This document shows, piece by piece, positions 1 to 64,000 of a stretch of DNA of 64,000 nt. The position numbers and the translations under genes are program-made. Under the pieces are notes generated by a model, which worked only from the letters and a program-made list of their open reading frames with translations, was not told the origin of the DNA and did not search any database. This stretch comes from a phage: sequence record PX393110.1; one strand, 5' to 3'. How positions within the stretch are numbered: position 1 is the first letter of the stretch; every line of letters begins with the position of its first letter.

Positions 1-81
1 ATTATCTGTACGGCATTCATAACCACCATTCTCTACAGCGGTATGCAGGATCTTGGTTCTGTCCATTAATTTAAAAGCCAT
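1..81 (-). CDS. hypothetical protein, 3' end beyond window edge
   Basis: Hand-translated. ATG at 81 (alternative ATG at 66) gives MAFKLMDRTKILHTAVENGGYECRTDN..., open to position 1. Co-oriented with neighbours. Confidence 0.3.
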   Translation of the reverse strand, partial: MAFKLMDRTKILHTAVENGGYECRTDN

Positions 82-232
82 CAGTGAACCTATAGATTCC
101 GATTTCAGATTTATCCTGGTCAGATAAGTGACCCTGACGGTACATAACCAATCCATCACGAGTCCGGATTATGTCATCTGGGCAGATAGGCTTTAGCCTA
201 CTCATGACCATCAATGCTCTTACCCATTCCAT
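71..232 (-). CDS. small hypothetical protein (53 aa)
   Basis: Below the ORF-track cutoff, hand-translated as MEWVRALMVMSRLKPICPDD...YRFTDGF. Its ATG overlaps the upstream stop as TAATG. Confidence 0.35.
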   Translation of the reverse strand: MEWVRALMVMSRLKPICPDDIIRTRDGLVMYRQGHLSDQDKSEIGIYRFTDGF

Positions 233-438
233 TAGCGGACCTTAGTTAAGTTGCCTCCGCTCACGTAAGGATGTTGCGAGCGGTAGACTGTTGAACTGAA
301 TTCCTGGGTAATAGACTTACACCCACTTCTATACCCAGGATCGTCAGGACTGCGAGGAGTATTCATGGCGGAGCCTTCCCGAATCATCTTCAGGAAGCGC
401 TCCTCCTGCTCCTTAGTTTCAAAGAGCTTATATCCCAT
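232..438 (-). CDS. hypothetical protein
   Basis: ORF track 232..504. The internal ATG at 438 (MGYKLFETKEQ...) has a GAGG RBS and follows the upstream stop at 446. Confidence 0.45.
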   Translation of the reverse strand: MGYKLFETKEQEERFLKMIREGSAMNTPRSPDDPGYRSGCKSITQEFSSTVYRSQHPYVSGGNLTKVR

Positions 439-445
439 AATTACC

Positions 446-742
446 TCAGAAGGAAATATGGACGTCGACAGGATGCTTCGTAGCAGGAGTAGACTGCTCC
501 ACATCTGACAGTTTAGAGAACAGATCCTGGAGAGGGATGATCTCGCCTTCGACGAAGAGGTTATCCACGCTCTTGATTACTTTCGCCTTATCTTTATCCA
601 GCACGATAAACGTCGTGGAGATAAAGTAGTCATGGTAGCGAGTATTCGGATGGAGATCGATATTAGTGATCTCCGTCAGATTCTTGGACTGAGCCGCACG
701 CAGCAGGGCTCGGTGCTTAGACTTAATGATTACGGAAGGCAT
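446..742 (-). CDS. hypothetical protein
   Basis: ORF track 446..754. The ATG at 742 is preceded by GGAG. Confidence 0.5.
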   Translation of the reverse strand: MPSVIIKSKHRALLRAAQSKNLTEITNIDLHPNTRYHDYFISTTFIVLDKDKAKVIKSVDNLFVEGEIIPLQDLFSKLSDVEQSTPATKHPVDVHISF

Positions 743-744
743 GG

Positions 745-1125
745 TTAGCTCCACATTAGATTTGTTGTTATCAGTGTATAGGTATGACTGATTGCAGCTA
801 AGGCAGTAAGCATCTTCGATAATTTGACCAGGAACTTAATTTGATCCACAGTCATATTCTCATGTTGCTCATCAAGAAGAGCTGAGGTCCTTAAGGACAG
901 ACCCAGCAGATCTATAGGTTGAGCAACTCGCTCCGCTAAGCTTCCGCATAGACCATCTTCGGTTTCCACCTGAATTAATTGGTCTACAATAGTGTTGTAG
1001 TGAATCGGGAGGAGGTCATCCTTGTTAATAGTGTCCCGTAACCCAACAAGACTCGTCGTTACGATCTTGACGTTATCTTCATCGACTACGTGACCACCAA
1101 CTACGGCTCTGAAGTATACAGACAT
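745..1125 (-). CDS. hypothetical protein
   Basis: ORF track. AAGGTG RBS. Tightly packed with neighbours. Confidence 0.55.
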   Translation of the reverse strand: MSVYFRAVVGGHVVDEDNVKIVTTSLVGLRDTINKDDLLPIHYNTIVDQLIQVETEDGLCGSLAERVAQPIDLLGLSLRTSALLDEQHENMTVDQIKFLVKLSKMLTALAAISHTYTLITTNLMWS

Positions 1126-1134
1126 AGCGGCACC

Positions 1135-1446
1135 TTACTTATTCAGGTCGAGGAAGAAACGAGCACGATGGCTCAGAGAGTATAAATTGCACGGACGACC
1201 ACCCTCTTCCGAGGCAGTGGTCGTTTTGATCAACCAGCCATCCTTCTCCAACTTATTACATACATAATAGATGGACGTACGAGGGATTTGACCCAGTGAT
1301 GCTTTGCTATCAGCAAAGACAGTTAACTCGTTGATCGTGGCTCCCGAAGCGGTTCCGGAGATATACCACAGAATCATCGAGGAAGAATTAGACAGACGAT
1401 ACAGACGAGATATAAGGAACAGTTTAGCGATATCGATGTTTTTCAT
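1135..1446 (-). CDS. winged-helix DNA-binding protein (MarR/ArsR-like)
   Basis: AGGAG RBS. Helix-turn-helix plus wing pattern SLGQIPRTSIYYVCNKLEKDGWLIK...GGRPCNLYSLS. Confidence 0.5.
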   Translation of the reverse strand: MKNIDIAKLFLISRLYRLSNSSSMILWYISGTASGATINELTVFADSKASLGQIPRTSIYYVCNKLEKDGWLIKTTTASEEGGRPCNLYSLSHRARFFLDLNK

Positions 1447-1477
1447 AATAACTCCTAACAGATTAGATTATACTATA

Positions 1478-1891
1478 TTAACGGAAAGATTCGTTCGCAG
1501 CTACGGTGCATAGGGATGGAAGGATCAGATCATTAGCGTCACTGAGATCTTCCTTAGTCGCACCAGTTTTCTCTACGGATAAAGTTGTAACTACTTCTAC
1601 CGGATCCAGATGAATCAGGGAGCGGATCACTGCTGGCTTACCATCAGACCCTATGCCATTAAACTGGACGATTGCTGACTTATGCCCATGATCCATAACA
1701 GGCAGGACCATCGCTTCTTTAGCAGAGTACAACACTTCAGCAAGACTGTACTCTGGGCACTCTTCAACATACGACTTAGCCAACAGTGCAGTAATGACAT
1801 CAGCTTCCATAGCAGAAGCTACACGAGGATCTTTACCAGCATGGGCTGTGACTGATGCCAGAATCAAAGAAGCAGCAATTAATTTCTTCAT
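1478..1891 (-). CDS. secreted/periplasmic hypothetical protein
   Basis: N-terminal signal peptide MKKLIAASLILASVTAHAG. Confidence 0.55.
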   Translation of the reverse strand: MKKLIAASLILASVTAHAGKDPRVASAMEADVITALLAKSYVEECPEYSLAEVLYSAKEAMVLPVMDHGHKSAIVQFNGIGSDGKPAVIRSLIHLDPVEVVTTLSVEKTGATKEDLSDANDLILPSLCTVAANESFR

Positions 1892-1903
1892 TTTATCACC
1901 AAG

Positions 1904-2122
1904 TTATGCAATACGAGTTACGGAAAGTTCGGTTTTAACGTCGCGTGTGTCAGCACGCATCGGTAGATACTCTATCTCCTGATAAGCAAGCTCCGGCTCC
2001 ATAAATTTGTACCACGTCTGGAATTGCTCTATCAGCTTACGAGCACTCGGAGCATTACCCTGGATGGTGAAGGAGTGGACACCATTGACCTGGACAGCAA
2101 GACGGTAGCGGAGCTTGTTCAT
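1904..2122 (-). CDS. hypothetical protein
   Basis: ORF track 1904..2182. The ATG at 2122 (MNKLRYRL...) has an AAGGGG RBS and follows the upstream stop at 2133. Confidence 0.45.
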   Translation of the reverse strand: MNKLRYRLAVQVNGVHSFTIQGNAPSARKLIEQFQTWYKFMEPELAYQEIEYLPMRADTRDVKTELSVTRIA

Positions 2123-2132
2123 GAGGATCCCC

Positions 2133-2507
2133 TTATTTTGCTTCTTTAGTGAAAGTCGGACGACGAACCGTGATTTCGCCACTCATATCAACCACGAACT
2201 GGGCAATACGGTGGCCATTCGAACCACCATCGTGGTGCTCGTAGCGGTAACCAACTTCGAACCATGCACCAGTCTTGTCATCCAGAGGGCCTCCGGAGAT
2301 ATGGATCCACATGGATTTGAACATCGGGATGTTCATCTGGCACATAACGTCCTCGGTAGAACCACTCACGTAAACCTGACCACGTACTTCGCGGACTTCT
2401 GGAGTAGCCACCAAATCGGACATATTGATCATTGATTCTACTTCTGCCAGCATGTTCTCGAAAGCAGTTTTAGCGTCGAACTTTTGAATGAATTCTTGGT
2501 TAGTCAT
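2133..2507 (-). CDS. hypothetical protein
   Basis: ORF track. The ATG at 2507 is preceded by the recurrent TAATTTGGAGCTAATT leader, just downstream of a terminator hairpin. Confidence 0.55.
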   Translation of the reverse strand: MTNQEFIQKFDAKTAFENMLAEVESMINMSDLVATPEVREVRGQVYVSGSTEDVMCQMNIPMFKSMWIHISGGPLDDKTGAWFEVGYRYEHHDGGSNGHRIAQFVVDMSGEITVRRPTFTKEAK

Positions 2508-2532
2508 AATTAGCTCCAAATTATAAAGGGGA

Positions 2533-2557
2533 AGAATTAGGAGGACCGAAGTCCTCC
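2533..2557 (-). terminator. intrinsic terminator (UUCG tetraloop)
   Basis: Minus strand GGAGGAC-UUCG-GUCCUCC followed by UAAUUCUUC, after the stop at 2567. Confidence 0.6.
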
Positions 2558-2566
2558 AGATTGGAA

Positions 2567-2851
2567 TCAGAACTGGACGTCTACTTCTTCGAAGATCGCT
2601 TCGAACAGACCATCCTCACACTTAGCCACCACTGCACCGGTACCTGGGTCCAGCATCTCGACTGTATCAGAACCATCGGAAGCGAAGTGACTTTCTTCAG
2701 GAAACACTTCTGGACCAGTGTAAGCTTTGAAACCGATGATCTTTTCACCAACCGCACTTACCCAGTTGGAATTGTAGTTTACTGAAACACCCATGTAGTC
2801 AGTTACCAGAGTGTCATTTGCCAGAGCAGCGAGCAGTTGAGCGATTTTCAT
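2567..2851 (-). CDS. small acidic hypothetical protein (class-2 cassette gene)
   Basis: ATG at 2851 (MKIAQLLAAL...), directly behind the conserved class-2 leader TAATTTGGGATAAAACT. Confidence 0.55.
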   Translation of the reverse strand: MKIAQLLAALANDTLVTDYMGVSVNYNSNWVSAVGEKIIGFKAYTGPEVFPEESHFASDGSDTVEMLDPGTGAVVAKCEDGLFEAIFEEVDVQF

Positions 2852-2975
2852 AGTTTTATCCCAAATTAGACGATTTGATGAACCGGGAAGCGCCTTGACG
2901 CCCCCGCCCACAAGAACGGGCTTTAGGACGGTTCAAAAATCGTTTATTTGAAAAATAAAACGTTTTATTTTTCGT
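2852..2975 (-). promoter_or_regulatory. class-2 conserved leader/promoter cassette a
   Basis: Minus strand: AT-rich palindrome GAAAAATAAAACGTTTTATTTTTC, then CGATTTTTG, then TAAAGCCCGTTCTTGTGGGCGGGGGCG (core 2899..2929), a small GC hairpin, TAATTTGGGATAAAACT and the ATG. Confidence 0.55.
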
Positions 2976-3315
2976 GTCGAACGATGGTATCAATACAGTC
3001 CATATCCATGATAACGAAGATTACAGACTCCCCATTATCTTCCACTACCTTAAGCACCTGCCATCCTTGCTCCATAAAGACTTCTCTCATAGCGGCAAGA
3101 TCTCGCACATGCTTAAGCTCGGTAACTGTAATCACTCTGGGACGAATGAACTTCTTCAGAGTTATCTCGTAAAGATAGGTCCCATGGCTATTGTAGAGAT
3201 TATCTACATTACAGGTATATAGGCCTAACTCCGGACCCCATCCCTGCGATAAGGTCTGGATGAGCTCATAACTAGGCCAATCCCATTTATGCTTACTACG
3301 ATGATACAGAATCAT
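2965..3315 (-). CDS. hypothetical protein
   Basis: ORF track. GGTGG RBS. Overlaps the upstream ORF end by 20 nt. Confidence 0.5.
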   Translation of the reverse strand: MILYHRSKHKWDWPSYELIQTLSQGWGPELGLYTCNVDNLYNSHGTYLYEITLKKFIRPRVITVTELKHVRDLAAMREVFMEQGWQVLKVVEDNGESVIFVIMDMDCIDTIVRHEK

Positions 3316-3601
3316 TAGCTACCACCTTATGATAAAATCTTCCGGTAGTGTGGATTACAGTAGCTATGTACTTAGCGTCCACTTCAGTGCCTAGCAGATT
3401 AGATACCGCCTTAATTACAGTTGCTGCTGGGTGTTTATGGTTAATTACCACATCCAGCATCTTACGATCAGCAGATGGGAAGAACTTCTTATTCCGACGA
3501 GCAATATTCTTAACCACCATGTTGGGATCATCGGATGTATAACCAGCTATTGCCATGGTGGTCAATAAGTCGAAGAATTCGATGGGCTTAGTAGACTTCA
3601 T
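3296..3601 (-). CDS. hypothetical protein
   Basis: ORF track. AAGGT RBS. About 55 nt downstream of a class-1 motif. Confidence 0.55.
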   Translation of the reverse strand: MKSTKPIEFFDLLTTMAIAGYTSDDPNMVVKNIARRNKKFFPSADRKMLDVVINHKHPAATVIKAVSNLLGTEVDAKYIATVIHTTGRFYHKVVANDSVSS

Positions 3602-3622
3602 ATCGTACCTTAACGAGTAAAT

Positions 3623-3666
3623 AAAAATAGGCTGTTAACCGAGGGCGTTCCCCAAGTTAACAGCCT
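3623..3666 (-). terminator. hairpin + U-run using the class-1 motif 3' block as its 5' arm
   Basis: AGGCTGTTAAC-N16-GTTAACAGCCT (11 bp) followed by ATTTTTATTT. Confidence 0.4.
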
Positions 3667-3687
3667 TTGGACCGTATTAAACGGCGG
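3657..3687 (-). promoter_or_regulatory. class-1 motif copy 0 (variant)
   Basis: Minus strand CCGCCGTTTAATACGGTCCAAAGGCTGTTAA, about 55 nt before ATG 3601. The upstream stop (3677) lies inside the motif. Confidence 0.5.
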
Positions 3688-4021
3688 CAGTCAGAAAGTT
3701 ACTGGAGATCAGGAAATCATCCAGAGCTACTTCTGTATTCTTAGGAGTATTGTCTAACTCCCACTCACCCACTCCCAGACGGATCTTAGCCACACCAGGA
3801 GCTATCTCTTCAATAGACAGCTTAGAGCCACCGATGATCTGGAGGCGAAGAGCATTTACAGCTACTGCATACCCAGAGAACGCAGTCTCTACCTGGTGAC
3901 GGAACTCCTGGTCTGAATTAACCTTAGCAGCGTAAGCAGCAGGTTCCATACCCAGTTGCTTAGCATACATCAGATGAAACATGTCCAGGTTAATCTTGTT
4001 ACCAGTAGTCTTCTTAGTCAT
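3677..4021 (-). CDS. hypothetical protein
   Basis: ORF track. GAGGAA RBS. Confidence 0.55.
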   Translation of the reverse strand: MTKKTTGNKINLDMFHLMYAKQLGMEPAAYAAKVNSDQEFRHQVETAFSGYAVAVNALRLQIIGGSKLSIEEIAPGVAKIRLGVGEWELDNTPKNTEVALDDFLISSNFLTAAV

Positions 4022-4520
4022 TTTCGATTTCCTCGGCAGTTACGCCAGTGATGTTTAAATACAGATCGGTCGGTAATTCTGGCAGGGTAGAGACATCCAG
4101 ATTCTCTACGTCCTTGGCCAGAGTTATGTGAGGAGAGTATTCCGCACTGATCTCAGACGGTACCTCCCCAGATGCACGGAGTCGATAGTTAAACGATTGT
4201 AGCAGATCGCTATCGAACGCCAGCACCAGGTAGTTAGCATTCTCACCGAAGATCTCATAGCGAGGATTCTTCAGATGAAGTTTGCTACCTACCAGATCAG
4301 CAATAGTTCCCTCATCCGGAGCACCAGTCCCCGGAGCATACATAAGGGTGCAGTGGTTATCGTGACCGGTATCGAAGTTAAGCTTATCATAATCAGCTAC
4401 TTCAGAGATAACCTGCTTAAGATTATCTATCCAGGCATCAGAGTCTGGACAGAATTTTACCGAGGAGTAACCCTCGTCCACGGACTGTACAAGTCCTAAC
4501 ACTACTTCAGCTTTATTCAT
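4014..4520 (-). CDS. 2H-phosphoesterase superfamily protein (LigT / cyclic-nucleotide phosphodiesterase-like)
   Basis: Two H-x-T/S-x motifs about 75 aa apart (NHCTLMY and PHITLAK), about 168 aa long. The ATG at 4520 lies 3 nt after the upstream stop. Confidence 0.55.
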   Translation of the reverse strand: MNKAEVVLGLVQSVDEGYSSVKFCPDSDAWIDNLKQVISEVADYDKLNFDTGHDNHCTLMYAPGTGAPDEGTIADLVGSKLHLKNPRYEIFGENANYLVLAFDSDLLQSFNYRLRASGEVPSEISAEYSPHITLAKDVENLDVSTLPELPTDLYLNITGVTAEEIEND

Positions 4521-4525
4521 TTTTA

Positions 4526-4825
4526 TCACCATGGCCATGGTAGTTTATTTTCGGGCTCCTGCCTATAGTAGGAGCATTTGATACCCAACGATTCCACAAT
4601 ACTTACAGGAATCTTATCAGTTACTTCAGAGTCTTGATAGATTGGTCCGAATACTGATACGTTTGGATCTTGCAACAGTTCAGATATTAATCCAGCCTCT
4701 TCATAAGTCTCGAAGAATGCTGCGGTGGTATCTGGATTACAGCCGAGACCGGTCCATGAGGTGTAAAACTCGTTTACTCCACAGAGAGCACCGTGCTCCT
4801 TATGCACCACTAAAAATCCCAGCAT
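4526..4825 (-). CDS. hypothetical protein
   Basis: ORF track. The start overlaps the RNase H gene end, so the exact start is uncertain. Confidence 0.45.
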   Translation of the reverse strand: MLGFLVVHKEHGALCGVNEFYTSWTGLGCNPDTTAAFFETYEEAGLISELLQDPNVSVFGPIYQDSEVTDKIPVSIVESLGIKCSYYRQEPENKLPWPW

Positions 4826-5330
4826 CTGTGTATCCTTTAAGTTTATTTCTATACTTAACCATTTCCTGCTTAGCTATCTCATCACAGAGATTATTTACTT
4901 TGTAGCGAGGATTATTGAACTTCTGATGACCTTTGACATGCTTAACCTTAATGGACTTAGGGTTAAGATCGCGAAGCATTTCCATATGCTTATCTATGAA
5001 TTCCTTTAATGCCCATTCGCAATCGCATTGGACGACTACCCTAACACCATCGAATGCTGTCTTAGTCATGGCAAACCATAGGGTCTTCATGATCCCTTCT
5101 AGCTCTGCCCAGTTATTATCTACAGCAGTAAATCCTCCGCGAGTTATATGAGCTCGCTGCTCACCAGGAAGACGAATCCATCCTCCGAAACCAGCAGCCT
5201 TACTCTTATGACAGTACGATGCATCTGAGAAGATTGTTATATAGCCCGCAGGGTCCAGACCGCGTTCGGGAGTACCCTCGAAGTGGATAACTCTACCAAC
5301 ATCTTTCTCACCGATAGCATGTTTCTTCAT
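4800..5330 (-). CDS. RNase H (type 1)
   Basis: The DEDD pattern aligns with E. coli RNase HI: FSDAS (FTDGS), AELEGI (MELMAA), QCDCEW (STDSQY), VKGH...NNLCDEIAK (VKGH..NERCDELAR). Confidence 0.75.
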   Translation of the reverse strand: MKKHAIGEKDVGRVIHFEGTPERGLDPAGYITIFSDASYCHKSKAAGFGGWIRLPGEQRAHITRGGFTAVDNNWAELEGIMKTLWFAMTKTAFDGVRVVVQCDCEWALKEFIDKHMEMLRDLNPKSIKVKHVKGHQKFNNPRYKVNNLCDEIAKQEMVKYRNKLKGYTDAGIFSGA

Positions 5331-6898
5331 TACATATCCACCGTAGTTGCCTGGAACAGACCTACCACCATTTCGTGGGACGGCTTCACGACCGGACTAT
5401 CGAAGTCAATAGAGCTGTTGATGTTCTGGTTAACCATCATCAGGCTACGTACTTCCCAGCAAGCACGATCAGTCAGTACACGGTGAATTGCTGCGGTATC
5501 ACCATCCACGTCCATGTTCTGACCACCCATCGCCATCGGAGGAACCTGAATCTCCTTACCCATGTGAGGTCTGACCTTAAATCCCCATACTGAGTAACGG
5601 TGTAGGGATGGCGCACGGTTCATGAATACCGTAGCATTTTCACACAGTCTCCAGCATACTTCCAGAGCTACTCTGGACTTATTCTTGTACATACGCTGTA
5701 CTTTATTGCTGATGTCGTACATGTTGTACCCTTCGTTAGTCGGGCCACCATATAAGTTCTCCAGCTCACCCAGGATGTCTGGCTGAAGTAATTCGTACAT
5801 CATCTTGAACGGTACACCAAGAGTATCCAGAGGAAGATGCGGAGCCGAAGTAACTACAGAACGACCAGAGTAATCAACACGCTTACCTAACAGGTTACCA
5901 CGAATGCGACCACCCTTGCCTTTAAGGTTATTGATCATCGGCTTAATCAAATTACCGCGATAGTCCTTAGTACCTTCCAGGATTAGTCCGTTAACCATCT
6001 TCTGCATTACAATAGATTCACGAGGAATCAGAGATAACAATGCTTCGCTGGCTTCAGCAGTATCACGAATACTTCTGATACGGATTGCATGGCGCAGGAT
6101 TCGCAGGTAGAGTAAGTTAGTCGGATGATACGACATTACCCCATTACTGATACCGACATCACGGTAGCTCGGAGGATTCACCAGTACTGTAGTGTTATAG
6201 AAGTCGCTGAACTCCGTATAACCACTATTGACTACTGTAGGATCTTCACACTCTTCGATATAGGCTTTCATATCGGCGTGGTTAGCTACCAATGCCTGGA
6301 TAAGACTCAGGAGACCTAATTCCGATGACTCATGCTCGGACATACGACGGATCTTAATCATTACTACTGCGAGGCGCTTCGTGCTATCCTGAACTGGGAT
6401 AGTATTAGAGTAGAACATCGCATACTTCTCACGATCTTCATATTCCGGAAGAGCTGCATTAGACTCACGAACCCGCTCCCGATCATCACCAACCATCTTA
6501 GCTGCCAAACCAGCTTCCTGAACTACGAAGCGGTATCTACCGATAAGGAACTGACCGAACTCTCTCTCTGGAAACCCGAATAACGCAGCCATACGTTTGA
6601 TAGCTAATGGATTCACATAAGGAACGATCGTCTCGATGTGACCCATACGGCGGCGACGGGATTCACGATGCATCGCTACCATACCGCATACATTACACGG
6701 AGGAGCTCCCATAACCAGCTGGTTACCACACTCACACTTACCAGTTACCAGAGGTCCGAATATTCGCTGGCAGAATAGCCCACCAGTGAATGGCTTAGGA
6801 TCATGGAACTTAAGATTATACATGCCCATGTTGGTTACTTCACCACTGGACTCGGCACGGATTACAGCATCAGTTGCAATAGATAACTTTAATTTCAT
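5330..6898 (-). CDS. multisubunit RNA polymerase beta-prime, N-terminal half
   Basis: GLFCQRIFGPLVTGKCECGN (Zn ribbon), RRRRMGHIE, NRAPSLHRYSVWGF, and the catalytic loop NMDVDGD (NADFDGD with all three Asp kept). All are collinear with the N-terminal half of bacterial RpoC. Confidence 0.85.
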   Translation of the reverse strand: MKLKLSIATDAVIRAESSGEVTNMGMYNLKFHDPKPFTGGLFCQRIFGPLVTGKCECGNQLVMGAPPCNVCGMVAMHRESRRRRMGHIETIVPYVNPLAIKRMAALFGFPEREFGQFLIGRYRFVVQEAGLAAKMVGDDRERVRESNAALPEYEDREKYAMFYSNTIPVQDSTKRLAVVMIKIRRMSEHESSELGLLSLIQALVANHADMKAYIEECEDPTVVNSGYTEFSDFYNTTVLVNPPSYRDVGISNGVMSYHPTNLLYLRILRHAIRIRSIRDTAEASEALLSLIPRESIVMQKMVNGLILEGTKDYRGNLIKPMINNLKGKGGRIRGNLLGKRVDYSGRSVVTSAPHLPLDTLGVPFKMMYELLQPDILGELENLYGGPTNEGYNMYDISNKVQRMYKNKSRVALEVCWRLCENATVFMNRAPSLHRYSVWGFKVRPHMGKEIQVPPMAMGGQNMDVDGDTAAIHRVLTDRACWEVRSLMMVNQNINSSIDFDSPVVKPSHEMVVGLFQATTVDM

Positions 6899-6913
6899 TT
6901 TAATTTCTCCTAA

Positions 6914-7633
6914 TCAAGGCTTAGCGACGACAGTATAGGCTTCACGAACGATTTCACGAGCTACTTTAGCCGCATGCTGAGTACCACAATACTGATGCAT
7001 GTATTTGAACTGCACAGGTTGCTGCTGGCGAAGATGATTGATATAGCGACGAAGAGTAGGATGGGTGACACTCTGGTCAGCACCACTCACTACCATCATA
7101 AACGCAAACATCTTCAAACTAGCTTCGCGTTTAGCAGGATATTTCTGCATGATGTAATCGATTACACCGTTCACCAGGAGCTTCAGATCACGAGAACGCG
7201 CTATGGGTGATTTCTGGTCTGGGCTAATGGAAGCAGGATCGATTAATTCCACACGACTTTCGCCATCATCGTCCGTTACGAGAGTAGACTCGTTAAAGGA
7301 CATTATGTGACGACGATCCATCGTTTCTTTATCTTCGTGACGAGTATCACCAGTTTTAGCCATATAACCAGTTGGGTTAACTACCCGAAGATACTCATGC
7401 GACACGATAGAGTCGGCAACGTATGGATTATTATTAACACGAGCAATGTTACGGTCTAGCGAACGTAAATCTCCTGAATCTAATGCGCTATCATAGAAGG
7501 ATAAGTCGATGTACTCGTCCCCAGTGTTAGCAATGTTGAATGTTTCATGGAACTTATAGTTAGCGGTCATTGGTCTATCCCAATTAGAGAATTCAAAGAG
7601 CGACCGCGAGGCCGCTCGGTTACCTGCTATCAA
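6914..7633 (-). CDS. hypothetical protein between the two beta-prime halves
   Basis: ORF track. A TTG start overlaps the upstream TGA (alternative ATG at 7570). No motif recognised. Confidence 0.45.
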   Translation of the reverse strand: MIAGNRAASRSLFEFSNWDRPMTANYKFHETFNIANTGDEYIDLSFYDSALDSGDLRSLDRNIARVNNNPYVADSIVSHEYLRVVNPTGYMAKTGDTRHEDKETMDRRHIMSFNESTLVTDDDGESRVELIDPASISPDQKSPIARSRDLKLLVNGVIDYIMQKYPAKREASLKMFAFMMVVSGADQSVTHPTLRRYINHLRQQQPVQFKYMHQYCGTQHAAKVAREIVREAYTVVAKP

Positions 7634-7968
7634 AGCGCGAAGTAATACCAGTCACCATAAACGCGAATCAGCACTTCCTGACTTTCTGCATCCACATTAG
7701 TGAAGTAGAAGCTACCAAATCCGAACTCCAGAGACTCACCAGTCTGCATGAGATCTGCCATTTCATCCATGAACTTATCGAAGTCCGGATCACGGTCCTG
7801 AACTACAGCGACTTCCACCTCCTTGGTGTACAATTCAGAACGACCAATATGAGGAGCAACCTGGCGGAACTCCATTACAGCACCACGAGCCAGATTTTCC
7901 TCAGCAGCATCCCGAACAGAGGCAGTATCGATTGTAGCGAAAGACTTAATTGCATTTAAACGTGACAT
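7630..7968 (-). CDS. small acidic hypothetical protein (class-2 cassette gene)
   Basis: ATG directly behind the class-2 leader TAATTTGGAGCTAATACT. Confidence 0.55.
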   Translation of the reverse strand: MSRLNAIKSFATIDTASVRDAAEENLARGAVMEFRQVAPHIGRSELYTKEVEVAVVQDRDPDFDKFMDEMADLMQTGESLEFGFGSFYFTNVDAESQEVLIRVYGDWYYFAL

Positions 7969-8075
7969 AGTATTAGCTCCAAATTAGATTATCCAGTGAA
8001 GCGCTACCGCGCCCCACCCAAAAGAACGGGCTTTATGAGCTCCCAAAAATCGGTTATTTGAAAAATAAATTTCAA
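7969..8075 (-). promoter_or_regulatory. class-2 cassette b
   Basis: Core 8008..8040 TAAAGCCCGTTCTTTTGGGTGGGGCGCG, then hairpin GCGC-GGTA-GCGC, TAATTTGGAGCTAATACT and the ATG. AT-rich inverted repeat upstream. Confidence 0.55.
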
Positions 8076-8768
8076 TTATTTTTGGTTAGGAGGCATCTTG
8101 CGAGAACGACGATAGTTGATCATCGTACATGCACAGTTACGCTTATCCTGAGTCTCATAGATAATTGCGCTGGATAATTCCACATTAGACAATAGCAGAG
8201 TCATTACCCGACCTTGGGAAGACAGATCCTGGATGCGCTGCTTATTGATGCACTCTCTTACGGTTTCCTTAGAGTACAGCTTACGATCTCTACGTCCGCA
8301 AGTAATCACGTCTTCTATGGGGACCACCATATCCCCTAGTTCCTTGATTATGAAACGATCATCTGTTATGATAGTAGGGAACGACTTCAATAGTTCTTCC
8401 ACAATCCGTAGAATACCATTGCCCATTCCGTAATACCGCCGATTACTAATATCGTCAATAAGATTATGTCGATATTTTTCATTAATGTAGGTCTTGTGAG
8501 TAGCCAGCAGATAGTACAGTTGCATACCACCGAACCCTTCACATGCCAGATTTCTCCGGAGTACCGCCTTACTTCCTGCGATAGTGAAGTTTCTGATAGG
8601 ATACCAATCAGTAGTCCAAAAGTCGTCTATGTCGTCTATATGCGACTCTATTCCATTATACCAGACTGGTTGTAGGGCATCTGTACCTATGAATTTACGA
8701 CCCTCGTAGCATATACTGTCCCCTACCGTATGGATCAGCAGGGGATTATAGATCTTGCCCACATCCAT
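8076..8768 (-). CDS. hypothetical protein
   Basis: ORF track. Visibly AT-richer than its neighbours. No catalytic motif recognised. Confidence 0.45.
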   Translation of the reverse strand: MDVGKIYNPLLIHTVGDSICYEGRKFIGTDALQPVWYNGIESHIDDIDDFWTTDWYPIRNFTIAGSKAVLRRNLACEGFGGMQLYYLLATHKTYINEKYRHNLIDDISNRRYYGMGNGILRIVEELLKSFPTIITDDRFIIKELGDMVVPIEDVITCGRRDRKLYSKETVRECINKQRIQDLSSQGRVMTLLLSNVELSSAIIYETQDKRNCACTMINYRRSRKMPPNQK

Positions 8769-8776
8769 CTCCCAAG

Positions 8777-10291
8777 TTATTTGTTATTCAGATTTAACCC
8801 AGCAATGATCATCTCGGAACGGGTTCCGAAGCTAACATCACCATTAAGCACTGCCGAGGTAAGACGCTGCTTAACGTTACCGTGGCCAATAGACTTCAAC
8901 CAGCTAGGGTGCTTCGTAGGGATAGCATCAGCTTTAATCGCCAGTACCTCACCCTTATCACCCATGCTGCGAACACCGATTCGTCCGTTATTCATCTTAA
9001 CCAGATCAGTACAACCACGAGCAATGATCTCATGGTGAATCGATGCGATACCGATACCGATGTCGTCGAAGATGTGCTTAAGCTGGATTGATGCTAGCTC
9101 TGCACCCTTAATAGCCGACCCAGCTTCGTGAGCAAGATCCGTGATGCACTTATACTTAGACTCGGATACCTGAGCTACCGCAGTACCTCTACCACCTACC
9201 GTCTTCAGGATGTCAGCCAAGGTATTACTTACCGAAGTACCGAATTCCTTAAGAGTAGTCGAGCCAGATGTATGCTTACCACGAAGACCAGCCTGGGTAG
9301 ATGGTTCGGAGATATGCTGCGCCGACGCCGTTCCAATACCGAAGTTAATCGGGAAGAAGTTAGCTGGTTTAGCCGGATCCATACCGCAGCAATGCTGACA
9401 TACCCCACCCTTAGTCGATTCACAGGTAATCGGGCTAAGGACTTTAACGTTACCCTCTTCATCAGCTAACTGATCAACATTCTCCTTAGTGATCAGTACT
9501 CGATCATTAGTGAATCGATACAGTGCCGATTTCTTAGGTAGGGTAATCACTTCCTTAGTTCCGCAATCTTCTTCCACAATAGACAGCTCACGAGAGCAGT
9601 TAACCAGCTGACGAGCGAACCAGCCAGTCGCAGGTACCAGGAAGAAGTTACCAGCCAGACCCTTACGAGCAGGTCCGCAGGTGTTGAAGTAGTTGATAGG
9701 AGACAACCCGGAGCTTAAGTTCTCCATAATCGGCATCGGCATGATCTTACCAGTCATACCTACCAGAAGACCCTTAGCTACTACCATCGAGCGAACCTGG
9801 GGAGGAGATACACGAGCGCCAGATACACCCATCGCATACAGAGGATTATGACGGTCTACCTCTTTGAACCAGCGATCAGTACATTCGTTGATCACCTTAT
9901 CAGCAGCCACCAGACGATCCTCGTACTTCATCTTACCGAGTTCCTGGGTCATTGATGGGAAGTCGATACCGAAGTCAAACTTAGTGTCGTCATAGCACAA
10001 GCTAAGTCCAGACATAGTTGCTTTATGGAACCCGAACTGCTGCAACTTATGGAGTCTACGCCCAGCTACTTCCGGAGTGTAGTTATTATTGATGTGAGAG
10101 ACGATCTTCGCAGATTCCTTCTTATCGATTTCTTTTTCTGGAAGATAGCCACTGATTTCCCAAATAAACAGTCGACCGATAGTAGTTTCTTTAGGACCAT
10201 CAGAGAAGTAAAAACGCACCGGAGTGGTGTAGGTTGCTTCTTTCATATCAATAAGACGGTGTAATTCATTCAAGGACTTTGATACGATCAT
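8777..10291 (-). CDS. multisubunit RNA polymerase beta-prime, C-terminal half
   Basis: TTIGRLFIWEI, GLSLCYDD, SGARVSPPQVRSMV, bridge-helix-like CGPARKGLAGNF..TGWFARQLVN, EEDCGT, GVCQHCCG, trigger-loop-like AQHISEPSTQ, and C-terminal EMIIAGLN. All are collinear with the C-terminal half of RpoC. Confidence 0.85.
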   Translation of the reverse strand: MIVSKSLNELHRLIDMKEATYTTPVRFYFSDGPKETTIGRLFIWEISGYLPEKEIDKKESAKIVSHINNNYTPEVAGRRLHKLQQFGFHKATMSGLSLCYDDTKFDFGIDFPSMTQELGKMKYEDRLVAADKVINECTDRWFKEVDRHNPLYAMGVSGARVSPPQVRSMVVAKGLLVGMTGKIMPMPIMENLSSGLSPINYFNTCGPARKGLAGNFFLVPATGWFARQLVNCSRELSIVEEDCGTKEVITLPKKSALYRFTNDRVLITKENVDQLADEEGNVKVLSPITCESTKGGVCQHCCGMDPAKPANFFPINFGIGTASAQHISEPSTQAGLRGKHTSGSTTLKEFGTSVSNTLADILKTVGGRGTAVAQVSESKYKCITDLAHEAGSAIKGAELASIQLKHIFDDIGIGIASIHHEIIARGCTDLVKMNNGRIGVRSMGDKGEVLAIKADAIPTKHPSWLKSIGHGNVKQRLTSAVLNGDVSFGTRSEMIIAGLNLNNK

Positions 10292-10310
10292 TACTTAATT
10301 CTCCAAATTA

Positions 10311-10625
10311 TTATGCAGCTACGGATAAGTTTTCAAGGTAACTAACCACTCGGTCGGAATGGCGGAAGATCTTCGGATCCTGAGGTAAGTCAGTCGCGAA
10401 GTTGTGGAAGATCTTGTAGTAGATCTCCCGACGCTGCTCGTCGTTCTTATGAGGAACTCGAACAGTTATGGAAATAGTCTGATCTCCCTTATCCACCAGG
10501 ATGTACGGGAAACCTGTAGAGGAAGCAAATACCCCACGGTAGTTAACACGGTCGAACAGATTACTGAGCATCTGATACGATTTACGCTGGCGGAAAGTAG
10601 CCTTAGACGGATCAAAGTACTGCAT
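10311..10625 (-). CDS. hypothetical protein
   Basis: ORF track 10311..10751. The ATG at 10625 (MQYFDPSK...) has a GAGGAG RBS. Confidence 0.45.
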   Translation of the reverse strand: MQYFDPSKATFRQRKSYQMLSNLFDRVNYRGVFASSTGFPYILVDKGDQTISITVRVPHKNDEQRREIYYKIFHNFATDLPQDPKIFRHSDRVVSYLENLSVAA

Positions 10626-10956
10626 TGATAATCTCCTCAGCCTGATGATCAACCAGGAATACTCCACACTGACCATCATAACCAATACGTTGTGCATTAA
10701 AGCCATACACAGTAATAACTTCAGATATGCCGTCGATAGGATCAGTTTCACCAGTACGAATCACTGGGTAGCGACCAGACAGGATATACTGCTCAATCAC
10801 CATGGCCCAGTGATCGTTATGAGACGACCCAGCCACAATCTTATCAGGCTCGGTGAGGATCAGGTCAGCGAACTTACGCAGAGCGGCCTCCTCGAAGCCA
10901 TCAACATCTGCCAAGGTCACCAGACCATGTTCCTTCTTGAACTCGTCACTAATCAT
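10612..10956 (-). CDS. hypothetical protein
   Basis: ORF track. GGAGG RBS. ATGA overlap with the upstream stop. Confidence 0.5.
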   Translation of the reverse strand: MISDEFKKEHGLVTLADVDGFEEAALRKFADLILTEPDKIVAGSSHNDHWAMVIEQYILSGRYPVIRTGETDPIDGISEVITVYGFNAQRIGYDGQCGVFLVDHQAEEIINAVL

Positions 10957-11420
10957 AAAGCCTCCAGAACTAAGTGGACGTTATTCCCTACGCTGTCATT
11001 TACAACGATATGGGATTTAAACTTATACATTTCGTTGATCACATCGGTCATGTGAATCACCGGAATATACACTCGGTCAGAACCAACTACTGCAACTTCA
11101 TTAAGCCAGTCGTAGTCGATTTCATGGGTCTTCAGAAGATTTATGAGATCACGGTACATGAAGCTTACAGACTTGATTCCGCCACTCATACGAGCAGCCC
11201 AGTCTGTAGCAGGGACGGATTCGATTTCCTTCCTACCTTTCATCTTACGGCGAAAGATGGCGGACTGAACGTTCCATAACTCTGAGAATTCTTGATCGGG
11301 GATTTCTCGACCATGCTTGGTCCGGGAGACCAGTCGAGCTTGAGGATCGGCATTAGGACGGAACTGCTCAGCAATAGAAGGAGCAGCTTGTTGGAAGGCA
11401 GCGAAAAGGGATGTAGACAT
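10953..11420 (-). CDS. hypothetical protein
   Basis: ORF track 10953..11465. The ATG at 11420 (MSTSLFAAF...) has a GGAG RBS, behind a degenerate class-2 core. Confidence 0.5.
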   Translation of the reverse strand: MSTSLFAAFQQAAPSIAEQFRPNADPQARLVSRTKHGREIPDQEFSELWNVQSAIFRRKMKGRKEIESVPATDWAARMSGGIKSVSFMYRDLINLLKTHEIDYDWLNEVAVVGSDRVYIPVIHMTDVINEMYKFKSHIVVNDSVGNNVHLVLEAL

Positions 11421-11465
11421 GACTTTCTCCAGTCTTTCAAGGTCGCAGGCAACGCGACGGATCAT

Positions 11466-11523
11466 TCGGCGGGGAACGCCCCGCGCCCAAGTTAACGGGC
11501 TGCAGAGCGCTCCAGACTTCGTT
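11466..11523 (-). promoter_or_regulatory. class-2 cassette c (degenerate)
   Basis: Core 11477..11508 AGCCCGTTAACTTGGGCGCGGGGCG, then hairpin GCGGGG-CGTT-CCCCGC. AAAAATAAAACGA upstream. Confidence 0.4.
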
Positions 11524-11817
11524 TTATTTTTGGTTTTGAGCTTGCTGGAACATCTTGGTGATTTCCAGCATCAGGTCACGGTAGTCAGAAGTCTGAACTC
11601 CTTCCAAACCGTAGTCGGCAATGATTGACTTGAAGTAGTTCATACCGTCCTGGAGGTTATTGAACTCCAGAGGATCTTCAGCCATCGCCAGGTAGACTTC
11701 GGACATAACCACTGGACGGCCATCTTTCTCATCAACGAAAGCAACCAGAACAGCCAGCTCATCTTTGTCAGCAACTGTAGGATTGGAAGAGAAACCGAAG
11801 TTTTTAGCAGTAAACAT
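11524..11817 (-). CDS. small acidic hypothetical protein (class-2 cassette gene)
   Basis: ATG at 11817 (MFTAKNFG...), behind the leader TAATTTGGAGCTAATT. Confidence 0.55.
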   Translation of the reverse strand: MFTAKNFGFSSNPTVADKDELAVLVAFVDEKDGRPVVMSEVYLAMAEDPLEFNNLQDGMNYFKSIIADYGLEGVQTSDYRDLMLEITKMFQQAQNQK

Positions 11818-11941
11818 AATTAGCTCCAAATTATAACGAACCGTGAAGCGGCCAACCCGCCCCACCCAAAAGAACGGGCTTTAGGACCTCTCAGAGTTCG
11901 TTTTATTTTTCAAAAACATTTCAATAATGAAAAATATTTTT
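11818..11941 (-). promoter_or_regulatory. class-2 cassette d
   Basis: Core 11857..11887 TAAAGCCCGTTCTTTTGGGTGGGGCGG, then hairpin GCGG-GTTGG-CCGC and TAATTTGGAGCTAATT. 12-bp AT inverted repeat ATTTTTCAAAAA/TTTTTGAAAAAT upstream. Confidence 0.55.
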
Positions 11942-11965
11942 GAAAAATAGGCCATCCTTGGCCTA
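11942..11965 (-). terminator. intrinsic terminator
   Basis: UAGGCCA-AGGA-UGGCCUA followed by UUUUUC, 6 nt after the stop at 11971. Confidence 0.6.
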
Positions 11966-11970
11966 ATGAA

Positions 11971-13422
11971 TCAGCGAGCTTTGCTGATTGCCTGGGTAAT
12001 ACGTTGGGACTGTTTACGCCAGGATTGCTGCAGACGAGGATTAAGCTTCATGATTACAGACATAATCATGGCCAGTACTCCACGCTTAGCCTTAGGACTA
12101 CCAGACTTAGCATCCTTCAGGTATTTACGAGCCACAGTTTTAATATCCTGGGATGGCCAGGTCTTAACGACTGGTGACTTAACCTGCTTAGCCAGCGCTA
12201 CGAAGATGACCAGAGTGCTGATAAGGTCGGAGGTACGTACAGAACCTTTACCGCCCATCAGTACTTCGATAACCTTGTTAACGCGACGGAGCACTTCCGA
12301 CGGAGCCGCTTCGTCTACTCCCTCAGGCATAGCCGTACTCTCAGCAGCAGATAGCTTCCAGGAGTTAGCAGTAGCCATATCGGTAGTGTAGCATGCGGAC
12401 AGATCATCGTCGGATGCTTCGGACAGATTCATGAACTCGTTCTTAGTCGGGTTCCAAACCATGTCCTTGTACTTAATGTACCAGCGACCACCATCGTCTT
12501 TGATCATATCAGGGACTTCTCCCTTAGACAGATCTTCGTTGACAGATCGTCCCATCAACCAGCGGTAAACAGGTTTCAGATCCCAGCGACCGTCAGGAGT
12601 AACCTTCACATCCTGGCCAGTCAGATCCTTAATTACCTGAGTTACGTTATCGCCAGTCTGGTTGATCTTATGGTTAGTCACCAGCTGCGCTACGGACTTC
12701 TTATTACCCTGATCGTCGGTACGTTCTGCACCACGTAAGATCATGGTGGAGTTAATCTGGTCCATAGTGAATCCAGCATCGATAAGACGCTTGATCTGAG
12801 CCATGACCTGATCATACTCCTTCGGTAGATCGTCCACAAACTCGTTGAGCTGCAGACCAGCACCACTCGTCATGCTACCACGACCTGCCGCATCACCAGT
12901 AATCAATCGGGCAATTACCACTAGCTTAGAGCTGGAAGATAGTTTAGGATGGTTGATAAACTTATCTAAAAAATCGTTTATCGTAGTGATCTCTTCAGGG
13001 TTATTATTTCTGTTGCTGGCAGCCAACTCTGTGAACATACCCATAGCAGAACCATCCGGAGTCTCATAAGCATCCATCATGTTCAGCTGGGTAGAGCCAC
13101 CTTCGCCATCTTCCGCAAAGAATGCATCAGCAGAGAACGTACCAGAACGAACTTCTTTCTGTACGAACTCTCGTAGCAAATTCTTAGCCATCTGCTGGGG
13201 CATCATCATAAGATAAGAATAGTAGTCACGCAGGTTAGCATCACTGGTATTCTGCATCTTGCGGAACATAGTATACCATTGACTGCTCTTACCATTCTTC
13301 TCGATGTCAGCGACAGCGTGATCAATCATACGCTGGTCGATGAAACGCTCTACCGAGGCTAGATCCTCGTCCACTATTTGTTCACTCATCAACAGAGTGA
13401 GTAAATTTTGGGCCTTAGTCAT
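11971..13422 (-). CDS. hypothetical protein (483 aa)
   Basis: ORF track. The ATG at 13422 has a GGAG RBS. A terminator hairpin follows the stop. No motif recognised. Confidence 0.6.
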   Translation of the reverse strand: MTKAQNLLTLLMSEQIVDEDLASVERFIDQRMIDHAVADIEKNGKSSQWYTMFRKMQNTSDANLRDYYSYLMMMPQQMAKNLLREFVQKEVRSGTFSADAFFAEDGEGGSTQLNMMDAYETPDGSAMGMFTELAASNRNNNPEEITTINDFLDKFINHPKLSSSSKLVVIARLITGDAAGRGSMTSGAGLQLNEFVDDLPKEYDQVMAQIKRLIDAGFTMDQINSTMILRGAERTDDQGNKKSVAQLVTNHKINQTGDNVTQVIKDLTGQDVKVTPDGRWDLKPVYRWLMGRSVNEDLSKGEVPDMIKDDGGRWYIKYKDMVWNPTKNEFMNLSEASDDDLSACYTTDMATANSWKLSAAESTAMPEGVDEAAPSEVLRRVNKVIEVLMGGKGSVRTSDLISTLVIFVALAKQVKSPVVKTWPSQDIKTVARKYLKDAKSGSPKAKRGVLAMIMSVIMKLNPRLQQSWRKQSQRITQAISKAR

Positions 13423-13458
13423 TATTTTCTCCAATATGTCGACATAAAAGGATGATGA

Positions 13459-14184
13459 TCAGTCATCCTGGGTAGAAGCTCCTTCCTTAAGTTTAGCTTC
13501 TAATTTCTCCCGTATTAACGGAAGGAATTCTATTCTCCTAACTTCTGTATGGCCACTCTGGATAATATGCTTGACTAGGTCGTAGTCGACTCTAGGAGTA
13601 GATACTTTAATATCATACTCTAAGTCAGTGGCATCTAATTTATTCATCTTAAAGAATTCGGGAATAACATTACGTATCCTGGAGTGTGGATCGTTAGTCA
13701 CTCCTATTTTCACGAACGAGTCGTCCACTACCCAAATATAAAAATAGCACTCTTCATTAAGAGAGGCTAGAGCTATCTGCCTATCACAGCTAGCTCGTTT
13801 CTCTGGATCAGAGTAAGTTTTACGTATAGATTCTGCATTCTTTAATCTAAAATTTGGATCCTTCTGATTCTCTACAAATATTTTCCTAACGACATCTCTA
13901 TGTTTAGGATAATTATTACTGCATGTGGTGCTGCAGAAGTTAGAGTGACCTTGAACTAATCCACGGAAAGTAGACTCTCCTCCACAGTTTAGACATACGC
14001 CATACCCAGGATCAGTTATAATATCCTTAGGTATGTCTAGCGCAGTTTTATTGTGGCACTTCCGGAGATGGACACCAAATGATCTCTTATAATTATAAGA
14101 GGTATCTGGATCGTCGCAATACGGACAAATCCATCTTTGCGTGGTAAAGTTGTAATACTTACTCAGAAACTCTTCATGTGTCAT
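13459..14184 (-). CDS. Zn-finger + T5orf172/GIY-YIG-like domain protein (possible homing-endonuclease-type gene)
   Basis: N-terminal Cys/His clusters (CPYC...HLRKCH, CLNCGG...CSTTC). The C-terminal YFYIWVVDDSFVKIGVTNDPHSRIRN resembles the T5orf172 core. Markedly AT-rich. Sits next to the DNA polymerase gene. Confidence 0.45.
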   Translation of the reverse strand: MTHEEFLSKYYNFTTQRWICPYCDDPDTSYNYKRSFGVHLRKCHNKTALDIPKDIITDPGYGVCLNCGGESTFRGLVQGHSNFCSTTCSNNYPKHRDVVRKIFVENQKDPNFRLKNAESIRKTYSDPEKRASCDRQIALASLNEECYFYIWVVDDSFVKIGVTNDPHSRIRNVIPEFFKMNKLDATDLEYDIKVSTPRVDYDLVKHIIQSGHTEVRRIEFLPLIREKLEAKLKEGASTQDD

Positions 14185-14200
14185 AATATTCTCCGCTTAG

Positions 14201-14234
14201 AATAAAATGGGCTAGATGGTGAAGCGGCACCATC
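14201..14234 (-). terminator. promoter-proximal hairpin + U-rich tract
   Basis: GATGGTG-CCGCTT-CACCATC, then TAGCCCATTTTATT. It lies between class-1 copy 1 and ATG 14184. Confidence 0.35.
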
Positions 14235-14263
14235 AGGGGAGCTACCCTTTTCGCCCAAACACT

Positions 14264-14294
14264 TTAACAGCCTTTCGAGTCATCAAAAGAGCGG
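14264..14294 (-). promoter_or_regulatory. class-1 motif copy 1
   Basis: CCGCTCTTTTGATGACTCGAAAGGCTGTTAA, 79 nt before ATG 14184 and 2 nt after the upstream stop. Confidence 0.6.
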
Positions 14295-14296
14295 TT

Positions 14297-14566
14297 TTAT
14301 CGAATTAGCCCATACTTCCATGCCATTACATGCGCAGGTTCGTTATGAGCGAAGAATGCGGTACCCTTCTTGGTAGTAAGCACCAAACACGGCTTATTTC
14401 CCATCATATCAGCCATGCTAGCTACCACAGTCTTCTCAGACCCAGGCTTAGCCGGATCAATGCCCATAGCTATTTTATGAGCAGTTGTCTTACCAGGACG
14501 TCTCGGATTAGATACCAAGACTTTAGGGGAGGTCTTTCGGCCACCCTTACGCTGCTTTCTCGCCAT
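14297..14566 (-). CDS. small basic hypothetical protein
   Basis: ORF track. Lys/Arg-rich N-terminus. Overlaps the polymerase stop by 20 nt. Confidence 0.45.
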   Translation of the reverse strand: MARKQRKGGRKTSPKVLVSNPRRPGKTTAHKIAMGIDPAKPGSEKTVVASMADMMGNKPCLVLTTKKGTAFFAHNEPAHVMAWKYGLIR

Positions 14567-17500
14567 GTTTAGGCTCCAGAGTTATTTTAGCCTTAAGCTC
14601 GATATACTTACATCCCCAGCCTGTACCGTCGGAACGAATACCGGATTTGGAGTTGAAGCTGTTAGCTATAGAGTTTAACTTCTCCTTCTCCTTAAGGATC
14701 TCTACGTATGGAGTCCACTGGCTATACTGATCGAGAGCTTCCAGTAGTTTCTCCAATGCAGACTCACGACCCTCAACGATCAGCCATCCGGAACCATCTT
14801 CGTTAACTCCATAGTCATCCAGACCCATCAAGGAACCGCCCCGAGCACCGAATTCGATATCAGTGCGCATAGGCATATCCCAGAGTTCACGAATAGCCCC
14901 CTCCATATTCTCACGAGTCTTCTGGAACACCTTGAACATCTCGTTGATTCCGGATGTGGTATCCAAGGAGTCGTGGACCATGATGTGAGTCTCGGCCTCC
15001 ATATTGGACTGCTTAAAGTCCTCATCCAGGAAGTACATACCTGCGCCAGCAACCATCGACGAAGTATTCTGGATAGGATAGTTCACCGAAGTAGAGTTAA
15101 CGTTGGTACCTTCCAGGTTGATACGGTTACCGAAGTAACCATAAGCATACCCAGTCTCGAAGCCATTTTTCTTGGTAGCATCAATCCATGCCTTAAGACC
15201 GGTAAACTTACCGAATACCGTGTCCATCAGATTCTGAGCACGCTCCATATCACCACCAGTAGCAACCATCGCTACCGATTCAAGGCTAGACTGGTATACT
15301 AATGCGAAGTTAATCGCCTTACCACCCTTACGCTCAACATCAGTTACTTCAGGTTCAGACTTCTGGTATGCAATCGAGCTAACGAATCGGTGCATGTCGC
15401 CACCAGATAAGAATACGTTCTTCATATCCGAGTCATCGGCGAACACGCTAACCATCACCAGCTCAGCCTGGCTAAAGTCCTGGTGGTACCACAGGCCACC
15501 CTCCGGCTTAGATACCCAGATGTTACGCAGAGTACTGTCGCCAGGAACGTTATGAATACCTGCCTGCCAACGAGATGTAATCGCAGCCAACGAGTTAAAG
15601 TCCGGAGTCATGATGTAGCAATCTTCACCATCCTGCAACTTCGGATTATCCCAGTCGTACTTACGAACTCGCAGCGGAGGTAAACCATCACGTAGTTTAG
15701 CTGCCCATACCGTCTGGCGTCCTACCTTACCATCAATGTATGTAGCAATCTGTTTGTAGTGACGCTTATACATCTTCAGGTCAACCATCATACGGAACGA
15801 TGTATTCCAGGTAGACTCGTCATCCGGATTAACTCCCAACATCAACTGGTGAATAGCCAATTGGGCATCGAGAACATCCGCTTTAAACTTATTCGTGAAT
15901 CGCTCTTCATAAGCTTCCAGACCGTCCTGGACGCACATGGCAATTAACTCCCGAACATGCTTAGACTCAGCAGTATCCCCGAATTGGATGATCCTGGTTA
16001 AGATCTCATCTACCGGAAACTCCCGGAAGAATTCCCTCTCCAGCTTCTCCGAATCCTTAGGCACGAACCCCTTAGAGATCGCCAGCAGGGTTTTATCCCA
16101 GTAGTCATGCACCTTAAGCTGGTCCATTACAGACCATAGCATGGTACACATCTCTACTTCATCAGTAAGATAGGCTTTCCAGAACTTCTCCTTATTAGCC
16201 TTATCGTTACTGTTAGGGTTGAAGAATCCTGACAGATCAGCAATCTTCCCAGCCAGAGTAGTAACCATCTTACGGCGCTCTTGTCCACCAGGAGTGTACC
16301 ATACGTTCTCGTACGGCAACTCTCGATAGATAAAGTCGCGAGCTGTAAGCATCTGGTCAGGAGGTAACTTAAGGTTAGGGATTAGGCTAACCAAGTGCTC
16401 CGACATTTTGCTCATGCAATAGTCGTACTCTTTAGTCGCCTCTTCGTCATCCCAACGAATACCGTTAGCTTCGAAGATAGATGCCAGGTATGGATGTAAC
16501 ATATATACGTTATACCCATCCTTATACTTATCGTAAAACATCTCGTGGATGAACACACCGTACGCGGAGTCATAGCAGCAGTACTCCCCAAGAATCTCAC
16601 GAGGAATCGCACCCCACTCATATGGGTAGAACGATGCCAAGTAAATAATCTCGGATTCTTCGAGCTCCTCCGATAGTTCGGCTATCTTATCCAGCATAAA
16701 CTGGTTGAAGTTAACAGGAATACGATTCTTAGCCGCCTTAGTCGGAGCCGCTTCCACGAGTTTCTCGTACTCAGCTTTAAGAGCTAGGTGATGCTCAATA
16801 TTGAACTCGCCAGACTGAATCTCTGCAATCTGCTCAGGAGTACAACGCTTCTTCATATCCTTGAAGATAGCTGCCCAACGATCCTTCCATTCGTGTACCG
16901 ACCCTTCCCAGAAGTCTGCATGTAAATAACGACGAGCAGCATCTTTCAACGAGCTCCGTTCGCCATGCATAGTCAGAGTTACAATCGCATCGATAAACTT
17001 GCAGAATACGTCTAACCAATGCCACGTAGTCTTAATCTCGTACGGACAGTTAAACGCCACGATCTGCTCCTGGAACTTAACCAGGAAGTCACGCAAGAAT
17101 CCTAGCTGTTCCGGAGTCTCTTTACCGGTAACATTGTACCATACGGACTTGGCATCCTTATCACCAATCTTCTTAGCGATACTGAATCCAGTGATCCGGA
17201 AGTCTACCGAGAATAAATCAGCTGCGTTAGACTCATAGTCGAGGCCGAGATAGCCTTTGTACCCAGACCACATAATGTCGTTAAGGAACTCCTGGAGGCC
17301 GTTCCAGTCGACGAATTCCCACTCTACATTATATTCGGATTCTTTCTGGCCGAATACCAGAAACTTAAAACGATCAATCCACGAATCAAGTATACCAGGA
17401 TCAGAATCCAGATTACGTTCAACCTGGGCATGGTGCATGACTACAGCTAGCTTAAAGTTATACTCCGGTATGTTACCCAGAGGGAACTTCAGTAGCTTAT

Positions 17501-17834
17501 CCAGAGTCTTCTTATGCGTATAGCCTGGGGATATAGTCGCAGCTAATTGGCGACCCAAAGTCATTACATGCTTAACGCCATGCTTTTCACACAGCTCGTA
17601 AAAGTTGAGACCATCCTTATCACGGATTTCGTCTATGTTAGACAGCTCTTCGAAAGTACCATCTCTGTTGATCTCTATCAGACCAACTTTGTTATGTACC
17701 CCAGCTGTAATTAGCGCTACATCAAGAGTTTGGCCAGCATTCGATGCAGCAAACGGAGGAGCATCATTATTCTCGCGCTCGTCCCCGATAATGACATAGT
17801 CTACTTCGCCAACTAAATTGTGATTCAGAAACAT
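14547..17834 (-). CDS. family-A DNA polymerase with N-terminal UDG-like domain
   Basis: Pol motif A DFSQAELVMVS, motif B RKGGKAINFALVYQSS, motif C MVHDSLD. Exo-like GLDYES. The N-terminal IIGDERENNDAPPFAASNAGQTLDVAL resembles family-4 UDG (GEGPG..G.PFVG.AGQLL). ATG at 17834. Confidence 0.85.
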   Translation of the reverse strand: MFLNHNLVGEVDYVIIGDERENNDAPPFAASNAGQTLDVALITAGVHNKVGLIEINRDGTFEELSNIDEIRDKDGLNFYELCEKHGVKHVMTLGRQLAATISPGYTHKKTLDKLLKFPLGNIPEYNFKLAVVMHHAQVERNLDSDPGILDSWIDRFKFLVFGQKESEYNVEWEFVDWNGLQEFLNDIMWSGYKGYLGLDYESNAADLFSVDFRITGFSIAKKIGDKDAKSVWYNVTGKETPEQLGFLRDFLVKFQEQIVAFNCPYEIKTTWHWLDVFCKFIDAIVTLTMHGERSSLKDAARRYLHADFWEGSVHEWKDRWAAIFKDMKKRCTPEQIAEIQSGEFNIEHHLALKAEYEKLVEAAPTKAAKNRIPVNFNQFMLDKIAELSEELEESEIIYLASFYPYEWGAIPREILGEYCCYDSAYGVFIHEMFYDKYKDGYNVYMLHPYLASIFEANGIRWDDEEATKEYDYCMSKMSEHLVSLIPNLKLPPDQMLTARDFIYRELPYENVWYTPGGQERRKMVTTLAGKIADLSGFFNPNSNDKANKEKFWKAYLTDEVEMCTMLWSVMDQLKVHDYWDKTLLAISKGFVPKDSEKLEREFFREFPVDEILTRIIQFGDTAESKHVRELIAMCVQDGLEAYEERFTNKFKADVLDAQLAIHQLMLGVNPDDESTWNTSFRMMVDLKMYKRHYKQIATYIDGKVGRQTVWAAKLRDGLPPLRVRKYDWDNPKLQDGEDCYIMTPDFNSLAAITSRWQAGIHNVPGDSTLRNIWVSKPEGGLWYHQDFSQAELVMVSVFADDSDMKNVFLSGGDMHRFVSSIAYQKSEPEVTDVERKGGKAINFALVYQSSLESVAMVATGGDMERAQNLMDTVFGKFTGLKAWIDATKKNGFETGYAYGYFGNRINLEGTNVNSTSVNYPIQNTSSMVAGAGMYFLDEDFKQSNMEAETHIMVHDSLDTTSGINEMFKVFQKTRENMEGAIRELWDMPMRTDIEFGARGGSLMGLDDYGVNEDGSGWLIVEGRESALEKLLEALDQYSQWTPYVEILKEKEKLNSIANSFNSKSGIRSDGTGWGCKYIELKAKITLEPKHGEKAA

Positions 17835-17844
17835 GTTTAACTCC

Positions 17845-17898
17845 AAAAATAAACCTCCGCCAATTTAACAGCCTTTTAGGCCGCTAAAAAGGCGGAGG
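17845..17898 (-). terminator. hairpin enclosing class-1 copy 2, followed by U-run
   Basis: CCTCCGCC...GGCGGAGG followed by TTTATTTTT, just before the polymerase RBS. Confidence 0.35.
17865..17895 (-). promoter_or_regulatory. class-1 motif copy 2
   Basis: CCGCCTTTTTAGCGGCCTAAAAGGCTGTTAA, 30 nt before the polymerase ATG 17834. Flanked by the 8-bp inverted repeat CCTCCGCC/GGCGGAGG. Confidence 0.6.
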
Positions 17899-17903
17899 TA
17901 TCT

Positions 17904-19541
17904 TTAGATGAGGGTCTGTAGGAACCACTCGGGCACTTGTCCCTTAAGGTTATCCAGCAGTCTCTGGAAGGATGGGTCCATCATGTAGGTTACTGCGAAA
18001 TCGTCATGGCTACGTACAGCACGACCACTACCCTGGATGATGGCTATCATAGGCTGGATATTATACCACTCCGGATCACGCACTTTCTTGCGCTCTACCC
18101 AGAGATCACCCAGGTTAGGATAGGAGATCTTGAAGAATACCTGGAATCTGGCAAGATCGCCATGTAAGTCCACGCCCTCCAGAATAGACGGAGACACGAT
18201 AATGCGACCAGGAGTCATCAGCTTAGTGATGTCTCGCACTTCCCTAGAGGTGGGAATGTACATACGGTCGGCATACTTACTTAACTTCTTGATCTCCTCA
18301 GCATTAGCATACGATGCAGAGTGAACCAGTCCGCAAGCAGTGTCATCTCCCAGTCCCTCCAGGAAGTTATCCAGAGCTTCTACATATTCCGGGAACACAT
18401 CCGCCTTAGTCTTGAAGTTCATGCTAGGAAGAGAACGTTCCACAATAAACGGACGATTCTCCAGAGGCCATGCATAATCAGTAGTGATTACTTCCGTATC
18501 ATCCATGCTCAGTTTCAGATCATAGATAAGATTAAACGGAGTAGCAGTCATCAGCAGACGATACTCTGGATGCATAATCAAGCTAGCTGAAGAGTCCAGT
18601 ACTTCCAGTGGCTTGAACTTAAACATCAGATCTCGCTCACCAGTATCTTCGTACAGTACCCACTGATCTGGATCCGTAGCGATGATTGTATTAATCCCGG
18701 ACACGGTCTCTGAAGCCAGGCTAGCTCGAGATTCCAGAGGTCCCAGTTTACTCGCGATCAGCGACTCTACCTGAGCCTTGTTACCGATAGCATCGAACTT
18801 CTCGATAGCCTTCTCCAGATCACGAATCTGAGCGTATAGAACAGATTTAGCCTGGGTAAGATATGGTAGCAGGTCGAAGATGTAGTTGATCTTGAAGTGC
18901 TTAGTCCTCTGAATCTCAGCAACCGGAATGTAATCCCCCATGTCGAATTCTGGAGTTAGGTCCATAAGACGACTGATGTTGATAGTAACTTCGGAGCGAT
19001 CAATAAGAGATCCTGGCAGAGTATGGGCTTCGTCCGCCACCAGCAGTCCTTCTGCAGTGTACTTACCATCCGCAGTAAAGAAGAATGCATAGTTAAGGTT
19101 CTTAAGTGGTGAATCTTTCCACGCATTACGAGCTGCCGCATACTCACAGCACCCGTCCGTCTTACGATAGCGACAGGTAGGGTGATGTTTCTTCTTCGGA
19201 GGAATGGGCAGAGTCAGGTCTGTGTGGCAGCTATAGTTCGTAGCACCCATCAACTGCTTCATATCCTTAAAGTCGCGAAGATACTGCTGCTGGAGAGCAA
19301 TCGTCTTGGTAATGAATAGAGAATCGGTCTCGAACAGCTGATTAATTACTTCGGCTACGATTCGAGAGATCCACGATTTACCAGCACCGGTAGGAGCATT
19401 CAGCAGCACCGTCTTCTTATTCTTATTAATGAACGCATCCAGAATCTTGATGATAGTTTCGCGCTGATTAGCTCGATAGCTAAAGTCCGGGAACGTCTCC
19501 TCCACTACGCTATCGAGGATTCCTTCGACATCATATTGCAT
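17904..19541 (-). CDS. SF2 helicase, DinG/XPD(Rad3)-like
   Basis: Walker A NAPTGAGKS and DEAH box LVADEAHTL. An intervening Cys cluster (YSCH...PTCRYRKTDGCCEY) is typical of Fe-S helicases. Confidence 0.7.
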   Translation of the reverse strand: MQYDVEGILDSVVEETFPDFSYRANQRETIIKILDAFINKNKKTVLLNAPTGAGKSWISRIVAEVINQLFETDSLFITKTIALQQQYLRDFKDMKQLMGATNYSCHTDLTLPIPPKKKHHPTCRYRKTDGCCEYAAARNAWKDSPLKNLNYAFFFTADGKYTAEGLLVADEAHTLPGSLIDRSEVTINISRLMDLTPEFDMGDYIPVAEIQRTKHFKINYIFDLLPYLTQAKSVLYAQIRDLEKAIEKFDAIGNKAQVESLIASKLGPLESRASLASETVSGINTIIATDPDQWVLYEDTGERDLMFKFKPLEVLDSSASLIMHPEYRLLMTATPFNLIYDLKLSMDDTEVITTDYAWPLENRPFIVERSLPSMNFKTKADVFPEYVEALDNFLEGLGDDTACGLVHSASYANAEEIKKLSKYADRMYIPTSREVRDITKLMTPGRIIVSPSILEGVDLHGDLARFQVFFKISYPNLGDLWVERKKVRDPEWYNIQPMIAIIQGSGRAVRSHDDFAVTYMMDPSFQRLLDNLKGQVPEWFLQTLI

Positions 19542-20497
19542 ATTAAGTTCTCTCTTCTGTCTAATACGGACTGGATGAACTCATCAGTACCATTCTGCAG
19601 TTTCCGTATTAGTAATTCCTCAGGATCCTCACCATCGCTGTAGACTACTCGCAGTTGACGAATACTCTTCACCTTCTGTCTTACGCTATTGCGCAGTTCA
19701 AAAGATAAATCCGTACTGTCAAGAAATATCTGACCTTCTTCCGGGAAGAACTGACTCATCATCCTGGCCTGGGTATCGGTGAGGAAAGATCCCTGGACAG
19801 CTAATGGGTTATCGTAGCCTAACAGCAACATTGCGAAAGCATCAAACATACCCTCGCATAAGCTGAACTTAGTCATACCTCCGTATAGACTAGTCTTCAG
19901 AGCACGATTCGGACTATAGATATACTTATCCCCAGGAGGAATATGGTATTTCCTTTTACCTATCGGCTCGTACAGACGCATCGTATAAGATATGATCTTA
20001 CCCTTAAAATACATCGGAGCTGCCACACCTACTCCCTTAAGTTCGCGGATCTGGAAATAATCTTCCATACCCTGTAGGAGCGGGTTGCGGTTAGCCAAAT
20101 ACTCTTTACAGAAATCAGAAGGAGGATCAAACATCCTCTCATACTGAATCTCTGGCACCGAAGATAAACTCCGGACTACCTGCTTATCAGAATGAGCTAT
20201 CCACCCACGGATAGTTAGCTCTAATTCTAACTCTTCCTTACTCTTATTCGAGAAAGGTATGAACTTACAATGGCAACGATGGCATATTCCAGTCTGCTTA
20301 TTGTAGTTCCAGTAAAATGTCCACTTAGAGTTCGGTTCCCCCATAAGTTCACAGGTGGGACACAGTCGGAGCTCCTCCCCCTTATGTTCGTTAGCTATCT
20401 GGACATTACCAGGATACTTATCTGCTTCGAACATGTAAACTCTGGGAGTAACCCTAACCAAGTATTCATTTATACGAGTTAGAGACTCAATTTCCAT
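19505..20497 (-). CDS. DNA primase (Zn ribbon + TOPRIM)
   Basis: CPTCELMG...CHRCHCKF zinc ribbon. TOPRIM-like SLCEGMFDAF and FLDSTD. Confidence 0.65.
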   Translation of the reverse strand: MEIESLTRINEYLVRVTPRVYMFEADKYPGNVQIANEHKGEELRLCPTCELMGEPNSKWTFYWNYNKQTGICHRCHCKFIPFSNKSKEELELELTIRGWIAHSDKQVVRSLSSVPEIQYERMFDPPSDFCKEYLANRNPLLQGMEDYFQIRELKGVGVAAPMYFKGKIISYTMRLYEPIGKRKYHIPPGDKYIYSPNRALKTSLYGGMTKFSLCEGMFDAFAMLLLGYDNPLAVQGSFLTDTQARMMSQFFPEEGQIFLDSTDLSFELRNSVRQKVKSIRQLRVVYSDGEDPEELLIRKLQNGTDEFIQSVLDRRENLICNMMSKESSIA

Positions 20498-20807
20498 AGA
20501 CTAAACTCTGACCCGCATGGATGCGTACTGCATGGTTCTTGTTAGAGTTAGTCAGACGAATCCACTTACCTTCGTCTGTAGAGAATACCTGAGCAGTTAA
20601 GCCCAGGTAAGATACAGAAAGATTAGAGATAGAGTCGACAGTTACCGTACTATCTACCGGAAACTCTACCGATGAGCCAGCTCCAACAATGTAGCCACTC
20701 TTACGCAGCTTCATTGGAGCAATACGACTACTGTGCTGATCGTCAGCACCAATTGTCCGAGCGAACGAGCTCTCAACGTAAACAGTTTCAGGAATATTAA
20801 TCTGCAT
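20487..20807 (-). CDS. small beta-barrel protein, possibly dUTPase-fold
   Basis: ATG at 20807. FSTDEGKWIRLTNSNKNHAVRIHAGQSLV loosely parallels dUTPase motifs 3-4 (GVIDSDYRGE..l.N.....i..GdRIAQL). Weak call. Confidence 0.3.
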   Translation of the reverse strand: MQINIPETVYVESSFARTIGADDQHSSRIAPMKLRKSGYIVGAGSSVEFPVDSTVTVDSISNLSVSYLGLTAQVFSTDEGKWIRLTNSNKNHAVRIHAGQSLVYGN

Positions 20808-21396
20808 TGCCAATAGTCTCTTTAACCAGGTGCTCTATTGAACTACCATGTGCCATATGGAGAAGAGACTGGAGAGTACCCATCCATACATCATCACTCA
20901 CTTCGTCTTTGTACTTATTGAAGCAGGTACTGAAGATGTTGCGGCAGTTCTCCAGCTCGCTTTCGCCAAAGAAGATGTTACCCATGCTGAACTCAGTCAT
21001 GATCTCACGAGATACCGCAATAGCATCTGCAACTTTACAGATGAACTTAGCTTCGGCAGATGCAGGAGTGCGGAAAGTAGGAAGTACCTCTTCCCAGATT
21101 TCCTGCTCAACTTTATTCAGAGTCTCTTTTAACTCTGGGAAGCGAGCCTTAGCAGTGTAGGGGACATCACCTGTAAAGATCTCTGGAATGTCGTGAACCA
21201 ACGAGTACTGATTTACTTCCAGACCCTGCTCAGCAGTTAAAAATCCATCCATCACCAGTTTCTGAACAATCAGAGTAGAGTAGTAAGTAACTTCGAAGCT
21301 ATGCTCCGAGATAGTAGAGCGATGAGACAGTACTTGCTTACCTGCGAAACGATTCACGTTATTGGTACACACTGGTACCTTAAAAAGATCTTTCAT
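20797..21396 (-). CDS. HD-domain 5'-deoxynucleotidase (YfbR-like)
   Basis: TISEHSFEV ... LVHDIPEIFTGDVP match YfbR (ENVSEHSLQV ... LYHDASEVLTGDLP). Confidence 0.7.
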   Translation of the reverse strand: MKDLFKVPVCTNNVNRFAGKQVLSHRSTISEHSFEVTYYSTLIVQKLVMDGFLTAEQGLEVNQYSLVHDIPEIFTGDVPYTAKARFPELKETLNKVEQEIWEEVLPTFRTPASAEAKFICKVADAIAVSREIMTEFSMGNIFFGESELENCRNIFSTCFNKYKDEVSDDVWMGTLQSLLHMAHGSSIEHLVKETIGNAD

Positions 21397-21415
21397 GTAA
21401 TTTCTCCTAAGTTAC

Positions 21416-21448
21416 AAAAATAAAGGTATGGAAGTTGCCTCCCACACC
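21416..21448 (-). terminator. promoter-proximal hairpin + U-run
   Basis: GGTGTGG...CCATACC followed by TTTATTTTT. The stem is 7 bp with one G-U pair that is valid only in minus-strand RNA. Confidence 0.4.
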
Positions 21449-21479
21449 TTAACAGCCTTTCGAGCCCTAAAAAGAGCGG
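21449..21479 (-). promoter_or_regulatory. class-1 motif copy 3
   Basis: CCGCTCTTTTTAGGGCTCGAAAGGCTGTTAA. It abuts the upstream stop (21480) and lies 52 nt before ATG 21396. Confidence 0.6.
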
Positions 21480-22553
21480 TTATTCCAGAATAAACGGAGA
21501 CTTATCCCCGAGGCGGTTCGCGACCCATTTCACGAATGGTGAATTAACCAGATGCTCGCACTGGATAGACATGTGAGCTCCAGTAGTCTTACATAGATAA
21601 TGAGCGCCTGCTAACCACATCATCACATCCAGAGTTGATCCTGGTTGGAACTCTCGACCAACATCTTCCATTACGTATTCTAGAATACTGTGATCGCTAT
21701 TATAACGAGAAGCAGCATCTTCAAGAGTAGCGATGTAATGCTGGAAGTAGGTACGGATCTTATACCAGGAATTAAGTGATCCGAGATCAATCGTAGTTAC
21801 CGGAGCTTCATTAATGTCGTCAACATAAGCTCGGATATTACTTACCTGCTTCTTGATGTTCGACACTTCCGGATACCAGTGGAGATCATCCGTCATCACC
21901 ACATAGTTGCCCATATCTACTTTGAGCATAGTTGCGATGATTTCCTGGATGATCGTGAACTCCACCAGATTAACGTTAGTCAATCCCCAGATTAGATCAT
22001 TACTACGGTTGAATACCGTGCAGTCCAGACCACCATTACGGTACTTAAACGATAGAGCAATGTTGCAGATCATATCTGCGGTATTGATGCTGCCAATGCT
22101 GTTTACCAGACCTACATCAGAATCACGGCTGGGATCGTGAATAGTAGCCACGCACTTACGGTTACCCAGGTCAGAACGGAGGCGGTCTGTTACAGTCTGG
22201 AGTTGATCGTAGTTATACAGACGCTCACCGTAAGCACCACGCCAGGTAACCATATCATCGCTAAACATCTTAGCGCGAGGAACCATAATCGACATCCAGT
22301 TATCGATTGCATAGCCACCAGACAGTACCCACAATACTTCCCCCATAATTCCGAGGATATTGTCTTTACGTTCTGGATGAGCCATCCAACGATTAATCGG
22401 ATTACTTAACTCAACTACAGCATGACCGATGGATACTACCGCCGAAGAGTTAACAGAAGTTCTGGACTTCTGCAACTCACCAGCCTTATCCATAGTATTG
22501 ATGCTGTTAACCAGGATTTCAGTATTACTGTTACCGCGAATTACCGAGATCAT
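21480..22553 (-). CDS. thymidylate-synthase-family pyrimidine dNMP hydroxymethylase/methylase homologue
   Basis: GEVLWVLSGG (ELLWFLQGD), YGERL, DQLQTVTDRLRSD..NRK (DQI..V...L..DP.SRR), catalytic-Cys segment DMICNIALSF, and NRSNDLIWGL (ThyA QRSCDVFLGL; T4 gp42 MRSNDVVFGF), DDLHWY. Extra C-terminal extension of about 100 aa. Confidence 0.7.
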   Translation of the reverse strand: MISVIRGNSNTEILVNSINTMDKAGELQKSRTSVNSSAVVSIGHAVVELSNPINRWMAHPERKDNILGIMGEVLWVLSGGYAIDNWMSIMVPRAKMFSDDMVTWRGAYGERLYNYDQLQTVTDRLRSDLGNRKCVATIHDPSRDSDVGLVNSIGSINTADMICNIALSFKYRNGGLDCTVFNRSNDLIWGLTNVNLVEFTIIQEIIATMLKVDMGNYVVMTDDLHWYPEVSNIKKQVSNIRAYVDDINEAPVTTIDLGSLNSWYKIRTYFQHYIATLEDAASRYNSDHSILEYVMEDVGREFQPGSTLDVMMWLAGAHYLCKTTGAHMSIQCEHLVNSPFVKWVANRLGDKSPFILE

Positions 22554-23272
22554 TTAGAGTCCTTACGCACTGAATCAATAGACTTAACTGCAGAGGACAG
22601 TAACTCCAGACGGGCCTCCTGAGGGATCATACCAGATGGCTCGTTCAGGATCATAATACCTTTACCAGTATTAGTAAAACGAGCTGTGATTGATCCAGGA
22701 TACACCGGATGATTCAGAGTTACAGAATTACACAACGCAGCACCGAATCGCTCCTCGTAGGCACGCATAGTTACCTTAAGGAGAGTAGAACTGACTGCTA
22801 CAGAGTATTCAGGATCAACAACACGGAAGTTATTGTCCTCAATACTCTTATCCTTCGTATTGAAGAACAGAGTCATGTTATAATAATCAATAGACTCGTT
22901 ACTGAGACGTAATGCCTCATCACGAGCTTCCTGGCTGGCAAACATACTGTTATGCAGCAGGAAGTAAACGTACGAATCGAATACCGCACGATCACTGACG
23001 ATCAACTCGCCACGATTGTAGGCATCCTTGAACATCTGAGTTCGCTGACGAATAAGACGCAGCTGGAACTCTACCGCTTCCATAGGATCTTCTACAGCTA
23101 AGCGCAGAATATCCATATGGGATGTTACTCCCAGAGGAAGATGGTCACGAGTCTGTACTGCACGGAAGGTACATTCGGTTGATTCTTCCCAACCTTTAGC
23201 CAGGGTAGATTTACCGGTACCCTGCGCACCAGACATAATTACACTGTAGCCTGGGATACTATAGTCTCTCAT
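22550..23272 (-). CDS. P-loop nucleotide (dNMP/deoxynucleoside-type) kinase
   Basis: P-loop SGAQGTGKST and DRAVFDSYVY (dNK/TMPK-like). ATG at 23272 with GGAGAG RBS. ATGA overlap with the next gene. Confidence 0.6.
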   Translation of the reverse strand: MRDYSIPGYSVIMSGAQGTGKSTLAKGWEESTECTFRAVQTRDHLPLGVTSHMDILRLAVEDPMEAVEFQLRLIRQRTQMFKDAYNRGELIVSDRAVFDSYVYFLLHNSMFASQEARDEALRLSNESIDYYNMTLFFNTKDKSIEDNNFRVVDPEYSVAVSSTLLKVTMRAYEERFGAALCNSVTLNHPVYPGSITARFTNTGKGIMILNEPSGMIPQEARLELLSSAVKSIDSVRKDSK

Positions 23273-23304
23273 TATTCTCTCCAATTAAGAATCTTTCCCA
23301 CATT

Positions 23305-23335
23305 TTAACAGCCTTTCAAGACCCTAAAAGAGCGG
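23305..23335 (-). promoter_or_regulatory. class-1 motif copy 4
   Basis: CCGCTCTTTTAGGGTCTTGAAAGGCTGTTAA, 32 nt before ATG 23272. Confidence 0.6.
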
Positions 23336-23361
23336 ACTAAAAAGGCTGGTGTAAATGTGAA

Positions 23362-24333
23362 CTAGCTAAACTTATACCAGCGAGGTCTCATACGGATCTC
23401 GTGATTCAGTTTATGTAGTTTCGAGAATTCGCAGAATGAGTTGGTGAACATCTGGCGAGTATAGAATCGCTCATCCTCTGGCATGAAGTGGAACCATTTC
23501 TCCGGTTCCCATGAATACCCGAAATGTGCACATATCTCTTTGATGTTCTGATACCACCATTCCACGAATACCTGATAACCACAGGGAGGATTCTGGTCAT
23601 TAATCATGTACCATACCCCATCCTGAGTCCCAGGTCCACATACGATAGCGTCATTATCTGTATACGCAGTCTCTTTAGAGTAGGACATAGTTGCCCAGCA
23701 TTGATATGCCATGAACGGACCTAATCCAGATACCTGTAACAGATGCTCGATAGCCTCGGTAGCGAACGGAGACTTCCATGCCCATAAGATAGGATCACTG
23801 TAGGTCTTCACCAGATAGGCTCTGGCAGCTACACTGTACTTAATATCCTCTGGACATACTTCATTAGCCATCTTAACTGCTGTGCTAAGGAAGTAGGCAT
23901 TTGATTGCTGTGGAGCGGTGAACGGAGGACCATCCTCATAACGACGTAGCTCTTCGCGACCCATGTTATGTATGTCGTCATAGCTCATCTCATAAAGAGG
24001 AAGGACTCTGCGGAAGCGATCCATATATGAATCACCACGGTTTATCATCTGGAAGAGTACTACATTAAGTGCTTTACTCTCCCAGCTTAAAGAATCGTTC
24101 TCCAGAATGTTCTTAATAGCCCACACTGTTTCACGATCGTGCTTACGGAACACGTTAGTGAATTTGAACTTACTAATCCACTTATGTTCCGTCCACGGAG
24201 GAGGCAGCTTAAGCACCTCCTTCTTATAATAAACCTCTGTACGTTCACGGTTATACTCCACATACTCCCGTAACTCCTCAGGATTTATCATCCCAAGGAG
24301 TCCTTCGTAATGCAGACCTAACGGTGTTGACAT
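23362..24333 (-). CDS. hypothetical protein inside the modification island
   Basis: ORF track. TAATG coupling to the upstream glycosyltransferase. Trp/Tyr-rich. A DNA base-modification enzyme (for example pyrophosphorylase-type) is suspected from context only. Confidence 0.35.
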   Translation of the reverse strand: MSTPLGLHYEGLLGMINPEELREYVEYNRERTEVYYKKEVLKLPPPWTEHKWISKFKFTNVFRKHDRETVWAIKNILENDSLSWESKALNVVLFQMINRGDSYMDRFRRVLPLYEMSYDDIHNMGREELRRYEDGPPFTAPQQSNAYFLSTAVKMANEVCPEDIKYSVAARAYLVKTYSDPILWAWKSPFATEAIEHLLQVSGLGPFMAYQCWATMSYSKETAYTDNDAIVCGPGTQDGVWYMINDQNPPCGYQVFVEWWYQNIKEICAHFGYSWEPEKWFHFMPEDERFYTRQMFTNSFCEFSKLHKLNHEIRMRPRWYKFS

Positions 24334-25412
24334 TAAAGAATACCTTCTTTGGTAAAGTAGTCGATTACTTCATCCTGAAGTTCTTGTGCGTAATCCTTGC
24401 GCAGATACAGATTCTCATACTGATGTTTCAGCAGAGCATCACGATCTTTCAGTTTCTCTGCAATCTCCGCATTACTGGAGACGATCAGAGGAGCCAGCAG
24501 CTCTTCGGGGACGCCGCTCCGGATTATTGTTCCGGCAGCATCTTTATCCACCAACATCAGAGTACCAGAGCTCAGGTATTCATAATAACGGTTAGGTGGG
24601 CTGGTATAGAACGAGTTACTAGAGTTCCAGTCTTCAATAAGCAGTACCGCTGCGTATTTAGCCACTTCATCCAGCATCTCTGACAGCTTAAACTTAGGCA
24701 GCCAGTTAATAGGAGCAGCAGGCCCCAGCCACTTACGTTCTTTAGGATCCAGCTCTTCCCAGTTTTCCTGCTCGTAGCCGTCAAATCCAGCAAGACCACC
24801 AGTATGTTTAGCGATAGACATCTGAGCTTTGTAGCTAGGCACCGACATAAACAGTTCCAGACCATCCTGCTGGGAGAAGTACTGAGTGAACTTATGGAAG
24901 CGACCTTCACGAGCAGCACCGTAATACAGCAGGCTATTGTCTGGTTTATCAGATGAGCCGTAGCGAGGCTTACGACCAGGAACGTAGGTAAGACGGTTCC
25001 AGTTAATGTGGTGATAGTTCTCTTCGCTAGGGGAGTACTGATTACCCCAGGAAGTACGCTCGAATGCTGCTACTACTTTAAATGTCGTAGCTGCTGTGAT
25101 GTGTCGCCACTGCGGACCCTGGATACGCATACGTGATGAATAATCTTGACCAATCCAGTAAAACTTAGCTCCGAGGTCCGCCTGGTCTACCCAGAATTTA
25201 TACATCTCATCGCGGAACTTACAGAAGGTAGGAACACCATTGACGGCGATGATCACGTCATATTTGGTGCCATCTTCCATAGCCTTAACAAACTTAGGAG
25301 TATCATCCAGCAAGTCCGCCTGAAGTCCGTAGGCTAACCAGGATGCCAGAGTGTTACTGGCGATGATGGATTTATCGCTGCATGGCGAAAAGTTAGTTAC
25401 TGCAATTTTCAT
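24333..25412 (-). CDS. GT-B glycosyltransferase resembling T4 DNA beta-glucosyltransferase
   Basis: From memory of T4 BGT: MKIAVTNF (MKIAIINM), YDVIIAVN (YDRLIVVN), LLYYGAAREGRF (VIYGGSFRSGQR), AAVLLIEDWNSSNSFYTSPPNRYYEYLSSGTLMLVDKD (AALIIGDKNYNDNFITLRVWETMASDAVMLIDEE). Same length class (359 vs about 351 aa). Confidence 0.6.
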   Translation of the reverse strand: MKIAVTNFSPCSDKSIIASNTLASWLAYGLQADLLDDTPKFVKAMEDGTKYDVIIAVNGVPTFCKFRDEMYKFWVDQADLGAKFYWIGQDYSSRMRIQGPQWRHITAATTFKVVAAFERTSWGNQYSPSEENYHHINWNRLTYVPGRKPRYGSSDKPDNSLLYYGAAREGRFHKFTQYFSQQDGLELFMSVPSYKAQMSIAKHTGGLAGFDGYEQENWEELDPKERKWLGPAAPINWLPKFKLSEMLDEVAKYAAVLLIEDWNSSNSFYTSPPNRYYEYLSSGTLMLVDKDAAGTIIRSGVPEELLAPLIVSSNAEIAEKLKDRDALLKHQYENLYLRKDYAQELQDEVIDYFTKEGIL

Positions 25413-25440
25413 ATTTAATTTCTCCGTAGGCTGTCACAAT

Positions 25441-25470
25441 GTAACAGCCTTTTAGCTCATCAAAGAAGCG
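25441..25470 (-). promoter_or_regulatory. class-1 motif copy 5 (variant)
   Basis: CGCTTCTTTGATGAGCTAAAAGGCTGTTAC, 28 nt before ATG 25412. The upstream stop lies inside the motif. Its 3' block forms the hairpin AGGCTGT/ACAGCCT. Confidence 0.5.
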
Positions 25471-26494
25471 AATTAGCTGATGCCCAACTCAGCCACTTAT
25501 CATTGAGATCAGTTAAGTAGGAATAGTCTTTGTTTAATCCGAATACCGTACGGTTAGTTCCATCGAACTTCATTACCCCAGCACCAGGAGCTCGGATAAT
25601 TGCATCTTCGGTAGCCGTACAATACTCTTTCAAGTATTCCTGGATGTTGGGACGAATACGACGGAACGAGCTATCTGCAGAGTCATAGTGGAACATATCT
25701 GCACAATGCCACTGTACGTAGGACTTATCTGGACGGCTAAGCAGCTCATTACGAGTTACCATATCTTTCGGAGAGTAGCCTAGCTTAGCTACGGTGACTT
25801 CGTGAATACCACCGCCATTAGAAGAGGTGTCCATTAACCAGTTCTCATCCCAGTAGAACGAGCTACCAGTACCGGTTACCTGGCCCACTTTCCATCCCAT
25901 CGCCATACCTTTAAACAACAGGTAGCAATCCTCACCTACAGTGAGTTGCTGGAAGGTCTTATCGAACAGCCAGAACATCTTCTCGCTAGTCTTGACCATA
26001 ATACCCAGGTCAGTAGCCGGAGCAGTGTTATTATGGGACTGACGATCGCAGAGTTCAACAATCTTGTAGTTACGGTTCTTGAAGCTACGGACGAACGCCA
26101 TCTCAAACTCAGATCCCTCGAAGTCGATAATGGACCGATCCAGATGGAAGATATCGTCGGCGAACCAGACATCATCATCCACGAAGTAGCAGATGTCTGG
26201 GCACCAGTCCTGCTTCTCCATTACAATCCATGCTTTATCCAGAGCATGGGCACGGATTTCTCCGATTACCGGATTTTCGTACTTAGGGCTATGACAGAAA
26301 TTAAATTGCTCATCCCCACCAAACTGCTCTTCCAGAATTGCCTTATCTTCTTCGGAGGCATCCTGAATAAAGTAGAAGAAGCGATACTCAATAGAGTCGT
26401 CAGTCTTTTTAGCATCTTTGAACGACTGAATCTGACGGAGTACCGACTTCAGACGATGATAGGTTGGGATGATAAAAGCTACTTTGGTGGTCAT
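25460..26494 (-). CDS. GT-A (GT2-like) glycosyltransferase
   Basis: N-terminal VAFIIPTYHRLKSV and the DXD-type motif FVDDDVWF. Confidence 0.65.
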   Translation of the reverse strand: MTTKVAFIIPTYHRLKSVLRQIQSFKDAKKTDDSIEYRFFYFIQDASEEDKAILEEQFGGDEQFNFCHSPKYENPVIGEIRAHALDKAWIVMEKQDWCPDICYFVDDDVWFADDIFHLDRSIIDFEGSEFEMAFVRSFKNRNYKIVELCDRQSHNNTAPATDLGIMVKTSEKMFWLFDKTFQQLTVGEDCYLLFKGMAMGWKVGQVTGTGSSFYWDENWLMDTSSNGGGIHEVTVAKLGYSPKDMVTRNELLSRPDKSYVQWHCADMFHYDSADSSFRRIRPNIQEYLKEYCTATEDAIIRAPGAGVMKFDGTNRTVFGLNKDYSYLTDLNDKWLSWASANSLL

Positions 26495-26500
26495 AATTAT

Positions 26501-27112
26501 TTATCCAATTTGACGAACTAAGCGAAACCCTTCGGCGTACGGCCACTGGGCGGAATATCCACGTAAGGTGGCTAGGGCTAAGATACTCTGGGTATCTCGG
26601 TCTGACTTAATCTGGGAGTCGAATCGTCCCATAGCCTGGCACTTACACTCAATATCGTCCTTATTCAGACGCTCGAAGTAATTAGGTTCCATCTGACCGA
26701 ACTGGGTCAGGGACTCGGCATACTCATATTCCAGGATAAGCCAGTTATACGCTCGGAGAGCTACACGAGCAGCATGATTAACTAGTTGATGGTCCTGGTG
26801 TAGGCTACTGAACGGAATATAGACTACATCCGGCCTGATTTTAGCAACATAGTCCGCAATATCCTTAGCCAATTGCGGAATATCCTTCTGAGTCATACCA
26901 TCGCCTGTGGAGGCATCGTTACGCTCCAGGCAATGTACTTCTTTGATATTCGGATAGACACCGAATGCTGCTTCGGCTTCGCCACGACGGGTCTCGTCCG
27001 GAGCAGTTACTTCGAGGATGAAGAATTGGTCATCGCGGAATTTGCTCATAATACCTCCGCAACCCAGAATCTCATCATCGTGATGTGGGCTGATAATCAG
27101 TCGTGACTTCAT
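26501..27112 (-). CDS. PIG-L/LmbE-family N-acetyl-sugar deacetylase
   Basis: IISPHHDDEILGCGG (family motif PHPDDE..G.GG) and the downstream SLHQDHQ metal-binding motif. Confidence 0.75.
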   Translation of the reverse strand: MKSRLIISPHHDDEILGCGGIMSKFRDDQFFILEVTAPDETRRGEAEAAFGVYPNIKEVHCLERNDASTGDGMTQKDIPQLAKDIADYVAKIRPDVVYIPFSSLHQDHQLVNHAARVALRAYNWLILEYEYAESLTQFGQMEPNYFERLNKDDIECKCQAMGRFDSQIKSDRDTQSILALATLRGYSAQWPYAEGFRLVRQIG

Positions 27113-27129
27113 TATTAATCCTCGCTACA

Positions 27130-27163
27130 CAAAAATGGGGTTAGGCCGTAGAGACCTAACCCC
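27130..27163 (-). terminator. promoter-proximal hairpin + U-run
   Basis: GGGGTTAGG-N9-CCTAACCCC followed by ATTTTTG. It lies between class-1 copy 6 and ATG 27112. Confidence 0.45.
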
Positions 27164-27179
27164 GTACGCCTCTGACACC

Positions 27180-27210
27180 TTAACAGCCTTTTAGGTCATC
27201 AAACAGGCGG
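27180..27210 (-). promoter_or_regulatory. class-1 motif copy 6
   Basis: CCGCCTGTTTGATGACCTAAAAGGCTGTTAA, 67 nt before ATG 27112. The BCCT stop lies inside the motif. Confidence 0.55.
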
Positions 27211-28581
27211 AGTTTCCTTAGCCAAGAATACTTTAGGTACAAAGATCTTGAGGAACCCGAATAGAATACACAATACCCCAATCAGTACCGGAACAGCCGA
27301 TACAGCTACCAGAGTCTTCGTTACAGTTACTACGTCGCCACCTGCCCAGTTAAGTGCAGCAGCAACTACACCCATGCTTACAATCCAGAATACACGAGTT
27401 CTAGGAGCGGTCATGGACTCTACCGTAATACCTGCTGAGTCATGACCTGTAATAAAGAACAGGATCACAGACACGAGGGTAATTACCGAGAATATCCATC
27501 CGCCTGGGAAATTAGCCAGAAGCTGGAAGATATCCTGAGCACCATGTTGTAGACCAGCTACACCGAATACGGTAAACCAGACGTTACTGATGATGGTAGG
27601 GAACAGTACACATCCGAGGATCAGTTCGCGAATAGTACGGCCGTAAGAGATACGTGCCACAAACGCTCCGACGAATAATGCCCAACCTACCCAGGCTGCA
27701 TAGTAAGCATAAGGCCAGCTAGCCAGCCATTGCTTCTCTTCAGCAGTACTGCCGATGTTTACTGACATAGGAATAATCTGGAGCAGATAGCTACCAGAAT
27801 AGGTGATGGTCTTCCAGAGGTATTCGAAGAATGTACCACTTACAGCAACGAATGCCATAATAGATAGAGCTACGATTACATTATATCTGGATAACCACTT
27901 AACCCCACGATCGACACCAGTTACGGCACTAAGTACAGTACCCAGAGTCAGGAGCGCGATAATGGTGTAAGGACCAACATCCACTCCCAGGAACTCTTTA
28001 AATCCGGAACTGATCGGGCCTACTGCGTAGACGAACGACAGGGTTAAGCCTATGATGGTAGAGAAGAGTAAGCTTATCGTATTAAGGTTATTCAGAGCTC
28101 GGGACTTGAATAACTGATTAAGCGGACGGTCTTCACCACGTACATGCAGTAAGTACCCGAATGCCACCCCTACGACTGCATAAACTGCCCATGCGTTAAG
28201 TCCCCAGTCAAAGAAGGTAGTTACCATATTCTGACGTTCGGACATACCCTCCTGCTGATGGTACATAGGTTCGAGTACACCATAATAAATCATGGATACA
28301 CCCATACCGGTACTAAACATCATGGAGTAATAGGTAAAGCGATTATATTTCGGAGCACCTTTACCCAGCTTAATGTTACCATGCTTGCTGAATACAAAGA
28401 ATGCCAGGAACGCTAGGAAGATCAGCGAAGACCAGGTAAATATGAATCCATACTGAGATATGAATACAGACTTACTCCAGTCCATTACAGCACCAAACTG
28501 GGTGGGAGCTAACATAATGGCGAGTATGATACCCACCGTTACTAGCACCGTCCCCCAGGTAACTACCTTTGAATCTGACAT
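27199..28581 (-). CDS. BCCT-family (betaine/carnitine/choline-type) transporter
   Basis: Polytopic membrane protein. SWPYAYYAAWVGWALFVGAFVARISYGRTIRELILGCVLFP aligns with the BCCT signature region (BetP [41 protein letters not shown]). Confidence 0.8.
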   Translation of the reverse strand: MSDSKVVTWGTVLVTVGIILAIMLAPTQFGAVMDWSKSVFISQYGFIFTWSSLIFLAFLAFFVFSKHGNIKLGKGAPKYNRFTYYSMMFSTGMGVSMIYYGVLEPMYHQQEGMSERQNMVTTFFDWGLNAWAVYAVVGVAFGYLLHVRGEDRPLNQLFKSRALNNLNTISLLFSTIIGLTLSFVYAVGPISSGFKEFLGVDVGPYTIIALLTLGTVLSAVTGVDRGVKWLSRYNVIVALSIMAFVAVSGTFFEYLWKTITYSGSYLLQIIPMSVNIGSTAEEKQWLASWPYAYYAAWVGWALFVGAFVARISYGRTIRELILGCVLFPTIISNVWFTVFGVAGLQHGAQDIFQLLANFPGGWIFSVITLVSVILFFITGHDSAGITVESMTAPRTRVFWIVSMGVVAAALNWAGGDVVTVTKTLVAVSAVPVLIGVLCILFGFLKIFVPKVFLAKETPPV

Positions 28582-28584
28582 TGA

Positions 28585-29493
28585 TTATTCCTCAATTACG
28601 CCCTTAGCGATTAACTGGCGACGGACGTATGCGTAGCCAGCAGGTGAAGTAGCGAGGACGATGTCCGCACTACGGAAGTTGGTTTCGATATAGAAGCACT
28701 CCTGAAGATCCCGCGTACAGAAGAGCTCAGTGCTCATCATACCCTCGCGTACGTTACATGCGTCTGCAACGAATTGCGCAACATCTTCGAAGTGGTCTAC
28801 CGAATGACTATAGCCGAATCCACGGGCATCAGTAGATATAACGTAGTTATGGCAGTACGGAGTGAAGTCAGTATCTTCGTAGGATTTACCCTGGATAGTG
28901 AAAATATCTGCATAATCCTTGAACCCGCTCGGGCTAACCAGAAGATCCCAGGCAACTACCATACCGTCGATAACATCTGCTTGAAGTACCAGAGAAGTAG
29001 TATATTCGTCCGGCGCCTTATCACAGACCAAAATTGGGGAGTCCCCCAGAAGGTCCGACATAGTGCCTGCACCCTTGCCCCCGTGAACACGATCACGGCG
29101 TACAAACGCCTCCTGAGGCTTCTGGTACAGTCTAAACGACGGTACAATCAGCGAATCAGGCATAGTTCCCAGATTAGCTTCGGAGCGAAGGCAGGATAAT
29201 TGGTCAGCTTTAGACCACGTACTTTCGATAGCGTGCAGATCGTTACCGATTTTGGTATAGATGTAGCTTTCCGGATTGCGGTACTTACCCTGATTCAGCT
29301 CTTCGATAACCGAGTCGAAATAAGGAAGTCGTACTGATCCCTCACGAGGAGCAGTTAACGCTACTGAACCATGCTTGGTATGATCCTGATCAACTACCAT
29401 AACCTGGTCCAGACTTACACCCATCTTAAGAATCTGGGATAGTGTAGCTGCTGTGTGGTTAGTGCAGCCAATCATCAAATCTAACTTCTTCAT
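28585..29493 (-). CDS. ATP-grasp-like ligase
   Basis: Gly-rich loop RVHGGKGAGT and the C-terminal CFYIETNFRSAD (E-x-N-x-R Mg-ATP motif of ATP-grasp enzymes). Moderate support. Confidence 0.45.
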   Translation of the reverse strand: MKKLDLMIGCTNHTAATLSQILKMGVSLDQVMVVDQDHTKHGSVALTAPREGSVRLPYFDSVIEELNQGKYRNPESYIYTKIGNDLHAIESTWSKADQLSCLRSEANLGTMPDSLIVPSFRLYQKPQEAFVRRDRVHGGKGAGTMSDLLGDSPILVCDKAPDEYTTSLVLQADVIDGMVVAWDLLVSPSGFKDYADIFTIQGKSYEDTDFTPYCHNYVISTDARGFGYSHSVDHFEDVAQFVADACNVREGMMSTELFCTRDLQECFYIETNFRSADIVLATSPAGYAYVRRQLIAKGVIEE

Positions 29494-29520
29494 TTTAATT
29501 CCTCAGTTAACTTGTACAAC

Positions 29521-29550
29521 CTAACAGCCTTTCGAACCCTAAAAAGAGCG
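29521..29550 (-). promoter_or_regulatory. class-1 motif copy 7 (variant)
   Basis: CGCTCTTTTTAGGGTTCGAAAGGCTGTTAG, 27 nt before ATG 29493. Confidence 0.5.
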
Positions 29551-29564
29551 AAATAATAGATATC

Positions 29565-29586
29565 TAGCCACCTCGTAAGATGGCTA
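29565..29586 (-). terminator. hairpin after methyltransferase gene
   Basis: TAGCCA-N10-TGGCTA followed by an AU-rich tract, upstream of class-1 copy 7. Confidence 0.3.
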
Positions 29587-29594
29587 TGTATATA

Positions 29595-30335
29595 TTACTT
29601 TAATTCGGAGAGATCTGCTATCTTCACCTTAGCTGTTACATCCCAGATTCCTTCACCAAATCCGGTATCTTCCAGCAGCTTAGGCACTTCACGTTTCTGT
29701 ACCTTAGACTGCTCGTACTTAAGCAGAGGAATATTACCGGTCTTATCCGATTGATCCCACAGATAAGTAGCAGCACCAATGTTATCGAACAGTGCGAGAT
29801 CTGGATTAAACTGGGTAAGGAGTCGGCAGTCCCAGTGAGATTTATGTTCCTCGAAAGGATTAGTCTCCGTACCACGCTGACGATACTCGTAGTTAGGAGT
29901 ACCGATCACGATTTTAGCCTTAGACTGGAATAGCTTAGACAACACCATAAGCCCATCTTCGCTATCCAGATGCTCCAACACATCTAGCCAGATAATAGTG
30001 CCGAATTTATCCAGCTCTTCAATAGGAAGATCTTTCAGCAGTTCAACGATATTGCAGATGTAGATATCGCTATATACATTTACACTGCCTTTGATGTAGT
30101 CTTCGCAGATGTCCAGACCTGTGATCTGACCTTCGAATCCTGCGTTACGGAGAGCTAGACCGATCTCTCCACGACCTAATCCCATATCCAGGATTGGCCC
30201 GGAGATAATTTCGTTACGGAGCATCCATTGGAGAAAGTGCTTCTGGACTAAGTAGGAGGTACCTCCGTTGCCCAGTGAAGCCTTCGTGACCTTAGTACCA
30301 GGAACGAAGTTACACTCGATATGTTTACCAAACAT
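29595..30335 (-). CDS. class I SAM-dependent methyltransferase
   Basis: Motif I ILDMGLGRGEIGLAL, acidic motif II GLDI, and IIWLDVLEHL. Confidence 0.7.
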   Translation of the reverse strand: MFGKHIECNFVPGTKVTKASLGNGGTSYLVQKHFLQWMLRNEIISGPILDMGLGRGEIGLALRNAGFEGQITGLDICEDYIKGSVNVYSDIYICNIVELLKDLPIEELDKFGTIIWLDVLEHLDSEDGLMVLSKLFQSKAKIVIGTPNYEYRQRGTETNPFEEHKSHWDCRLLTQFNPDLALFDNIGAATYLWDQSDKTGNIPLLKYEQSKVQKREVPKLLEDTGFGEGIWDVTAKVKIADLSELK

Positions 30336-30361
30336 GTTCTGTCCTCATTAGTTTCGACACC

Positions 30362-30392
30362 TTAACAGCCTTTGGAGCCGTAAAAGAAGCGG
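30362..30392 (-). promoter_or_regulatory. class-1 motif copy 8
   Basis: CCGCTTCTTTTACGGCTCCAAAGGCTGTTAA, 26 nt before ATG 30335 and 12 nt downstream of a canonical UUCG terminator. Confidence 0.65.
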
Positions 30393-30404
30393 TATTGTAC
30401 ATAT

Positions 30405-30434
30405 CCAAAAATTAGGGTGACCGAAGTCACCCTA
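30405..30434 (-). terminator. intrinsic terminator (UUCG tetraloop)
   Basis: UAGGGUGAC-UUCG-GUCACCCUA followed by AUUUUUGG, 6 nt after the topoisomerase stop. Confidence 0.7.
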
Positions 30435-30439
30435 GTTAG

Positions 30440-31687
30440 TTACAGTTTACCGATCATCTTCTGAATCATCTCATCAGAAGTCTGATTCTCTACCTTAGCA
30501 CGACGCTCTTGCAGATTAGCAATGCGGTCGTCGTGATCTTTCTTACGCAACATGCTAATGCTACGGCTAAGGCAGGAATTCAACACTTCCTGGGTAATAC
30601 CGAGAGCTTTGATGATCTGAGCATCAGACTTATCCTGCATAACCAGCTCGCCCACTTTAGGAAGAATCTGGTAAATCTCGATGTCTCGGTCAATCTTCTT
30701 AAGCGACTCAGTCTTATGGACGGAGAATGCCTGATTGTAGAGAGCCATCGTGACTGCAATCCAGTCGCGAATACCCATCGTCACCAATTGGCCATTATAA
30801 GCTACCTGGATACGATGCGAGCGGTTCATGTAAGCAATATTCATGCATGCTTCGTGAACCTCGTCCATATCGATGGTTCTGATACGTGGAGCCTTCATTA
30901 CTCGGATATAGATCTTATCCTTGGACATGTTCTTGACCAGGATCTTACCTTCGGACAGCCACTTATTCAGGAAGCCGATGCGAGGAGTAATCACCTCACC
31001 AGACCCGATGATGTCGATGGTATCGGTATTGACACGAGTCACCTTAAGGCTAAGACCGAGGCGACCTACACCAGTTTCCCACAGCTGCTTAAGGTCAGAC
31101 TTAGCAGGCACGATATCGTAACCGTACTGAGCCTTAAGCAGATTGTAGTCATCATGCTCATAAGCATCCAGCAGTGACTCATAGGTGAACGCTGGAATAC
31201 GAGACTGAATCCCCGTAGCCCATGAGAAGGTACCGTACATCAGAGCATACGGAATCGGCACCGGAAGGTACGCATATTCCATCTTCTCTTCACCTTCCAC
31301 CTGCGGAACATAGTCCGCTAAGCCGAAGTAGTACTCTGCACGATCTTCGTTCAGGCCAACCTTCGTGTAACGAGGAGCCGCACCAGGTACTTCTTCCAAC
31401 AGTTTCACACCGAAGGAACCCTGACCATCAATAGCTCCGATACGAGCCAGACGAGAGATAGTTCCATCGATAGACTGGTCGCCGAATGGGTGGAGCGACT
31501 GAGTCTCGGAGATAGCACTCAGAGTCCCAACCAGCTTCCCGCGAGCAATGCTATTCAGCGCCATGTAGATACGACGCTGAGCAGGAATCAGGCCATCGAT
31601 ACCAGGAACTACACGATGAAGAGCACAGTACACACTGTAGTCAGTGTAGTTCTTGGTGATGAATTCAGAAATCTTTACCTGTTCCAT
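30440..31687 (-). CDS. type II DNA topoisomerase, GyrA/T4 gp52-like cleavage subunit
   Basis: DGLIPAQRRIYMAL and the catalytic-Tyr segment GAAPRYTKVGL (GyrA AAMRYTE). Confidence 0.8.
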   Translation of the reverse strand: MEQVKISEFITKNYTDYSVYCALHRVVPGIDGLIPAQRRIYMALNSIARGKLVGTLSAISETQSLHPFGDQSIDGTISRLARIGAIDGQGSFGVKLLEEVPGAAPRYTKVGLNEDRAEYYFGLADYVPQVEGEEKMEYAYLPVPIPYALMYGTFSWATGIQSRIPAFTYESLLDAYEHDDYNLLKAQYGYDIVPAKSDLKQLWETGVGRLGLSLKVTRVNTDTIDIIGSGEVITPRIGFLNKWLSEGKILVKNMSKDKIYIRVMKAPRIRTIDMDEVHEACMNIAYMNRSHRIQVAYNGQLVTMGIRDWIAVTMALYNQAFSVHKTESLKKIDRDIEIYQILPKVGELVMQDKSDAQIIKALGITQEVLNSCLSRSISMLRKKDHDDRIANLQERRAKVENQTSDEMIQKMIGKL

Positions 31688-31689
31688 AA

Positions 31690-33675
31690 TTACTCCTTAA
31701 ACAGACCGTAGTCTTCTAACAGTTGGCGACGAGCACGAGATGAGTACAACAATTTACGAGCGGCATCGAGATGCTCTTCGTTATCATCGTAGGTGACCTG
31801 GATAAGACGGCGAGTCTTCGCATTCACGATGAACTGCTCAGTCTCTTCCTCTGTGTAGGAACCGAGACCCTTACGACGTTCGACATAGGACTTATCGAAG
31901 TCGATCTTATCCTTCTCATCGGCGTAGTAGAACTCGGTCTTCTTACCGTTCTTGACCACATAGAACGGAGCTTCGAGTTTATACAGACGACCATCCTTAA
32001 CCAGCTCAGGAGCATGGATGAGGAAGATTGAACTGATGAGATTACTGATGTGCTGACCATCCACATCCAGGTCAGTCATAATGATGACCTTACCGTAGCG
32101 TGCTTTATCCAGGTCGAACATAGAACCCATGCCGCAGCCGATAGTGTTAATGATCGCCAGCAGTTCTGGGTTATTCACGAACTCCATAATATCCATGGAA
32201 GCCGAGTTACGCATCTTACCACGGAGCGGAAGCACCGACTGATACTCGTTACGCAGTTTGATGATGTTACCCGAAGCAGACGGACCCTCTGTGATGAACA
32301 GTTCACGAAGATCCCAGCGGTCAGACGGAGATTCGTAGATCTTCGCCATGTCTCCGTCCATAGCGGCCTTACGATGATCGTCACCCATCACCAGCTTGGA
32401 TTTAATGAAGTCCATGTTGGAGAGTTTATTCAGGCTGGCTTTGTAAGCCAGGATCTTGGCAATCAGAGCATCGAAGAACTGCTTATTCTGCTCATAAACC
32501 AGGCTGAAGTAGAATGTGAGCTGACTAAGGCATTCTTTCTCATAGAAGAAGTACTCGCCATAATAGTCGTAATCATTGATCTGCTCATCATCCAGCATCA
32601 GCTGATTCTTGGCATAGATTTCCCAGTCGCTCCAGGACATACCGAGACCAGTCAGCTTCTCCTTAGTCTGGGAGGAGAATGCAGTACGGTAGCTGGAGAA
32701 GACGTTAGTGAACACGATCAGACCCAGCTTAGCATCACCAACAGTGATGGCCGAGTTGATTTTATTCAGCATGCCGCCGAGCGCTCTCGTGACCAATTTC
32801 TCATGCAGACCACCATGCGGGTTATTGATCAAGTTGATCATGTCCACGTGGGAGTAAGACATATTCTTATCAGAATAGCCCAGCTCTCCGGAGAATGTCA
32901 GACGATCGTTGAACGAGAACTCATACTTAACAGTAGAGTCCAGGAACAGCTTCTCATTTTCGGCAACATCCGCACGGAAGTCCCAGGTAGCCAGAGCTTC
33001 ACCATTTACGGTGATAGTGGCATCTCGACCAATCAGGGAGATCTTCAGAGGAACCGTGTCCACATCAGACCAGATGCTGCGGTACAGAGTAGCATCAGGA
33101 ACCAGGAAGACTGCTGTAGAGAAGTCAGTAGCCTTTAAGGTCTCCAGCACTTCATCCGGAATACCGTCATCGTGAAGATCGTTCAGATCATTGATTACGG
33201 CATCAATCTGCATGATACCACGACGGAAGCCAAGCACGTAGAACTGACCAGGCTCCATAGGGATGTGTGCCTTATCACCCTGCATAACACGGCGAATCAC
33301 GATAAAGCGCTCAGACACTGCGTTAACAGCAGAGCTACCTACACCGTGAGTACCGGAAGTGATTTCGCGGTTATCACCCAGCTTGGAACCTGCGTGAAGA
33401 TCTGTTACAGTAGAGAACAGGATTGACTTAGTCGGATCTTCCGGATCAGCGTAGATAGGAATGCCGCGACCGTTGTCGGTAACCAATTTATAGGATTCAC
33501 GGTTAATGATCTGCACCAGGTTGGCATGACCATTAAGCAGCTCATCCTCCGCGTTATTGATTATTTCCTGGAGAGGATGAGTGTAGTTAATCGGGTCGCC
33601 CAGATACATCGACACGTTCTGACGAACGTTATCAGGGTAACGCAATCTTGTGATTTCAATAGCATGTTCTGACAT
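31690..33675 (-). CDS. type II DNA topoisomerase, GyrB/T4 gp39-like ATPase-TOPRIM subunit
   Basis: EIINNAEDE, DNGRGIP, GTHGVGSSAVNA, TOPRIM ELFITEGPSASG, IMTDLDVDGQHI. ATG at 33675 with GGAG RBS. Confidence 0.85.
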   Translation of the reverse strand: MSEHAIEITRLRYPDNVRQNVSMYLGDPINYTHPLQEIINNAEDELLNGHANLVQIINRESYKLVTDNGRGIPIYADPEDPTKSILFSTVTDLHAGSKLGDNREITSGTHGVGSSAVNAVSERFIVIRRVMQGDKAHIPMEPGQFYVLGFRRGIMQIDAVINDLNDLHDDGIPDEVLETLKATDFSTAVFLVPDATLYRSIWSDVDTVPLKISLIGRDATITVNGEALATWDFRADVAENEKLFLDSTVKYEFSFNDRLTFSGELGYSDKNMSYSHVDMINLINNPHGGLHEKLVTRALGGMLNKINSAITVGDAKLGLIVFTNVFSSYRTAFSSQTKEKLTGLGMSWSDWEIYAKNQLMLDDEQINDYDYYGEYFFYEKECLSQLTFYFSLVYEQNKQFFDALIAKILAYKASLNKLSNMDFIKSKLVMGDDHRKAAMDGDMAKIYESPSDRWDLRELFITEGPSASGNIIKLRNEYQSVLPLRGKMRNSASMDIMEFVNNPELLAIINTIGCGMGSMFDLDKARYGKVIIMTDLDVDGQHISNLISSIFLIHAPELVKDGRLYKLEAPFYVVKNGKKTEFYYADEKDKIDFDKSYVERRKGLGSYTEEETEQFIVNAKTRRLIQVTYDDNEEHLDAARKLLYSSRARRQLLEDYGLFKE

Positions 33676-33711
33676 AGTTTCTCCGGTCAGGTTTAAATAA
33701 GCTCGCACAGT

Positions 33712-33742
33712 TTAACAGCCTTTGGAGGGCTCAAAGGAGCGG
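33712..33742 (-). promoter_or_regulatory. class-1 motif copy 9
   Basis: CCGCTCCTTTGAGCCCTCCAAAGGCTGTTAA, 36 nt before ATG 33675. The upstream stop lies inside the motif. Confidence 0.6.
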
Positions 33743-33994
33743 TTCTGGAAGAGCGTACCAACCAGACAGCTCAAAGAACTCATCCAGAGTTCCATTAAAG
33801 AAGGAGTCCAACTCCTTAGCCATTTCCCTGGCGAAGCGACCAGATTCGGTCGACATAACCACACGAGCTTCCTTCATGGGCTCCTTAACCACTTCGTACT
33901 GATCCTGGTTAGGGTAATATACAATGGCGCATTTCAGGTTTACCGACATAACCACCACCGTATTGAATTTAGTGACTTCGAGAAGCTTAACCAT
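33731..33994 (-). CDS. hypothetical protein
   Basis: ORF track. TAATG overlap with the upstream gene. Its stop lies inside a class-1 motif. Confidence 0.5.
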   Translation of the reverse strand: MVKLLEVTKFNTVVVMSVNLKCAIVYYPNQDQYEVVKEPMKEARVVMSTESGRFAREMAKELDSFFNGTLDEFFELSGWYALPEPLL

Positions 33995-34236
33995 TATGCA
34001 GCTTCCCCTGTGACTTTCAGGAACTCGGCCACTTCTTCTGCATCAAATTTGCAGGAAAACTTAGCGCATTCCATAACCGCTTCGAACAGGGTATTGAAGC
34101 TGGAGTCATAACCACCGATTTGGCTAGAGAAGTGAACATTGAACTTTGTATCGAGGCCTGGGGTGTGCTGAATTTCAGCAGAGTTAGCGATTGCAACCAG
34201 AACAGCACCACCACGTGAACTTTTGATTATAGCCAT
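33994..34236 (-). CDS. small hypothetical protein (class-2 cassette gene)
   Basis: ATG directly behind the class-2 leader TAATTTGGGATAAAATC. Confidence 0.55.
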   Translation of the reverse strand: MAIIKSSRGGAVLVAIANSAEIQHTPGLDTKFNVHFSSQIGGYDSSFNTLFEAVMECAKFSCKFDAEEVAEFLKVTGEAA

Positions 34237-34354
34237 GATTTTATCCCAAATTAGAAGAGCCGCAGCGGGAACGCCCCGCCACCCAAAAGAACGGGCTTAA
34301 AGACGGCTCATAAATCGTTTTATTTTTCATTATTTGAAAAATAAAATAATCTAC
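34237..34354 (-). promoter_or_regulatory. class-2 cassette e
   Basis: Core 34272..34304 TTAAGCCCGTTCTTTTGGGTGGCGGGGCG, then hairpin GCGGG-GCGTT-CCCGC and TAATTTGGGATAAAATC. AT inverted repeat TTTTATTTTTCA/TGAAAAATAAAA upstream. Confidence 0.55.
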
Positions 34355-34380
34355 ACAAAAATGGGGTCCGAAGACCCCAT
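34355..34380 (-). terminator. intrinsic terminator (UUCG tetraloop)
   Basis: AUGGGGUC-UUCG-GACCCCAU followed by UUUUGUG, 5 nt after the SbcCD-like stop. Confidence 0.7.
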
Positions 34381-34384
34381 CTAA

Positions 34385-37150
34385 CTACTCTTCCATAAAC
34401 GTAGTTACGTTATTGGAAAGGTAGGCACCGATTTTAGTATTATATCTCTGGAACGTAGGTACATGAGTAACCAGGATGATGTGATTAACCGGAATGTCCT
34501 GGAGAGCATCGATAGCTATGTCCAGAGTATTCACATCCAGATTCTTCAACGACTCATCCAGAATCAGGCATCCAGCACCTTTACTAAGGCTAATCAGCTT
34601 ACCGATGAACAGTACGTCCACCAGGTTCTGCTGACCACCAGAGAGATCAGAATACGGAATCAGGAACTCACCGACTTTGTATTGAACATCAAAGTCAATC
34701 TTGATATTTCCATTAGCCTGTTCACGAACGGTAGAGATGACCATATCACCACCAGTCATCATCGCAGCCACTTCCTTAAAGATAGAAGCAGTTACGTCAC
34801 CGCTATTAGTGAACAGATTCTGATACTCCACCAGCTTCTGATACTTAGGCTGAAGAGTAGCCAGCTCAGAGTTAGCCTTATCCAGCTTCGTCTGAGCATC
34901 GTCCATACGAGACTTAAGACTACGAAGAGTAGCCATAGCTCCGATAGTGGAGTTAATCTCGATAAGCTCTTGTTCCAGCTTAGCGACTTCCTCTTCCAGA
35001 ACTTGCACGGAGGAATAGGACTTAGTCTTATTCTTAAGCACTTCCACATCGCTATTGACGGTATGAATCTTCTGGCGAAGAGTGGCCACATCGTTTAGCA
35101 GACCGGACTTACGACGGAGTTCGACTAATTCGTTATTCTTAAGAGCCAGCTTCTGTCGGATTTCATCAGACTTAGGAGCCTTACTTATCTCAGCTTCCAC
35201 AGCATCCAACTTAGACACAGATACAGATCCCTGTGTCTCGAGCTCATCCATCTTACTTCTGATAGAGCTCTGTACCTGCTTAATGTCCTCTTCCTTAAGA
35301 GACTGTTTACAGGTAGGACAGGTAGTGGGAATATTCCGCATTTCTGTCTCTAACTTAGTCAACTCCTGTTCCAGACGAGTCAACTCCTTAGTTAGAGATT
35401 CGCTCTGGTTATGGAGCGAACGAATATTCCCTTCTACTTCCGACACTTCGGCATCTAGCAGAGTAATTTCGCCACGGACATTAGCGAGTGCGGAGTTAAC
35501 CTCTTCTTCGCTAAAGTCTATATTGAACGCAGCCAGCGAGTCTTCCAACATCTGAAGACTCTGTAGCTTACTATCCAAATTACCCAGCTCCCGGATCTTC
35601 TGACGAATATCATCAATCTGAGGAAGGATTCGGGATTTAGCCTCTTCCAGATCACTTACGTCCTTGAGTCTGGAGAAATCGTGATCCTCCATCGTCTTAA
35701 GGACTTCTTCCTGAGCAGTAACCTGAGTCTGGAGATTACCGATCTCTACCTTACAGTTCTTAGCCGAGGCCTTTGCGACAGCTTCGTACTGGTTAATTAC
35801 GGTAAGACCAAGCATCTTCGTTATCAGGTTGATACGCTCGTTGAATCCGAACTGGCTAAGGAACGGAGGACTGTTCTGGGAGCGGTACAGAAGATCGAAG
35901 TGTTCGAGGAATGGCAGCATCTCCCAGAGCTTAGCTTCACGCTCACGAATACTTCCGCCATCCATCTCATCGCCATCAATCCAGACTCGGAACGTCTGAC
36001 CACCAGCCCAATGGCGACTGATCAGGAATTCACGACCACCATACTCCAGCATCACTTCTACCAGAAGATGGTCCTGACCGAGTCTCACCACGTTACGAGG
36101 ACTGTCGCTACCAGTTAAGCAGTAGTTCAGAGCTCGTAACAGCGAGGATTTACCATTACCGGTTTCGCCGTAGAGATAAGTCAGACCTTTCTTAAAGTCC
36201 AGCTCCAACTTATCGATGCTACGGAAGTTCTCTACCTTAATGCTATTTAAGGTAAAGTTGAGGTCGAATACCGACTCGGAACGATCAACGTGGGTAGACA
36301 TCTCATCATGGATATCTTTAAGACCTTTAGCCCGAACGACTTTATCGATAACTTCTTCGACATCAATAGACTTAACCGAGATGCGTGAAGCATCCATCAT
36401 CTGAGCTCGTTCACGAACTACCAGATGTGGGTAATTGTCCAATCCGACAGGAACCTCATCTTCCCAGTACATCTTTAAGTACTTAAAGGAATCAGACTCT
36501 ACCGGAACCCGCTGCCAGGAAAGATCTTTGAGATCCAGCAGTACCAGACTGCCTTCCTGACTATCACCCATCCCATGAGGAATAGGCACGTTCACCGAGT
36601 GAGTATGACCGATGCTGATAGGACGGTGGATGTCACCCGCAAATCCCAGATCGTACTTAGTATCGTCGAACTCCTGACCGAACATCGAGGACAGGGTAAT
36701 ATGGCCGATTAGGACATCTACTTTATCCTGGATGAAGCTAAAGTCCTGAGTCGGACGCCAGTCGCTGAAGGCGACCTTACGGCCACCTAAGTTCAGGATC
36801 TTACCATCGACATACTCCGCCTTACCAGCCAGGATCGGCACCAGCGAGTTCTGATAGTGATCAGCATCTACCGATTTGGAGTTAATGTCGTGGTTACCCA
36901 GAATGTAGTAAATCTCGGAGAACTGCTCACCGAGGATGTCCATAAACTGGGAAGTAGCATGTGCAATCTTAGGCTCGTGCTGAGCCTTATGCACCAAGTC
37001 GCCAGCGATAGATAGGCAAGTAACTTTATGTTCCTTACCCATCTCCACCATACGATGAGCCAATCTGATAAACTGCTTTAGCCGAAACCCTTCCGAGTTA
37101 TGTTGCTGAAACTCATGAATATGAATATCAGCAGCAATTAACATTTTCAT
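34385..37150 (-). CDS. fused Mre11/SbcD-like nuclease + Rad50/SbcC-like ATPase
   Basis: N-terminal phosphoesterase motifs AADIHIHE, AGDLVH, GNHD, IGHITL, GDIH, GHTHS. Then Walker A GETGNGKSSLL, long coiled coil with a CPTC zinc hook, signature LSGGQQ, and Walker B LILDES. Confidence 0.85.
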   Translation of the reverse strand: MKMLIAADIHIHEFQQHNSEGFRLKQFIRLAHRMVEMGKEHKVTCLSIAGDLVHKAQHEPKIAHATSQFMDILGEQFSEIYYILGNHDINSKSVDADHYQNSLVPILAGKAEYVDGKILNLGGRKVAFSDWRPTQDFSFIQDKVDVLIGHITLSSMFGQEFDDTKYDLGFAGDIHRPISIGHTHSVNVPIPHGMGDSQEGSLVLLDLKDLSWQRVPVESDSFKYLKMYWEDEVPVGLDNYPHLVVRERAQMMDASRISVKSIDVEEVIDKVVRAKGLKDIHDEMSTHVDRSESVFDLNFTLNSIKVENFRSIDKLELDFKKGLTYLYGETGNGKSSLLRALNYCLTGSDSPRNVVRLGQDHLLVEVMLEYGGREFLISRHWAGGQTFRVWIDGDEMDGGSIREREAKLWEMLPFLEHFDLLYRSQNSPPFLSQFGFNERINLITKMLGLTVINQYEAVAKASAKNCKVEIGNLQTQVTAQEEVLKTMEDHDFSRLKDVSDLEEAKSRILPQIDDIRQKIRELGNLDSKLQSLQMLEDSLAAFNIDFSEEEVNSALANVRGEITLLDAEVSEVEGNIRSLHNQSESLTKELTRLEQELTKLETEMRNIPTTCPTCKQSLKEEDIKQVQSSIRSKMDELETQGSVSVSKLDAVEAEISKAPKSDEIRQKLALKNNELVELRRKSGLLNDVATLRQKIHTVNSDVEVLKNKTKSYSSVQVLEEEVAKLEQELIEINSTIGAMATLRSLKSRMDDAQTKLDKANSELATLQPKYQKLVEYQNLFTNSGDVTASIFKEVAAMMTGGDMVISTVREQANGNIKIDFDVQYKVGEFLIPYSDLSGGQQNLVDVLFIGKLISLSKGAGCLILDESLKNLDVNTLDIAIDALQDIPVNHIILVTHVPTFQRYNTKIGAYLSNNVTTFMEE

Positions 37151-38004
37151 GCCGACTCCAGTATCTTAGCCGTAACGCATCTGTTGTACTTACCCAGTAC
37201 ACCATGGAAATACGGAGGAAATCTGTGACCTGGACAGAACTCTTCCAGAGTCGGTAAGATACGCTGTTGCATCTGTACCTTAGACTCCTGCTCCTTAATG
37301 ATGTTGTGGACTTCGGTATCAGTCAGAATCCTGTCGAGTCGCATTAGCTCCATATTGGAACGAACACGGAACTCTACCGATTGGCTTAGCGAACCATCTT
37401 TGTAAGCGTTAATCGCTTCCTTAACAGTCTTCAAGCCAGTAGCCACTCCTGGAATGTTGTCGGAGCCGTCCCCGACGATGGCTTTGTAGATGAGGTAATC
37501 CTTATGATCATCCAGATCGTAGGTCTTCATCAACCAGGGAAGATCTACTAAACCATCATCCGGATTCAGGACACAAGTATTCTCATTAATGGATAAGTAC
37601 CAGTCTCGGTCTCGTGAGTGTAACATGACCGGACGACCAGAATGAGCATAGTAGTAGCCTAAATCATCGGCTTCCACACCAGACACCTGGATACATTTAA
37701 TACCCAGCGACGGGAAGATCTGCTCGTGAAGAACATTCATAGCAGCCCACAATGCTTCGAAACTCTCGTCGTACTCACGATTGGCCTTATACTCTGGATT
37801 CTTATCCTTAGGTCTGTATCGCCACTTACCCCGATCGTACAGCATGATTAGTTCGGAGCTATATCCGTCTTCCTTAATCAACTTCGCTACACTACCGATA
37901 GTAGAGGCGACTGTAGGACCTAAATCCTGAGACTTACCGGCTGCGAACCAGTTACGAAGCGTCAACCACTGACAATCGACTGGTATTAACGGTATATCAT
38001 TCAT
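37147..38004 (-). CDS. 5'-3' exonuclease / flap endonuclease (T4 RNase H / FEN family)
   Basis: GVEADDLGYYYA and the H3TH motif VGDGSDNIPGV. Confidence 0.8.
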   Translation of the reverse strand: MNDIPLIPVDCQWLTLRNWFAAGKSQDLGPTVASTIGSVAKLIKEDGYSSELIMLYDRGKWRYRPKDKNPEYKANREYDESFEALWAAMNVLHEQIFPSLGIKCIQVSGVEADDLGYYYAHSGRPVMLHSRDRDWYLSINENTCVLNPDDGLVDLPWLMKTYDLDDHKDYLIYKAIVGDGSDNIPGVATGLKTVKEAINAYKDGSLSQSVEFRVRSNMELMRLDRILTDTEVHNIIKEQESKVQMQQRILPTLEEFCPGHRFPPYFHGVLGKYNRCVTAKILESA

Positions 38005-38020
38005 AGTCTACCTAGAGCGT

Positions 38021-38049
38021 CAAAAATAAAGGGACCGAAGTCCCTTTAT
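38021..38049 (-). terminator. intrinsic terminator (UUCG tetraloop)
   Basis: AUAAAGGGAC-UUCG-GUCCCUUUAU followed by UUUUUG, after the SSB-like gene. Confidence 0.7.
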
Positions 38050-38060
38050 TAGTTAATTAA

Positions 38061-39095
38061 TTATTTACGGAATTTGGCGAAGCGAGAGGCAGCACCACCT
38101 TCTTCTTTGTCTTCGTCAGACTTATCGTCGCCGGCATCTTCAGTTTTATCTTCAGATTTGGCGTCAGATTTGTCGTCAGCAGCGTCTTCTTTAGACTCGC
38201 CTTTATCTTCAGACTTATCTTCGGCAGAGCTCGCGTCGGACTTAACATCAGACTTAGCGTCAGATTTGTCGTCGGCTTTCTGATCACCGGACTCTTCCTT
38301 AGATTCTTCGGCCTTAGCCTCTTCTTCAGCTTTAAGCTCTTCGAAGCCATCTTCGCCAACCAGCGGCAGACCTTTAGCCTTACGCTGGGAACGAATTTCG
38401 TCCAGATCTTTACGGACACGCTTGACCAGACCTACGTATTTGTCTTTGTCGAAGCCTTCACGGATGTACGCCTGAGCCAGCGGCTGGTAGGTCTGATCTG
38501 CAACTACCGGATCAGCTTTGCTGAACAGCGGAGTGAAGGTTACAGAACCCTGATTACCACGTACTACGGTAATCTTAACCGGAGAGCCTTTGATGTCTTT
38601 ATCCAGCATACCTTCCAGAACTTCCGGAGAGTCTTCCGCCAGCGCCGTAATGAAGTCGGTCAGTGCGTTAGCCACCTTACCGTTACCGATCACCGCATAC
38701 AGAGTATTCGGCTTCCAGTTATCAGACGGAGTGTCGGTTTTCTGCAGGAAGAAGTAGAACAGGATGTTGTACTTCAGACCGTATTTCCAGTGATTGTATT
38801 CGTTCAGCTCGTCGAGCATGTCATCCAGCTCGGCATAGTTGAAGTTTTCCGGCAGATCTTCACAGTCGGACGGAGTCTGAATACCATAGCTGAAGTAACC
38901 GTGAGTACGGACTTCACGATACAGGTTACCGACGGGGTCAGTTATGATACGACCCTGATGGCTACCTTCCGGAAGGAAAGTCGCGTTAGGGAAGTTACCG
39001 GTACCACCGGATTTCTCTTTACGCTCTTTCATTTTACCTGCGAGGGCTTTGATACCAGCTACGTCTAACTTCTTAACTTGAACTTGTTCAGTCAT
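38061..39095 (-). CDS. probable single-stranded DNA-binding protein with acidic low-complexity tail
   Basis: Strongly optimised codons. Sits in the replication/recombination block. The C-terminal ~90 aa is D/E/K/S-rich (KSDAKSDVKSD...), like the acidic tails of phage SSBs. No sequence identity established. Confidence 0.5.
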   Translation of the reverse strand: MTEQVQVKKLDVAGIKALAGKMKERKEKSGGTGNFPNATFLPEGSHQGRIITDPVGNLYREVRTHGYFSYGIQTPSDCEDLPENFNYAELDDMLDELNEYNHWKYGLKYNILFYFFLQKTDTPSDNWKPNTLYAVIGNGKVANALTDFITALAEDSPEVLEGMLDKDIKGSPVKITVVRGNQGSVTFTPLFSKADPVVADQTYQPLAQAYIREGFDKDKYVGLVKRVRKDLDEIRSQRKAKGLPLVGEDGFEELKAEEEAKAEESKEESGDQKADDKSDAKSDVKSDASSAEDKSEDKGESKEDAADDKSDAKSEDKTEDAGDDKSDEDKEEGGAASRFAKFRK

Positions 39096-39156
39096 CTTTG
39101 TGATCTCTATTTAAACAATGTTTTAACAATCTTAATCAGAGTTGCCCTCTGACACC

Positions 39157-39187
39157 TTAACAGCCTTTCGACCCTCCAAAAGAGCGG
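39157..39187 (-). promoter_or_regulatory. class-1 motif copy 10
   Basis: CCGCTCTTTTGGAGGGTCGAAAGGCTGTTAA, 61 nt before the SSB-like ATG 39095. Confidence 0.6.
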
Positions 39188-39191
39188 CGGA

Positions 39192-40232
39192 CTACACCTT
39201 ACGCAGTCGGTCTATCATTTTAGCCCGATGCTGCTCTTCTGTATTGATGATCGAGTACATACGAACCAATACTGACGGATCATTATCTACTCGGTTGGCT
39301 AACTTATCCAGAGCACCTAAGTAGATACTGGTCTCTTCCTTGATTACCTTACGAACTGAGTCAGCAAAGGTAAATCCAATACTGTCTGGGTTGAACGTAA
39401 TACCGTCCAGCATCACAGCCAGCATCACATTGTCCTGGAAGATGTCCGATTTAATAGAATCCAGTACACTATTCTTGCGGACTGTTTCCAATATCGAGAC
39501 GACCTTAGACACCTTCGGGAACCCTTTCCGGCCATTCAGTAGTTCCAGGAAGGTAAAGAATTTGCCTATGTCTTTGATAGATGTAAGCAGCAGGAATAGT
39601 TCAGGATGGTGCTCTGCCAGAATCGACAGGAACATCATCTTCTCTGTATTCGTCTTAGGAATCAGATCCTGTATCGCTTTAATATCTACGTCGGTCACGA
39701 TTGCTCCCATATGTTCGAGTATACGAGTCACGATGATCCTGTCTGTCAGATCAAGATGCTCGACCATAACCACTCCCCAGTCTAAATATAGCTGGATGAT
39801 AGGTTTGAATCGGTTAGGGAGGAACTGATTCCAAAGATTAACATAGCGATGGACAGCCACTTCCTGTCTAACGCTGTAACTATTGCCTAACTCCAGAGCC
39901 TTGTAAAAATCTGAGTTCTCGGCTAATTCGGGTTCTAGCATGTCGATCGATACTTGCTTTACTTCTTTCTTAATTATCGACTCGAGATGATCCCGTGTAA
40001 CTTCTTCTGTGGTAGTGAGCAGCATGTAGGTTAAGCTGGTCACTGCAGAAGATAATGCCTCTTCGGTCTGTCCTCTGAATTTATAATAGGTACACACCCG
40101 TCGGACTATGGCTAGTGATAAGGTGAATAGGGTACGAGAATCCCTCTTCACAGAATTGATCTCCCTATTCACCAATTCAACTAGCTTTTCGACGGTAGCG
40201 TTCTCGAGGATCTCTACCATCTCTTTTATCAT
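39192..40232 (-). CDS. hypothetical protein (346 aa)
   Basis: ORF track. ATGA overlap upstream. AT-rich. No motif recognised. Confidence 0.55.
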   Translation of the reverse strand: MIKEMVEILENATVEKLVELVNREINSVKRDSRTLFTLSLAIVRRVCTYYKFRGQTEEALSSAVTSLTYMLLTTTEEVTRDHLESIIKKEVKQVSIDMLEPELAENSDFYKALELGNSYSVRQEVAVHRYVNLWNQFLPNRFKPIIQLYLDWGVVMVEHLDLTDRIIVTRILEHMGAIVTDVDIKAIQDLIPKTNTEKMMFLSILAEHHPELFLLLTSIKDIGKFFTFLELLNGRKGFPKVSKVVSILETVRKNSVLDSIKSDIFQDNVMLAVMLDGITFNPDSIGFTFADSVRKVIKEETSIYLGALDKLANRVDNDPSVLVRMYSIINTEEQHRAKMIDRLRKV

Positions 40233-40456
40233 TTAAATATCTTCCTCAGACCAGCATCCGGATCACCCTCATCCACGAAATCCTGCTTAATGCTAACTGC
40301 ATCGTTGATAGATATTTTGAACTCCTCGTCGGAAACACGAGTAATAGTTCCGTATTTACTCTCTATGGAGTTGCCTGGACTTATGGAACTCAGCACCATA
40401 AATACCATGGCTTCGTTGGGTAGGGTACCTACGATATCGGACAGCTTTACACTCAT
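40229..40456 (-). CDS. hypothetical protein
   Basis: ORF track. GGGGT RBS. Confidence 0.5.
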   Translation of the reverse strand: MSVKLSDIVGTLPNEAMVFMVLSSISPGNSIESKYGTITRVSDEEFKISINDAVSIKQDFVDEGDPDAGLRKIFK

Positions 40457-40459
40457 ACA

Positions 40460-40909
40460 TTACCCCATACTTGATAAAGAGATAGACTTTTCGTCTAGTT
40501 CGCATACCTCCGTGATTAAAATCAGGTATTCGTAATTATCTTTATCATTGATTAGTTTATCCATATTCAAGGTGATCGTGAATCGATCATCTATGCTAAT
40601 AGCTTCCTTGACCGCATCTTCCACTGCTTTAATCAGGTTAGATACATCGCGAGTCCAGAATGATTGGCTGAACGAGAATATCATGCGGATATTCAACATC
40701 ACGGACTTACCTTTATATGGCAGAAATGCTTCTCTAGCTCCCTGCATATCTAAGGAGGATTTCACCCACTCCTTAAAGTCCTTGATGCTAGGGTCGAGAT
40801 AGACCCACGATCTTCCTCCACGAGCCCTCCCGACTTTATACATTTCGTTCACGGAGGGGAAATTCCCTCCGTATTGCAGAATGTAGTTATGAGTTCCTAA
40901 TACTTCCAT
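40460..40909 (-). CDS. RusA-like Holliday-junction resolvase
   Basis: RDVSNLIKAVEDAVKEAISIDDRF matches the RusA D-x-D-N-x-x-K...D...DD pattern. Size fits (149 aa). Confidence 0.5.
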   Translation of the reverse strand: MEVLGTHNYILQYGGNFPSVNEMYKVGRARGGRSWVYLDPSIKDFKEWVKSSLDMQGAREAFLPYKGKSVMLNIRMIFSFSQSFWTRDVSNLIKAVEDAVKEAISIDDRFTITLNMDKLINDKDNYEYLILITEVCELDEKSISLSSMG

Positions 40910-42168
40910 TAGTTCCTCCGACCACCTCTGCCACCATAAGTCTGTAGGCGAGAATACACATCACGAGTAATCTGTTCGATTTCACCATGAGCTCTCATGA
41001 TCCAAGGTGAGCTAATTCCGTCCTTACCACGACGGCACTTAGCCACTTTAAGAATACCGCAGTGCTTCTCACTACGAGGACTCAGACCGACCGTAACCAT
41101 CATATCTACGTTCTGCTGCTTACGAGCAGATTCACCAGCAGAATCGATATTCAGTTCTTCCTCTCCCCAGTATTGAATCTTAGGCTGAGAGGCAACGAAC
41201 ACCAGGCGAGCAGGTTCGTAGATAGGTTTAGCTATGGAAGTCAGGATGTCATAGATATGACCACCATCGTCATACATACTTCCTGTTTCCGGACGCTTAA
41301 GGTTGGAGTCATAGTCCACTACCAGACAGTCGTAGCGCTTCTTACCTCGACAACTATCCAGGTATTCTTCCAGATCTTCAGCACCGAGACTACGAGAAGG
41401 CACTGTAATCAGGTCGATATAGTTCAGGATCTCACGAACGTCGTCGGTAAGGTGTTTATTCAGTTCGGCGACAACCTTAGCATAAGGAGTACCGGTGATC
41501 ACCGCCGTAGCACGAGATAAGAAGTCGTAGCGAGTTAAGTCGCCAAGAGCTACCCATAAAGTGCGACGACCCTGTGTAGCGAATCCGAGGACTTCCTGTA
41601 GCATGATAGCAGATTTACCACCACCAGGACGACCTACGAACTGAATTACCTGACCAGGAATATAGCCATTAAATACCGAGGCTTCAGTAACCACATCCAG
41701 AGTAGACTGGAATACGCCATCTAAGCCACCGATGTCATGTTCCATTACAGTATCTACATCCAGACCACCCAGAGTATGTACCGGAATAGTCGAAGTCAGA
41801 CTACGTGGAATATCACGAATCAGATCAATCAACATACCGGTATCTTCGGAGTTAGCTTTCATGATCTCTGTCAGTTTACGCTCCTGATAGAATCGGAAGA
41901 AGTTATTCACAATCTTCTCAATTTCTTTAGGATCGTTAACCAGACGGAAATTCTCGGCCAACTCAACAAAGTTAGATATGTCCTCTGCAGGACATACCTC
42001 ACCAAGTATCGAGTGAATTACAGCTGGGGTGGCATCCTGTAACTTAATACCGGACTCCACGAGGGTTCTTGCAATCTCAGTAGACCAGGGAAGATCATTA
42101 ATCGTGAGTCCCATAGACTCTTTGATCTTAGGGTTAAACAAACTTGCTACGTGTGTGATCTCTGACAT
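40909..42168 (-). CDS. DnaB-family (RecA-fold) replicative helicase
   Basis: Walker A FVGRPGGGKSAIMLQ and Walker B CLVVDYDS. TAATG coupling to the next gene. Confidence 0.65.
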   Translation of the reverse strand: MSEITHVASLFNPKIKESMGLTINDLPWSTEIARTLVESGIKLQDATPAVIHSILGEVCPAEDISNFVELAENFRLVNDPKEIEKIVNNFFRFYQERKLTEIMKANSEDTGMLIDLIRDIPRSLTSTIPVHTLGGLDVDTVMEHDIGGLDGVFQSTLDVVTEASVFNGYIPGQVIQFVGRPGGGKSAIMLQEVLGFATQGRRTLWVALGDLTRYDFLSRATAVITGTPYAKVVAELNKHLTDDVREILNYIDLITVPSRSLGAEDLEEYLDSCRGKKRYDCLVVDYDSNLKRPETGSMYDDGGHIYDILTSIAKPIYEPARLVFVASQPKIQYWGEEELNIDSAGESARKQQNVDMMVTVGLSPRSEKHCGILKVAKCRRGKDGISSPWIMRAHGEIEQITRDVYSRLQTYGGRGGRRN

Positions 42169-42177
42169 TTCTATGTC

Positions 42178-43818
42178 CTATTTGCGAAATGATACCTTAG
42201 TGTGACTGATTACTTTCAGTCTACTTTTAATAGTTTCCATCTTGGACTTCATCTGCTTATTCAGCATATAATTATGCTTATCGAAGAAGAGTCCTACCTT
42301 AACCGCATCACCACGAGCCGAACGACCGATAGTCTGGATTACGCTCTTGTATGACTTGCCAGTTAAGGGTATAATAGAATCTAAGTTAGGGATGTCGATC
42401 CCTTCGGTACCAACGGAAGTAGTGATCAGCACTTTGAATGCTAAATCCTCAGCCAGTTCCTTGAGCTCGTCAAGTCCTAACCCTTCCGCTTCGCCTACAG
42501 GTGTCCAAACTACCGAACTCGAGAAGAATACAGTATCGATACCGATAGCATTCAGATTTCTAGCCATCTGAACACCATCTTCGACCTGAACCATCGGGAT
42601 ATAGGTTATACCTTTACCACCGAATACTTCATTATAAGTTCGTTTAATAGCCTCAGCAGTCATCATGCTACCCATATGCAGGTACAAACTACCTAACATA
42701 TACTCGGGTCGCTCTTTCTGATACTTGGCAATAACAGATCTGTCTTCTGACATCTCAACTAATATTTCGGTTAACTCTACCGGAACAGGTAGGTCATGCT
42801 CGATAATAGATGGTCCACAGTATGCTAATACCGCCATCCCCTTACTCGAAGCACCAAACTTAAATCCCTCGACGAGTAAACTGACGCCCTCCAGAGAATC
42901 CCCAGTGGCCGTAGTTCCCCAGATATACTCGGGATCGATAAGTTCTGTAAGTCTCTGCCAACCAGATGCAGAGAAGTGGTGAGCCTCGTCGGCTATAATA
43001 CAGTTAACCTGATTAAAGAACTCGGAGTACTCACCTTTCTTGTACTTATTGGTTCTCTGGAGTCCCGCCGGATTAATAACGTTAATCGGACTATTTACAT
43101 CCAGATCCCACGGAATAGTTACCCCGTACTTAGCAGCACGTAGAATAATCTCTTCCTTAACTCGGTTAGCGAAAGTATAGATCAACACTTTCTCTGTCAG
43201 ACCCGCTTCCAGTACAGACTCAGCAGTACCGATCAGCAGTTCTGTTTTACCAGCACCCGTATATAACCCGATGATCCCGAACTTAGAGTGACAGATAGCA
43301 TCTGCCGCACTCATCTGAATCTTACCCTTTTCAGGCTTAGGGTGATTTTCGAATACATCCAGCCATTTACGACTGAACTCGAATGCTGGCTCTTCCAGAC
43401 TATTATCGAACTGGGTAGGATCATCAGACGTAGCTATCGCAGTAGCACCAGGAATTACCTGAGCTCCTGAGTTGATCAGCTGATATAACATCTGACCTAC
43501 ACCGAGCTGGCAATTAACTTCACCAGCAAATAGACTCGTATATTTAATCTCTTTACGAGTCGGGAACATCCGTTTCATTCTCCAGTTATATTCCATCACA
43601 TCTTCGATGGCTGTGGAGAACATATGAATCTGTTTCAGTGCTTCCTGATCGTCAGCTGTGATCTTGCACAACATCCGAGACTCACGAGTAAAGTGTATAG
43701 TATACTCTTTACCAGCCGACTCGTTCTGAATCTTGGCTAATTCCATACGAATGGCTTTAGACACATCCGGATTTACCTTAGCCTTCTTCCCTACAAGATC
43801 CTCTAGCTTTACAGACAT
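42178..43818 (-). CDS. SF2 DNA helicase (UvsW/RecG-like)
   Basis: Motif I GLYTGAGKTEL, motif II IIADEAHHF, motif VI QTIGRSARG. Confidence 0.7.
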   Translation of the reverse strand: MSVKLEDLVGKKAKVNPDVSKAIRMELAKIQNESAGKEYTIHFTRESRMLCKITADDQEALKQIHMFSTAIEDVMEYNWRMKRMFPTRKEIKYTSLFAGEVNCQLGVGQMLYQLINSGAQVIPGATAIATSDDPTQFDNSLEEPAFEFSRKWLDVFENHPKPEKGKIQMSAADAICHSKFGIIGLYTGAGKTELLIGTAESVLEAGLTEKVLIYTFANRVKEEIILRAAKYGVTIPWDLDVNSPINVINPAGLQRTNKYKKGEYSEFFNQVNCIIADEAHHFSASGWQRLTELIDPEYIWGTTATGDSLEGVSLLVEGFKFGASSKGMAVLAYCGPSIIEHDLPVPVELTEILVEMSEDRSVIAKYQKERPEYMLGSLYLHMGSMMTAEAIKRTYNEVFGGKGITYIPMVQVEDGVQMARNLNAIGIDTVFFSSSVVWTPVGEAEGLGLDELKELAEDLAFKVLITTSVGTEGIDIPNLDSIIPLTGKSYKSVIQTIGRSARGDAVKVGLFFDKHNYMLNKQMKSKMETIKSRLKVISHTKVSFRK

Positions 43819-43820
43819 AA

Positions 43821-44339
43821 TTACTCCTCTTTACTCTGGTAAAGTAACTGGACATCTGCCGCATTCTCGACATATTCCTGAGCTATACGAATAGCCCTAA
43901 CGACCATAGCCTTCTCTCCCCAGCTTAAGAACTCAGGAGTAGCGGCCATCTTAACGATCAACTCACGAGACAGATCTTCGATACACTTAATCTTGTTCGA
44001 GACCTTAGGAAACGCGAGTCTGTTATTGATGGTGATACGATCAGCAGGAATCTGGGTGAAGGTCTCGCCGAACAGTCTATCGAAATCTCCGATGTCGAGT
44101 TCAGTGAAGTAACCCTTACCTTCTTCCGTATCAAATATCCCATGAACTACTACGTTCTGTCGGATAGACACATTTAGTAAGTACTTAGAGTTCAGTAAGA
44201 TAACGTAGATACTCGAATAGCTTCGGAGATCACGTTTCCATGCTGATAACGACTCAGTAGGTGAGCCTTTGTATTCTACTCCCGAATTAAGAAGCATCTT
44301 AGCAAATGGGTCTAGGCTGTTAATTACTACAGTACTCAT
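43821..44339 (-). CDS. hypothetical protein
   Basis: ORF track 43821..44360. The ATG at 44339 has an AAGGAG RBS, 24 nt after a class-1 motif. Confidence 0.5.
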   Translation of the reverse strand: MSTVVINSLDPFAKMLLNSGVEYKGSPTESLSAWKRDLRSYSSIYVILLNSKYLLNVSIRQNVVVHGIFDTEEGKGYFTELDIGDFDRLFGETFTQIPADRITINNRLAFPKVSNKIKCIEDLSRELIVKMAATPEFLSWGEKAMVVRAIRIAQEYVENAADVQLLYQSKEE

Positions 44340-44363
44340 TGTATTCTCCTTGGGTGCCACAGT

Positions 44364-44394
44364 TTAACAGCCTTTCGACGCTAATTAAAGGTGG
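44364..44394 (-). promoter_or_regulatory. class-1 motif copy 11 (variant)
   Basis: CCACCTTTAATTAGCGTCGAAAGGCTGTTAA, 24 nt before ATG 44339. The upstream stop lies inside the motif. Confidence 0.5.
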
Positions 44395-44696
44395 TCTTTA
44401 ACAGTTCCCAGAATATTATCTCTGGTATGGATTACGCCACTACGATTGGCTTCAATACGTGTGGTAGCTACTATTTCAAATACTTCTAATTGGATAGTAG
44501 GATGAATCATGCAAGTACGGATCAACATAGACAGAGCATCTTCGTAGCTCTGATAACCAGTCGCGTTCTTGTGATTATCCTGCCAAAGTCTATCTGTCGC
44601 CTGAGCTCGCTCCGAGATGTAAGAGATCTTACCATCTTTCATCTGACCAACACAATACTTAGCTTCAGAACTATCTGAAATATGTAACGTTTCCAT
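44385..44696 (-). CDS. hypothetical protein
   Basis: ORF track. AGGAG RBS. Its stop lies inside a class-1 motif. Confidence 0.5.
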   Translation of the reverse strand: METLHISDSSEAKYCVGQMKDGKISYISERAQATDRLWQDNHKNATGYQSYEDALSMLIRTCMIHPTIQLEVFEIVATTRIEANRSGVIHTRDNILGTVKDHL

Positions 44697-44739
44697 AATT
44701 TCTCCTAATGGGGAGTTTTACCTCCCCTGAGTAAACATA

Positions 44740-44988
44740 TTAGAATGGGCGGTGACGAGATTCCGTTACCTGAAGACCTTCGAAGATCTTACCAACGAAG
44801 TCAAAGCTTACACCATCTTCTACCGATGTAATCTTGACACTATTGGTATCATCGATCTTCTGACCAGTCGCCAGGAGGCCGTTGGGGAGGACTACGCCTA
44901 CGAATTCACGAGTATCAGGTGGTCTACGGAAGTGTTTCTTCCCAGCAGGTTTCTTGTGTCTCGAGAACGGATTATTATTATAAGGCAT
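44740..44988 (-). CDS. hypothetical protein
   Basis: ORF track. GAGGAG RBS. Confidence 0.5.
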   Translation of the reverse strand: MPYNNNPFSRHKKPAGKKHFRRPPDTREFVGVVLPNGLLATGQKIDDTNSVKITSVEDGVSFDFVGKIFEGLQVTESRHRPF

Positions 44989-45349
44989 TGTCTAGCTCCT
45001 CTTTTATAGTATGATCTTTGTACATTCTTAAACTATACGGGTTCTCTATCTCTTCGAATTGAAGACCATCGAATCCATGTATCATGTTAGCGAATCGCAT
45101 ATTATACATGGTAATCCTGATCTGCCAAATCATAGAATTAGAGGCTTTACGGAATACTTTACACGGCTCACTAACTACAGCACCCTGGATCTTCTTTAGC
45201 TCGTTAACGATGTTCGACACATCTTCAAGTTCGCAATATGACTGAAAGATCCGTGATGGACATCGTCTTATTTGACTAACGTCTGAACCATACATAATTT
45301 TTACACAACGAGTAGATTGAACACAGAAGGACGTTGGATACGCCTCCAC
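44978..45349 (-). CDS. hypothetical protein (start uncertain)
   Basis: ORF track. A GTG start lies 4 nt after a class-1 motif. The alternative ATG at 45295 lacks a clear RBS. Confidence 0.35.
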   Translation of the reverse strand: MEAYPTSFCVQSTRCVKIMYGSDVSQIRRCPSRIFQSYCELEDVSNIVNELKKIQGAVVSEPCKVFRKASNSMIWQIRITMYNMRFANMIHGFDGLQFEEIENPYSLRMYKDHTIKEELDNAL

Positions 45350-45353
45350 CGCT

Positions 45354-45384
45354 TTAACAGCCTTTTAGGTCATTAAAACGGCGG
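45354..45384 (-). promoter_or_regulatory. class-1 motif copy 12
   Basis: CCGCCGTTTTAATGACCTAAAAGGCTGTTAA, 8 nt after the GT32 stop. Confidence 0.55.
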
Positions 45385-45392
45385 AGTTCAGA

Positions 45393-46184
45393 TCAATACC
45401 GTGGGTCGGTATCCTGATAATCGCGAATCAAGTCATAGACGAGCACATCCAGACGAGTAGCATCTTCACGCTTCATGCGGGTAGGTCTGTACATATGAAT
45501 ACATACACAGTGCTTAGACCATACCTTAGCAGTCTGACGTTCCGTAAGTTCTTTACGGTCGACGATGTACTTCTCGAATGCGTGATAAGAGATAGGCTTT
45601 GATACTTCGATATATTGGCACATATCGAGGAATTGCGGGTAGTCGTCAGTCAGGTAACGACTGAATACATCCTGGTAATAGGAGTAGTTAGGGAACTTAC
45701 CACCATTTTCCAGAGATAAAGCATGAGTCTCTATCTCCTTCAGCATCAGAGACATGAATGCCTGATTATTGCTGGGGGAGGTCCACATGTTGATTTCGCA
45801 GTAGTCTAACCGAGGGGAATAAACGCGTACCTGAGTCTCGTGAGGAGTGTAGGTTTCGTGAGGGCTTCGGATAAAGAGTGTATCAGCATCAACATAGGAG
45901 TAACCACGAAGATCCATCATTACCTGAATCTTGAGTCGCAGGTAATCACATACAGAGGCCATCTTAGCCTTAGTCTTCAGGATATTATACGCTTTCTCCA
46001 TGATAGGATCTCTGGCGAATAAATCCTGGATCATAATGCATCGGCACCCTTCGATAATGTTTTCAGTATTATCGATCACCAGCACATGGTCCTTAGGTCC
46101 ATATTTCTGTAAGGATTTAATGCATTCCCGAACATGGATAGGCATCTTTGGTCCTACCCAAAGCTGGAAATAATTCTGACTCAT
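45393..46184 (-). CDS. GT32-like (DXD, Gly_transf_sug-type) glycosyltransferase
   Basis: QLWVGPKMP..., MASVCDYLRLKIQVMMDLRGYSYVDADTLF (family pattern SD..R...L...GG.Y.D.D). GAGGT RBS. Confidence 0.55.
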   Translation of the reverse strand: MSQNYFQLWVGPKMPIHVRECIKSLQKYGPKDHVLVIDNTENIIEGCRCIMIQDLFARDPIMEKAYNILKTKAKMASVCDYLRLKIQVMMDLRGYSYVDADTLFIRSPHETYTPHETQVRVYSPRLDYCEINMWTSPSNNQAFMSLMLKEIETHALSLENGGKFPNYSYYQDVFSRYLTDDYPQFLDMCQYIEVSKPISYHAFEKYIVDRKELTERQTAKVWSKHCVCIHMYRPTRMKREDATRLDVLVYDLIRDYQDTDPRY

Positions 46185-46818
46185 AGTTACCTCTATGTTA
46201 TTTATTTTAAACTGGATAGGGACCTAATAGAGTAAATTAGTAAATAAATACTTATTAGTTACCTCTTACCTATGCTAAGGGAAGCGTACTCGAGGAGTAC
46301 AGAGGCTTAGCGAAAGAGCGGAGTAACACCTTTATCCCAATTAGTCAAAGTAGAGAGCGAAGGAGTCGCGCCCGCTTGAGGCGGCGCGACCTCCGCTTCA
46401 CCAATCCTACCGGATGAGCGCCTGCGACCACCCGAGCCTACCCCTGCATCACTCTCTAAAGCCACTTCGGGCTTTACCTCGTTCTGCTACGCGATACGCA
46501 GGCGATAGCTACACTAAGTCCCCTGGAGATGGCTAGTAAGCATCCGCTACCAGTCATATCCAACCTAACATTGGCGAAGCCAGGGACTAGGCACTCCGCG
46601 CCAATAAGCTACATTAGGATTTATGTCCGTATTCGAAGATAGGCCGATCGGTGAGACTATGCATTCATCTCTGCTCAACCAGGAAGCGCCGATTAGGGTA
46701 AATACCCAAACTACCTTCTTAATGTCACTCCTCCCAGACCGCTTCGGGACTTAGCTTAAGTCATATCCGAATAATCTGGCATCTACGACGGACCGTAGTG
46801 TATGGAGCGTACTGCAAT
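46185..46818 (-). other. 634-nt ORF-free, highly structured leader / candidate large ncRNA
   Basis: No ORF of 60 aa or more on either strand. A class-1 motif sits at its 5' end. Contains many GC-rich helices (details in findings). Confidence 0.35.
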
Positions 46819-46848
46819 TTAACAGCCTTTCGATTCATCAAAAGAGCG
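46819..46848 (-). promoter_or_regulatory. class-1 motif copy 13
   Basis: CGCTCTTTTGATGAATCGAAAGGCTGTTAA. It points into about 630 nt of ORF-free sequence before ATG 46184. Confidence 0.55.
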
Positions 46849-46982
46849 TAATTAGGGACCCGATTATTCCACTTAGCTGCCATCCGTTCGGGTCAACACA
46901 GATCGTTCCAGGTCTTAGGCATCATACCAGACCGTTTCAGTACACTCGGATTATTAGTTCCCGGTGACCATTTAAAGATGGT

Positions 46983-47055
46983 GGCCCATACTGGTTTCGA
47001 ACCAGTGACCAATCGATTATGAGTCGACTGCTCTCACCACTGAGCTAATGGGCCG
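46983..47055 (-). tRNA. tRNA with CAU anticodon (Met elongator or Ile2/lysidine type)
   Basis: Hand-folded cloverleaf: acceptor GGCCCAT/ATGGGCC, D arm GCTC..GAGC, anticodon arm GTCGA-CTCATAA-TCGAT, T arm ACTGG-TTCGAAA-CCAGT, discriminator A. CCA is not encoded. Confidence 0.85.
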
Positions 47056-47199
47056 AACTGGTCGGGACCGTGGCCCACACTAGAGGATTTGCCAAACTCC
47101 CCATTATCATGGCCTAAGCCATCCAGACAGCCGTGACTACCCTGCTCCGGTACATGTGATAATGGGGACGTATCCAAAAATGTGGAGATCCCGTTAAGG
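47056..47199 (-). other. 144-nt structured inter-tRNA spacer
   Basis: 11-bp stem CCCCATTATCA (47100-10) / TGATAATGGGG (47158-68) enclosing the hairpin ATGGC-CTAA-GCCAT. No T-loop, so it is not a tRNA. Confidence 0.4.
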
Positions 47200-47276
47200 T
47201 GGTACTCCCTACAGGATTCGAACCTGTGACCAATAGCTTAGAAGGCTACTGCTCTATCCAGCTGAGCTAAGGGAGC
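47200..47276 (-). tRNA. tRNA-Arg (UCU)
   Basis: Hand-folded cloverleaf: acceptor GCTCCCT/AGGGAGT, D arm GCTC..GAGC, anticodon arm GTAGC-CTTCTAA-GCTAT, T arm ACAGG-TTCGAAT-CCTGT, encoded CCA. Confidence 0.85.
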
Positions 47277-47457
47277 TTATTAATTCTTCTACCTGCTTAA
47301 CAGATTTATTCATGCCTGTTCCGTGACACTCCCCGCAGACCCAAGTCCGACAGAAGATATCACCAGGCTCAGCATCGTCACACTCTCCTAAACCTCCACA
47401 TTCTGGACATTTAGCTTCATTAACAATACTTCTTAGCTTATGAAAAGTAGTTTCCAT
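47254..47457 (-). CDS. DnaJ-type zinc-finger mini-protein
   Basis: Two CxxCxGxG repeats (CPECGGLG, CGECHGTG) plus CRTWVC. GGAGG RBS. The last 23 nt overlap the 5' part of tRNA-Arg. Confidence 0.55.
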   Translation of the reverse strand: METTFHKLRSIVNEAKCPECGGLGECDDAEPGDIFCRTWVCGECHGTGMNKSVKQVEELISSLSSAG

Positions 47458-47473
47458 AAATCCTCCATTTTAG

Positions 47474-47541
47474 GATGACCTCTTAGCTTACCATCGCGAA
47501 AAGCTACATGGAGTGTAGTTAACGTGAACTAAGAGGTCATC
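47474..47541 (-). repeat. 13-bp perfect inverted repeat between two small genes
   Basis: GATGACCTCTTAG (47474-86) / CTAAGAGGTCATC (47529-41), with the inner hairpin CTACA-TGGAG-TGTAG. It ends 5 nt before the GGAGG RBS of ORF 47254..47457. Confidence 0.5.
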
Positions 47542-47547
47542 ATAAAA

Positions 47548-47649
47548 TCAGCTATTGAAAGCTAATATAATACTGTCCCAACCATCTACATAAATTGCGT
47601 TGGCTACATATAATACGAAGAATATAGCAACGACTATTGGATTAATCAT
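47548..47649 (-). CDS. 33-aa single-pass membrane peptide
   Basis: Internal ATG of ORF 47548..47757 with an AGGAG RBS: MINPIVVAIFFVLYVANAIYVDGWDSIILAFNS (hydrophobic helix). Confidence 0.4.
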   Translation of the reverse strand: MINPIVVAIFFVLYVANAIYVDGWDSIILAFNS

Positions 47650-47989
47650 CGTACTCTCCTGAGAAATATTATCCTGCTTACTGTTACAGGGACGCCGTTC
47701 GTCGCGCCAGATTACCAATCGGCGATTAAGCCGATCTCGCCAACCGCGTAACGCCATTGGCTGGTATCACATAGGCTTGTAGCCCTCAGTCAACCTGTCC
47801 TGAGGAGGTAGGAAGAGCCATACGCCAAATCCGGGATTGATAGTCCCATATAGCTTCCTACTTTGCCATTCTCGTATGGCCTCGGATACGACTGTCTCTG
47901 GGTAAGGAGTCCCGACAGCTGATACGGTTTAGTTTATTTTTAATTTGAGTCCCACTCATACCTTACAGACTCAAGCACTGCAGACCACC
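47650..47989 (-). other. ORF-free structured region upstream of the membrane-peptide gene
   Basis: Long-range 8-bp stem GCCATACG/CGTATGGC (47817-24 / 47873-80). Hairpins ATCGGC/GCCGAT, CCTCAG/CTGAGG and CTGTC/GACAG. Confidence 0.3.
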
Positions 47990-48019
47990 GAAAAACCGAC
48001 TGGTACGCTAGCAGTCGGT
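47990..48019 (-). terminator. intrinsic terminator about 30 nt downstream of class-1 copy 14
   Basis: ACCGACUG-CUAGCGUAC-CAGUCGGU followed by UUUUCGG. Confidence 0.55.
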
Positions 48020-48046
48020 CCCACGGATCCCATGAACAACTTATGA
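47990..48046 (-). ncRNA. candidate ~55-nt small RNA (class-1 motif to terminator)
   Basis: Bounded by class-1 copy 14 and the terminator at 47990..48019. The only ORF inside is 20 codons with no RBS. Confidence 0.25.
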
Positions 48047-48050
48047 CAAT

Positions 48051-48080
48051 TTAACAGCCTTTCGAGTCATCAAAAGAGTG
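48051..48080 (-). promoter_or_regulatory. class-1 motif copy 14
   Basis: CACTCTTTTGATGACTCGAAAGGCTGTTAA, followed about 30 nt later by a hairpin plus U-run. Confidence 0.55.
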
Positions 48081-48232
48081 TTAAGTTGCCCGCTCCCTAT
48101 CACCGAGCACTGTGATGATGGGAAATAGGGAGCGAAACGATTCCTAAGTTTTATCTTCTTCTCTAAGTGATTAACCGTTACATACGATATACCTTCTTAG
48201 TTAGATAAGCCGGAATTGGCACTTCGAACACT

Positions 48233-48263
48233 TTAACAGCCTTTCGACCGTACAAAAGAGCGG
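48233..48263 (-). promoter_or_regulatory. class-1 motif copy 15
   Basis: CCGCTCTTTTGTACGGTCGAAAGGCTGTTAA. In tandem with copy 16, 58 nt apart. Confidence 0.55.
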
Positions 48264-48268
48264 CGTAA

Positions 48269-48811
48269 TTAGACGCTCGCCTCAGACACTTTAACAGCCT
48301 TTGGAACTGTAAAAAGAGCGGGTTTATACCATTCGGGAGTGCGGTAGAAAGTAATGGTACGACCCTCTTTCTCCCAGATATAGTATTTATCGTTCAGGTA
48401 GTTACGATACTTCTCGTAAACTGTTTCGCCAGGAGCACCTGCCACACACGCATAAGGTGTCATGTCAGTCTCCGGACCGACCTTCAAGTTCTTAGGCAGT
48501 TTGCTGAGTCGCGACAGAATAATATCTGTGGCATGCATACGACCGGTACGTTCATAGAACAGGATACACAGATAGTTAGCCAGCTCTTTAACGAAGTTGT
48601 AGTTACCGGAAGATTCACGGACCCAGCGTGCTGATGGGTGATTTACGTGAGTCTGTTTGTAAATACCCTCGATAGCTTGATCGCCATCCAGAACATGATG
48701 AGCTGTGGACAACAGCTGAGCACATTCGATAATCATTTTATTCTGGTGCATTGGCATACAATGGTCCATAGCACATTCTAACGCATCTTCGTGAGTACGG
48801 AAAATATTCAC
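48269..48811 (-). CDS. hypothetical protein, possibly pyrimidine-dimer DNA glycosylase (DenV/Pyr_excise)-like
   Basis: GTG start with AGGAG RBS. The pattern K..IEC.QLL...H.......YK.TH.NHPS.RW and C-terminal PEWYK loosely recall the DenV-related family. The last 12 codons are a class-1 motif. Confidence 0.35.
   Translation of the reverse strand: MNIFRTHEDALECAMDHCMPMHQNKMIIECAQLLSTAHHVLDGDQAIEGIYKQTHVNHPSARWVRESSGNYNFVKELANYLCILFYERTGRMHATDIILSRLSKLPKNLKVGPETDMTPYACVAGAPGETVYEKYRNYLNDKYYIWEKEGRTITFYRTPEWYKPALFTVPKAVKVSEASV
48291..48321 (-). promoter_or_regulatory. class-1 motif copy 16
   Basis: CCGCTCTTTTTACAGTTCCAAAGGCTGTTAA. It lies inside the last codons of ORF 48269..48811. Confidence 0.5.
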
Positions 48812-48897
48812 TATAATTACTCCTAACGTGGTTTGCTTACTTTAAGTCTCTCGTAAAAGATTTAGAGTAAGCATCGGAGGTAACCACCTCCGACACT

Positions 48898-48928
48898 TTA
48901 ACAGCCTTTCGACGGTACAAAAGAGCGG
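48898..48928 (-). promoter_or_regulatory. class-1 motif copy 17
   Basis: CCGCTCTTTTGTACCGTCGAAAGGCTGTTAA, 86 nt before GTG 48811. Immediately followed by the hairpin TCGGAGG/CCTCCGA. Confidence 0.6.
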
Positions 48929-48930
48929 TT

Positions 48931-49086
48931 TTAAATCTTACATGCGTCCCCGCAGTCGTCGTCACCAGGCTGGCTGATAACTTCGTCTACGTTAACCATG
49001 CGATCTTCGACACGCTTAGATGCTTCGTCGAGTTCTTCCTGAGAAGGAATATTATTGAAGTCCAACTCTTCAGCAGATTTGCTCAT
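48931..49086 (-). CDS. small acidic hypothetical protein (51 aa)
   Basis: Internal ATG of ORF 48931..49299 with GAGGAA RBS (MSKSAEELDF...). It follows the upstream stop at 49094. Confidence 0.4.
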   Translation of the reverse strand: MSKSAEELDFNNIPSQEELDEASKRVEDRMVNVDEVISQPGDDDCGDACKI

Positions 49087-49093
49087 AGTTTCC

Positions 49094-49414
49094 TCATAAG
49101 AACATTTTGACAAGATGTTTAGTACCGTTGATAGCAGCTTTCTTAGCAGCCGACTTAACATGAGCTTTAACTTTCTTATGTAAAGTCTTGGACTTAGCCT
49201 TATTTTTAAGGAGTCGTCCGGCAGCTTTAGCCCTACGCTTGATTCTGTTAGCTGATTCGGAAATAGCAATACCTTCCTCATCAGTAACATCATCAACATT
49301 AGACGAAGCTATCATCAGTAACTGATCATCGGTTAAACCAGCTGCTATGGTTTTGACGAATATTCCTTCATCGACATCACCAACAGCATTAAGGAGATCC
49401 TGTGATTTTGACAT
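49094..49414 (-). CDS. hypothetical protein with Lys-rich C-terminus
   Basis: ORF track 49094..49429, ATG at 49414. Confidence 0.45.
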   Translation of the reverse strand: MSKSQDLLNAVGDVDEGIFVKTIAAGLTDDQLLMIASSNVDDVTDEEGIAISESANRIKRRAKAAGRLLKNKAKSKTLHKKVKAHVKSAAKKAAINGTKHLVKMFL

Positions 49415-49883
49415 AATCTTCCCATACATTAATTACTTCCTTACCCAGAGATTTAGCATGGGTTACACAGTTACCTGTACCACCCTTGCTGCCATCCCAT
49501 AAGGCTAATCCCTTCTGACTACGGTTAACCATGTAACGGTTACGCACCATCATCTTGAAAGAATCATACCCAGGCTCGGAAACTATAATTGTGCGACGAC
49601 TTCTCCTGCAGAGCTCAGTCCATTTTTCTACATCTGCAGATCGCCACATCTTGGGCTGGTCAATCATAGGGACTGCTGCGAAATATGGTATTCCGAGGTT
49701 AGCACATGCTTGAGCACATGCCATGTCCCATCCTAAAGCCATACCCACGAACCAGCAGTCGACCTTATTTTCTTCGGTCAACCTCTGGATATGATGTTCG
49801 GCAAACTGGGTAAGCTGATCATGGCTAAAGATATCCCAGCCACCCAGTTTATCTGGCCTATGACCAGTGACGAACATAAACAT
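49389..49883 (-). CDS. SLOG-superfamily protein (YpsA/DUF1273-like)
   Basis: FVTGHRPDKLGG..., VDCWFVGMALGWDMACAQA..., GLALWDGSKGGTGN parallel B. subtilis YpsA (VTGYKPFELG, WILISGQLGVELWAAEA, LLLLYDPEKEGSP). Confidence 0.5.
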   Translation of the reverse strand: MFMFVTGHRPDKLGGWDIFSHDQLTQFAEHHIQRLTEENKVDCWFVGMALGWDMACAQACANLGIPYFAAVPMIDQPKMWRSADVEKWTELCRRSRRTIIVSEPGYDSFKMMVRNRYMVNRSQKGLALWDGSKGGTGNCVTHAKSLGKEVINVWEDYVKITGSP

Positions 49884-50224
49884 TACTTCTTCTCTATCTT
49901 GGCCTGCTTAGCCTTAACTAAAGCCAATGCGTTAGCCAGTTTAGCAGAAGTATCCTGCGGACCATCTTCTTCGAGCTGTTTCTTCAGGGACTCCATACGA
50001 TCGGTAGTCCCTTTAGTATCCATCTCGATTAATTCGTTGATGGTCGACCCGCCGACGTTAGGTAACTTGCCGAGTTGCGACAAATCCTTAACTTCGGGGA
50101 TCTTAACGTGAAGTTGAATAGACTGGGATGCTCTCGCGAATGACCCAGCACGACGATTGTCTCCTACCTTATTATATAGGGAAGATAGGTTACCCAGGAA
50201 CGTAATGATATCAGCAGTTTTCAT
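49883..50224 (-). CDS. helix-hairpin-helix protein resembling the Pol X 8-kDa (dRP-lyase) domain
   Basis: ATG at 50224 with GGAGG RBS. IITFLGNLSSLY...RRAGSFARASQSI...LGKLPNVGGSTINELIE..TKGT parallels the Pol beta N-terminus (ITDMLTELANFE...NAYRKAASVI...[20 protein letters not shown]). Confidence 0.45.
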   Translation of the reverse strand: MKTADIITFLGNLSSLYNKVGDNRRAGSFARASQSIQLHVKIPEVKDLSQLGKLPNVGGSTINELIEMDTKGTTDRMESLKKQLEEDGPQDTSAKLANALALVKAKQAKIEKK

Positions 50225-50243
50225 ATTTGATTCCTCCAACGGT

Positions 50244-50274
50244 TTAACAGCCTTTGGACCTTACAAAAGAGCGG
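50244..50274 (-). promoter_or_regulatory. class-1 motif copy 18 (first leftward unit at the divergent junction)
   Basis: CCGCTCTTTTGTAAGGTCCAAAGGCTGTTAA, only 19 nt before ATG 50224. No co-oriented gene lies upstream of it, so a promoter is required here. Confidence 0.7.
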
Positions 50275-50329
50275 TTTTTATTCAAAAAGAGTGTTAAAAT
50301 TAGGTTTTTGAGCTTTACAGGACGCCCCT

Positions 50330-50366
50330 GCGCTCTAAAGATAGGCCTCAAAAGGGTGTTTTTGTG
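50330..50366 (+). promoter_or_regulatory. possible rightward, diverged class-1-like element
   Basis: Plus strand GCGCTCT-N14-AAAGGGTGTTTTTGTG, about 55 nt before ATG 50421. Spacing is 2 nt longer than class 1. Confidence 0.2.
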
Positions 50367-50420
50367 AAGGTTGTCCGAGCCCCGTCCGGGACGTCTTCAA
50401 CTATAAACAGGAGAAATACA

Positions 50421-50894
50421 ATGGGCGAGTTAGCTAAGCAAAACTTAAGTACTATTCAAAAGGGTCTTTCCTTAGTTAATTCGGAGGGTTCTGAATCCGT
50501 TAACGTCAAAGCCCTACAAGGTAAAGAGATAGGCTTACAGATTCTCCAGCTAGGTCTGGCTGAGTCTGAGGCTAACCGAGTAGCCAAGCTTAACGGGATT
50601 ATCGAGATCCTCGAAAAGAAAATCTTTGATCCTGAGCGTCTGGACAGACTCACCGAGAAGGAGCAGATCGAGAGATATCAACTGGCATTAGCTAGTGCAT
50701 CTCAGTCGGCAGCATTCGTTAAATCGACCATTGGTTCGATTAACTGGACAGCTATCGAAGTATCTCTGCTGAGTCTGGCTTCCGCCATAGAGACTGCCAA
50801 TGAAGGTCAGTCTCCTAAGGATCGTAAAGATATGTCTACTATCGCCAATAACTTGATTAAGCAATTGGCGGAAGGCATTGGTCCTAAGGGGTAA
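50421..50894 (+). CDS. hypothetical protein (positional candidate for small terminase subunit)
   Basis: ATG at 50421 with AGGAG RBS. It is the first gene of the rightward module, immediately upstream of the large terminase. Confidence 0.35.
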   Translation: MGELAKQNLSTIQKGLSLVNSEGSESVNVKALQGKEIGLQILQLGLAESEANRVAKLNGIIEILEKKIFDPERLDRLTEKEQIERYQLALASASQSAAFVKSTIGSINWTAIEVSLLSLASAIETANEGQSPKDRKDMSTIANNLIKQLAEGIGPKG

Positions 50895-50897
50895 ACC

Positions 50898-52724
50898 ATG
50901 ACTGATGCATTAGATGAGTTTATTGAAGCATGTGGCTCTAGACTCGAAGCTATGCATCAGTTAGCGTTGATGAGTGGCTACGAGGAGCGGGTTCCGACGA
51001 TCCAGGATTTCATAATGGATCCGTACTACCTGGGTAAGTCTCTGGTAGATGCTGACGGTGTCTGCTCGGTCTATCCTATATGGATGGATGCTCTAGCTAA
51101 GATTTACCCTACTCCTTACACTTCACCAGCTGTAGAGATTTATCTAACTGGTGGTATCGGTCTGGGTAAGTCAACTGCTGCTAAGATTATCACTCTCTAC
51201 GACCTGTGCAAATTGCTATGTCTTAGAGATCCTCGCGCTCATTTTAAACTTCTGCCATCCACAGTAATTCGTTGGATGTTGATGAACGCCACTAAAGGTC
51301 TATCCTACGATGTACTCTACGCAGAGATCATCGAGTGGATAGAGAACAGTCCATTCTTCAAAGGTAAGATGACTGGTGGTAAGAATCCTCGTACTTTGTT
51401 CATTAAGAATGTGGACTTAGGATTCGGTTCTCGTGGTCAGGATGCTCTGGGGCAGGCTACCGTAGGTGCTATCTTCTCAGAGATAAACGACATGACCGTA
51501 GTTCATGGTCAGGCAGAAGATAACTTCGACACCATCTATACTCGTATGAACTCTCGTTTCGGGGGTAAAGGGGTAGAGATGATTGGCCACTTGATTCTAG
51601 ACTCTTCGAATAAGGGAAACCGTTCCTTTATCGATGTTCGTCTAGAGGATAAAGCCAAGAAAGGAATTAACGACTATCTGTTATTCAGATATGCCCACTG
51701 GGAAGCTAAATGGCACCTCGGAGGGTATTCTGGGGAAATGTTCTACGTCTATGCTGGTGACCAGTATCGAGATCCGTTTATCTTTGATGAGAATACTCTC
51801 AAGATTAAAGACGGTCTGGAGCCATCTCGTATTATCTCTGTACCTGTTGAACATAGACAGGAATTCGAGACTAACATTGTTAAGTCTCTCAGGGATCTTG
51901 CTGGTGTGTCTACATTCGGTACATGGTCGTTCATCTCGTCCTACGAGGTGCTTAACCGAGCAGCTGACCACATTAACCCTACTGAATCTAACGTGGTAGT
52001 TCTGGACTTCTTCGATAAGGAGCAGACTCTTCACCAGACTATAGATGTCCCCAGACTTGCCTTCCTTAATAAGAAGGATCGGTTCATCCATATTGACTTG
52101 GGTCTTAAGAACGACTCAACTGGTATAGCCTGTTCTTATCTCGATGGTTATGTAGACCAAGAGACCTATGATCCTCTGACCAGTACTCGCATGGTTACTC
52201 GTGAACCTAAGATTGTTACTGAGTGGGCATTAGAAATTACCTGCCAGCCTGGTCAGGAAGTCCCTATCTACAAGATTAAGAACTTCTTAATAGAAGCATC
52301 TCAGCAAGGTTACCCAATTAAAATGGTAACCACAGATGGATACCAATCCACGAACTTACGTCAGGATTTAACTCTGGCTGGGTTCGAGACTGCTCTGCTA
52401 TCTGTAGACCGGACTAAAGACCCGTATAACTACTTAAGAAACTCGATTCTCGAAGGTCGCAGCACTATTCCTGCTGTACCTAAACTGATCAAGGAGCTTA
52501 AAGAGTTGGAGGAAGGAGAAGGTAAGTTCGACCACCCTCCGTCGGGGAGTAAAGATATCGCGGATGCTGTCTGCGGATCTCAGTGGTCAGTTAAAGAGAA
52601 TATCCATAAGATAGGGTCTACTGCCACGGTTGAAGATCTTCAAGTTGCACTCCACGAACTTAATAAGTCTAGGGATGCGAAGGAGATGTTTCGGAACATT
52701 ATTAAGCAACGAGTGGGTGGCTAA
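50898..52724 (+). CDS. terminase large subunit
   Basis: Walker A LTGGIGLGKSTAAK, Walker B-like HLILDSS, and RNase-H-fold nuclease Asp motifs IHIDLGLKNDSTGIA, VTTDGYQS, SKDIADAV. Position is just before the portal. Confidence 0.8.
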   Translation: MTDALDEFIEACGSRLEAMHQLALMSGYEERVPTIQDFIMDPYYLGKSLVDADGVCSVYPIWMDALAKIYPTPYTSPAVEIYLTGGIGLGKSTAAKIITLYDLCKLLCLRDPRAHFKLLPSTVIRWMLMNATKGLSYDVLYAEIIEWIENSPFFKGKMTGGKNPRTLFIKNVDLGFGSRGQDALGQATVGAIFSEINDMTVVHGQAEDNFDTIYTRMNSRFGGKGVEMIGHLILDSSNKGNRSFIDVRLEDKAKKGINDYLLFRYAHWEAKWHLGGYSGEMFYVYAGDQYRDPFIFDENTLKIKDGLEPSRIISVPVEHRQEFETNIVKSLRDLAGVSTFGTWSFISSYEVLNRAADHINPTESNVVVLDFFDKEQTLHQTIDVPRLAFLNKKDRFIHIDLGLKNDSTGIACSYLDGYVDQETYDPLTSTRMVTREPKIVTEWALEITCQPGQEVPIYKIKNFLIEASQQGYPIKMVTTDGYQSTNLRQDLTLAGFETALLSVDRTKDPYNYLRNSILEGRSTIPAVPKLIKELKELEEGEGKFDHPPSGSKDIADAVCGSQWSVKENIHKIGSTATVEDLQVALHELNKSRDAKEMFRNIIKQRVGG

Positions 52725-54302
52725 ATGGCAGAAAACGAAGTGGTCTCTAAGCAAGACTTAGATGACAAACCTGGTTCTCGCCAGGAGGTCTTAGCAAAGT
52801 TGCTAGACGATACCATCACTATGAAGCATAGCGATGGATTGTTGGGCACGGTACAGGCTTACCTTACCGATCGCCTTACCAATATGGTAACCACTCGTGA
52901 AAAGTATTTCAACGAGCTGGCGAGATTTCGCTATAACTATATCACAGCTGGTATCTATGATATCATCTGTAATGACGTGCTCACCAATACGGATGATGGT
53001 GGATTCGTCATAGAAATTGAAGGTGATGAAGAACTGACTCGGGAGGCAAATGAGCTAATTAAAGCTCTAGCTATCCCAGACTTCCTCACTTCCATTTTGC
53101 CGGAGTTACTGCATTATGGATCATACCCCTTAAGACCGTCACTGGAAGATGGCGAGGGATTGATTGGGTTGGTGGATGATTTTGATCCTCGTGATGTTAT
53201 CGCAGTAACTGATTCATCCGGCCTTCCTATTTTCTTCTTCGTAAACTATACGACGAAGGATGCTGGGTATATAGACTATGAGTCTCGTCAGAAAATGGAG
53301 TATCTAGGCCCTCAAGAGGTATCTTACCTCTCTCTGGATCAGAACTTCATTAAGCTGCCGATTCCCGATAAAGTCACTGCCCAGATGAAGCGTAAAATCA
53401 CGGAAGAGCTGGGTGAAGATGAACCCATGGTTAAGCTCATGGGTAAGTCGATTAAAATTCGTTCGTCCTTATCATTCTTATGGGGATCTCTGGATAAGCT
53501 CAAGAATATCTTGATGCTGGATAAGGTTAACGTCTATAAGACGCTGGCTAACCTCCTAAGTCCGTCTGTAATCGGTGTTCCTCTTCCGAACAATAACGAC
53601 ATTAAGCAGATGAAGTCTATAGTCAACGACTATGACCAAATCATTAACAGTACTAACCTGTTTGCTGCTGATATGAGTAACCTCCAGTTTAATCTGCAGG
53701 ATATCGTATCAGTTAAAGTCGTTCCTATCTCTGGAGATCGGTCTGTACCTCAGATCCTGGATACTGGTAAGTCGGATAACACTATCGATCCGGAGAAGAT
53801 CAGATCCGAGTTAGAGGTTCTGTTACAGTCCTATGGTATTCCTCTGGAATTATTCCTTGGAAGCCTTTCCTCTAAGGATAACCTAAGGACGAATATTCGT
53901 TACGCTAAGAAGATCAAGCGCATCGGTAAGAGTCTGTGTAAATGGCTGCAGTATCTGCTGCTGTTACACTTCGGCTTTAAATACGAAAATCTGGATCTAG
54001 AGTTATCTGAAATTAAGGTAACCCTGAAGTCCTCGATTAACGTAGATGCTCTTGAGAATATGGAGACTCAAGATCTTCTTATCACAAGTATTAATGGTAT
54101 GACTGGAATGCTGGATTCTCTGAAGAACGAGATCGAGAACTCCAATTATACTATTGATAACGATGCTCTGCTTAAGGTAGTCGCGGATACTCTCGCAGAT
54201 ATAGGCTCTCCGTTCCATGGAGTAATTAAGCTTAAGTCTGAGGTACCAGTAACCCAGCAGACTCCTCCTGCTCCCCCAGAAGATGGTGAAGAGAATGAAT
54301 AA
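52725..54302 (+). CDS. portal protein
   Basis: 525 aa, immediately after the terminase with abutting start/stop. Acidic C-terminus. Call based on synteny and size. Confidence 0.6.
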   Translation: MAENEVVSKQDLDDKPGSRQEVLAKLLDDTITMKHSDGLLGTVQAYLTDRLTNMVTTREKYFNELARFRYNYITAGIYDIICNDVLTNTDDGGFVIEIEGDEELTREANELIKALAIPDFLTSILPELLHYGSYPLRPSLEDGEGLIGLVDDFDPRDVIAVTDSSGLPIFFFVNYTTKDAGYIDYESRQKMEYLGPQEVSYLSLDQNFIKLPIPDKVTAQMKRKITEELGEDEPMVKLMGKSIKIRSSLSFLWGSLDKLKNILMLDKVNVYKTLANLLSPSVIGVPLPNNNDIKQMKSIVNDYDQIINSTNLFAADMSNLQFNLQDIVSVKVVPISGDRSVPQILDTGKSDNTIDPEKIRSELEVLLQSYGIPLELFLGSLSSKDNLRTNIRYAKKIKRIGKSLCKWLQYLLLLHFGFKYENLDLELSEIKVTLKSSINVDALENMETQDLLITSINGMTGMLDSLKNEIENSNYTIDNDALLKVVADTLADIGSPFHGVIKLKSEVPVTQQTPPAPPEDGEENE

Positions 54303-54549
54303 ATCTGAGCTGCTTATGCAAGCTGTTGATGAGTCTGCTGCTACTACGTACACGCTGACTCGCCTTGCAAAAGATAACAGCGATACCGTAAATGGTGTGC
54401 TGGATAACTTCCTCCGTGACGTGCAGATCCACGATGCTGGCGCTACTGCATCTATCGATGACAATGGCGATCTCATAGTAACTACTCGCCTCGGCGATGG
54501 TCTGACTTATATCATGGAAAAGTACGGCTTCGGCTACACTAAGTCGTAA
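54295..54549 (+). CDS. hypothetical head-module protein
   Basis: The ATG at 54295 overlaps the portal stop. Confidence 0.45.
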   Translation: MNKSELLMQAVDESAATTYTLTRLAKDNSDTVNGVLDNFLRDVQIHDAGATASIDDNGDLIVTTRLGDGLTYIMEKYGFGYTKS

Positions 54550-54561
54550 TAAGGAACCGCT

Positions 54562-55998
54562 ATGGAAGTAGTAGACTCGGTCAATGCTGTTGACTTAGTT
54601 GAGGTATCCGAGGCAGTCCAATTCGACGTAGTTGAAAATGCATCCGAAGTTGATGGAAAATACGTCCTAGCTAAAGCCGTAGGTCCTGCGTTCTTTCCTG
54701 GTCAAACCTCTGGTAATAAAGTTTATTACCCAGAGGCGCTCTGGGAAAAAGTGCTGGCTGATGGGGACGTTAATTCCCGGCTGCAAAACCGTACCATGTT
54801 TGGTACGATTGGTCACGACATTGAAGATATCAATGACGAGGTCATCCGTCGAGGCGAACTGTCTCATATCGTAACTAAACTTTTTGTAGATGATGCTGGT
54901 GTAGGTCGAGCTGAGTATCTGGTAGTCAATACCCCGACTGGTCAGATTCTCAACACGCTACTCCGAGCAGGCTCTAAGCTGCGGGTGTCTACAAAGGCTA
55001 AGGGAGCGCTATCCCATCCAGATGAGAATGGGGTCAAAACTCTCAGAAGCTACTATCTTAAAAGGATAGACTTCGTACTTACCCCCGGATTCGAGCAGGC
55101 ACTGCCCGAAGTAGCAGAGTCTCTGAACAAAATCCGTAACCAACTACCAGATCCCGTCGAGGAGAGTAAAATGGAACAGAACGAATTCATTGAGCACCTT
55201 AAGACTGAGAATGCTCAGCTGAAGGCTCAGGTTGATGAATCTAAACAGGCCAATACGGTCCTGAAAACTCAGCTGGAAGAAGCGAAGACCCAACTGGCTA
55301 CCGCTACCACCCAGCTGGCCGAAGTTAGCGAGTCCCTGGCTAAATACCAGACTCTGGGCACCTTCGAGCAGGTAGATGAGGCATTGACTAAAGGTGCTGA
55401 AACTATCACTTCTCTGAAAGAATCTCTGAACGAGACTATTGAAGAGTCTGCTCACGACATCCACGATCTGGAAGTCGTAGAAGAAGCTCTGGAGAAATAT
55501 AAAGAGCTGGGTACTCCAGAAGAGATCTCTGAAGCTATCGCCACCCTGAATGGACTGATCGAAGAGAAAGAGACCCAGGTCTGCGAATCTCTGGCCAAGA
55601 AATTCAAACGTAGCCCTAACATGATTAAAACCATGCAGACTGCGTTGGGTGGTCTGGATAAAGTCGAAGAAGCTCTGTTAGCCGAAGCTGCTGAACTGGG
55701 CATCAAAATCGACGAATCCGACGATGGCGAAGATAAAGGCGACGGTAAAGACGATAAGGGTGATGACAAATCCGACAAGAAAGATGGTGGGGATGACAAA
55801 GGCGACGACGCTGATGAATCCAAGAAAACTCCATCTAAAGTCGAAGAGTCTCTGAATCGCGTAAATCGCCTGGGTTCTCTGATGTCTACCAGACAGATCC
55901 GTACCAATCTGATTAATACTCAGAAAGTAGACGAGTCTGCCGGTAAAACTGCCGACGCACCTCAATCTCGTGCCGGTAAACTGATGTCTCGTCGATAA
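54562..55998 (+). CDS. prohead protease / scaffold-like fusion protein
   Basis: The N-terminal domain has His/Ser candidates (GTIGHDIED, LRVSTKAKG). This is followed by a long coiled coil (QLKAQVDESKQ...) and a D/K/G-rich acidic segment. It lies between portal and capsid. Confidence 0.45.
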   Translation: MEVVDSVNAVDLVEVSEAVQFDVVENASEVDGKYVLAKAVGPAFFPGQTSGNKVYYPEALWEKVLADGDVNSRLQNRTMFGTIGHDIEDINDEVIRRGELSHIVTKLFVDDAGVGRAEYLVVNTPTGQILNTLLRAGSKLRVSTKAKGALSHPDENGVKTLRSYYLKRIDFVLTPGFEQALPEVAESLNKIRNQLPDPVEESKMEQNEFIEHLKTENAQLKAQVDESKQANTVLKTQLEEAKTQLATATTQLAEVSESLAKYQTLGTFEQVDEALTKGAETITSLKESLNETIEESAHDIHDLEVVEEALEKYKELGTPEEISEAIATLNGLIEEKETQVCESLAKKFKRSPNMIKTMQTALGGLDKVEEALLAEAAELGIKIDESDDGEDKGDGKDDKGDDKSDKKDGGDDKGDDADESKKTPSKVEESLNRVNRLGSLMSTRQIRTNLINTQKVDESAGKTADAPQSRAGKLMSRR

Positions 55999-56053
55999 CA
56001 GACTCAGTATCCGTAAGTGTAATTTGACTTTCCATGATTAAGGACTAATTTTC

Positions 56054-57481
56054 ATGACTAAGCAGAATATCGTGCTGTCTAACGTCGACGAGGCTTCCGC
56101 AGATGTAATGGCTAACGCCTACTTCGACAAATACAGCGAACAAATGGATGCATACGCATCTAACTCCATCCTGGCTCGCGTTAACGAAAGCCTGTCTCCG
56201 TTCGAAATGATCGCTGTAGGTCAGACTCTGGACCAGTACCAAGGTTACCAGAAGTATGTCAACGAATCCATGAGCGGCCTGGCATCTATGGGTGCTATTC
56301 CGGCAATCGCTCTGGATGTTATCACCGCATCTGTCGGTAACTCTATCCTGCCTCTGGTCTGCTCTATCCAGCCGATCCCTGAAGAGCATGGTATTGTTTA
56401 CTATCGCCAGATTAAAGCATCCCAGACCTCCGGCGGTTACACTGCAGGCGACGTGATCCGTGATCCGCTGTCTCGTGATAATCCTGGTGAAGGTACCCTG
56501 GGTGCCCAGCGTCGTCAGCAGGTAATTGGTACCGGTAACGGCAGCGAAACTAACTTCGCCGCTACTCTGGAACTGTATCCGGTTCGTCCGAACATGGTCT
56601 TCGTCAACATCCCTGGTGTTGGTAACGGTCAGGACGACGGTAACGGTAAGATCCTGGGCTTCGGCTTCGATGGTACCATCAACTACAAAACTGGCGCGAT
56701 CACTATCGCAGCTAAAGCAGCTGTTCCTAACACTGCTCAGGTTGCTGTTCGCTTCGACGTTGATGTTGATCTGCTGGATAACCTGGATAAAATCCAGGCT
56801 GGCCTGATCTCCAAAGATATCCGTGCGGAAATCTGGACCCTGGCTGCTGATATCGGTACCTTCGCTAACTTCGCCTTCCAGAACCGCTTCGGTCGTTCTG
56901 CAGAAGATGAAGTCGCATCCGATCTGTCCAACGAAATCACTAACGTTCTGAACGTTCGTGCTATCAAACAGATCGCTGCGATGGCTATCGGCGAAACTAT
57001 CTGGGATCAGACTCCTCCTGCTGGTGTTTCCTATGCGGAACACAAACTGACTCTGGTTGATACCTTCGCTCGTGCTGAATCCGTGTTGCACAACAACGCT
57101 GGTGTAGGCTCGGTGAACCGTATCATCTGCGGTCGCTCTGCTGCTGCGGTATTCCGTGGTATGCCTGAGTTCACCCCAGCAGGTCAGTCTGTCGGTACTT
57201 CCGTATCTCTGTATGGCTTCTACGACGGCGTGCCGGTAATTCGTGCAACTGGTGTTATCGAAGATAACGCTGCTTATCTGATCTGCAACCCGGACGGTTA
57301 TTTCAACTGCCCGCTGGCATACTCTCCGTTCATGCCGCTGATCGTTACCGATACCATCCAGAACCCGAACAACCCGTTCCGCGGTACTAAAGCTGCTGGC
57401 GTTTGGGCTGGTATGACCCAGCTGAACCCGAACCTGGTAACCAAACTGACCTTCAAACTGGCTAACTTCTCTGGTAGCTAA
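56054..57481 (+). CDS. major capsid protein
   Basis: 475 aa with the most optimised codon usage in the window. It follows the scaffold/protease and is followed by a strong intrinsic terminator. Confidence 0.7.
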   Translation: MTKQNIVLSNVDEASADVMANAYFDKYSEQMDAYASNSILARVNESLSPFEMIAVGQTLDQYQGYQKYVNESMSGLASMGAIPAIALDVITASVGNSILPLVCSIQPIPEEHGIVYYRQIKASQTSGGYTAGDVIRDPLSRDNPGEGTLGAQRRQQVIGTGNGSETNFAATLELYPVRPNMVFVNIPGVGNGQDDGNGKILGFGFDGTINYKTGAITIAAKAAVPNTAQVAVRFDVDVDLLDNLDKIQAGLISKDIRAEIWTLAADIGTFANFAFQNRFGRSAEDEVASDLSNEITNVLNVRAIKQIAAMAIGETIWDQTPPAGVSYAEHKLTLVDTFARAESVLHNNAGVGSVNRIICGRSAAAVFRGMPEFTPAGQSVGTSVSLYGFYDGVPVIRATGVIEDNAAYLICNPDGYFNCPLAYSPFMPLIVTDTIQNPNNPFRGTKAAGVWAGMTQLNPNLVTKLTFKLANFSGS

Positions 57482-57507
57482 GATTTGATGCGTTAAGTTG
57501 GCATTAG

Positions 57508-57537
57508 CTACGGCCTCTTATTGAGGCCGTAGTTTTT
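57508..57537 (+). terminator. intrinsic terminator after the major capsid gene
   Basis: CUACGGCCUC-UUAUU-GAGGCCGUAG followed by UUUUU. Confidence 0.75.
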
Positions 57538-57553
57538 CTTGTTTTAATTTACT

Positions 57554-57583
57554 TTGACATATCTCGATTAGTCAAACTAAATT
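57554..57583 (+). promoter_or_regulatory. sigma70-like promoter candidate
   Basis: TTGACA-N18-TAAATT, located between the capsid terminator and ATG 57631. The TTTGAC/GTCAAA inverted repeat overlaps it. Confidence 0.3.
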
Positions 57584-57630
57584 TAGTCAGGACGACACAC
57601 TAGCACTAACCACCAACCAAAGAGGTAGAT

Positions 57631-58341
57631 ATGTATAAGGTAACTAATAAGTCCGAGTACACTGTTCAAGCTAACCTGTCCGCAGACGGTCCGGTAAGCA
57701 TCGCTCCTAAAGAGAGTCTGACCATTCGTAACCCGTCTCGCGATTTCGTTAAAGAGATCGGTCGCGTATCTAACCTGCTTTCCTATACGGAAGTAAGTGG
57801 TGATGCGTCTGGCGATCAGACCGATAAAGACGAAGTGGTCGCAGCTGAGCCTGAACATCCGAACTCTCTGGACAAAGAGCCAGGTACTGTTATCCAGGGT
57901 ACTGCTCTGACCAAAGAAGAAATTAACACTGCTGCTGAGCGCTCTGATCATAAGATCAATGACAAAGTGCCCGATACTGCGGTAGTTGGCGCTAACCAGG
58001 ATGCTGCTGCACCTAAAACTGGTGGCGAGTCTAACGTCGCTCCTAAAGAAGTGACCGACGCAGAATTAAATAACGCTGGCGCTGCTGCTGGTGGTGAAGA
58101 TCAGGGTGCTGGTAATGCGGAAGATGCTTCTGCAGATAAATCCGACTCTGGCATCCGTCAGTTTACCGGTGAAGAACCCACCAAATCTGAAGAAGATGGC
58201 GAAGGTGAGCAGTACACTCGCGAAGAGCTGGAATCTACTCACTGGGCCACCGTTAAGAGCATCGCGGAATCTAACGGTATTGATTACACCAACAAAGGTG
58301 AAGCGATCACCGCTATTCTGGATGCTAAAGTAACCAAGTAA
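57631..58341 (+). CDS. head-module protein with low-complexity linker and C-terminal SAP/Rho-N-like motif
   Basis: AGAGGT RBS. Ala/Gly/Asp/Glu-rich middle. C-terminal WATVKSIAESNGIDYTNKGEAITAIL. Confidence 0.4.
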   Translation: MYKVTNKSEYTVQANLSADGPVSIAPKESLTIRNPSRDFVKEIGRVSNLLSYTEVSGDASGDQTDKDEVVAAEPEHPNSLDKEPGTVIQGTALTKEEINTAAERSDHKINDKVPDTAVVGANQDAAAPKTGGESNVAPKEVTDAELNNAGAAAGGEDQGAGNAEDASADKSDSGIRQFTGEEPTKSEEDGEGEQYTREELESTHWATVKSIAESNGIDYTNKGEAITAILDAKVTK

Positions 58342-58374
58342 TAGCTAAAATTCAACGAGCCTACGGAGCATAGT

Positions 58375-58911
58375 ATGGATATTCGCAGTTTAGTTCTCCA
58401 GGGAACAGATACTCTCAGGAAGAATCAATATCCTACTGGTAAAGTAGGCTCGTTCGATTTTAACTATGTTATGAGAAATAAACAGCTCATCGTTAAATCT
58501 CAGGCACGCCCTTCCAGTGGTGAATCGTATTCGGCATATCAGTCCCAGATTGTATTCTCTGGAGTAGGTTATTCTGATGTTCCGTCTCCTGATTTCCCTC
58601 TGACGTACAATTCTCCTAACGGGAAGATTTATCTTCAGAAGCCTACCACTCGGAATACTGTCCAGATCAGATGTTCTTGTAAGGACGATTATTTCATGTG
58701 GCAGTACCCTAATAAGTCTAAGGGTGCTCTCCTGGGTAGATTTAAGCCGTATGTACGTAAAACAACGGATCGTCCTCCTAGAAACCCAGGCAACGTACCA
58801 GGAATGTGTAAACATGCTCTGGCTCTCGTGAAGAATCTGTTTTCTATGGGAGTTCTCCAGCCTGATTCTCAGGTACAAGAGTACTTATCAAGACCAACTA
58901 GGAGTATATAA
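58375..58911 (+). CDS. SWIM zinc-finger protein
   Basis: CxC...CxH pattern: IRCSCKDDYF ... GMCKHALALV. Confidence 0.5.
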   Translation: MDIRSLVLQGTDTLRKNQYPTGKVGSFDFNYVMRNKQLIVKSQARPSSGESYSAYQSQIVFSGVGYSDVPSPDFPLTYNSPNGKIYLQKPTTRNTVQIRCSCKDDYFMWQYPNKSKGALLGRFKPYVRKTTDRPPRNPGNVPGMCKHALALVKNLFSMGVLQPDSQVQEYLSRPTRSI

Positions 58912-59198
58912 TGGTAACTGCAGCAGAAGTTCTTTCGTCTGTTGACGAAGCCACTTATACGATCAAGCGCATCAAACAGATTCGTGACGGTCGTCTGGTG
59001 ATTCGTCAGAAGCGTCAGTACGCTGGTCCGGCACCTAAGCCAGGATTTAAGCGTAATCCTCAGACTGGCAACATCGAGAAGATGACAGCTACTGAGCACC
59101 GTAAGCGTTCTAAAGCTGTCCGTAAGGTACAGCGTAAGGCCACGGTTAAGCTGAAACGCGCTAAATCAATTCGTCGCAGAGAGGCTATGGGGTTATGA
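58911..59198 (+). CDS. small basic hypothetical protein
   Basis: TAATG overlap upstream. Arg/Lys-rich. Confidence 0.45.
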   Translation: MVTAAEVLSSVDEATYTIKRIKQIRDGRLVIRQKRQYAGPAPKPGFKRNPQTGNIEKMTATEHRKRSKAVRKVQRKATVKLKRAKSIRRREAMGL

Positions 59199-59824
59199 GT
59201 CTGAGCTATGATGAACTCGTTGAATCGTTCCTGTTAGAATCAGGGCAATTTATTCTGGATAGTCTGGATGATACTGCTCTTACGCAGGACCGAGTGGAGC
59301 TTATCATAGCTAAAGAGCTGGCCACCTACTCCAGATATAAACCTAATCTGGTTACTGGAGCTTTGAATCTCTGGAATAACCGAAGATTTACTGGTAAGGA
59401 TGAGCACGGTAATCCTGAGCCCATCCCTATCGTAATTCACCGACTATTCGTTAATGGTGGTTTTACTCGCTTGATCACCAACAATAGATTCGGTACCATC
59501 TCCCAGAACTACTGGCGCTTCGATAACGGGGTGTTCAATATGTATATGGAAGATGGGCAGTACTTGTGTGAGTATGCAGTAGCGCACGCCTATAATAAAG
59601 AAACTAAGTTAATCGACTCCTTAGACTTAACAGCAACTACGTTCATGAGCATGGTTCATGGTAAGATGATGCAAGTCTTAGGCAGGTCCCGACGAGCCTT
59701 CCAGATTAGTGATAGTCCTATACTGATGGATGGTGATGCACTAATAGCGGACGGCCAACAGATGTATGATCAGGCTATGGAAGATCTTAAAACCCAGAGC
59801 GATTACATGTTGGCTTCTATGTAA
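59195..59824 (+). CDS. head-tail joining region protein (function inferred from position only)
   Basis: ATGA overlap upstream. Lies between the head and tail modules. Confidence 0.4.
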   Translation: MSLSYDELVESFLLESGQFILDSLDDTALTQDRVELIIAKELATYSRYKPNLVTGALNLWNNRRFTGKDEHGNPEPIPIVIHRLFVNGGFTRLITNNRFGTISQNYWRFDNGVFNMYMEDGQYLCEYAVAHAYNKETKLIDSLDLTATTFMSMVHGKMMQVLGRSRRAFQISDSPILMDGDALIADGQQMYDQAMEDLKTQSDYMLASM

Positions 59825-59833
59825 GAGGCTTTT

Positions 59834-60397
59834 ATGGAGAAGAGAACTCACCAGGATAGACTGGAGGAGGCTTCCCGCAAGTTCGCATTAGTTCAAATAC
59901 CGTTAGCAGTGAAAACTGCTGGTATATATTGTCGGTTGTACCGTAAAGTCAACGACCTACGTGATGAGGTCTACGGCAATTACGGCGGAGTCGACGAACT
60001 AATCCCCATTACAGCGAACTCGGTGTATTCTGGCATGGATAATGCCGTTGCATCGGCATCAGGTTCGTCGCTGGACTTATCCAGCTTGGGTACTTTAGAG
60101 GACGGTGCGCTAGCTCAGAACGAAATAGACGTCTCTTCTGGCTACGAAGTAGAAGACGAGTTCCGAGTACTGCTTACCGCATCTCAATGGCGAATAGTAG
60201 CGGGCTATGAGGGAGGCTTCCTCGAGGATAGCGGATATGCTTTTGCTCTTACCTCAAAGGACTTAAAGACAGGTGATGTCGTAGAGTTCGATAGGAAAGA
60301 CGGAGCTCTCGCGAGATTCCGAGTAATTAAGCCGGTATCTCTTGGTCGTAAGGTGGATATCGTAACCAGATTTCAATTATCGAACATAGGGGATTGA
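59834..60397 (+). CDS. head-tail joining region protein (position only)
   Basis: ORF track, co-oriented, tightly packed. Confidence 0.4.
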   Translation: MEKRTHQDRLEEASRKFALVQIPLAVKTAGIYCRLYRKVNDLRDEVYGNYGGVDELIPITANSVYSGMDNAVASASGSSLDLSSLGTLEDGALAQNEIDVSSGYEVEDEFRVLLTASQWRIVAGYEGGFLEDSGYAFALTSKDLKTGDVVEFDRKDGALARFRVIKPVSLGRKVDIVTRFQLSNIGD

Positions 60398-60398
60398 T

Positions 60399-61064
60399 AT
60401 GTCTAGCTTGTCAATTACCCCAGCTGATGTAGTGGCTGCTCTTAATAAGTGGATAGCTTTAAACTATAAAACTGTTAGGAGTATTGTGTTCGATCCTATG
60501 GCTGGTTACGAGACTTCCATAGAGAATGTAAGGTCCACGAGTGTCCAGCTGAATAAATATCGTGAACCTAAATCCACGATGCCTATTCTGTCGTGGAACC
60601 GGACGCCCTTCCGCAGAGGAGATATGGGTAAGACCATAACTCAGAAGATGAAAGGTGCCGATGGCAAATGGTACAACGTAACTGTAGCCATGATGAAGAT
60701 GGACTACAGATTCGTATTCTTCGCCACGAATATGAAAGATGTTGAGCAGTTTGAGGTTGACTGGTTAACGCAGCGTGGGTTAAACGGGATTACGAATGCT
60801 ACAGTGAACATGGGGCAGTCGCTAGGTGAATTTACCTTCGCCTTAAACTGGGGCATGTCTCTGGAAGATATAACCTTTAATCTGGAGACTAATTACTACA
60901 AAGCCTTAACTGGCTCTGCGGAGATTAGTGGACCGGTTATATCAGCCACGGAACTGGGTGAGGATGACCTCAATAACCTTATCGAGGTGGTTGAGTTCCA
61001 ACTCCAGTCCTGTAATGGCGGAGTACTTCCGGATAAGTTTACAATTACAGATCTCGGAGATTAA
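60399..61064 (+). CDS. head-tail joining / tail-terminator region protein (position only)
   Basis: ORF track, co-oriented, tightly packed. Confidence 0.4.
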   Translation: MSSLSITPADVVAALNKWIALNYKTVRSIVFDPMAGYETSIENVRSTSVQLNKYREPKSTMPILSWNRTPFRRGDMGKTITQKMKGADGKWYNVTVAMMKMDYRFVFFATNMKDVEQFEVDWLTQRGLNGITNATVNMGQSLGEFTFALNWGMSLEDITFNLETNYYKALTGSAEISGPVISATELGEDDLNNLIEVVEFQLQSCNGGVLPDKFTITDLGD

Positions 61065-61065
61065 G

Positions 61066-61257
61066 ATGTCTGAACAAAATAAAACCGACGCCCCAGTTAG
61101 CGAAAAGGTTCGCCTGTTCTCTATTGTGGATCATGACGTCGAGATCACCATTAAAGGTGGTCAAACTATCCTCGTTCCTCCGAAGGGCATCCTGAAAGAT
61201 GTTCCTAAAGAGTGGCTGGAAGATGTCAAACTTCCCGCTGGCGTTAAGATGAAATAA
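61066..61257 (+). CDS. small hypothetical protein (63 aa)
   Basis: Internal ATG of ORF 60928..61257 (MSEQNKTDAP...), one nt after the upstream stop. Confidence 0.4.
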   Translation: MSEQNKTDAPVSEKVRLFSIVDHDVEITIKGGQTILVPPKGILKDVPKEWLEDVKLPAGVKMK

Positions 61258-61267
61258 GGAGATTTAA

Positions 61268-63067
61268 ATGTCTGCACCACGCGTAAGCTATGCGGAGCGC
61301 GATCTGAGTGCGTACGTTCCTGCTACTGAGACTATTTATGCGGCTATCGTAGTTGATGCTGTTAAAGGTCCGGTAGAGAAACCGATCGTGCCTGGCAATG
61401 CTCCCAACTTCCTGAAAATCTTTACGCCAAATGAGCAAATCGACATCGGTATGTCTACTGCGCACTTCTCTGCGCTGACCGTGTTGGAGAAATACTCCAG
61501 CGTGGTAGTAGTCCGTGCTGCCTCTGCTGATGCTCGCTATTCCGGCGCTCTGGTAAATAACGACGGTACCGTCGTTACCGCCAGTGATATTAAAGATCCG
61601 TCTGCAGTGGATATGGACGATGAGTCCTTCCTGATTGCCGCAGCTAACCAGGGTCTTTGGGGTGATGAACTCCGCTTCCAGGTACTCGGCTATAAAGCTA
61701 CTGAGACTGTCTCTGTAACTGGCGGTATTCTTAAGTCTACCCAGAAATGGGGTGCTGGTTATCCGGTTAAGTTGGCTGGGTCTAACCTGCCTGCTGAAGT
61801 AAATGATTATACCACTTACTTCGCAGTTCCGGCTACCGGTGGTATTAAACTGGCTACCAGCCGAGCTAATGCTACTGCATCTACTCCGGTCACACTGACC
61901 GTGTCCGATGCCACTGGCGTTATCGTATCTCCGGCTGTGGAGTACACCAAGACTCCTAATACCTTCAATCTGCGGGTATTTAAAGCAGACGATCTGGTTA
62001 ATCCGGTGCTGGATGTAATCGGTTCTAAGATCAATGGTCTTAAGGATCCGGACAATAAGTCTCTGTACATCGAAGATGTTACTGCCGACAATATCTATGC
62101 TCAGGTGTTTAACAACCCTCTGAATACTGATCCGGTAGCCGACATCGTTATCCCAGCAGCATTGGGTGGTGGTTCTAACGGATCTCCGGTTACCGATGGC
62201 GACTGTATTCGTGCTCTGAACAAGCTCAACAACCCTCGTGAATTCGCCATTAAAGTGATCATGAACGGTGGCCGTACTTCTCAGGCTTACGGTTCGGCAA
62301 TCATCGCTCTGGCAGAGTCCCGTGCTGACTGCGTCGGTATTACCTCGGTTCCTCTGACTGCACAGGGTGGCGTATCTCCTGCTCAGTCTATGGTTAACTA
62401 TCGTAAGCACGACACTAACTGGGATACCAGTTATGCTGCCATGTATGCGCCTCACGTTAAGATCTACGATCGTTACAACGACCGTAATCTGTGGGTATCT
62501 CCGGACGGTGTTGCGACGAAGGCTATCTTCGATACTGCGTCTAACTTCGAGATCTGGTACCCAGTTGGTGGTAACAAGCGCGGTGTGGTTAACGTGCTGG
62601 ATACGTACGTACACCTGCTCGATTCTGACCAGGATCTTCTGTATGATGCGGGTATTAACCCTATCGTATTCGAAGAAGGCGAAGGTATCAAGATCTGGGG
62701 TCAGAAGACTCTTCAGTATGCCAGCTCCATGCTGGATCGTCTGAACGTCCGACTCCTGCTGGTTACCATCGGTCCGGCTATCCGTAAACTGTTGGCGAAC
62801 TTCCTGTTCGAATTCAACGATGCGGATACTCGTGCACTGGCTAAAGGTATGGTCGATACCTATATGGATTCGATCATGGCTCGTCGTGGTGTTACTAAGT
62901 ACGTCACTATCTGTGATGATACCAACAACACTGCAAGCGATGTGGATAACCATATCCTGAGAGTAAGCCTGCTGGTTTGCCCGAATAATTCGACCGAATA
63001 CATCCCTCTGACTATTGGTATTACCAATAACAGTGTGGACTTCGATCTGGCCGCGGAAGCACTGTAA
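61268..63067 (+). CDS. tail sheath protein
   Basis: 599 aa. The C-terminal region fits the sheath family pattern (YAAMYAPHVKIYD..., VSPDG, GINPIVFEEGEGIKIWGQKTL, LNVRLL, FEFNDADTR, ICDDTNNT). Followed by a tube-sized gene. Confidence 0.85.
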   Translation: MSAPRVSYAERDLSAYVPATETIYAAIVVDAVKGPVEKPIVPGNAPNFLKIFTPNEQIDIGMSTAHFSALTVLEKYSSVVVVRAASADARYSGALVNNDGTVVTASDIKDPSAVDMDDESFLIAAANQGLWGDELRFQVLGYKATETVSVTGGILKSTQKWGAGYPVKLAGSNLPAEVNDYTTYFAVPATGGIKLATSRANATASTPVTLTVSDATGVIVSPAVEYTKTPNTFNLRVFKADDLVNPVLDVIGSKINGLKDPDNKSLYIEDVTADNIYAQVFNNPLNTDPVADIVIPAALGGGSNGSPVTDGDCIRALNKLNNPREFAIKVIMNGGRTSQAYGSAIIALAESRADCVGITSVPLTAQGGVSPAQSMVNYRKHDTNWDTSYAAMYAPHVKIYDRYNDRNLWVSPDGVATKAIFDTASNFEIWYPVGGNKRGVVNVLDTYVHLLDSDQDLLYDAGINPIVFEEGEGIKIWGQKTLQYASSMLDRLNVRLLLVTIGPAIRKLLANFLFEFNDADTRALAKGMVDTYMDSIMARRGVTKYVTICDDTNNTASDVDNHILRVSLLVCPNNSTEYIPLTIGITNNSVDFDLAAEAL

Positions 63068-63077
63068 GGAGATCAGG

Positions 63078-63602
63078 ATGCCGCCTATTACTTTGGATCA
63101 AGTCCGCAATCTGGGAGACTTCGCCACGATCGTCGACTGGGAATTACAGTTCATCACTGTACCTTCCGGCCTGAATAATCTGTCGGATGCAGTCTTCCTG
63201 CGTTGCGAATCTTCGGATATTCCGAAAAAGACTGGTACTTCCACATCTATCCAGATTCGTGGTCTGGTACCGGTTAAACAGCCTGGGATTTACGCTCCTC
63301 CGCAGACTCTTACACTCACCTGTAACGAAACTGTGGATAACGCAATCGCTCAGCAGATTGCTAACTGGCGTGAAATGTGCTATCAGACTGGTACTGGCGT
63401 TGCTGGTCGTACTCAGGATGTTAAGGCGAAACTGCGTCTTAAACGTCTGAATCGTCAGAAAGTCGGTATCTGGTATTATGATCTCGAAGGTGTATTCCTG
63501 GAAGATTATGATGCTGGTGGCCAGCTGGGCTCTACTTCGGCTGACGTACTGAAACCAGTCCTGACGTTGTCCTACGACGACTTCAAGGAAGGAGCTCTTT
63601 AA
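63078..63602 (+). CDS. tail tube protein
   Basis: ATG at 63078 with AAGGAG RBS. 174 aa, directly after the sheath. Confidence 0.65.
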   Translation: MPPITLDQVRNLGDFATIVDWELQFITVPSGLNNLSDAVFLRCESSDIPKKTGTSTSIQIRGLVPVKQPGIYAPPQTLTLTCNETVDNAIAQQIANWREMCYQTGTGVAGRTQDVKAKLRLKRLNRQKVGIWYYDLEGVFLEDYDAGGQLGSTSADVLKPVLTLSYDDFKEGAL

Positions 63603-63616
63603 TAGAGAGGTAGACC

Positions 63617-64000
63617 GTGTTTTTGAATAATGTTCAACAAGTACGGTCTATCGAATGGGGACAAATGCACTTATGGGATGTAAGATTCCCTGATGCTCCG
63701 TCCCCATTCTCCGACTGGTTTCCTGCTACGGATTATCAGTTGAACTCAGTAACTGGGCTAGCTATGTCTCAGCAGTTTTACATGCGAGATTTTAAGTTCC
63801 CCCAGAGTAAAGGATCTCCGGATTTAACTTTCCAGGTATTGGACGATGAGAAGATGACACTCCACGAGTGGTATCATCATTGGTTCGACGAAATATACCA
63901 GGAGTCTTCCGGAGTACTTACTTTAGCTGAGTGCGTTAGACCAGTTATAGTAGCTACCCTAAATCGTCAGAGACAGAGAGTGTTGTTAGAGACATTCTAT
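63617..64000 (+). CDS. tail-module protein, 3' end beyond window edge
   Basis: Hand-translated. GTG at 63617 sits 6 nt after AGAGAGG and gives MFLNNVQQVRSIEWGQMHLWDVRFPDAPSPFSDWFP..., open to 64000. Not in the ORF track because no stop falls within the window. Confidence 0.5.
   Translation, partial: MFLNNVQQVRSIEWGQMHLWDVRFPDAPSPFSDWFPATDYQLNSVTGLAMSQQFYMRDFKFPQSKGSPDLTFQVLDDEKMTLHEWYHHWFDEIYQESSGVLTLAECVRPVIVATLNRQRQRVLLETFY

Follow-up and report, generated by a model that had tools for sequence, protein, structure and literature searches.

A divergent thymidylate synthase homolog encoded beside thymidine-hypermodification genes of a phage is predicted to be a dUMP hydroxymethylase

Introduction

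Conversion of dUMP to 5-hydroxymethyl-dUMP (5-hmdUMP) is the usual first step when phages swap thymine for a modified base. The window analyzed here, a stretch of 64,000 nucleotides of phage DNA (PX393110.1), encodes a protein of the thymidylate synthase (TS) superfamily, and the question raised by this locus is which nucleotide the enzyme accepts, dUMP or dCMP, and whether it adds a methyl or a hydroxymethyl group. A sequence-only reading had held that neither could be told from the protein. We find that individual active-site residues speak to both choices, and that the gene very likely encodes a deoxyuridylate hydroxymethyltransferase (dUMP hydroxymethylase).

Results

A TS homolog distinct from ThyA

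The ATG start codon of the TS homolog overlaps the stop codon of the upstream gene as ATGA (Table 1). The gene is 99.3% identical at the nucleotide level to a “putative thymidylate synthase” of phage IME392, and the GenBank label in both IME392 and EP_H11 is thymidylate synthase. Membership in the TS family, proposed earlier from the catalytic cysteine in the motif DMICN (residues 160–164), is borne out by the match to the Pfam family PF00303 (Thymidylat_synt; 46 bits against a cutoff of 24.3, E = 4.7e-12, residues 21–239) and to PHROG 3676, “thymidylate synthase” (E = 7e-71). The motifs RSND (183–186) and GLTNVN (190–195) listed in the same reading are present in the translation, and the motif set together with the C-terminal extension is far above chance. 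The protein is nevertheless no ordinary ThyA, as had been suspected: it passes none of the six NCBIfam ThyA equivalog models (29–43 bits against cutoffs of 108–405) and has an aspartate, Asp160, in place of ThyA Leu143. A search of PDB sequences yielded the cytidylate hydroxymethylase MilA as the best match (3e-13), with TS at 6e-5. No second TS or ThyX was detected among the 36 ORFs of the window scanned against Pfam.

Table 1 Features of the TS homolog locus (positions in the window)
Feature	Position	Strand	Basis
TS-superfamily CDS, predicted dUMP hydroxymethylase (5-hmdUMP synthase), 357 aa	21480..22553	minus	ORF, Pfam PF00303, PHROG 3676
TS-fold catalytic core, residues 1-245	21819..22553	minus	AF2 pLDDT mostly 80-96; Foldseek
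D160-M-I-C163-N164, catalytic Cys163 and Asp160 at Cys-3 (hydroxymethylase signature)	22062..22076	minus	Alignments; PMC6400193, PMC13326640
R183-S184-N185-D186, equivalent to EcTS R166-S167-C168-D169	21996..22007	minus	Alignments; PMC13326640, PMC5175136
G190-L-T-N193-V194-N195 loop	21969..21986	minus	Profile alignments to EcThyA and MilA; MAFFT
Asn195, base-specificity residue, equivalent to EcTS Asn177	21969-21971	minus	Profile and MAFFT alignments
C-terminal helical domain, residues ~246-357	21483..21818	minus	AF2; fold matches; dN/dS
Terminator-like hairpin, 12-bp stem and T run, just 3' of the TS homolog stop	21423..21450	minus	Consensus scan only
HD-domain YfbR-like 5'-deoxynucleotidase, 199 aa, directly downstream of the TS homolog	20797..21396	minus	Pfam PF12917, 54 bits
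P-loop kinase, 244 aa, stop overlaps TS homolog start	22550..23284	minus	Pfam AAA_28, 38 bits; PHROG “thymidylate kinase”
aGPT-Pplase clade 1 / HMUDK_hel protein, 323 aa, thymidine-hypermodification marker	23362..24333	minus	Pfam PF18723, 121.7 bits
Upstream putative modification region: 359-aa and 344-aa orphans, PIG-L-family deacetylase, BCCT transporter, 302-aa protein, weak SAM-methyltransferase-like protein	24333..30335	minus	Profile searches; L014 conservation

Active-site residues predict the substrate and the product

Most of the ThyA active site is retained. The counterparts of ThyA Glu58, Tyr94, Arg21, Arg166 and Ser167 are E72, Y108, R31, R183 and S184, and those of Arg126'/127', His207 and Tyr209 are R132/K133, H225 and Y227, with Lys133 being a conservative replacement of arginine; these equivalences come from alignment and the AF2 model rather than from a ligand-bound structure. 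Asp160, Cys163, Asp186 and Asn195 are each invariant in all 102 aligned relatives. Methyl-forming and hydroxymethyl-forming enzymes differ in the residue that precedes the catalytic cysteine by three positions (Leu143 in ThyA, Asp145 in T4 dCMP hydroxymethylase, T4dCH; PMC6400193, PMC13326640), and because Asp160 of the TS homolog aligns with this position, the product is predicted to carry a hydroxymethyl rather than a methyl group. The substrate is likewise predicted to be dUMP because Asn195 occupies the ThyA-177 position. The earlier view that substrate and reaction are unreadable does not hold at these two positions. TS homologs have recently been shown to produce 5-hydroxy-dCMP, and the 5hodCMP synthases are marked by D169N (PMC13326640); since Asp186 aligns with ThyA Asp169, the TS homolog is not expected to be a 5-hydroxylase. 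With respect to the sugar, Ala176 of MilA represents the ribose-type position and a Ser184-type residue the deoxyribose type (PMC5175136), and in the profile alignment Ser184 and Arg132 of the TS homolog are deoxyribose markers, as opposed to A176 and K133 of MilA.

One further signature element of T4dCH, Ser/Thr two residues before the catalytic tyrosine, is missing (Gly106-Ala107-Tyr108). It looks specific to dCMP enzymes, judging from the alignment, because it is also missing in the SPO1-type, PhiW-14, ViI-like and M6-like homologs.

A one-residue insertion sets the alignment register

The sequence-only reading gave either Val or Asn of GLTNVN as the specificity residue. A register without a gap from RSND does set Val194 opposite ThyA-177 and gp42-179, but three independent alignments (profile versus EcThyA, profile versus MilA, and MAFFT) all place ThyA Asn177 or the MilA aspartate on Asn195. 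The TS homolog and the clade of long phage TS homologs have one additional residue between the conserved glycine and the specificity asparagine, and the loop is one residue longer than in ThyA, T4 gp42 and MilA. In both MAFFT and HMMER, gp42 came out ungapped across the Gly-Asn loop, with Asp179 opposite Val194. We rejected this placement: the D+8 spacing of gp42 is also that of ThyA and MilA, and these two align with the gap. The Val/Asn ambiguity is, on these alignments, best explained as an artefact of a clade-wide one-residue insertion. One relative, P0007, has Asp at the specificity position and lacks the insertion. In other members of this clade, the specificity asparagine should be sought nine residues, not eight, after the RSxD aspartate, and the residue at Cys-3 tells methyl from hydroxymethyl.

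The C-terminal domain is a family feature

The extension noticed earlier past the TS core is real, at about 110 residues (~246–357); it is, however, not peculiar to this gene, being common to MilA and the phage homologs of 323–407 aa. In the AF2 model, it forms helices at 263–283, 288–300, 307–324 and 339–351, and its Trp343 is invariant in the family. Foldseek aligns the full-length model with MilA (356 columns, TMq 0.71), as opposed to ~240 columns with ThyA structures (TMq 0.49), and full-length matches that include the extension were obtained among the BFVD predicted structures. Where ThyA has its C-terminal tail, which closes over the folate, the TS homolog has the helical domain. At the level of tblastn, the domain is too diverged to align with the ViI-like copies. 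The core and the extension are both under purifying selection, with a dN/dS of 0.10 for the C-terminal domain in the comparison with EP_H11. By analogy with MilA, the helical domain is probably a structural domain of the clade located away from the active site.

Relatives with 5-hmdU-derived DNA

Among phages, the protein is closest to its counterparts in ViI-like Ackermannviridae (41% identity over residues 9–240), followed by those of RP13 and Ab1-TPeters (32–36%) and by PhiW-14 gp230 (33%), which is annotated as deoxyuridylate hydroxymethyltransferase; the SPO1-, CP-51- and M6-type homologs also belong to the clade. The DNA of ViI and M6 contains 5-hmdU-derived bases (PMC5889632, PMC8989533). 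RSND shows no variation across the 102 aligned clade members; the PhiW-14 enzyme has RSGD. The match of this motif to T4 gp42, to which the sequence-only reading drew attention, is exact, but given the invariance in the clade, we rejected RSND as a dCMP marker. A sub-branch consisting of the ViI-like, RP13 and Ab1-TPeters homologs shares Ile162, Leu112 and the GLxNVN loop with the TS homolog, and no residue of the aligned active site is unique to the 357-aa protein. The IME392 copy is listed in the literature as a presumed 5-hmdUMP-forming enzyme. Sequence comparison places the TS homolog as a divergent member of a well-known phage enzyme family, with its function predicted.

The genomic neighborhood

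The TS homolog is the last gene of an operon-like unit that also holds the aGPT-Pplase1 homolog and the P-loop kinase. The consensus scan that detected the hairpin downstream of its stop codon gives 14 sites in the region against 7.2 +/- 2.8 expected. Homologs of the P-loop kinase were found only in IME392, EP_H11, Acinetobacter phage Ab1-TPeters and Ralstonia phage RP13, adjoining a TS homolog and/or an HD gene. The kinase is probably a dNMP (5-hmdUMP) kinase; it may instead be a divergent DNA 5-hmU kinase. A tblastn search with this protein failed to retrieve the known 5-hmU DNA kinases from ViI, M6 and PhiW-14. A recognizable 5-hmU DNA kinase of any of these three types was not found, in agreement with bioRxiv 10.1101/2025.03.26.645540.

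The aGPT-Pplase1 homolog, across 90% of its length, is about 25% identical to a protein of ViI-like phages (the aGPT-Pplase family is described in PMC5889632, Table 3). The arrangement TS homolog followed by HD is also seen in Yuavirus PAC9, L013, Ab1-TPeters and L014, and the longer order, HMUDK_hel ... TS homolog–HD, is found again in unrelated contigs of phages. The link of the TS homolog to genes for thymidine hypermodification or dT exclusion recurs in L011, L013, L014 and PAC9. The relative L014 shares the whole block that begins with the BCCT gene and ends with the HD gene, and the IME392 annotation includes a dCTP deaminase and a dUTPase. The 359-aa orphan (24333–25412) has homologs, among 5.8 billion proteins, only in IME392 and in one relative with 75% identity; its match to Glyco_trans_1_2 (E = 0.017) is below threshold, and its AlphaFold model, built from a 3-sequence alignment, has a pLDDT of 42 and is unusable. 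It is not a paralog of the 344-aa orphan. A phmmer search of three neighbors of no assigned function against PDB sequences gave nothing meaningful.

Discussion

Proposed pathway

Several lines of evidence converge on a dUMP hydroxymethylase: clade membership, the active-site code, the deoxyribose markers, the failed ThyA equivalogs, the match to MilA, the gene context and the purifying selection on core and extension. The chemistry that we infer would start with the attack of Cys163 on C6 of dUMP, the uracil being recognized by Asn195 and the phosphate held by Arg31, Arg183 and Ser184 along with Arg132/Lys133 of the partner subunit. The one-carbon unit of 5,10-methylene-tetrahydrofolate would be transferred to C5, and elimination of tetrahydrofolate would leave an exocyclic methylene. 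Instead of a ThyA-like hydride transfer, water activated by Asp160 would add to this methylene, yielding 5-hmdUMP and tetrahydrofolate. The product would then be phosphorylated, probably first by the adjacent P-loop kinase, and the 5-hmdU nucleotide would replace thymidine in DNA via the phage family-A polymerase. The HD nucleotidase could help to deplete thymidine nucleotides by removing dTMP/dNMP from the pool. Elsewhere in its genome, IME392 encodes a dCTP deaminase and a dUTPase that could help to supply dUMP. Once in DNA, 5-hmdU may be elaborated by the aGPT-Pplase1 homolog and further genes of the operon.

Alternative explanations

An ordinary thymidylate synthase, serving phage DNA synthesis by forming dTMP and dihydrofolate, would account for the Pfam match, the GenBank label and the asparagine at the dUMP-specificity position. 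We consider it highly unlikely, given that the water-excluding Leu143 is replaced by Asp160, ThyA Trp80 falls opposite a gap and Trp83 opposite Phe97, the folate-closing tail has given way to the helical domain, every ThyA equivalog cutoff is failed, and the protein groups with hydroxymethylases while its gene adjoins thymidine-hypermodification genes. The aspartate at Cys-3 is also compatible with a hydroxymethylase acting on dCMP (or CMP), like T4 gp42 or MilA, and such an enzyme would fit the RSND motif identical to that of gp42 and the best PDB match. An activity of this kind is extremely improbable: the specificity residue is Asn, not Asp, in 102 of the 102 clade members, and the corresponding D179N substitution lowers the activity of T4dCH ~3600-fold (PMC6400193); RSND is shared with phages that have 5-hmdU-derived DNA; P0007, a relative with Asp as its specificity residue, lacks the loop insertion; and the neighboring genes are concerned with thymidine, not cytosine, modification. 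Against the gp42 type in particular stands Gly106 in place of the Ser/Thr before the catalytic tyrosine. The MilA type, CMP hydroxymethylase, does not fit Asn195, Ser184 and Arg132 in place of Asp, Ala176 and Lys133 (PMC5175136), and the RB69 gp48 type, 5-hydroxy-dCMP synthase (Asn at 169 and Asp at 177), does not fit Asp186 and Asn195 (PMC13326640).

A TS-fold enzyme might also reach another outcome at C5, with a nucleophile other than water, by 5-hydroxylase-type chemistry, or as the first step towards a base hypermodified at the nucleotide level. Such a nucleotide-level hypermodified base has been reported for SP-15. This phage is one of those that have an SP15/YerA41/RP13-like DNA polymerase, and very large thymidine modifications occur in some members of that group (PMC12686479; bioRxiv 10.1101/2025.03.26.645540), the operon contains orphan genes of no assigned function, and there is the precedent of TS homologs that make 5-hydroxy-dCMP (PMC13326640). 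These outcomes are nonetheless improbable considering that Asp186 is kept where the 5-hydroxy synthases have Asn, that all catalytic residues are those of the aligned hydroxymethylase clade, and that the unusual ones (Ile162, Leu112 and the GLxNVN loop) occur in the ViI-like, RP13 and Ab1-TPeters homologs as well.

Implications

With dUMP hydroxymethylase as the predicted function, this group of E. coli phages probably has a non-canonical thymidine in its DNA, which matters for sequencing, restriction, cloning and use in phage therapy. The conserved neighboring genes, including the phage BCCT transporter, are more intriguing than the TS homolog itself, and this largely uncharacterized set could encode a new DNA modification. 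A speculative and rather unlikely scenario, based on the conserved gene arrangement only, is that the enzyme supplies 5-hmdU for an undescribed thymidine hypermodification, the side-chain donor for which would be imported by the BCCT (betaine/choline/carnitine-type) transporter of the phage. Its attachment and tailoring would fall to the aGPT-Pplase1 homolog, the PIG-L-family deacetylase, and the methyltransferase-like and orphan proteins. If true, this would be the first phage that imports a building block for its DNA modification.

Comparison with known systems

The phage dUMP hydroxymethylases (SPO1 gp29, PhiW-14 gp230, and those of ViI-like phages, M6/YuA-like phages and SH-Ab 15599) have the same TS fold and C-terminal helical domain (323–407 aa), Cys-Asn at the nucleophile, Asp at Cys-3, Asn after the loop insertion and RSxD, and are likewise encoded near aGPT-Pplase/HMUDK and HD nucleotidase genes. 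Identity with the TS homolog is just 24–41%, and its sub-branch is set apart by Ile for Pro before the cysteine, Leu for Trp after YGxR, and GLxNVN for GAYGAN. PDB searches found no structure of a dUMP hydroxymethylase. MilA, the CMP 5-hydroxymethylase of Streptomyces rimofaciens (PDB 5b6d, 5jnh), is the best solved-structure match by both sequence and fold, and the sole matched one with a comparable C-terminal helical domain. It also has Asp at Cys-3, at ~20% sequence identity, but differs in the cytosine-type specificity residue, the absence of the loop insertion and the ribose-type residues.

T4 gp42, the dCMP hydroxymethylase, shares RSND, the Cys-3 aspartate (Asp145, the proposed activator of the substrate water; PMC6400193) and the lack of the ThyA C-terminal tail, and differs in having Asp179 (dCMP) and the Ser-x-Tyr signature, and in its length of 246 aa without the helical domain. 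Against the family profile, gp42 scores 33 bits and E. coli ThyA 97 bits. ThyA has the same fold and the equivalents of the catalytic Cys and of Glu58, Tyr94, Arg21, Arg166, Ser167, Asp169, Asn177, His207 and Tyr209, and uses dUMP, the substrate predicted here. In the TS homolog, Leu143 is replaced by Asp, Trp80/Trp83 are not conserved, the closing tail is absent and one residue is added before the specificity asparagine; the predicted products are 5-hmdUMP and tetrahydrofolate, as compared with dTMP and dihydrofolate for ThyA.

Base specificity of the thymidylate synthase homolog

The 357-aa thymidylate synthase (TS) homolog encoded in the window is a real gene: its ATG, preceded at about 9 nt by AAGGA, shares ATGA with the stop codon of the gene before it, and the product matches Pfam Thymidylat_synt (46 bits; cutoff 24.3) and PHROG 3676 'thymidylate synthase' (E 7e-71). 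The translation contains D160-M-I-C163-N164, R183-S-N-D186 and G190-L-T-N193-V194-N195, along with the remaining TS catalytic residues (R31, E72, Y108, R132/K133, H225, Y227) and about 110 residues beyond the TS core. What the sequence-only reading had described (the family, the three motifs and some 100 extra C-terminal residues) is thus correct; it had considered base specificity and reaction unreadable.

The specificity residue is located eight positions after the RSxD Asp in E. coli ThyA, T4 gp42 (dCMP hydroxymethylase) and MilA (CMP 5-hydroxymethylase of Streptomyces rimofaciens), a register that falls on Val194 here, hence the earlier hesitation between Val and Asn. In contrast, all aligned long phage TS homologs (ViI-like, PhiW-14 gp230, SPO1-like, CP-51, M6-like, RP13, Ab1-TPeters and metagenomic relatives), like the window protein, carry a conserved Asn at +9 instead of +8, so this clade has a one-residue insertion. 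In the clade profile, Asn177 of ThyA falls on the clade Asn ('RSCDVFLGL-PFN'), and a profile of 102 relatives puts the MilA Asp in the same column ('RANDAFRGAVS-D'); the clade-specific loop insertion thus accounts for the apparent ambiguity. Asn195 is invariant (102/102). RSND, previously noted to match the T4 enzyme, is equally invariant, and other dUMP-type homologs differ in its third residue (Gln in ViI-like, Gly in PhiW-14, Cys in ThyA), which rules it out as a cytosine marker. The ribose preference of MilA is set by Ala176 and Lys133 (PMC5175136); these positions are occupied by Ser184 and Arg132, deoxyribose-type residues that, together with Asn195, point to dUMP as the predicted substrate. 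A useful contrast is P0007, a 301-aa metagenomic relative in the same broad family that combines an Asp specificity residue with Cys-Thr in place of Cys-Asn and no loop insertion, and that probably belongs to the dCMP type.

Methyl or hydroxymethyl transfer

In the ternary complex of T4 dCMP hydroxymethylase, Asp145, three residues before the catalytic Cys, activates the substrate water, and D145N is inactive; the TS counterpart is Leu143 (PMC6400193). A 2026 study codes the same active-site positions: at ThyA-177, Asn denotes dUMP and Asp dCMP; at ThyA-143, Leu denotes methyl and Asp/Glu hydroxymethyl; at ThyA-169, Asp denotes a folate one-carbon product and Asn a 5-hydroxy product (PMC13326640). 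The alignments place Asn195, Asp160 and Asp186, all clade-invariant, at these three positions, so that the predicted code reads dUMP and, through Asp160, hydroxymethyl: the reaction can be read after all. In agreement with this reading, ThyA Trp80 is opposite a gap and Trp83 opposite Phe97, the ThyA closing tail is missing, and the protein scores below the cutoffs of all six NCBIfam ThyA equivalog models. One part of the T4 signature, a Ser/Thr at position -2 from the catalytic Tyr, is absent (Gly106); the PhiW-14, ViI-like, M6-like and SPO1-like proteins have Gly or Ala in this position, and we take the Ser/Thr to be specific to dCMP enzymes.

By homology to TS and T4 dCMP hydroxymethylase, Cys163 would attack C6 of dUMP, the CH2-THF methylene would be transferred to C5, and departure of THF would leave an exocyclic methylene, to which Asp160-activated water would add, yielding 5-hmdUMP and THF but no DHF. 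After phosphorylation this product would replace dT in the DNA, where the aGPT-Pplase1 homolog and neighbours may elaborate it.

The C-terminal extension

The AlphaFold2 model (102-sequence alignment; pLDDT 83.9, pTM 0.87) predicts C-terminal helices at residues 263-283, 288-300, 307-324 and 339-351. Full-length BFVD fold matches are phage TS homologs of 359-381 aa, all clade homologs are 323-407 aa long, and Trp343 is invariant; the extension is therefore not a peculiarity of this gene. Codon comparison with EP_H11 gives a dN/dS of 0.10 for extension and core alike, which shows purifying selection on the extension, and against an 84% relative the extension has a dN of 0.22 and the core one of 0.06. 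Taken with the family-wide lengths and fold matches, this constraint identifies the extension as a structural domain that is typical of the family and evolves faster than the core.

Gene neighbourhood

The TS homolog is the final gene of the second of two units bracketed by three strong intergenic terminator-like hairpins (14 sites in the scan against 7.2 +/- 2.8 expected); genes for primase, helicase and family-A DNA polymerase follow the HD gene.

Features of the window, upstream to downstream along the minus strand for the neighbourhood, then elsewhere
Feature	Coordinates	Strand	Evidence
Terminator-like hairpins	30434-30413; 27163-27137; 21450-21423	-	hairpin scan
SAM-methyltransferase-like protein	29595-30335	-	weak match, below Pfam cutoffs
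302-aa protein	28585-29493	-	no family match
BCCT (betaine/carnitine/choline) transporter, full-length	27199-28581	-	Pfam, 309 bits
PIG-L-family (GlcNAc-type) deacetylase	26501-27112	-	53 bits
Orphan, 344 aa	25460-26494	-	no family match
Orphan, 359 aa	24333-25412	-	no family match
aGPT-Pplase1 / HMUDK_hel	23362-24333	-	122 bits
P-loop kinase	22550-23284	-	
TS homolog, 357 aa	21480-22553	-	ORF call, Pfam and PHROG matches
HD YfbR-like 5'-deoxynucleotidase	20797-21396	-	
Family-A DNA polymerase, 1099 aa	14547-17846	-	Pfam domain limited to residues 766-1001
Phosphoesterase-ATPase protein, 921 aa	34385-37150	-	
Borderline anti-CBASS Acb1 match	4014-4538	-	27.6 bits (cutoff 27)
tRNA-Met (CAT)	46979-47054	-	
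tRNA-Arg (TCT)	47200-47276	-	

HMUDK_hel ... TS homolog - HD is also the gene order of an M6-like Yuavirus and of two unrelated metagenomic phage contigs, and a 75-84% relative, L014 (Logan SRR21194222 contig; TS homolog 84% identical), retains everything from BCCT to HD. In L014 (contig positions 3750-4406), the stretch that separates the topoisomerase genes from the ~300-aa gene preceding BCCT has a differing gene set, including a weak phosphatidylserine-decarboxylase-like protein, and looks like a variable 'tailoring' cassette.

Homologs of the P-loop kinase are detectable in four phage records only: it adjoins the TS homolog in IME392, EP_H11 and Acinetobacter phage Ab1-TPeters, where the HD gene completes the trio, and the HD gene in Ralstonia RP13, where the TS homolog lies several kilobases from the pair. 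The co-occurrence of all three genes in Ab1-TPeters and RP13 suggests that the kinase is part of the nucleotide-pool module, most likely as a 5-hmdUMP kinase. It shows no BLAST-level similarity to known 5-hmU DNA kinases. The dCTP deaminase and dUTPase annotated in IME392, both outside the window, would supply dUMP. A Pfam scan of 36 window ORFs found no second TS and no ThyX.

The BCCT transporter, encoded within the putative thymidine-modification region, does not reach any of the NCBIfam equivalog cutoffs that would point to a substrate. Close copies occur only in IME392 and EP_H11 (phage database) and L014; the remaining 'phage' matches, with identities under 31%, resemble host-derived fragments. 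The PIG-L-family deacetylase and the SAM-methyltransferase-like protein that flank it could be base-modification tailoring enzymes. For the 359-aa orphan, a search of 5.8 billion proteins yields just two homologs; a glycosyltransferase hint stays below threshold (E 0.017), and the AF2 model is unusable. It is this conserved gene set, above all the transporter, that merits follow-up; the TS homolog itself is of low interest.

Elsewhere in the window, the long N-terminal part of the DNA polymerase fits the SP15/YerA41-like subfamily (bioRxiv 10.1101/2025.03.26.645540). The 921-aa single protein combines calcineurin-like phosphoesterase (Mre11/SbcD-like), SMC/Rad50-like ATPase and zinc-hook regions, an apparent nuclease-ATPase fusion, and both tRNA genes lie in a ~2-kb stretch without long ORFs.

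Alternative activities and relationship to known enzymes

Some different C5 chemistry is improbable, given that the active site contains no residue unique to this protein and, for a 5-hydroxylase in particular, that Asp186 argues against it. Slightly less probable still is an ordinary TS: Asp160, the loss of both Trp residues and of the closing tail, the scores below the equivalog cutoffs and the surrounding genes all contradict it. A dCMP or CMP hydroxymethylase is the least credible of the three, considering the invariant Asn195 and the putative thymidine-modification context.

Two earlier papers deal with relatives of this phage. The gene is 99.3% identical at the nucleotide level to that of Escherichia phage vB_EcoM_IME392 (MH719082, 116 kb) and 94.9% to that of EP_H11, and both records label it (putative) thymidylate synthase; the respective proteins, AXY86077.1 and WBU87640.1, have been listed, as a presumed role, among those needed for 5-hmdUMP (PMC12686479, Table 1). 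Thymidine modification has been inferred for these phages from an aGPT-Pplase gene, with a 5-hmU DNA kinase undetectable in them (bioRxiv 10.1101/2025.03.26.645540). In Foldseek searches, MilA aligns with the model across 356 columns (TMq 0.71), whereas ThyA structures match across only ~240 (TMq 0.49). The TS homolog is predicted to be a divergent dUMP hydroxymethylase, from a phage enzyme family that is already known.

Follow-up and report, generated by a model that had tools for sequence, protein, structure and literature searches.

A predicted thymidine-glycosylation cassette with a remote homologue of T4 beta-glucosyltransferase in an IME392-like coliphage

Introduction

Do two adjacent glycosyltransferase-like genes of a phage add sugars to its DNA and, if so, to which base? 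The question is raised by ORF1 and ORF2, two open reading frames in a 64,000-nucleotide stretch of DNA (sequence record PX393110.1, hereafter the window) that comes from an IME392-like E. coli myophage. Glycosylated bases shield phages from restriction enzymes and CRISPR and also block sequencing, and phages carrying such bases supply enzymes for epigenetic mapping, e.g. T4 beta-glucosyltransferase (BGT) for 5hmC. An earlier note on this DNA had described the pair as a BGT-like GT-B enzyme followed by a GT2 enzyme, and had proposed a multi-sugar modification by analogy with T2 and T6.

The gene cassette

Both ORFs have ATG starts on the minus strand and lie exactly within the limits 24333-26494 between which the pair had been placed. 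The comparison with two public genomes, IME392 and EP_H11, indicates that they are real genes under strong purifying selection (pN/pS of 0.02-0.04 for ORF1 and 0.05-0.07 for ORF2). In these two genomes, all the cassette genes are annotated as hypothetical proteins. The cassette is located among replication genes. The features considered here are the following:

20797..21396, minus strand: YfbR-like HD 5'-deoxynucleotidase
21423..21450, minus strand: strong terminator-like hairpin downstream of the thymidylate synthase (TS)-like gene, downstream boundary of the unit
21480..22553, minus strand: thymidylate-synthase-family enzyme, probable dUMP hydroxymethylase
22550..23284, minus strand: P-loop (d)NMP-kinase-like protein, probable 5-hmdUMP kinase
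23362..24333, minus strand: stand-alone HMUDK_hel protein (formerly aGPT-Pplase clade 1, M6 gp55 type)
24333..25412, minus strand: ORF1, 359 aa, predicted GT-B DNA glycosyltransferase homologous to T4 BGT
25460..26494, minus strand: ORF2, 344 aa, orphan protein, probable GT-A-fold glycosyltransferase
26501..27112, minus strand: PIG-L/LmbE-type sugar N-deacetylase, weakly BshB1-like, whose sequence shows the metal motifs PHHDDE and HQDH
27137..27163, minus strand: strong terminator-like hairpin upstream of the PIG-L gene, upstream boundary of the unit
27199..28581, minus strand: BCCT-family transporter, inside the cassette
28585..29493, minus strand: 302-aa protein, family not recognised, conserved in loci L003 and L092
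29595..30335, minus strand: SAM-methyltransferase-like protein, weakly UbiG-like, with a counterpart in locus L095
45393..46184, minus strand: GT32-like candidate third glycosyltransferase, 263 aa

The genes from PIG-L to the TS-like enzyme form one predicted transcription unit, as judged from the two bracketing hairpins and from the single nucleotide shared by the start of the HMUDK_hel gene and the stop of ORF1. The kinase-like protein has weak Pfam matches (AAA_28, dNK and Thymidylate_kin) and none to HMUDK_HMUD1; it is not recognisable as a 5-hmdU DNA kinase, and only the P-loop is common to it and the ZC01 and PhiSH19 kinases. The cassette of the window showed no genes for sugar-nucleotide synthesis.

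Relationship of ORF1 to T4 BGT

ORF1 begins with MKIAVTN and contains the blocks KYDVIIAVN, YYGAAREGR and AAVLLIEDWNSSNSFYTSPPNRYYEYLSSGTLMLVD. Single-sequence searches miss its relationship with T4 BGT (PDB 1BGT, 1C3J and 1NZD; CAZy GT63). No match was found with phmmer in the PDB, the only Pfam match was Glyco_trans_1_2 (E = 0.017, with no BGT model at E <= 0.1), and tblastn against 50,697 phage records matched only IME392 and EP_H11 at E <= 1, as it did for ORF2. A pairwise BLASTP against T4 BGT gave E = 0.008.

The relationship is visible at the profile and structure levels only. With a profile of 122 ORF1-family sequences, T4 BGT was the sole significant match in the PDB (E = 1.2e-7), over its full length (positions 4-295 of the 306 in the profile matching residues 7-346 of the 351-residue chain), and hhalign gave a probability of 95% (E = 3.7e-8) over 283 columns, 49 of which are identical (about 17%). 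The AF2 model of ORF1 (pLDDT 92.1, pTM 0.89) placed T4 BGT at ranks 1-3 of a Foldseek search of the PDB (E = 2e-13 to 8e-11, TM 0.62-0.67), other GT-B enzymes following from E = 1e-7 on. BshA was also among these matches, T4 BGT being better by 5-6 orders of magnitude in E-value. The phage protein differs from T4 BGT by an insertion of about 45 aa (residues ~195-240).

Key residues of the two enzymes are aligned: D90 of ORF1 with D100 of T4 BGT, R168 with R191, R171 with R195, D261 with D258, R275 with R269 and E278 with E272. D90, R168, R171, R275 and E278 are 96-100% conserved among the 122 family members, and D258 is also one of the BGT positions onto which residues invariant in the ORF1 family map. 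From established structural work, we take R191, R195, R269 and E272 to be UDP-binding residues of BGT. D100 is its catalytic base (PDB 1NZD title; Pyle et al., bioRxiv 10.1101/2023.12.21.572611).

Two-domain homology, GT-B fold and key residues thus place ORF1 among the T4 BGT-like DNA glycosyltransferases (CAZy GT63/Pfam T4-Gluco-transf), and these sequence and model comparisons show that it is a genuine remote homologue. Since profile, fold and active-site residues all agree, the BGT motif blocks that the earlier note had given were right, and the profile alignment and structural comparison that it had proposed as checks both came out in favour of its assignment. That DNA is the acceptor is suggested by the gene context, which resembles that of T4 BGT in that the gene adjoins a pyrimidine hydroxymethylase gene.

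ORF2 and a third candidate glycosyltransferase

The two motifs previously pointed out in ORF2 are present, IIPTYHR at residues 8-14 and DDD at 106-108. R14, D106-D107-D108 and G187-E188-D189-x-Y191 belong to the 41 columns that are invariant in seven sequences (identity down to 24%), and the motifs are unchanged in paralogues at 24-28% identity. ORF2 therefore has all the motifs looked for in GT2/GT-A enzymes, i.e. an N-terminal P-x-Y-N/H-R, a DxD and a downstream ED, with spacings of 92 and 80 residues that are compatible with GT-A.

The more precise assignment to family GT2 did not hold at any threshold of the sequence and profile searches. ORF2 had no match in Pfam or NCBIfam even at E <= 10; its paralogue in L095 reached Glycos_transf_2 with E = 0.098 and 13 bits, below the cut-off of 23.3; and the seven-sequence profile found only TarS (E = 0.63) and ArnC (E = 1.4) in the PDB at E <= 10, neither of them significant. 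Both are GT2 enzymes and align in register with the N-terminus of the profile. The Foldseek matches are mostly GT-A enzymes and carry limited weight because the ORF2 model is poor (pLDDT 45.7, residues 109-344 below 50). From its motifs and fold matches, ORF2 is probably a GT-A-type glycosyltransferase.

The third transferase announced at 45393..46184 exists as an ORF and has GT32-type motifs (QLWVG..P and CDYLRLK..GYSYVDAD), its only Pfam match being sub-threshold (Caps_synth, E = 0.12). Its homologues lie within the cassette in L003 and L095, where they match Gly_transf_sug with E = 2.2e-3 (sub-threshold) and E = 4.3e-4 (21.4 bits for a cut-off of 23), respectively.

Nature of the modified base

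The TS-like protein shares with the ViI-type and PaMx11-type enzymes an Asn at the position of ThyA N177, whereas T4 gp42 and the enzyme of locus L053 have an Asp. Its closest characterised relatives, at 41% identity, are the ViI-type enzymes, which are dUMP hydroxymethylases (PMC5889632). No gp42-like protein turned up among those ORFs of the window that were examined. IME392 and EP_H11 have been predicted to be T-modified, with aGPT-Pplase1 present and 5-HMUDK absent (10.1101/2025.03.26.645540; PMC12686479), and both have a gene for dCTP deaminase, an enzyme that feeds dUMP (PMC12686479 Table 1). Because of the uracil-type Asn, the HMUDK_hel marker, the YfbR-like neighbour and this published prediction, the acceptor is most likely 5-hydroxymethyl-dU or a derivative. 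ORF1, whose partners here are HMUDK_hel and a hydroxymethylase of the uracil type, would therefore differ from T4 BGT in acting on hmU rather than hmC.

Distribution of the cassette

We counted 81 loci with an ORF1-family gene (80 viral contigs and L003). HMUDK_hel is encoded in 43 of them and a TS-like enzyme in 42, often in adjacent genes, and 50 loci have one or both. In the remaining 31, the genes directly upstream of the ORF1-family gene include ParB_N (19 loci) and Tet_JBP (17 loci); phage dioxygenases linked to ParB are T-dioxygenases (PMC13229309). A YfbR-like gene is found near ORF1-family genes in 29 loci. In a minority of loci, such as L053, the ORF1-family gene is paired with a dCMP-hydroxymethylase-type (gp42-like) enzyme with Asp at the specificity position. 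Base specificity therefore varies within the family.

PIG-L, ORF2-like, ORF1-like and HMUDK_hel genes occur together in four diverged lineages (identity down to 37-40%), and in relatives the GT32-like gene and an ORF2 paralogue are inside the same cassette. The conserved pairing makes the multi-sugar part of the original proposal plausible. In most of the other loci of the ORF1 family, a radical-SAM gene takes the place of the second transferase, and the tandem arrangement is therefore specific to this clade.

Proposed pathway

It is rather probable, from the gene content, that this thymidine-hypermodification cassette adds sugars step by step to 5-hydroxymethyl-dU in DNA, one of them being an amino sugar that has been N-deacetylated. 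By homology, the TS-family and dNMP-kinase-like proteins, together with the HD nucleotidase, would replace dTTP by 5-hydroxymethyl-dUTP, the YfbR-like protein probably removing the canonical dNMP, and the phage PolA would incorporate the product. ORF1, with the catalytic Asp and UDP-binding Arg/Glu of BGT, would flip the modified base out of the duplex and move a sugar from a UDP-sugar to the hydroxymethyl oxygen. If this sugar were a HexNAc, PIG-L could remove its N-acetyl group and leave a cationic amino sugar. Transferase/deacetylase pairs of this kind are BshA/BshB, MshA/MshB and PIG-A/PIG-L. ORF2 (putatively dependent on Mn2+ and an NDP-sugar through its DDD motif) would act after ORF1 and add a further sugar, and further elaboration of the chain may fall to the GT32-like protein and the methyltransferase. 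The product would protect the phage DNA against host nucleases.

A more far-reaching reading, which we offer tentatively, concerns a widespread module that combines a dUMP hydroxymethylase with stand-alone HMUDK_hel and a BGT-like transferase and is present in at least 43 viral contigs. It would make a 'phage base J', namely 5-hydroxymethyl-uracil with a directly O-linked sugar, and among the 50,697 phage records it would have no cultured carriers other than the IME392-like coliphages. The orphan GT-A family and PIG-L of this clade would extend and N-deacetylate the sugar to a cationic amino-sugar glycan, HMUDK_hel being a DNA-binding or base-presenting partner of the transferase.

If the cassette glycosylates 5-hydroxymethyl-uracil, it would make sugar-modified thymidine accessible to study in an E. 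coli phage that is easy to grow, and would provide candidate 5hmU-labelling reagents. It could also yield the first functional handle on the ORF2 orphan family and on the stand-alone HMUDK_hel (aGPT-Pplase1).

Alternative explanations

The sugars could instead be carried, as in SP-15 and YerA41, not by the hydroxymethyl group of hmU itself but by a linker or another previously attached group, in whose installation HMUDK_hel might assist, so that ORF1 and ORF2 would glycosylate this appendage. The phage has a PolA of the UDG-fused SP-15/YerA41/RP13-like group, and the characterised members of that group bear thymidines with linker, phosphate and oligosaccharide (PMC12686479; 10.1101/2025.03.26.645540). 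In SP-15, YerA41 and Carin-5, which have related polymerases, the sugars sit on a pentyl-type linker with phosphate and not directly on hmU (PMC12686479). These phages also share with ours a predicted T modification and clusters with glycosyltransferases and a deacetylase near the polymerase (PMC12686479), and RP13 carries a homologue of the cassette kinase. HMUDK_hel, in the same predicted transcription unit as the transferases and with no assigned role, could mean that a non-sugar group is attached first. This explanation is nevertheless unlikely: neither a 5-hmdU DNA kinase, an amino-acid:DNA transferase nor any linker-building enzyme was recognised in the cassette, and linker/phosphate chemistry is not indicated there; ORF1 keeps the active-site residues of BGT, which works directly on a hydroxymethyl-pyrimidine; and no phage record other than IME392 and EP_H11 gave a tblastn match to ORF1 or ORF2 at E <= 1.

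A role outside DNA is very improbable. The transferases, PIG-L and BCCT would then serve to make or modify a virion protein, a glycan on the surface of the host or a small molecule (a bacillithiol- or mycothiol-like GlcN conjugate), GT-B + PIG-L pairs being the hallmark of the BshA/BshB and MshA/MshB pathways. The BshA fold match, the weak likeness of PIG-L to BshB1 and the transporter inside the cassette are consistent with such a role. Against it, the best profile and structural match of ORF1 is a DNA enzyme, far ahead of BshA; TS-like, HMUDK_hel, ParB or Tet_JBP genes accompany most ORF1-family genes; the transferase genes sit in a hydroxymethylase unit among replication genes; and the L095 cassette has no BCCT transporter. 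Finally, a T-even-like system, in which the second transferase would add a second glucose to 5-hydroxymethyl-cytosine, is hardly credible despite the homology of ORF1 to BGT and the gp42-like enzymes of a few loci, since the uracil-type Asn of the hydroxymethylase, its grouping with ViI-type enzymes, HMUDK_hel as a marker of thymidine hypermodification, the dCTP deaminase and the lack of a gp42-like protein among the window ORFs examined all oppose it, and the T2/T6 analogy of the earlier note is thus probably wrong.

Comparison with known systems

The glycosylated 5-hydroxymethyl-dU that we favour would resemble base J of kinetoplastids (JBP hydroxylase + JGT) as a sugar O-linked to 5-hydroxymethyl-uracil in DNA, and the motifs of ORF2 look like the GT-A motifs that have been described in JGT-like enzymes of phages. 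Here, however, hmU is predicted to arise from dUMP before replication, with no dioxygenase acting on DNA, and the first transferase is probably a GT-B enzyme.

Phage glycosyltransferases include BGT-like GT-B enzymes, often ThyS-linked, and JGT-like GT-A enzymes with R..DDD..EDY/F motifs (bioRxiv 10.1101/2023.12.21.572611), and sequential transferases build mono- to trisaccharides, HexNAc included, on 5hmC (Pyle et al., bioRxiv 10.1101/2023.12.21.572611; Cell Rep 2024). Our cassette shares with these 5mYOX- and ThyS-associated clusters the BGT-like enzyme type, probably also the GT-A type and, as predicted, transferases that act in sequence on a hydroxymethyl-pyrimidine in DNA; ORF1-family members share with them the adjoining ParB/Tet_JBP genes. 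The characterised clusters act post-replicatively on 5hmC, whereas the present cassette is predicted to be pre-replicative and uracil-type, adds PIG-L and HMUDK_hel, includes the orphan ORF2 family and belongs to a cultured E. coli phage.

In the pathways of ViI, M6, PaMx11, SP10 and PhiW-14 (Lee et al. 2018, 2022), a dUMP hydroxymethylase and HMUDK_hel are also encoded in one neighbourhood. Unlike those pathways, the cassette has no recognisable 5-hmdU DNA kinase or amino-acid:DNA transferase and no recognisable PLP or radical-SAM enzyme, and we found glycosyltransferases and a deacetylase in their place. With no ADDT match in Pfam, HMUDK_hel is the only marker of the 5-HMUDK/AADT pathway among the cassette proteins, and the cassette is not placed in that pathway. 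In ZC01, the gene order is kinase, HMUDK_hel and TS.

Transcription unit and source phage

ORF1, the reading frame resembling phage T4 beta-glucosyltransferase (T4 BGT), is co-transcribed with ORF2, which encodes a probable GT-A enzyme, and with genes for a PIG-L deacetylase, an HMUDK_hel protein and a uracil-type hydroxymethylase. Both ORFs lie on the minus strand exactly where the earlier note had placed them, with the motifs that it quoted. As transcribed, the unit comprises:

26501-27112, minus strand: PIG-L deacetylase (6.7e-14), first gene of the unit
25460-26494, minus strand: ORF2, 344 aa, putative glycosyltransferase
24333-25412, minus strand: ORF1, 359 aa, BGT-like
23362-24333, minus strand: HMUDK_hel (4.8e-35)
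22550-23284, minus strand: P-loop (d)NMP-kinase-like protein
21480-22553, minus strand: thymidylate-synthase-family (TS-like) protein, last gene of the unit

One strong terminator-like hairpin was found immediately upstream of the PIG-L gene and another just past the TS-like gene; no hairpin between them is as strong. ORF1 and HMUDK_hel share one base, where the former stops and the latter starts. A scan for sigma-70 promoters was uninformative (15 found vs. 18 expected). Three genes flank the unit upstream; they encode a BCCT transporter, an unknown protein of 302 aa and a protein resembling methyltransferases. Downstream is a YfbR-like 5'-deoxynucleotidase gene. The BCCT (betaine/choline/carnitine) transporter gene (27199-28581, minus strand; Pfam E = 4e-92), full-length and inside the cassette, is kept in the related contigs L003 and L092 and missing from a third, L095. 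The 302-aa protein (28585-29493, minus strand) is also kept in L003 and L092; it has no family match, its sole weak similarity being to an NAD(P)-dependent oxidoreductase (E = 0.019).

The region 21000-30500 of the window shares 96.5% identity with Escherichia phage vB_EcoM_IME392 (116 kb) and 94.4% with EP_H11 (111 kb), in whose records these genes are labelled hypothetical proteins. No paper characterising the DNA of either phage was found in our literature searches. Compared with both phages, ORF1 and ORF2 display a pN/pS of 0.02-0.07, i.e. strong purifying selection. Between the window and IME392, the synonymous divergence of HMUDK_hel, ORF1 and ORF2 (0.24-0.44) is higher than that of the TS-like, kinase and PIG-L genes on either side (only 0.03-0.05), which suggests that recombination exchanged the transferase cassette.

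ORF1 and T4 BGT

Used as a single sequence, ORF1 gave little: phmmer found no match in the PDB, Pfam returned only Glyco_trans_1_2 at 0.017, the PHROGs and NCBIfam searches failed, and tblastn against 50,697 phage records matched IME392 and EP_H11 only. BLASTP against T4 BGT (from AF158101) gave E = 0.008, colinear over 211 residues. A usable family emerged only when 1.84 billion representative sequences were searched exhaustively with HMMER (288 matches); no Pfam model covers this family. When a 122-sequence family alignment was used as a profile against the PDB, the sole significant match was T4 BGT (E = 1.2e-7, spanning residues 7-346 of 351), and hhalign gave a 95% probability for the same pair (E = 3.7e-8). 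The AF2 model built from this alignment is confident (pLDDT 92.1, pTM 0.89). When it was compared with the PDB by Foldseek, T4 BGT entries took the first three ranks (E = 2e-13 to 8e-11, TM about 0.65), ahead of T4 AGT, GtfC/Gtf3, BshA and other GT-B enzymes, which begin at 1e-7. Finally, the invariant or near-invariant residues D90, R168, R171, D261, R275 and E278 of the family align with D100, R191, R195, D258, R269 and E272 of BGT, of which D100 is the catalytic base.

By sequence and modelled structure, ORF1 is therefore a real homologue of T4 BGT: a GT-B enzyme of the BGT type, its active site intact. The earlier note had recognised a BGT-like protein from shared motif blocks and suggested profile and predicted-model comparisons; T4 BGT is the best match in both. 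Compared with family members of about 300 aa, ORF1 and the proteins closest to it (339-360 aa) have about 45 extra residues inserted (about 195-240; window 24693-24830), a segment partly of low confidence in the model (pLDDT <50 at residues 208-213).

ORF2, a probable GT-A enzyme

ORF2 is an orphan. Two word-indexed searches of a 5.8-billion-sequence collection yielded only three clusters of homologues, scans of viral and metagenome contigs found no relatives, and Pfam, NCBIfam and PHROG gave no match. A paralogue was revealed by comparing L003 with the window, and two further diverged members came from L095. The paralogue family (24-28% identity; L003:2728-3750, L095:3591-4595), missed by the word-indexed searches, adjoins GT32-like, PS-decarboxylase-like and ATP-grasp-like genes in the related cassettes.

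The resulting alignment of seven sequences (identity down to 24%) has 41 invariant columns, including R14, D106-D107-D108 and G187-E188-D189-x-Y191. These residues match the R...DDD...EDY/F pattern that has been reported in phage DNA glycosyltransferases of the JGT-like GT-A kind (bioRxiv 10.1101/2023.12.21.572611). With four sequences as input, AF2 gave a poor model (pLDDT 45.7); its residues 1-108 form a beta-alpha-beta sheet of moderate confidence ending at the DDD motif, and its Foldseek matches are mostly GT-A enzymes, at a weak level (E = 1e-3 to 3e-2, about 110-140 columns). A weak match to a phage baseplate hub protein (8eon; E = 0.03-0.09) was rejected as chance. Profiles of 4, 5 or 7 sequences found nothing significant in the PDB. 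At E<=10, the seven-sequence profile retrieved two sequences only, the GT2 enzymes TarS (0.63) and ArnC (1.4), neither significant, both aligned in register at the N-terminus. Comparison by hhalign of two ORF2 alignments with 39 control proteins was underpowered. We predict, with good confidence, that ORF2 is a GT-A glycosyltransferase. The assignment to GT2 (GT-A) proposed earlier is thus probable for the fold, given the motifs and fold matches, while membership of the GT2 family found no significant match.

Probable nature of the modified base

The residue of the TS-like protein that corresponds to N177 of E. coli ThyA is an Asn, as in the ViI-type (PhiSH19) and PaMx11-type (ZC01) enzymes; in T4 dCMP hydroxymethylase it is an Asp. 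The best annotated relatives of the window protein are ViI-like enzymes (41% identity), and the phages encoding these make bases derived from 5-hmdU (PMC5889632). HMUDK_hel is the present Pfam name of the former aGPT-Pplase clade 1 (M6 gp55 type). One member, ZC01 gp13, has the 5-hmdU DNA kinase on one side and the hydroxymethylase on the other; ZC01 gp09, by contrast, is the amino-acid:DNA transferase. The in vitro reaction of M6 gp54 plus gp51 proceeds without gp55 (PMC8989533).

From its place beside the TS-like gene, the window kinase could have been a divergent 5-hmdU DNA kinase. This was rejected: it has only the P-loop in common with the DNA kinases of PhiSH19 and ZC01, and its homologue in Acinetobacter phage Ab1-TPeters lies in a kinase-TS-HD-primase-helicase-PolA block devoid of modification cassette. 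The window protein is thus most likely to be a nucleotide kinase. The Ab1-TPeters block (PP763253.1, 52448-61988; 110-kb phage) has the same gene order as the window, with no HMUDK_hel or transferase cassette beside the kinase, so that this phage could be used for comparison as a natural case lacking the cassette.

In two independent papers, IME392 and EP_H11 are given as probably T-modified, on the basis of a related UDG-fused PolA, dCTP deaminase, TS homologue and aGPT-Pplase1; 5-HMUDK was not found, and neither paper mentions the glycosyltransferases (PMC12686479; 10.1101/2025.03.26.645540).

Proposed pathway and alternatives

We propose that 5-hmdUTP would take the place of dTTP and that ORF1 would attach a sugar to the hydroxymethyl group of the base in DNA. 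Were this sugar a HexNAc, PIG-L could strip its acetyl group, as PIG-L-type enzymes do after a GT-B partner in the pairs BshA/BshB, MshA/MshB and PIG-A/PIG-L. Extending or tailoring the glycan would fall to ORF2, perhaps together with the GT32-like protein and the methyltransferase.

The most serious alternative, linker chemistry of the SP-15/YerA41 type, appears rather unlikely. That the acceptor is something other than DNA is much less plausible. The least probable is hmC as acceptor, disfavoured by the Asn, not Asp, at the specificity position of the TS-like protein. The earlier interpretation holds in part: the BGT-like GT-B enzyme stands, the cytosine-type acceptor implied by its T2/T6 analogy is probably wrong, and the GT2 assignment found no significant match. 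Phage DNA glycosyltransferase cassettes were already known; here, a BGT homologue is linked to thymidine, not cytosine, chemistry. The interest is moderate: the E. coli phage is cultivable and two families without assigned function are involved.

Variants of the cassette and the ORF1 family in viral loci

L003, L092 and L095 each have the block PIG-L, ORF2-like, ORF1-like, HMUDK_hel. Their ORF1-like proteins are 75% (L003) and 40% (L095) identical to that of the window, and their ORF2-like proteins 63% (L003), 62% (L092) and 37% (L095). The L003 and L095 cassettes also hold a homologue of the GT32-like gene located at 45393-46184 in the window (Gly_transf_sug at E = 2e-3 and 4e-4, respectively, slightly under the Pfam cut-off), together with an ORF2 paralogue, phosphatidylserine-decarboxylase-like and ATP-grasp-like genes and, in L095, a methyltransferase. 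A cassette can thus encode up to four putative transferases, which, with the tailoring enzymes, fits a variable oligosaccharide-type decoration.

We considered 81 loci of the ORF1 family (80 from an IMG/VR scan, plus L003). HMUDK_hel is present in 43, a TS-like gene in 42 and an HD nucleotidase in 29, usually on the same strand as the transferase and a few kb away. Where HMUDK_hel and TS-like genes are both lacking (31 loci), ParB_N (19) and Tet_JBP dioxygenase (17) genes often precede the transferase, and radical-SAM/SPASM genes are frequent; ParB-linked phage dioxygenases were shown to be thymidine dioxygenases (PMC13229309). With either set of neighbours, the family is consistently tied to enzymes making hydroxymethyl-pyrimidines, mostly of the uracil type. 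Base specificity is nevertheless not uniform within the family, since the enzyme at locus L053 is gp42-like, with the Asp. Among cultured phages, tblastn with ORF1 and two diverged members gave full-length matches in IME392 and EP_H11 only, and, for one of the queries, C-terminal matches of partial length in Citrobacter phage Ci1 and the Cronobacter phages S13 and LPCS28.

A radical-SAM/SPASM gene accompanies the transferase in 27 of the 50 loci with TS-like and/or HMUDK_hel genes, and it also occurs in ParB/Tet_JBP-type loci (examples among L024-L084 are L062:1349-2389 and L046:11680-12648). It is absent from the window. The common module of the family may carry out chemistry beyond glycosylation.

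Other genes of the window

From 1 to about 50 kb, the genes of the window are carried by the minus strand; they encode, among others, PolA, helicases and a topoisomerase II pair, and they include split RNA-polymerase beta'-like genes. The latter, in this phage of about 115 kb, form a multisubunit-type pair, with Rpb1/beta' domains 1-2 in ORF 5330-6898 and domains 3-5 in ORF 8777-10291 (both minus strand). A 174-aa protein (4014-4538, minus strand) matches the Acb1 anti-CBASS family (E = 2.7e-6). Finally, tRNA-Met (CAT; 46979-47054, minus strand) and tRNA-Arg (TCT; 47200-47276, minus strand) lie in an ORF-poor stretch adjoining the GT32-like gene.

Follow-up and report, generated by a model that had tools for sequence, protein, structure and literature searches.

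The tRNA region of T4 encodes stable RNAs (species 1 and 2, rnaC/rnaD) of ~120-140 nt that are processed from the tRNA precursor, and T4-type phages carry PeSL elements, which are mobile promoter/stem-loop cassettes. The large RNAs GOLLD and ROOL have often been reported near tRNA islands, and GOLLD env-38 is located downstream of a Met-tRNA (PMC12286853). Here we describe a constrained non-coding module of ~470 nt on the minus strand of a phage genome that is also located beside tRNA genes. The module is new to databases, is confined to one small phage clade, and is probably an RNA with local structure.

The window, i.e., the whole stretch of DNA analysed (64,000 nt, PX393110.1), originates from a virulent E. 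coli phage. The Escherichia phages vB_EcoM_IME392 and EP_H11 are 86-97% identical to it, block by block, and the annotation of IME392 includes split RNA-polymerase beta and beta' genes and a family-A DNA polymerase. Based on the major capsid protein, the next relatives are the Acinetobacter phage Ab1-TPeters (63% identity) and the Ralstonia phage RP13 (55% identity), and capsid relatives further off include the thymidine-hypermodified phages YerA41, Carin-5, and SP-15. From position 1 to ~50250, all genes have minus-strand orientation; the structural genes beyond are encoded on the plus strand. In Ab1-TPeters, the homologs of the window genes 49883-50239 and 43821-44360 are adjacent, without an intervening island, thus window positions 44361-49883 constitute an accessory island of ~5.5 kb. 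The pair of tRNA-Arg and tRNA-Met is also present in Ab1-TPeters, at a different genome site. In minus-strand order, the locus is organized as follows.

48811-48269, minus strand: DenV-like gene, the first in this order toward the ORF-free stretch
After the DenV-like gene: three promoter-like motifs
Between these motifs and tRNA-Arg: a leader of ~290 nt and two small ORFs
47200-47276, minus strand: tRNA-Arg(tct) (UCU), detected by ARAGORN and Rfam
47055-47199: spacer of 145 nt between tRNA-Arg and tRNA-Met
46979-47054, minus strand: tRNA-Met(cat) (CAU), which closes the tRNA segment, detected by ARAGORN and Rfam (tRNA, 72.2 bits)
46185-46982, minus-strand context: the ORF-free stretch under study, between tRNA-Met and the GT32-like gene
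45393-46184, minus strand: GT32-like gene of 263 aa, next downstream of the module

A second "class-1" leader in this part of the window (47758-48046) shows 82-90% identity, and its conservation is not unusual.

A preliminary description of this DNA had pointed to about 800 nt without an ORF of at least 60 aa beside the tRNA genes. We confirmed this on both strands: 46185-46982 contains zero such ORFs, the longest one having 52 aa, and together with the tRNAs it belongs to the longest ORF-free stretch (46185-47253, 1069 nt) of the window, 93.4% of which is covered by ORFs of at least 60 aa. Since 22% of shuffled 798-nt sequences also lacked any ORF of this size, the gap marks non-coding sequence and says nothing on function. 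A conserved small ORF in the conserved part of the stretch (the core, see below) was considered and is excluded, because three 1-nt indels distinguish the lineages and the longest ORF of the core has acquired an in-frame stop in one of them. Two further candidates were rejected: tRNA-derived sequence (neither ARAGORN nor Rfam found a tRNA beyond the two) and a CsrB-like GGA sponge (~11 GGA by hand count, close to chance expectation). Except for the promoter motif, no internal repeats and no DGR-like or iteron structure were found in the region.

We searched Rfam 15 with cmscan, using the whole window at gathering score, 45900-48400, and 46180-46985 (806 nt) at E<=10. At gathering score, only two tRNAs were detected, and ARAGORN likewise reported two tRNAs only and no tmRNA. 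A link to GOLLD, ROOL, HEARO, raiA, or introns had been raised; it finds no backing in Rfam 15, where neither these (including group I/II introns) nor RNase P, tmRNA, 6S, riboswitches, T-box, or leaders were matched even at E<=10 on the 806 nt. The GOLLD model describes a pseudoknotted core within a conserved 3' domain. The matches obtained were at chance level (CC1840 sRNA, 20.5 bits, E=3; Acido-Lenti-1, 14.1 bits, E=1.9).

The region is present in ten copies that represent three lineages within one small clade of E. coli phages. The copies were collected via the GT32-like protein (one 90%-identity cluster with nine members) and the DenV-like protein (two more contigs) and come from the window, L020, IME392, L009 (= L010), L015, L021, EP_H11, L011 (= L012), L013, and L016. 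Nine of the ten are distinct in the alignment of the core, which has 487 columns. Because there are only three lineages, independent substitutions are few. Using blastn, 796 nt of the region matched only IME392 and EP_H11 among 50,697 phage records, and E. coli genomes and plasmids gave no match. Exact 20-25-mers from the invariant blocks occurred zero times in IMG/VR, JGI metagenomes, and GTDB genomes, and protein searches of the first two collections, anchored on the GT32-like protein and the helicase, revealed no relatives. Similarly, nhmmer profiles of the region did not match the next relatives or contigs with remote homologs of the GT32-like gene, blastn-short against the syntenic tRNA region of Ab1-TPeters returned chance 9-11-mers only, and a covariance model of the best-supported 97-nt domain (R1) recovered the window alone. 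The contigs of intermediate relatives (helicase 79% identical, from SRR10902858, and 52% identical) end short of the region. The expectation that related phages conserve the region thus holds within one narrow clade and does not extend to Ab1-TPeters or the first 50 kb of RP13, in which no copy was found.

Within and around the ORF-free stretch, we distinguish the following features, again in minus-strand order.

46849-46978, minus strand: spacer trailing tRNA-Met, fast-evolving (pi 0.13-0.19)
46882-46903, minus strand: trailer hairpin, stem of 6 bp, conserved loop GUUGRCCCGA (10 nt)
46815-46848 (34 nt), minus strand: promoter-like "class-1" motif CGCTCTTTTGATGAATCGAAAGGCTGTTAAATTG, a repeated motif
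46356-46814, minus strand: conserved non-coding core of ~460 nt, with low pi in the ten-copy alignment
46571-46604, minus strand: best-supported core helix, UUGGCG.../...CGCCAA with an inner GCC/GGC hairpin and a compensatory pair
46416-46429, minus strand: hypervariable hairpin loop over the invariant stem CGGGU/AUCCG (46430-46434 / 46411-46415)
46356-46397, minus strand: terminal GC-rich hairpin with a 14-bp core, GGAGGUCGCGCCGCC-UCAA-GCGGGCGCGACUCC, extended by AAGCGGAGG/CCUUCGCU
46185-46355, minus strand: variable spacer before the GT32-like gene (pi 0.06-0.16)
46313-46321, minus strand: relic half-motif CCGCTCTTT, the 5' half of the class-1 motif
46286-46300, minus strand: hairpin GUACUC-CUC-GAGUAC in the variable spacer
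46200-46260: AT-rich tract in the variable spacer, among the less conserved parts

The conserved element begins 130 nt past tRNA-Met. The trailer between them is rearranged among the relatives, some of which retain tRNA-like remnants. The stem of the trailer hairpin occurs in two versions (AUCYGU/ACGGAU and GAUCRY/GUGAUC) in which several pairs are changed on both sides, and it contains G-U pairs at three different positions, a placement that allows pairing only as minus-strand RNA. Covariation strongly supports this hairpin as a structure of the minus-strand RNA.

The class-1 motif noted earlier in front of the ORF-free stretch is real. The copy at 46815-46848 belongs to a set of three that agree in 31-32/32 nt, and it consists of a small hairpin, CUUUUGA-UGAA-UCGAAAG, followed by GCTGTTAAA. 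The 3' half of the motif (AAAGGCTGTTAAA) has 19 copies in the window, all on the minus strand, where 0.15 are expected by chance, and in every copy a small hairpin is located directly 5' of GCTGTTAAA. In thirteen of the 19 copies, 10-85 nt separate the motif from the start codon of the next called gene; the other six are further upstream or within the 3' end of a gene. A hairpin with a related motif (CAAAAGCTGTTTAAAGT) occurs at the same kind of site in Ab1-TPeters. We infer that the motif is a promoter, possibly with an additional stem-loop function. Another sequence, TAATTTACT, was considered as a late promoter and dropped, as it has 2 copies only. The near-identical copies of the class-1 motif are located at 14260-14291 and on both sides of the tRNA segment, and they mark junctions where the gene content of the relatives differs; judged from these gene-content differences alone, recombination may occur at the motifs. 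The stretch is non-coding, on the transcribed (minus) strand, and starts at a promoter-like motif, in agreement with the preliminary description.

What follows the core bears on whether the module has a role apart from the downstream gene or is a long, cis-acting 5' leader of the GT32-like mRNA whose conserved structure controls read-through at the hairpin by attenuation or antitermination, or the stability or translation of the gene, with no separate functional RNA. We consider such a leader unlikely, although several observations give it appreciable weight. The stem of the terminal hairpin is invariant, and its loop reads UCAA, CUGAAG, or UCCAGG depending on the lineage, thus varying in sequence and length. 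The hairpin is followed by UUCGCUCUCUAC and lacks a U-run, and it was not called by the terminator scan (GC-rich stem present, U-run missing), while canonical U-tract terminators occur elsewhere in the window. It is therefore probably not an efficient terminator, and the missing U-tract favors a leader. The same applies to the minus-strand spacer (46185-46355), where we found neither a sigma-70-like promoter nor a full motif, and to the GT32-like gene, for which no promoter of its own is recognizable. With a non-canonical hairpin and no promoter for the GT32-like gene, the simplest transcript would be a 1.45-kb mRNA with a leader of 630 nt. Consistent with a leader, the last ~40 nt before the GT32-like gene and its start codon are invariant (pi 0.000) and include the ribosome-binding region. 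Furthermore, the narrow distribution of the module coincides with that of the gene, and wherever the junction is covered (7 distinct sequences, 9 contigs) the two lie side by side. The GT32-like gene probably depends on the promoter-like motif of the module.

Other observations separate the module from the gene. In 13 of the 19 motif copies, the distance from motif to gene is only ~10-85 nt, so a leader of 630 nt would be out of scale. Between the conserved core and the ribosome-binding region are ~130-170 nt of drifting sequence with a relic promoter and with rates of evolution similar to those of the flanks (pi 0.06-0.16); they part the core from the site that a leader would regulate. This relic is the copy of CCGCTCTTT at 46313-46321, beside which the 3' half of the motif is degenerate: of nine exact copies of CCGCTCTTT in the window, 8/9 are inside full motifs and this one is the sole orphan. 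It confirms the 5' half of a class-1 look-alike reported from the 3' third of the stretch and, with the elevated pi, bears out the impression that this third resembles decaying or spacer DNA. Decayed look-alikes of the class-2 leader, also reported there, proved weak: the 9-mer TAAAGCCCG alone is shared, and because it is part of an invariant hairpin it is not decayed. No riboswitch, T-box, or leader family was matched in Rfam, which also speaks against a leader.

The GT32-like protein itself has no match in Pfam (E<=0.01), PHROG, NCBIfam, or PDB sequences. It has remote homologs at 23-31% identity, with the GT32 families of Pfam below their cut-offs (PF04488, DXD sugar-binding region, 21.4 bits vs 23; PF04572, 18.1 vs 22.3), and the AF2 model of the protein is unusable (pLDDT 44.8). 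The remote homologs are encoded in tight, leaderless operons in which start and stop codons overlap, and hence do not require a leader. These leaderless homologs, the relic half-motif, and the flank-like rates of the spacer argue for independence of the module from the GT32-like gene.

Our best reading is that the module (46356-46848, minus strand) also constitutes the 5' portion of the mRNA of the GT32-like gene and that its primary role may be that of a trans-acting structured RNA; we hold this primary role tentatively, at somewhat short of an even chance. The trans role is suggested by the analogy of position with the large phage RNAs beside tRNA genes. In order, the module would comprise the promoter-like motif (of the same subclass as before the tRNA segment), ~460 nt of constrained RNA, and the long GC-rich hairpin, and it would be transcribed together with the early/middle minus-strand genes. 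The trans-acting candidate would be a stable minus-strand RNA of ~470 nt, starting a few nt past GCTGTTAAATTG and with its 3' end at the hairpin (~46356). The hairpin is more likely to act as a 3'-end protector, a processing site, or a leaky stop than as an efficient terminator. As it has no U-tract, transcription would continue past it into the GT32-like gene, whose own promoter appears to have decayed to a half-motif. In the most parsimonious history, a promoter-plus-RNA cassette may have arrived upstream of the GT32-like gene, after which the promoter of this gene could have decayed, as its transcription was provided by read-through. Promoter activity, the 3' end, accumulation of a separate RNA, and any function are here predicted from the sequence.

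Selection on the core was assessed in the ten-copy alignment. The core has a GC content of 56-58% vs ~43% around it, and its most constrained part is 46474-46814, pi being somewhat higher in the remainder. Per 40-nt window, pi is 0.007-0.05 in the core, 0.13-0.19 upstream, and 0.06-0.16 downstream; the low-pi block begins exactly at the motif, and pi rises again past the terminal hairpin. Between the window and the other copies, divergence is 0.037-0.051 in the core, compared to 0.19-0.235 at the third codon positions of the GT32-like gene, 0.09-0.16 in the post-hairpin spacer, and 0.18-0.25 in the upstream spacer. Between the IME392 group and the EP_H11 group, the corresponding values are 0.019-0.037 for the core, 0.06-0.13 for the GT32-like third positions, and 0.16-0.17 for the post-hairpin spacer. 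In all deep pairwise comparisons, divergence of the core is lower by a factor of 2-8 than that of both flanks and of the GT32-like third codon positions, and the core sequences alone still resolve the three lineages, which together indicate purifying selection on the nucleotide sequence. The level of constraint appears to be roughly that of first codon positions.

Using RNAalifold on the ten sequences, we obtained a structure with 153 pairs, the paired state of which is kept in 99.4% of cells; 12 pairs switch between Watson-Crick and G-U, and in 4 both partners are changed. These counts are biased toward this structure, as it was derived from the same alignment. The covariation score on this structure is 0.050, which was reached by 0/500 shuffles, and slid controls gave 0.006-0.022. 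Variable columns make up 6% of the paired vs 21% of the unpaired positions, and the variation of the core is concentrated in predicted loops and at G-U-compatible positions of the minus-strand RNA. In the best-supported helix (46571-46604), the pair 46601/46574 is G-C in 2 sequences, G-U in 4, and A-U in 4 and represents the only clean compensatory pair of the core; two further pairs alternate between G-C and G-U, and one pair is broken, solely in the copy of the window. The hypervariable loop at 46416-46429 has a different version in each of the three lineages (pi 0.34; 0.19 for the 40-nt window).

The minus strand folds at -164 vs -140 kcal/mol for the other strand, and of the variable pairs 11 are kept and 6 broken on the minus strand, compared to 7 kept and 9 broken on the other, a comparison that moderately favors the minus strand in these predicted folds. 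Relative to shuffles, the folding z-score is -0.91 for the core alone and -2.4 for the whole 646 nt. When MFE structures of single sequences are used, pairs disrupted by substitutions in the remaining lineages are about as numerous as pairs retained, for either strand. The helices proposed from the sequence at 46362-46394, 46286-46300, 46459-46476, and 46564-71/46611-18 around 46571-76/46599-604 are present and used in the MFE or RNAalifold folds. The suggested check for covariation lends support to local helices, with 46601/46574 as a compensatory pair, and covariation is thin overall, with only three lineages. Several local helices of the core are thus supported by substitution patterns, while the global fold and the proposed pseudoknot are not established: the two pseudoknot partners (46580-88 and 46517-26) can pair, all their bases being invariant, and the predicted folds place 46517-26 in a 12-bp long-range helix rather than in the pseudoknot. 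Overall, the earlier proposal of a structured RNA is partly borne out: purifying selection acts on the first ~460 nt of the stretch, and the substitutions there follow patterns compatible with local RNA helices.

It is improbable that the module has little or no function and is decayed cassette or pseudogene DNA that seems conserved through recent exchange among mosaic relatives. The genomes of these phages are mosaic, identity between the window and IME392 ranging from 74% to 100% in blocks along the genome, and part of the low divergence of the core could stem from such exchange rather than from constraint. The ratio of core to third-codon-position divergence is uneven between pairs (0.05 to 0.66), which points to recombination nearby, and the relic half-motif, the 9-mer in common with the class-2 motif, and the weak thermodynamic z-score of the core also fit decayed DNA. 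Such exchange would, however, have to leave the core below both flanks in every deep comparison with the three lineages still resolved, and the low-divergence block bounded exactly by motif and hairpin. Moreover, variation avoids the predicted stems or is G-U-compatible, and nothing resembling the core was found elsewhere in the window or in the public collections searched, leaving the core with no parent gene.

A DNA-level element such as a transcription-primed replication origin (cf. ColE1 RNA II or the primary origins of T7/T4) would match the anatomy alone (a promoter-like motif, ~460 nt of GC-rich sequence, a strong hairpin, and the AT-rich tract at 46200-46260) and a phage that encodes a family-A DNA polymerase by the annotation of IME392, but is very improbable, since GC skew is unchanged at the locus, conservation of the AT-rich tract is comparatively low, repeats and iterons are absent, and the site belongs to the ~5.5-kb accessory island that is missing between the homologs in Ab1-TPeters, which makes an essential origin unlikely.

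GOLLD and ROOL are striking large phage RNAs that are mostly found in hosts or metagenomes that are hard to handle. If the module does act as a trans-acting RNA, it would provide a tractable case in cultivable E. coli phages (isolates IME392 and EP_H11), in which accumulation and action on tRNAs, ribosomes, or host defences could be addressed. If it is a leader, a probable DNA-modification glycosyltransferase would be regulated by an element of unusual length and conservation. At present, its value is limited by the tiny and closely related set of sequences.

Among the known systems, PeSL elements compare to the motif and not to the 460-nt core: like them, the motif is an intergenic repeat that combines a small stem-loop with a promoter-like core. 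The T4 species 1 and 2 RNAs share with the module that they are non-tRNA RNAs encoded inside or beside a phage tRNA cluster, with which they are co-expressed, but the module, at ~470 nt, starts at a promoter-like motif of its own; a closer analog of them is the spacer of 145 nt between the two tRNAs (47055-47199). Similar to long structured 5' leaders such as riboswitches and attenuators, the module is located between a promoter-like site and a gene, and the strong hairpin at its end could modulate read-through. It differs from them in being several times the typical leader length and in the ~170 nt of drifting sequence between its conserved part and the ribosome-binding site.

With GOLLD and ROOL, the module has in common that it is non-coding, several hundred nt long, phage-encoded beside tRNA genes, and GC-rich relative to the genome. 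Palindromic loop tetranucleotides (CC-GAUC-GG, and AGCU in GACUUA-AGC-UAAGUC) recall the kissing loops of these RNAs, which form homo-oligomeric nanocages, and are compatible with chance. The module is shorter (~470 nt), its host is E. coli rather than Lactobacillales, rumen, or marine taxa, and it is directly followed by a gene that probably relies on its promoter. No ornate, covariation-supported structure emerges for it, because only ten near-identical copies exist. The resemblance to GOLLD and ROOL is positional, and position is no criterion for membership. It is possible, though we regard it as doubtful, that the module represents a new family of large trans-acting structured RNA in a rare clade of virulent E. 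coli phages, functionally comparable to GOLLD and ROOL and driven by the strong promoter subclass that also serves the phage tRNAs.

The class-1 motif, a small hairpin followed by AAAGGCTGTTAAA, occurs in 19 copies on the minus strand of the window (3654-50255). All 19 fall within the block of minus-strand genes, the plus-strand structural block having no copy, and the motif is probably the early/middle promoter of this phage group. Example copies are:
17862-17876, minus strand, hairpin plus AAAGGCTGTTAAA
44361-44375, minus strand, hairpin plus AAAGGCTGTTAAA
48230-48244, minus strand, hairpin plus AAAGGCTGTTAAA
48288-48302, minus strand, hairpin plus AAAGGCTGTTAAA

Three copies in the window are near-identical over 32 nt (31-32 of 32 positions):
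14260-14291, 32-nt motif copy
46815-46846, 32-nt motif copy
48047-48078, 32-nt motif copy
The last two form direct repeats on either side of the tRNA segment, whose content differs in every relative: the number of tRNAs ranges from one to three, the Zn-ribbon gene may be missing, and there can be an additional gene of 210 aa. The first lies at a junction where the DNA of the close relative vB_EcoM_IME392 differs. Together, the variable tRNA segment and the difference at this junction suggest that cassettes are exchanged at the motif copies.

Relative to the Acinetobacter phage Ab1-TPeters, one of the next relatives outside the clade, window positions 44361-49883 constitute an accessory island of about 5.5 kb. 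It encodes a YpsA/SLOG-like protein, a DenV-like pyrimidine-dimer glycosylase (PF03013 family), a Q-like zinc-ribbon protein and three small ORFs, together with the tRNAs, the RNA module and the GT32-like gene. Remote homologues of the GT32-like protein were detected immediately after topoisomerase II genes (L022, 4571-5383) and adjoining a short-chain dehydrogenase and a ThyX-like gene (L023, 5001-5744), neighbours in keeping with a function in modifying nucleotides or DNA.

tRNA-Arg and tRNA-Met are separated by 145 nt (47055-47199, minus strand), a spacer kept in most relatives; where it occurs, identity is 85-92%. Folding of the spacer scores well (z = -2.76), and the change from G-C to A-U in AUGGC-UUAG-GCCAU is its one clean compensatory pair. 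A run of G within it ranges in length from 4 to about 17, and the spacer may form a small stable RNA that is processed together with the tRNAs. The second-longest ORF-free stretch of the window, 47758-48268, includes a leader of unexceptional conservation (82-90% identity with IME392):
47758-48046, minus strand, leader of about 290 nt from a class-1 motif to a small membrane-like ORF

In relatives, the interval between tRNA-Met and the trailer contains tRNA-like remnants that are not annotated (L001 ~4690-4830, L002 ~4705-4845, L009 ~1413-1590), comprising the T-arm and acceptor 3' half with a CACCA end, as well as tRNA-like sequence uncalled by ARAGORN. Such remnants are absent from this interval in the window, where the junction looks as if the DNA between two ...CACCA 3' ends had been deleted.

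In the window's copy of the RNA core (the conserved non-coding stretch upstream of the GT32-like gene), lineage-specific changes on the minus strand (46597; 46553-46554) disrupt predicted pairs. In core alignment numbering (A2), columns 234/255 hold C-U in place of A-U, and columns 278/301 hold A-C in place of G-C, the latter shared with L020, the window's nearest relative. The copy also has single-base deletions, and L020 lacks some of the pair-breaking changes and deletions.

A second intergenic repeat (class-2) consists of an AT-rich tract, TTTTTCAAATAA..CGATTTTTG, and then CTAAAGCCCGTTCTTTTGGGTGGGGCG:
~2917-2960, minus strand, class-2 repeat
8027-8075, minus strand, class-2 repeat
11875-11920, minus strand, class-2 repeat
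11470-11520, minus strand, class-2 repeat
The RNA core has one further copy of its 9-mer TAAAGCCCG, at 46468-46476 in the invariant hairpin.

Ab1-TPeters contains a group I intron (L006 14135-14446, record 64135-64446; Rfam 66 bits, gathering score 50) at a site annotated only with small hypothetical ORFs. Its tRNA-Arg/tRNA-Met region (L005 16890-20170) shares no sequence similarity with the RNA element of the window. Many 30-70-aa ORFs are annotated there on both strands, the region looks largely non-coding, and about 350 nt within it (19790-20130) are GC-richer. A motif related to class-1, a hairpin followed by CAAAAGCTGTTTAAAGT, is found in this phage (L005 ~16840, 17580, 18255 and 19510).
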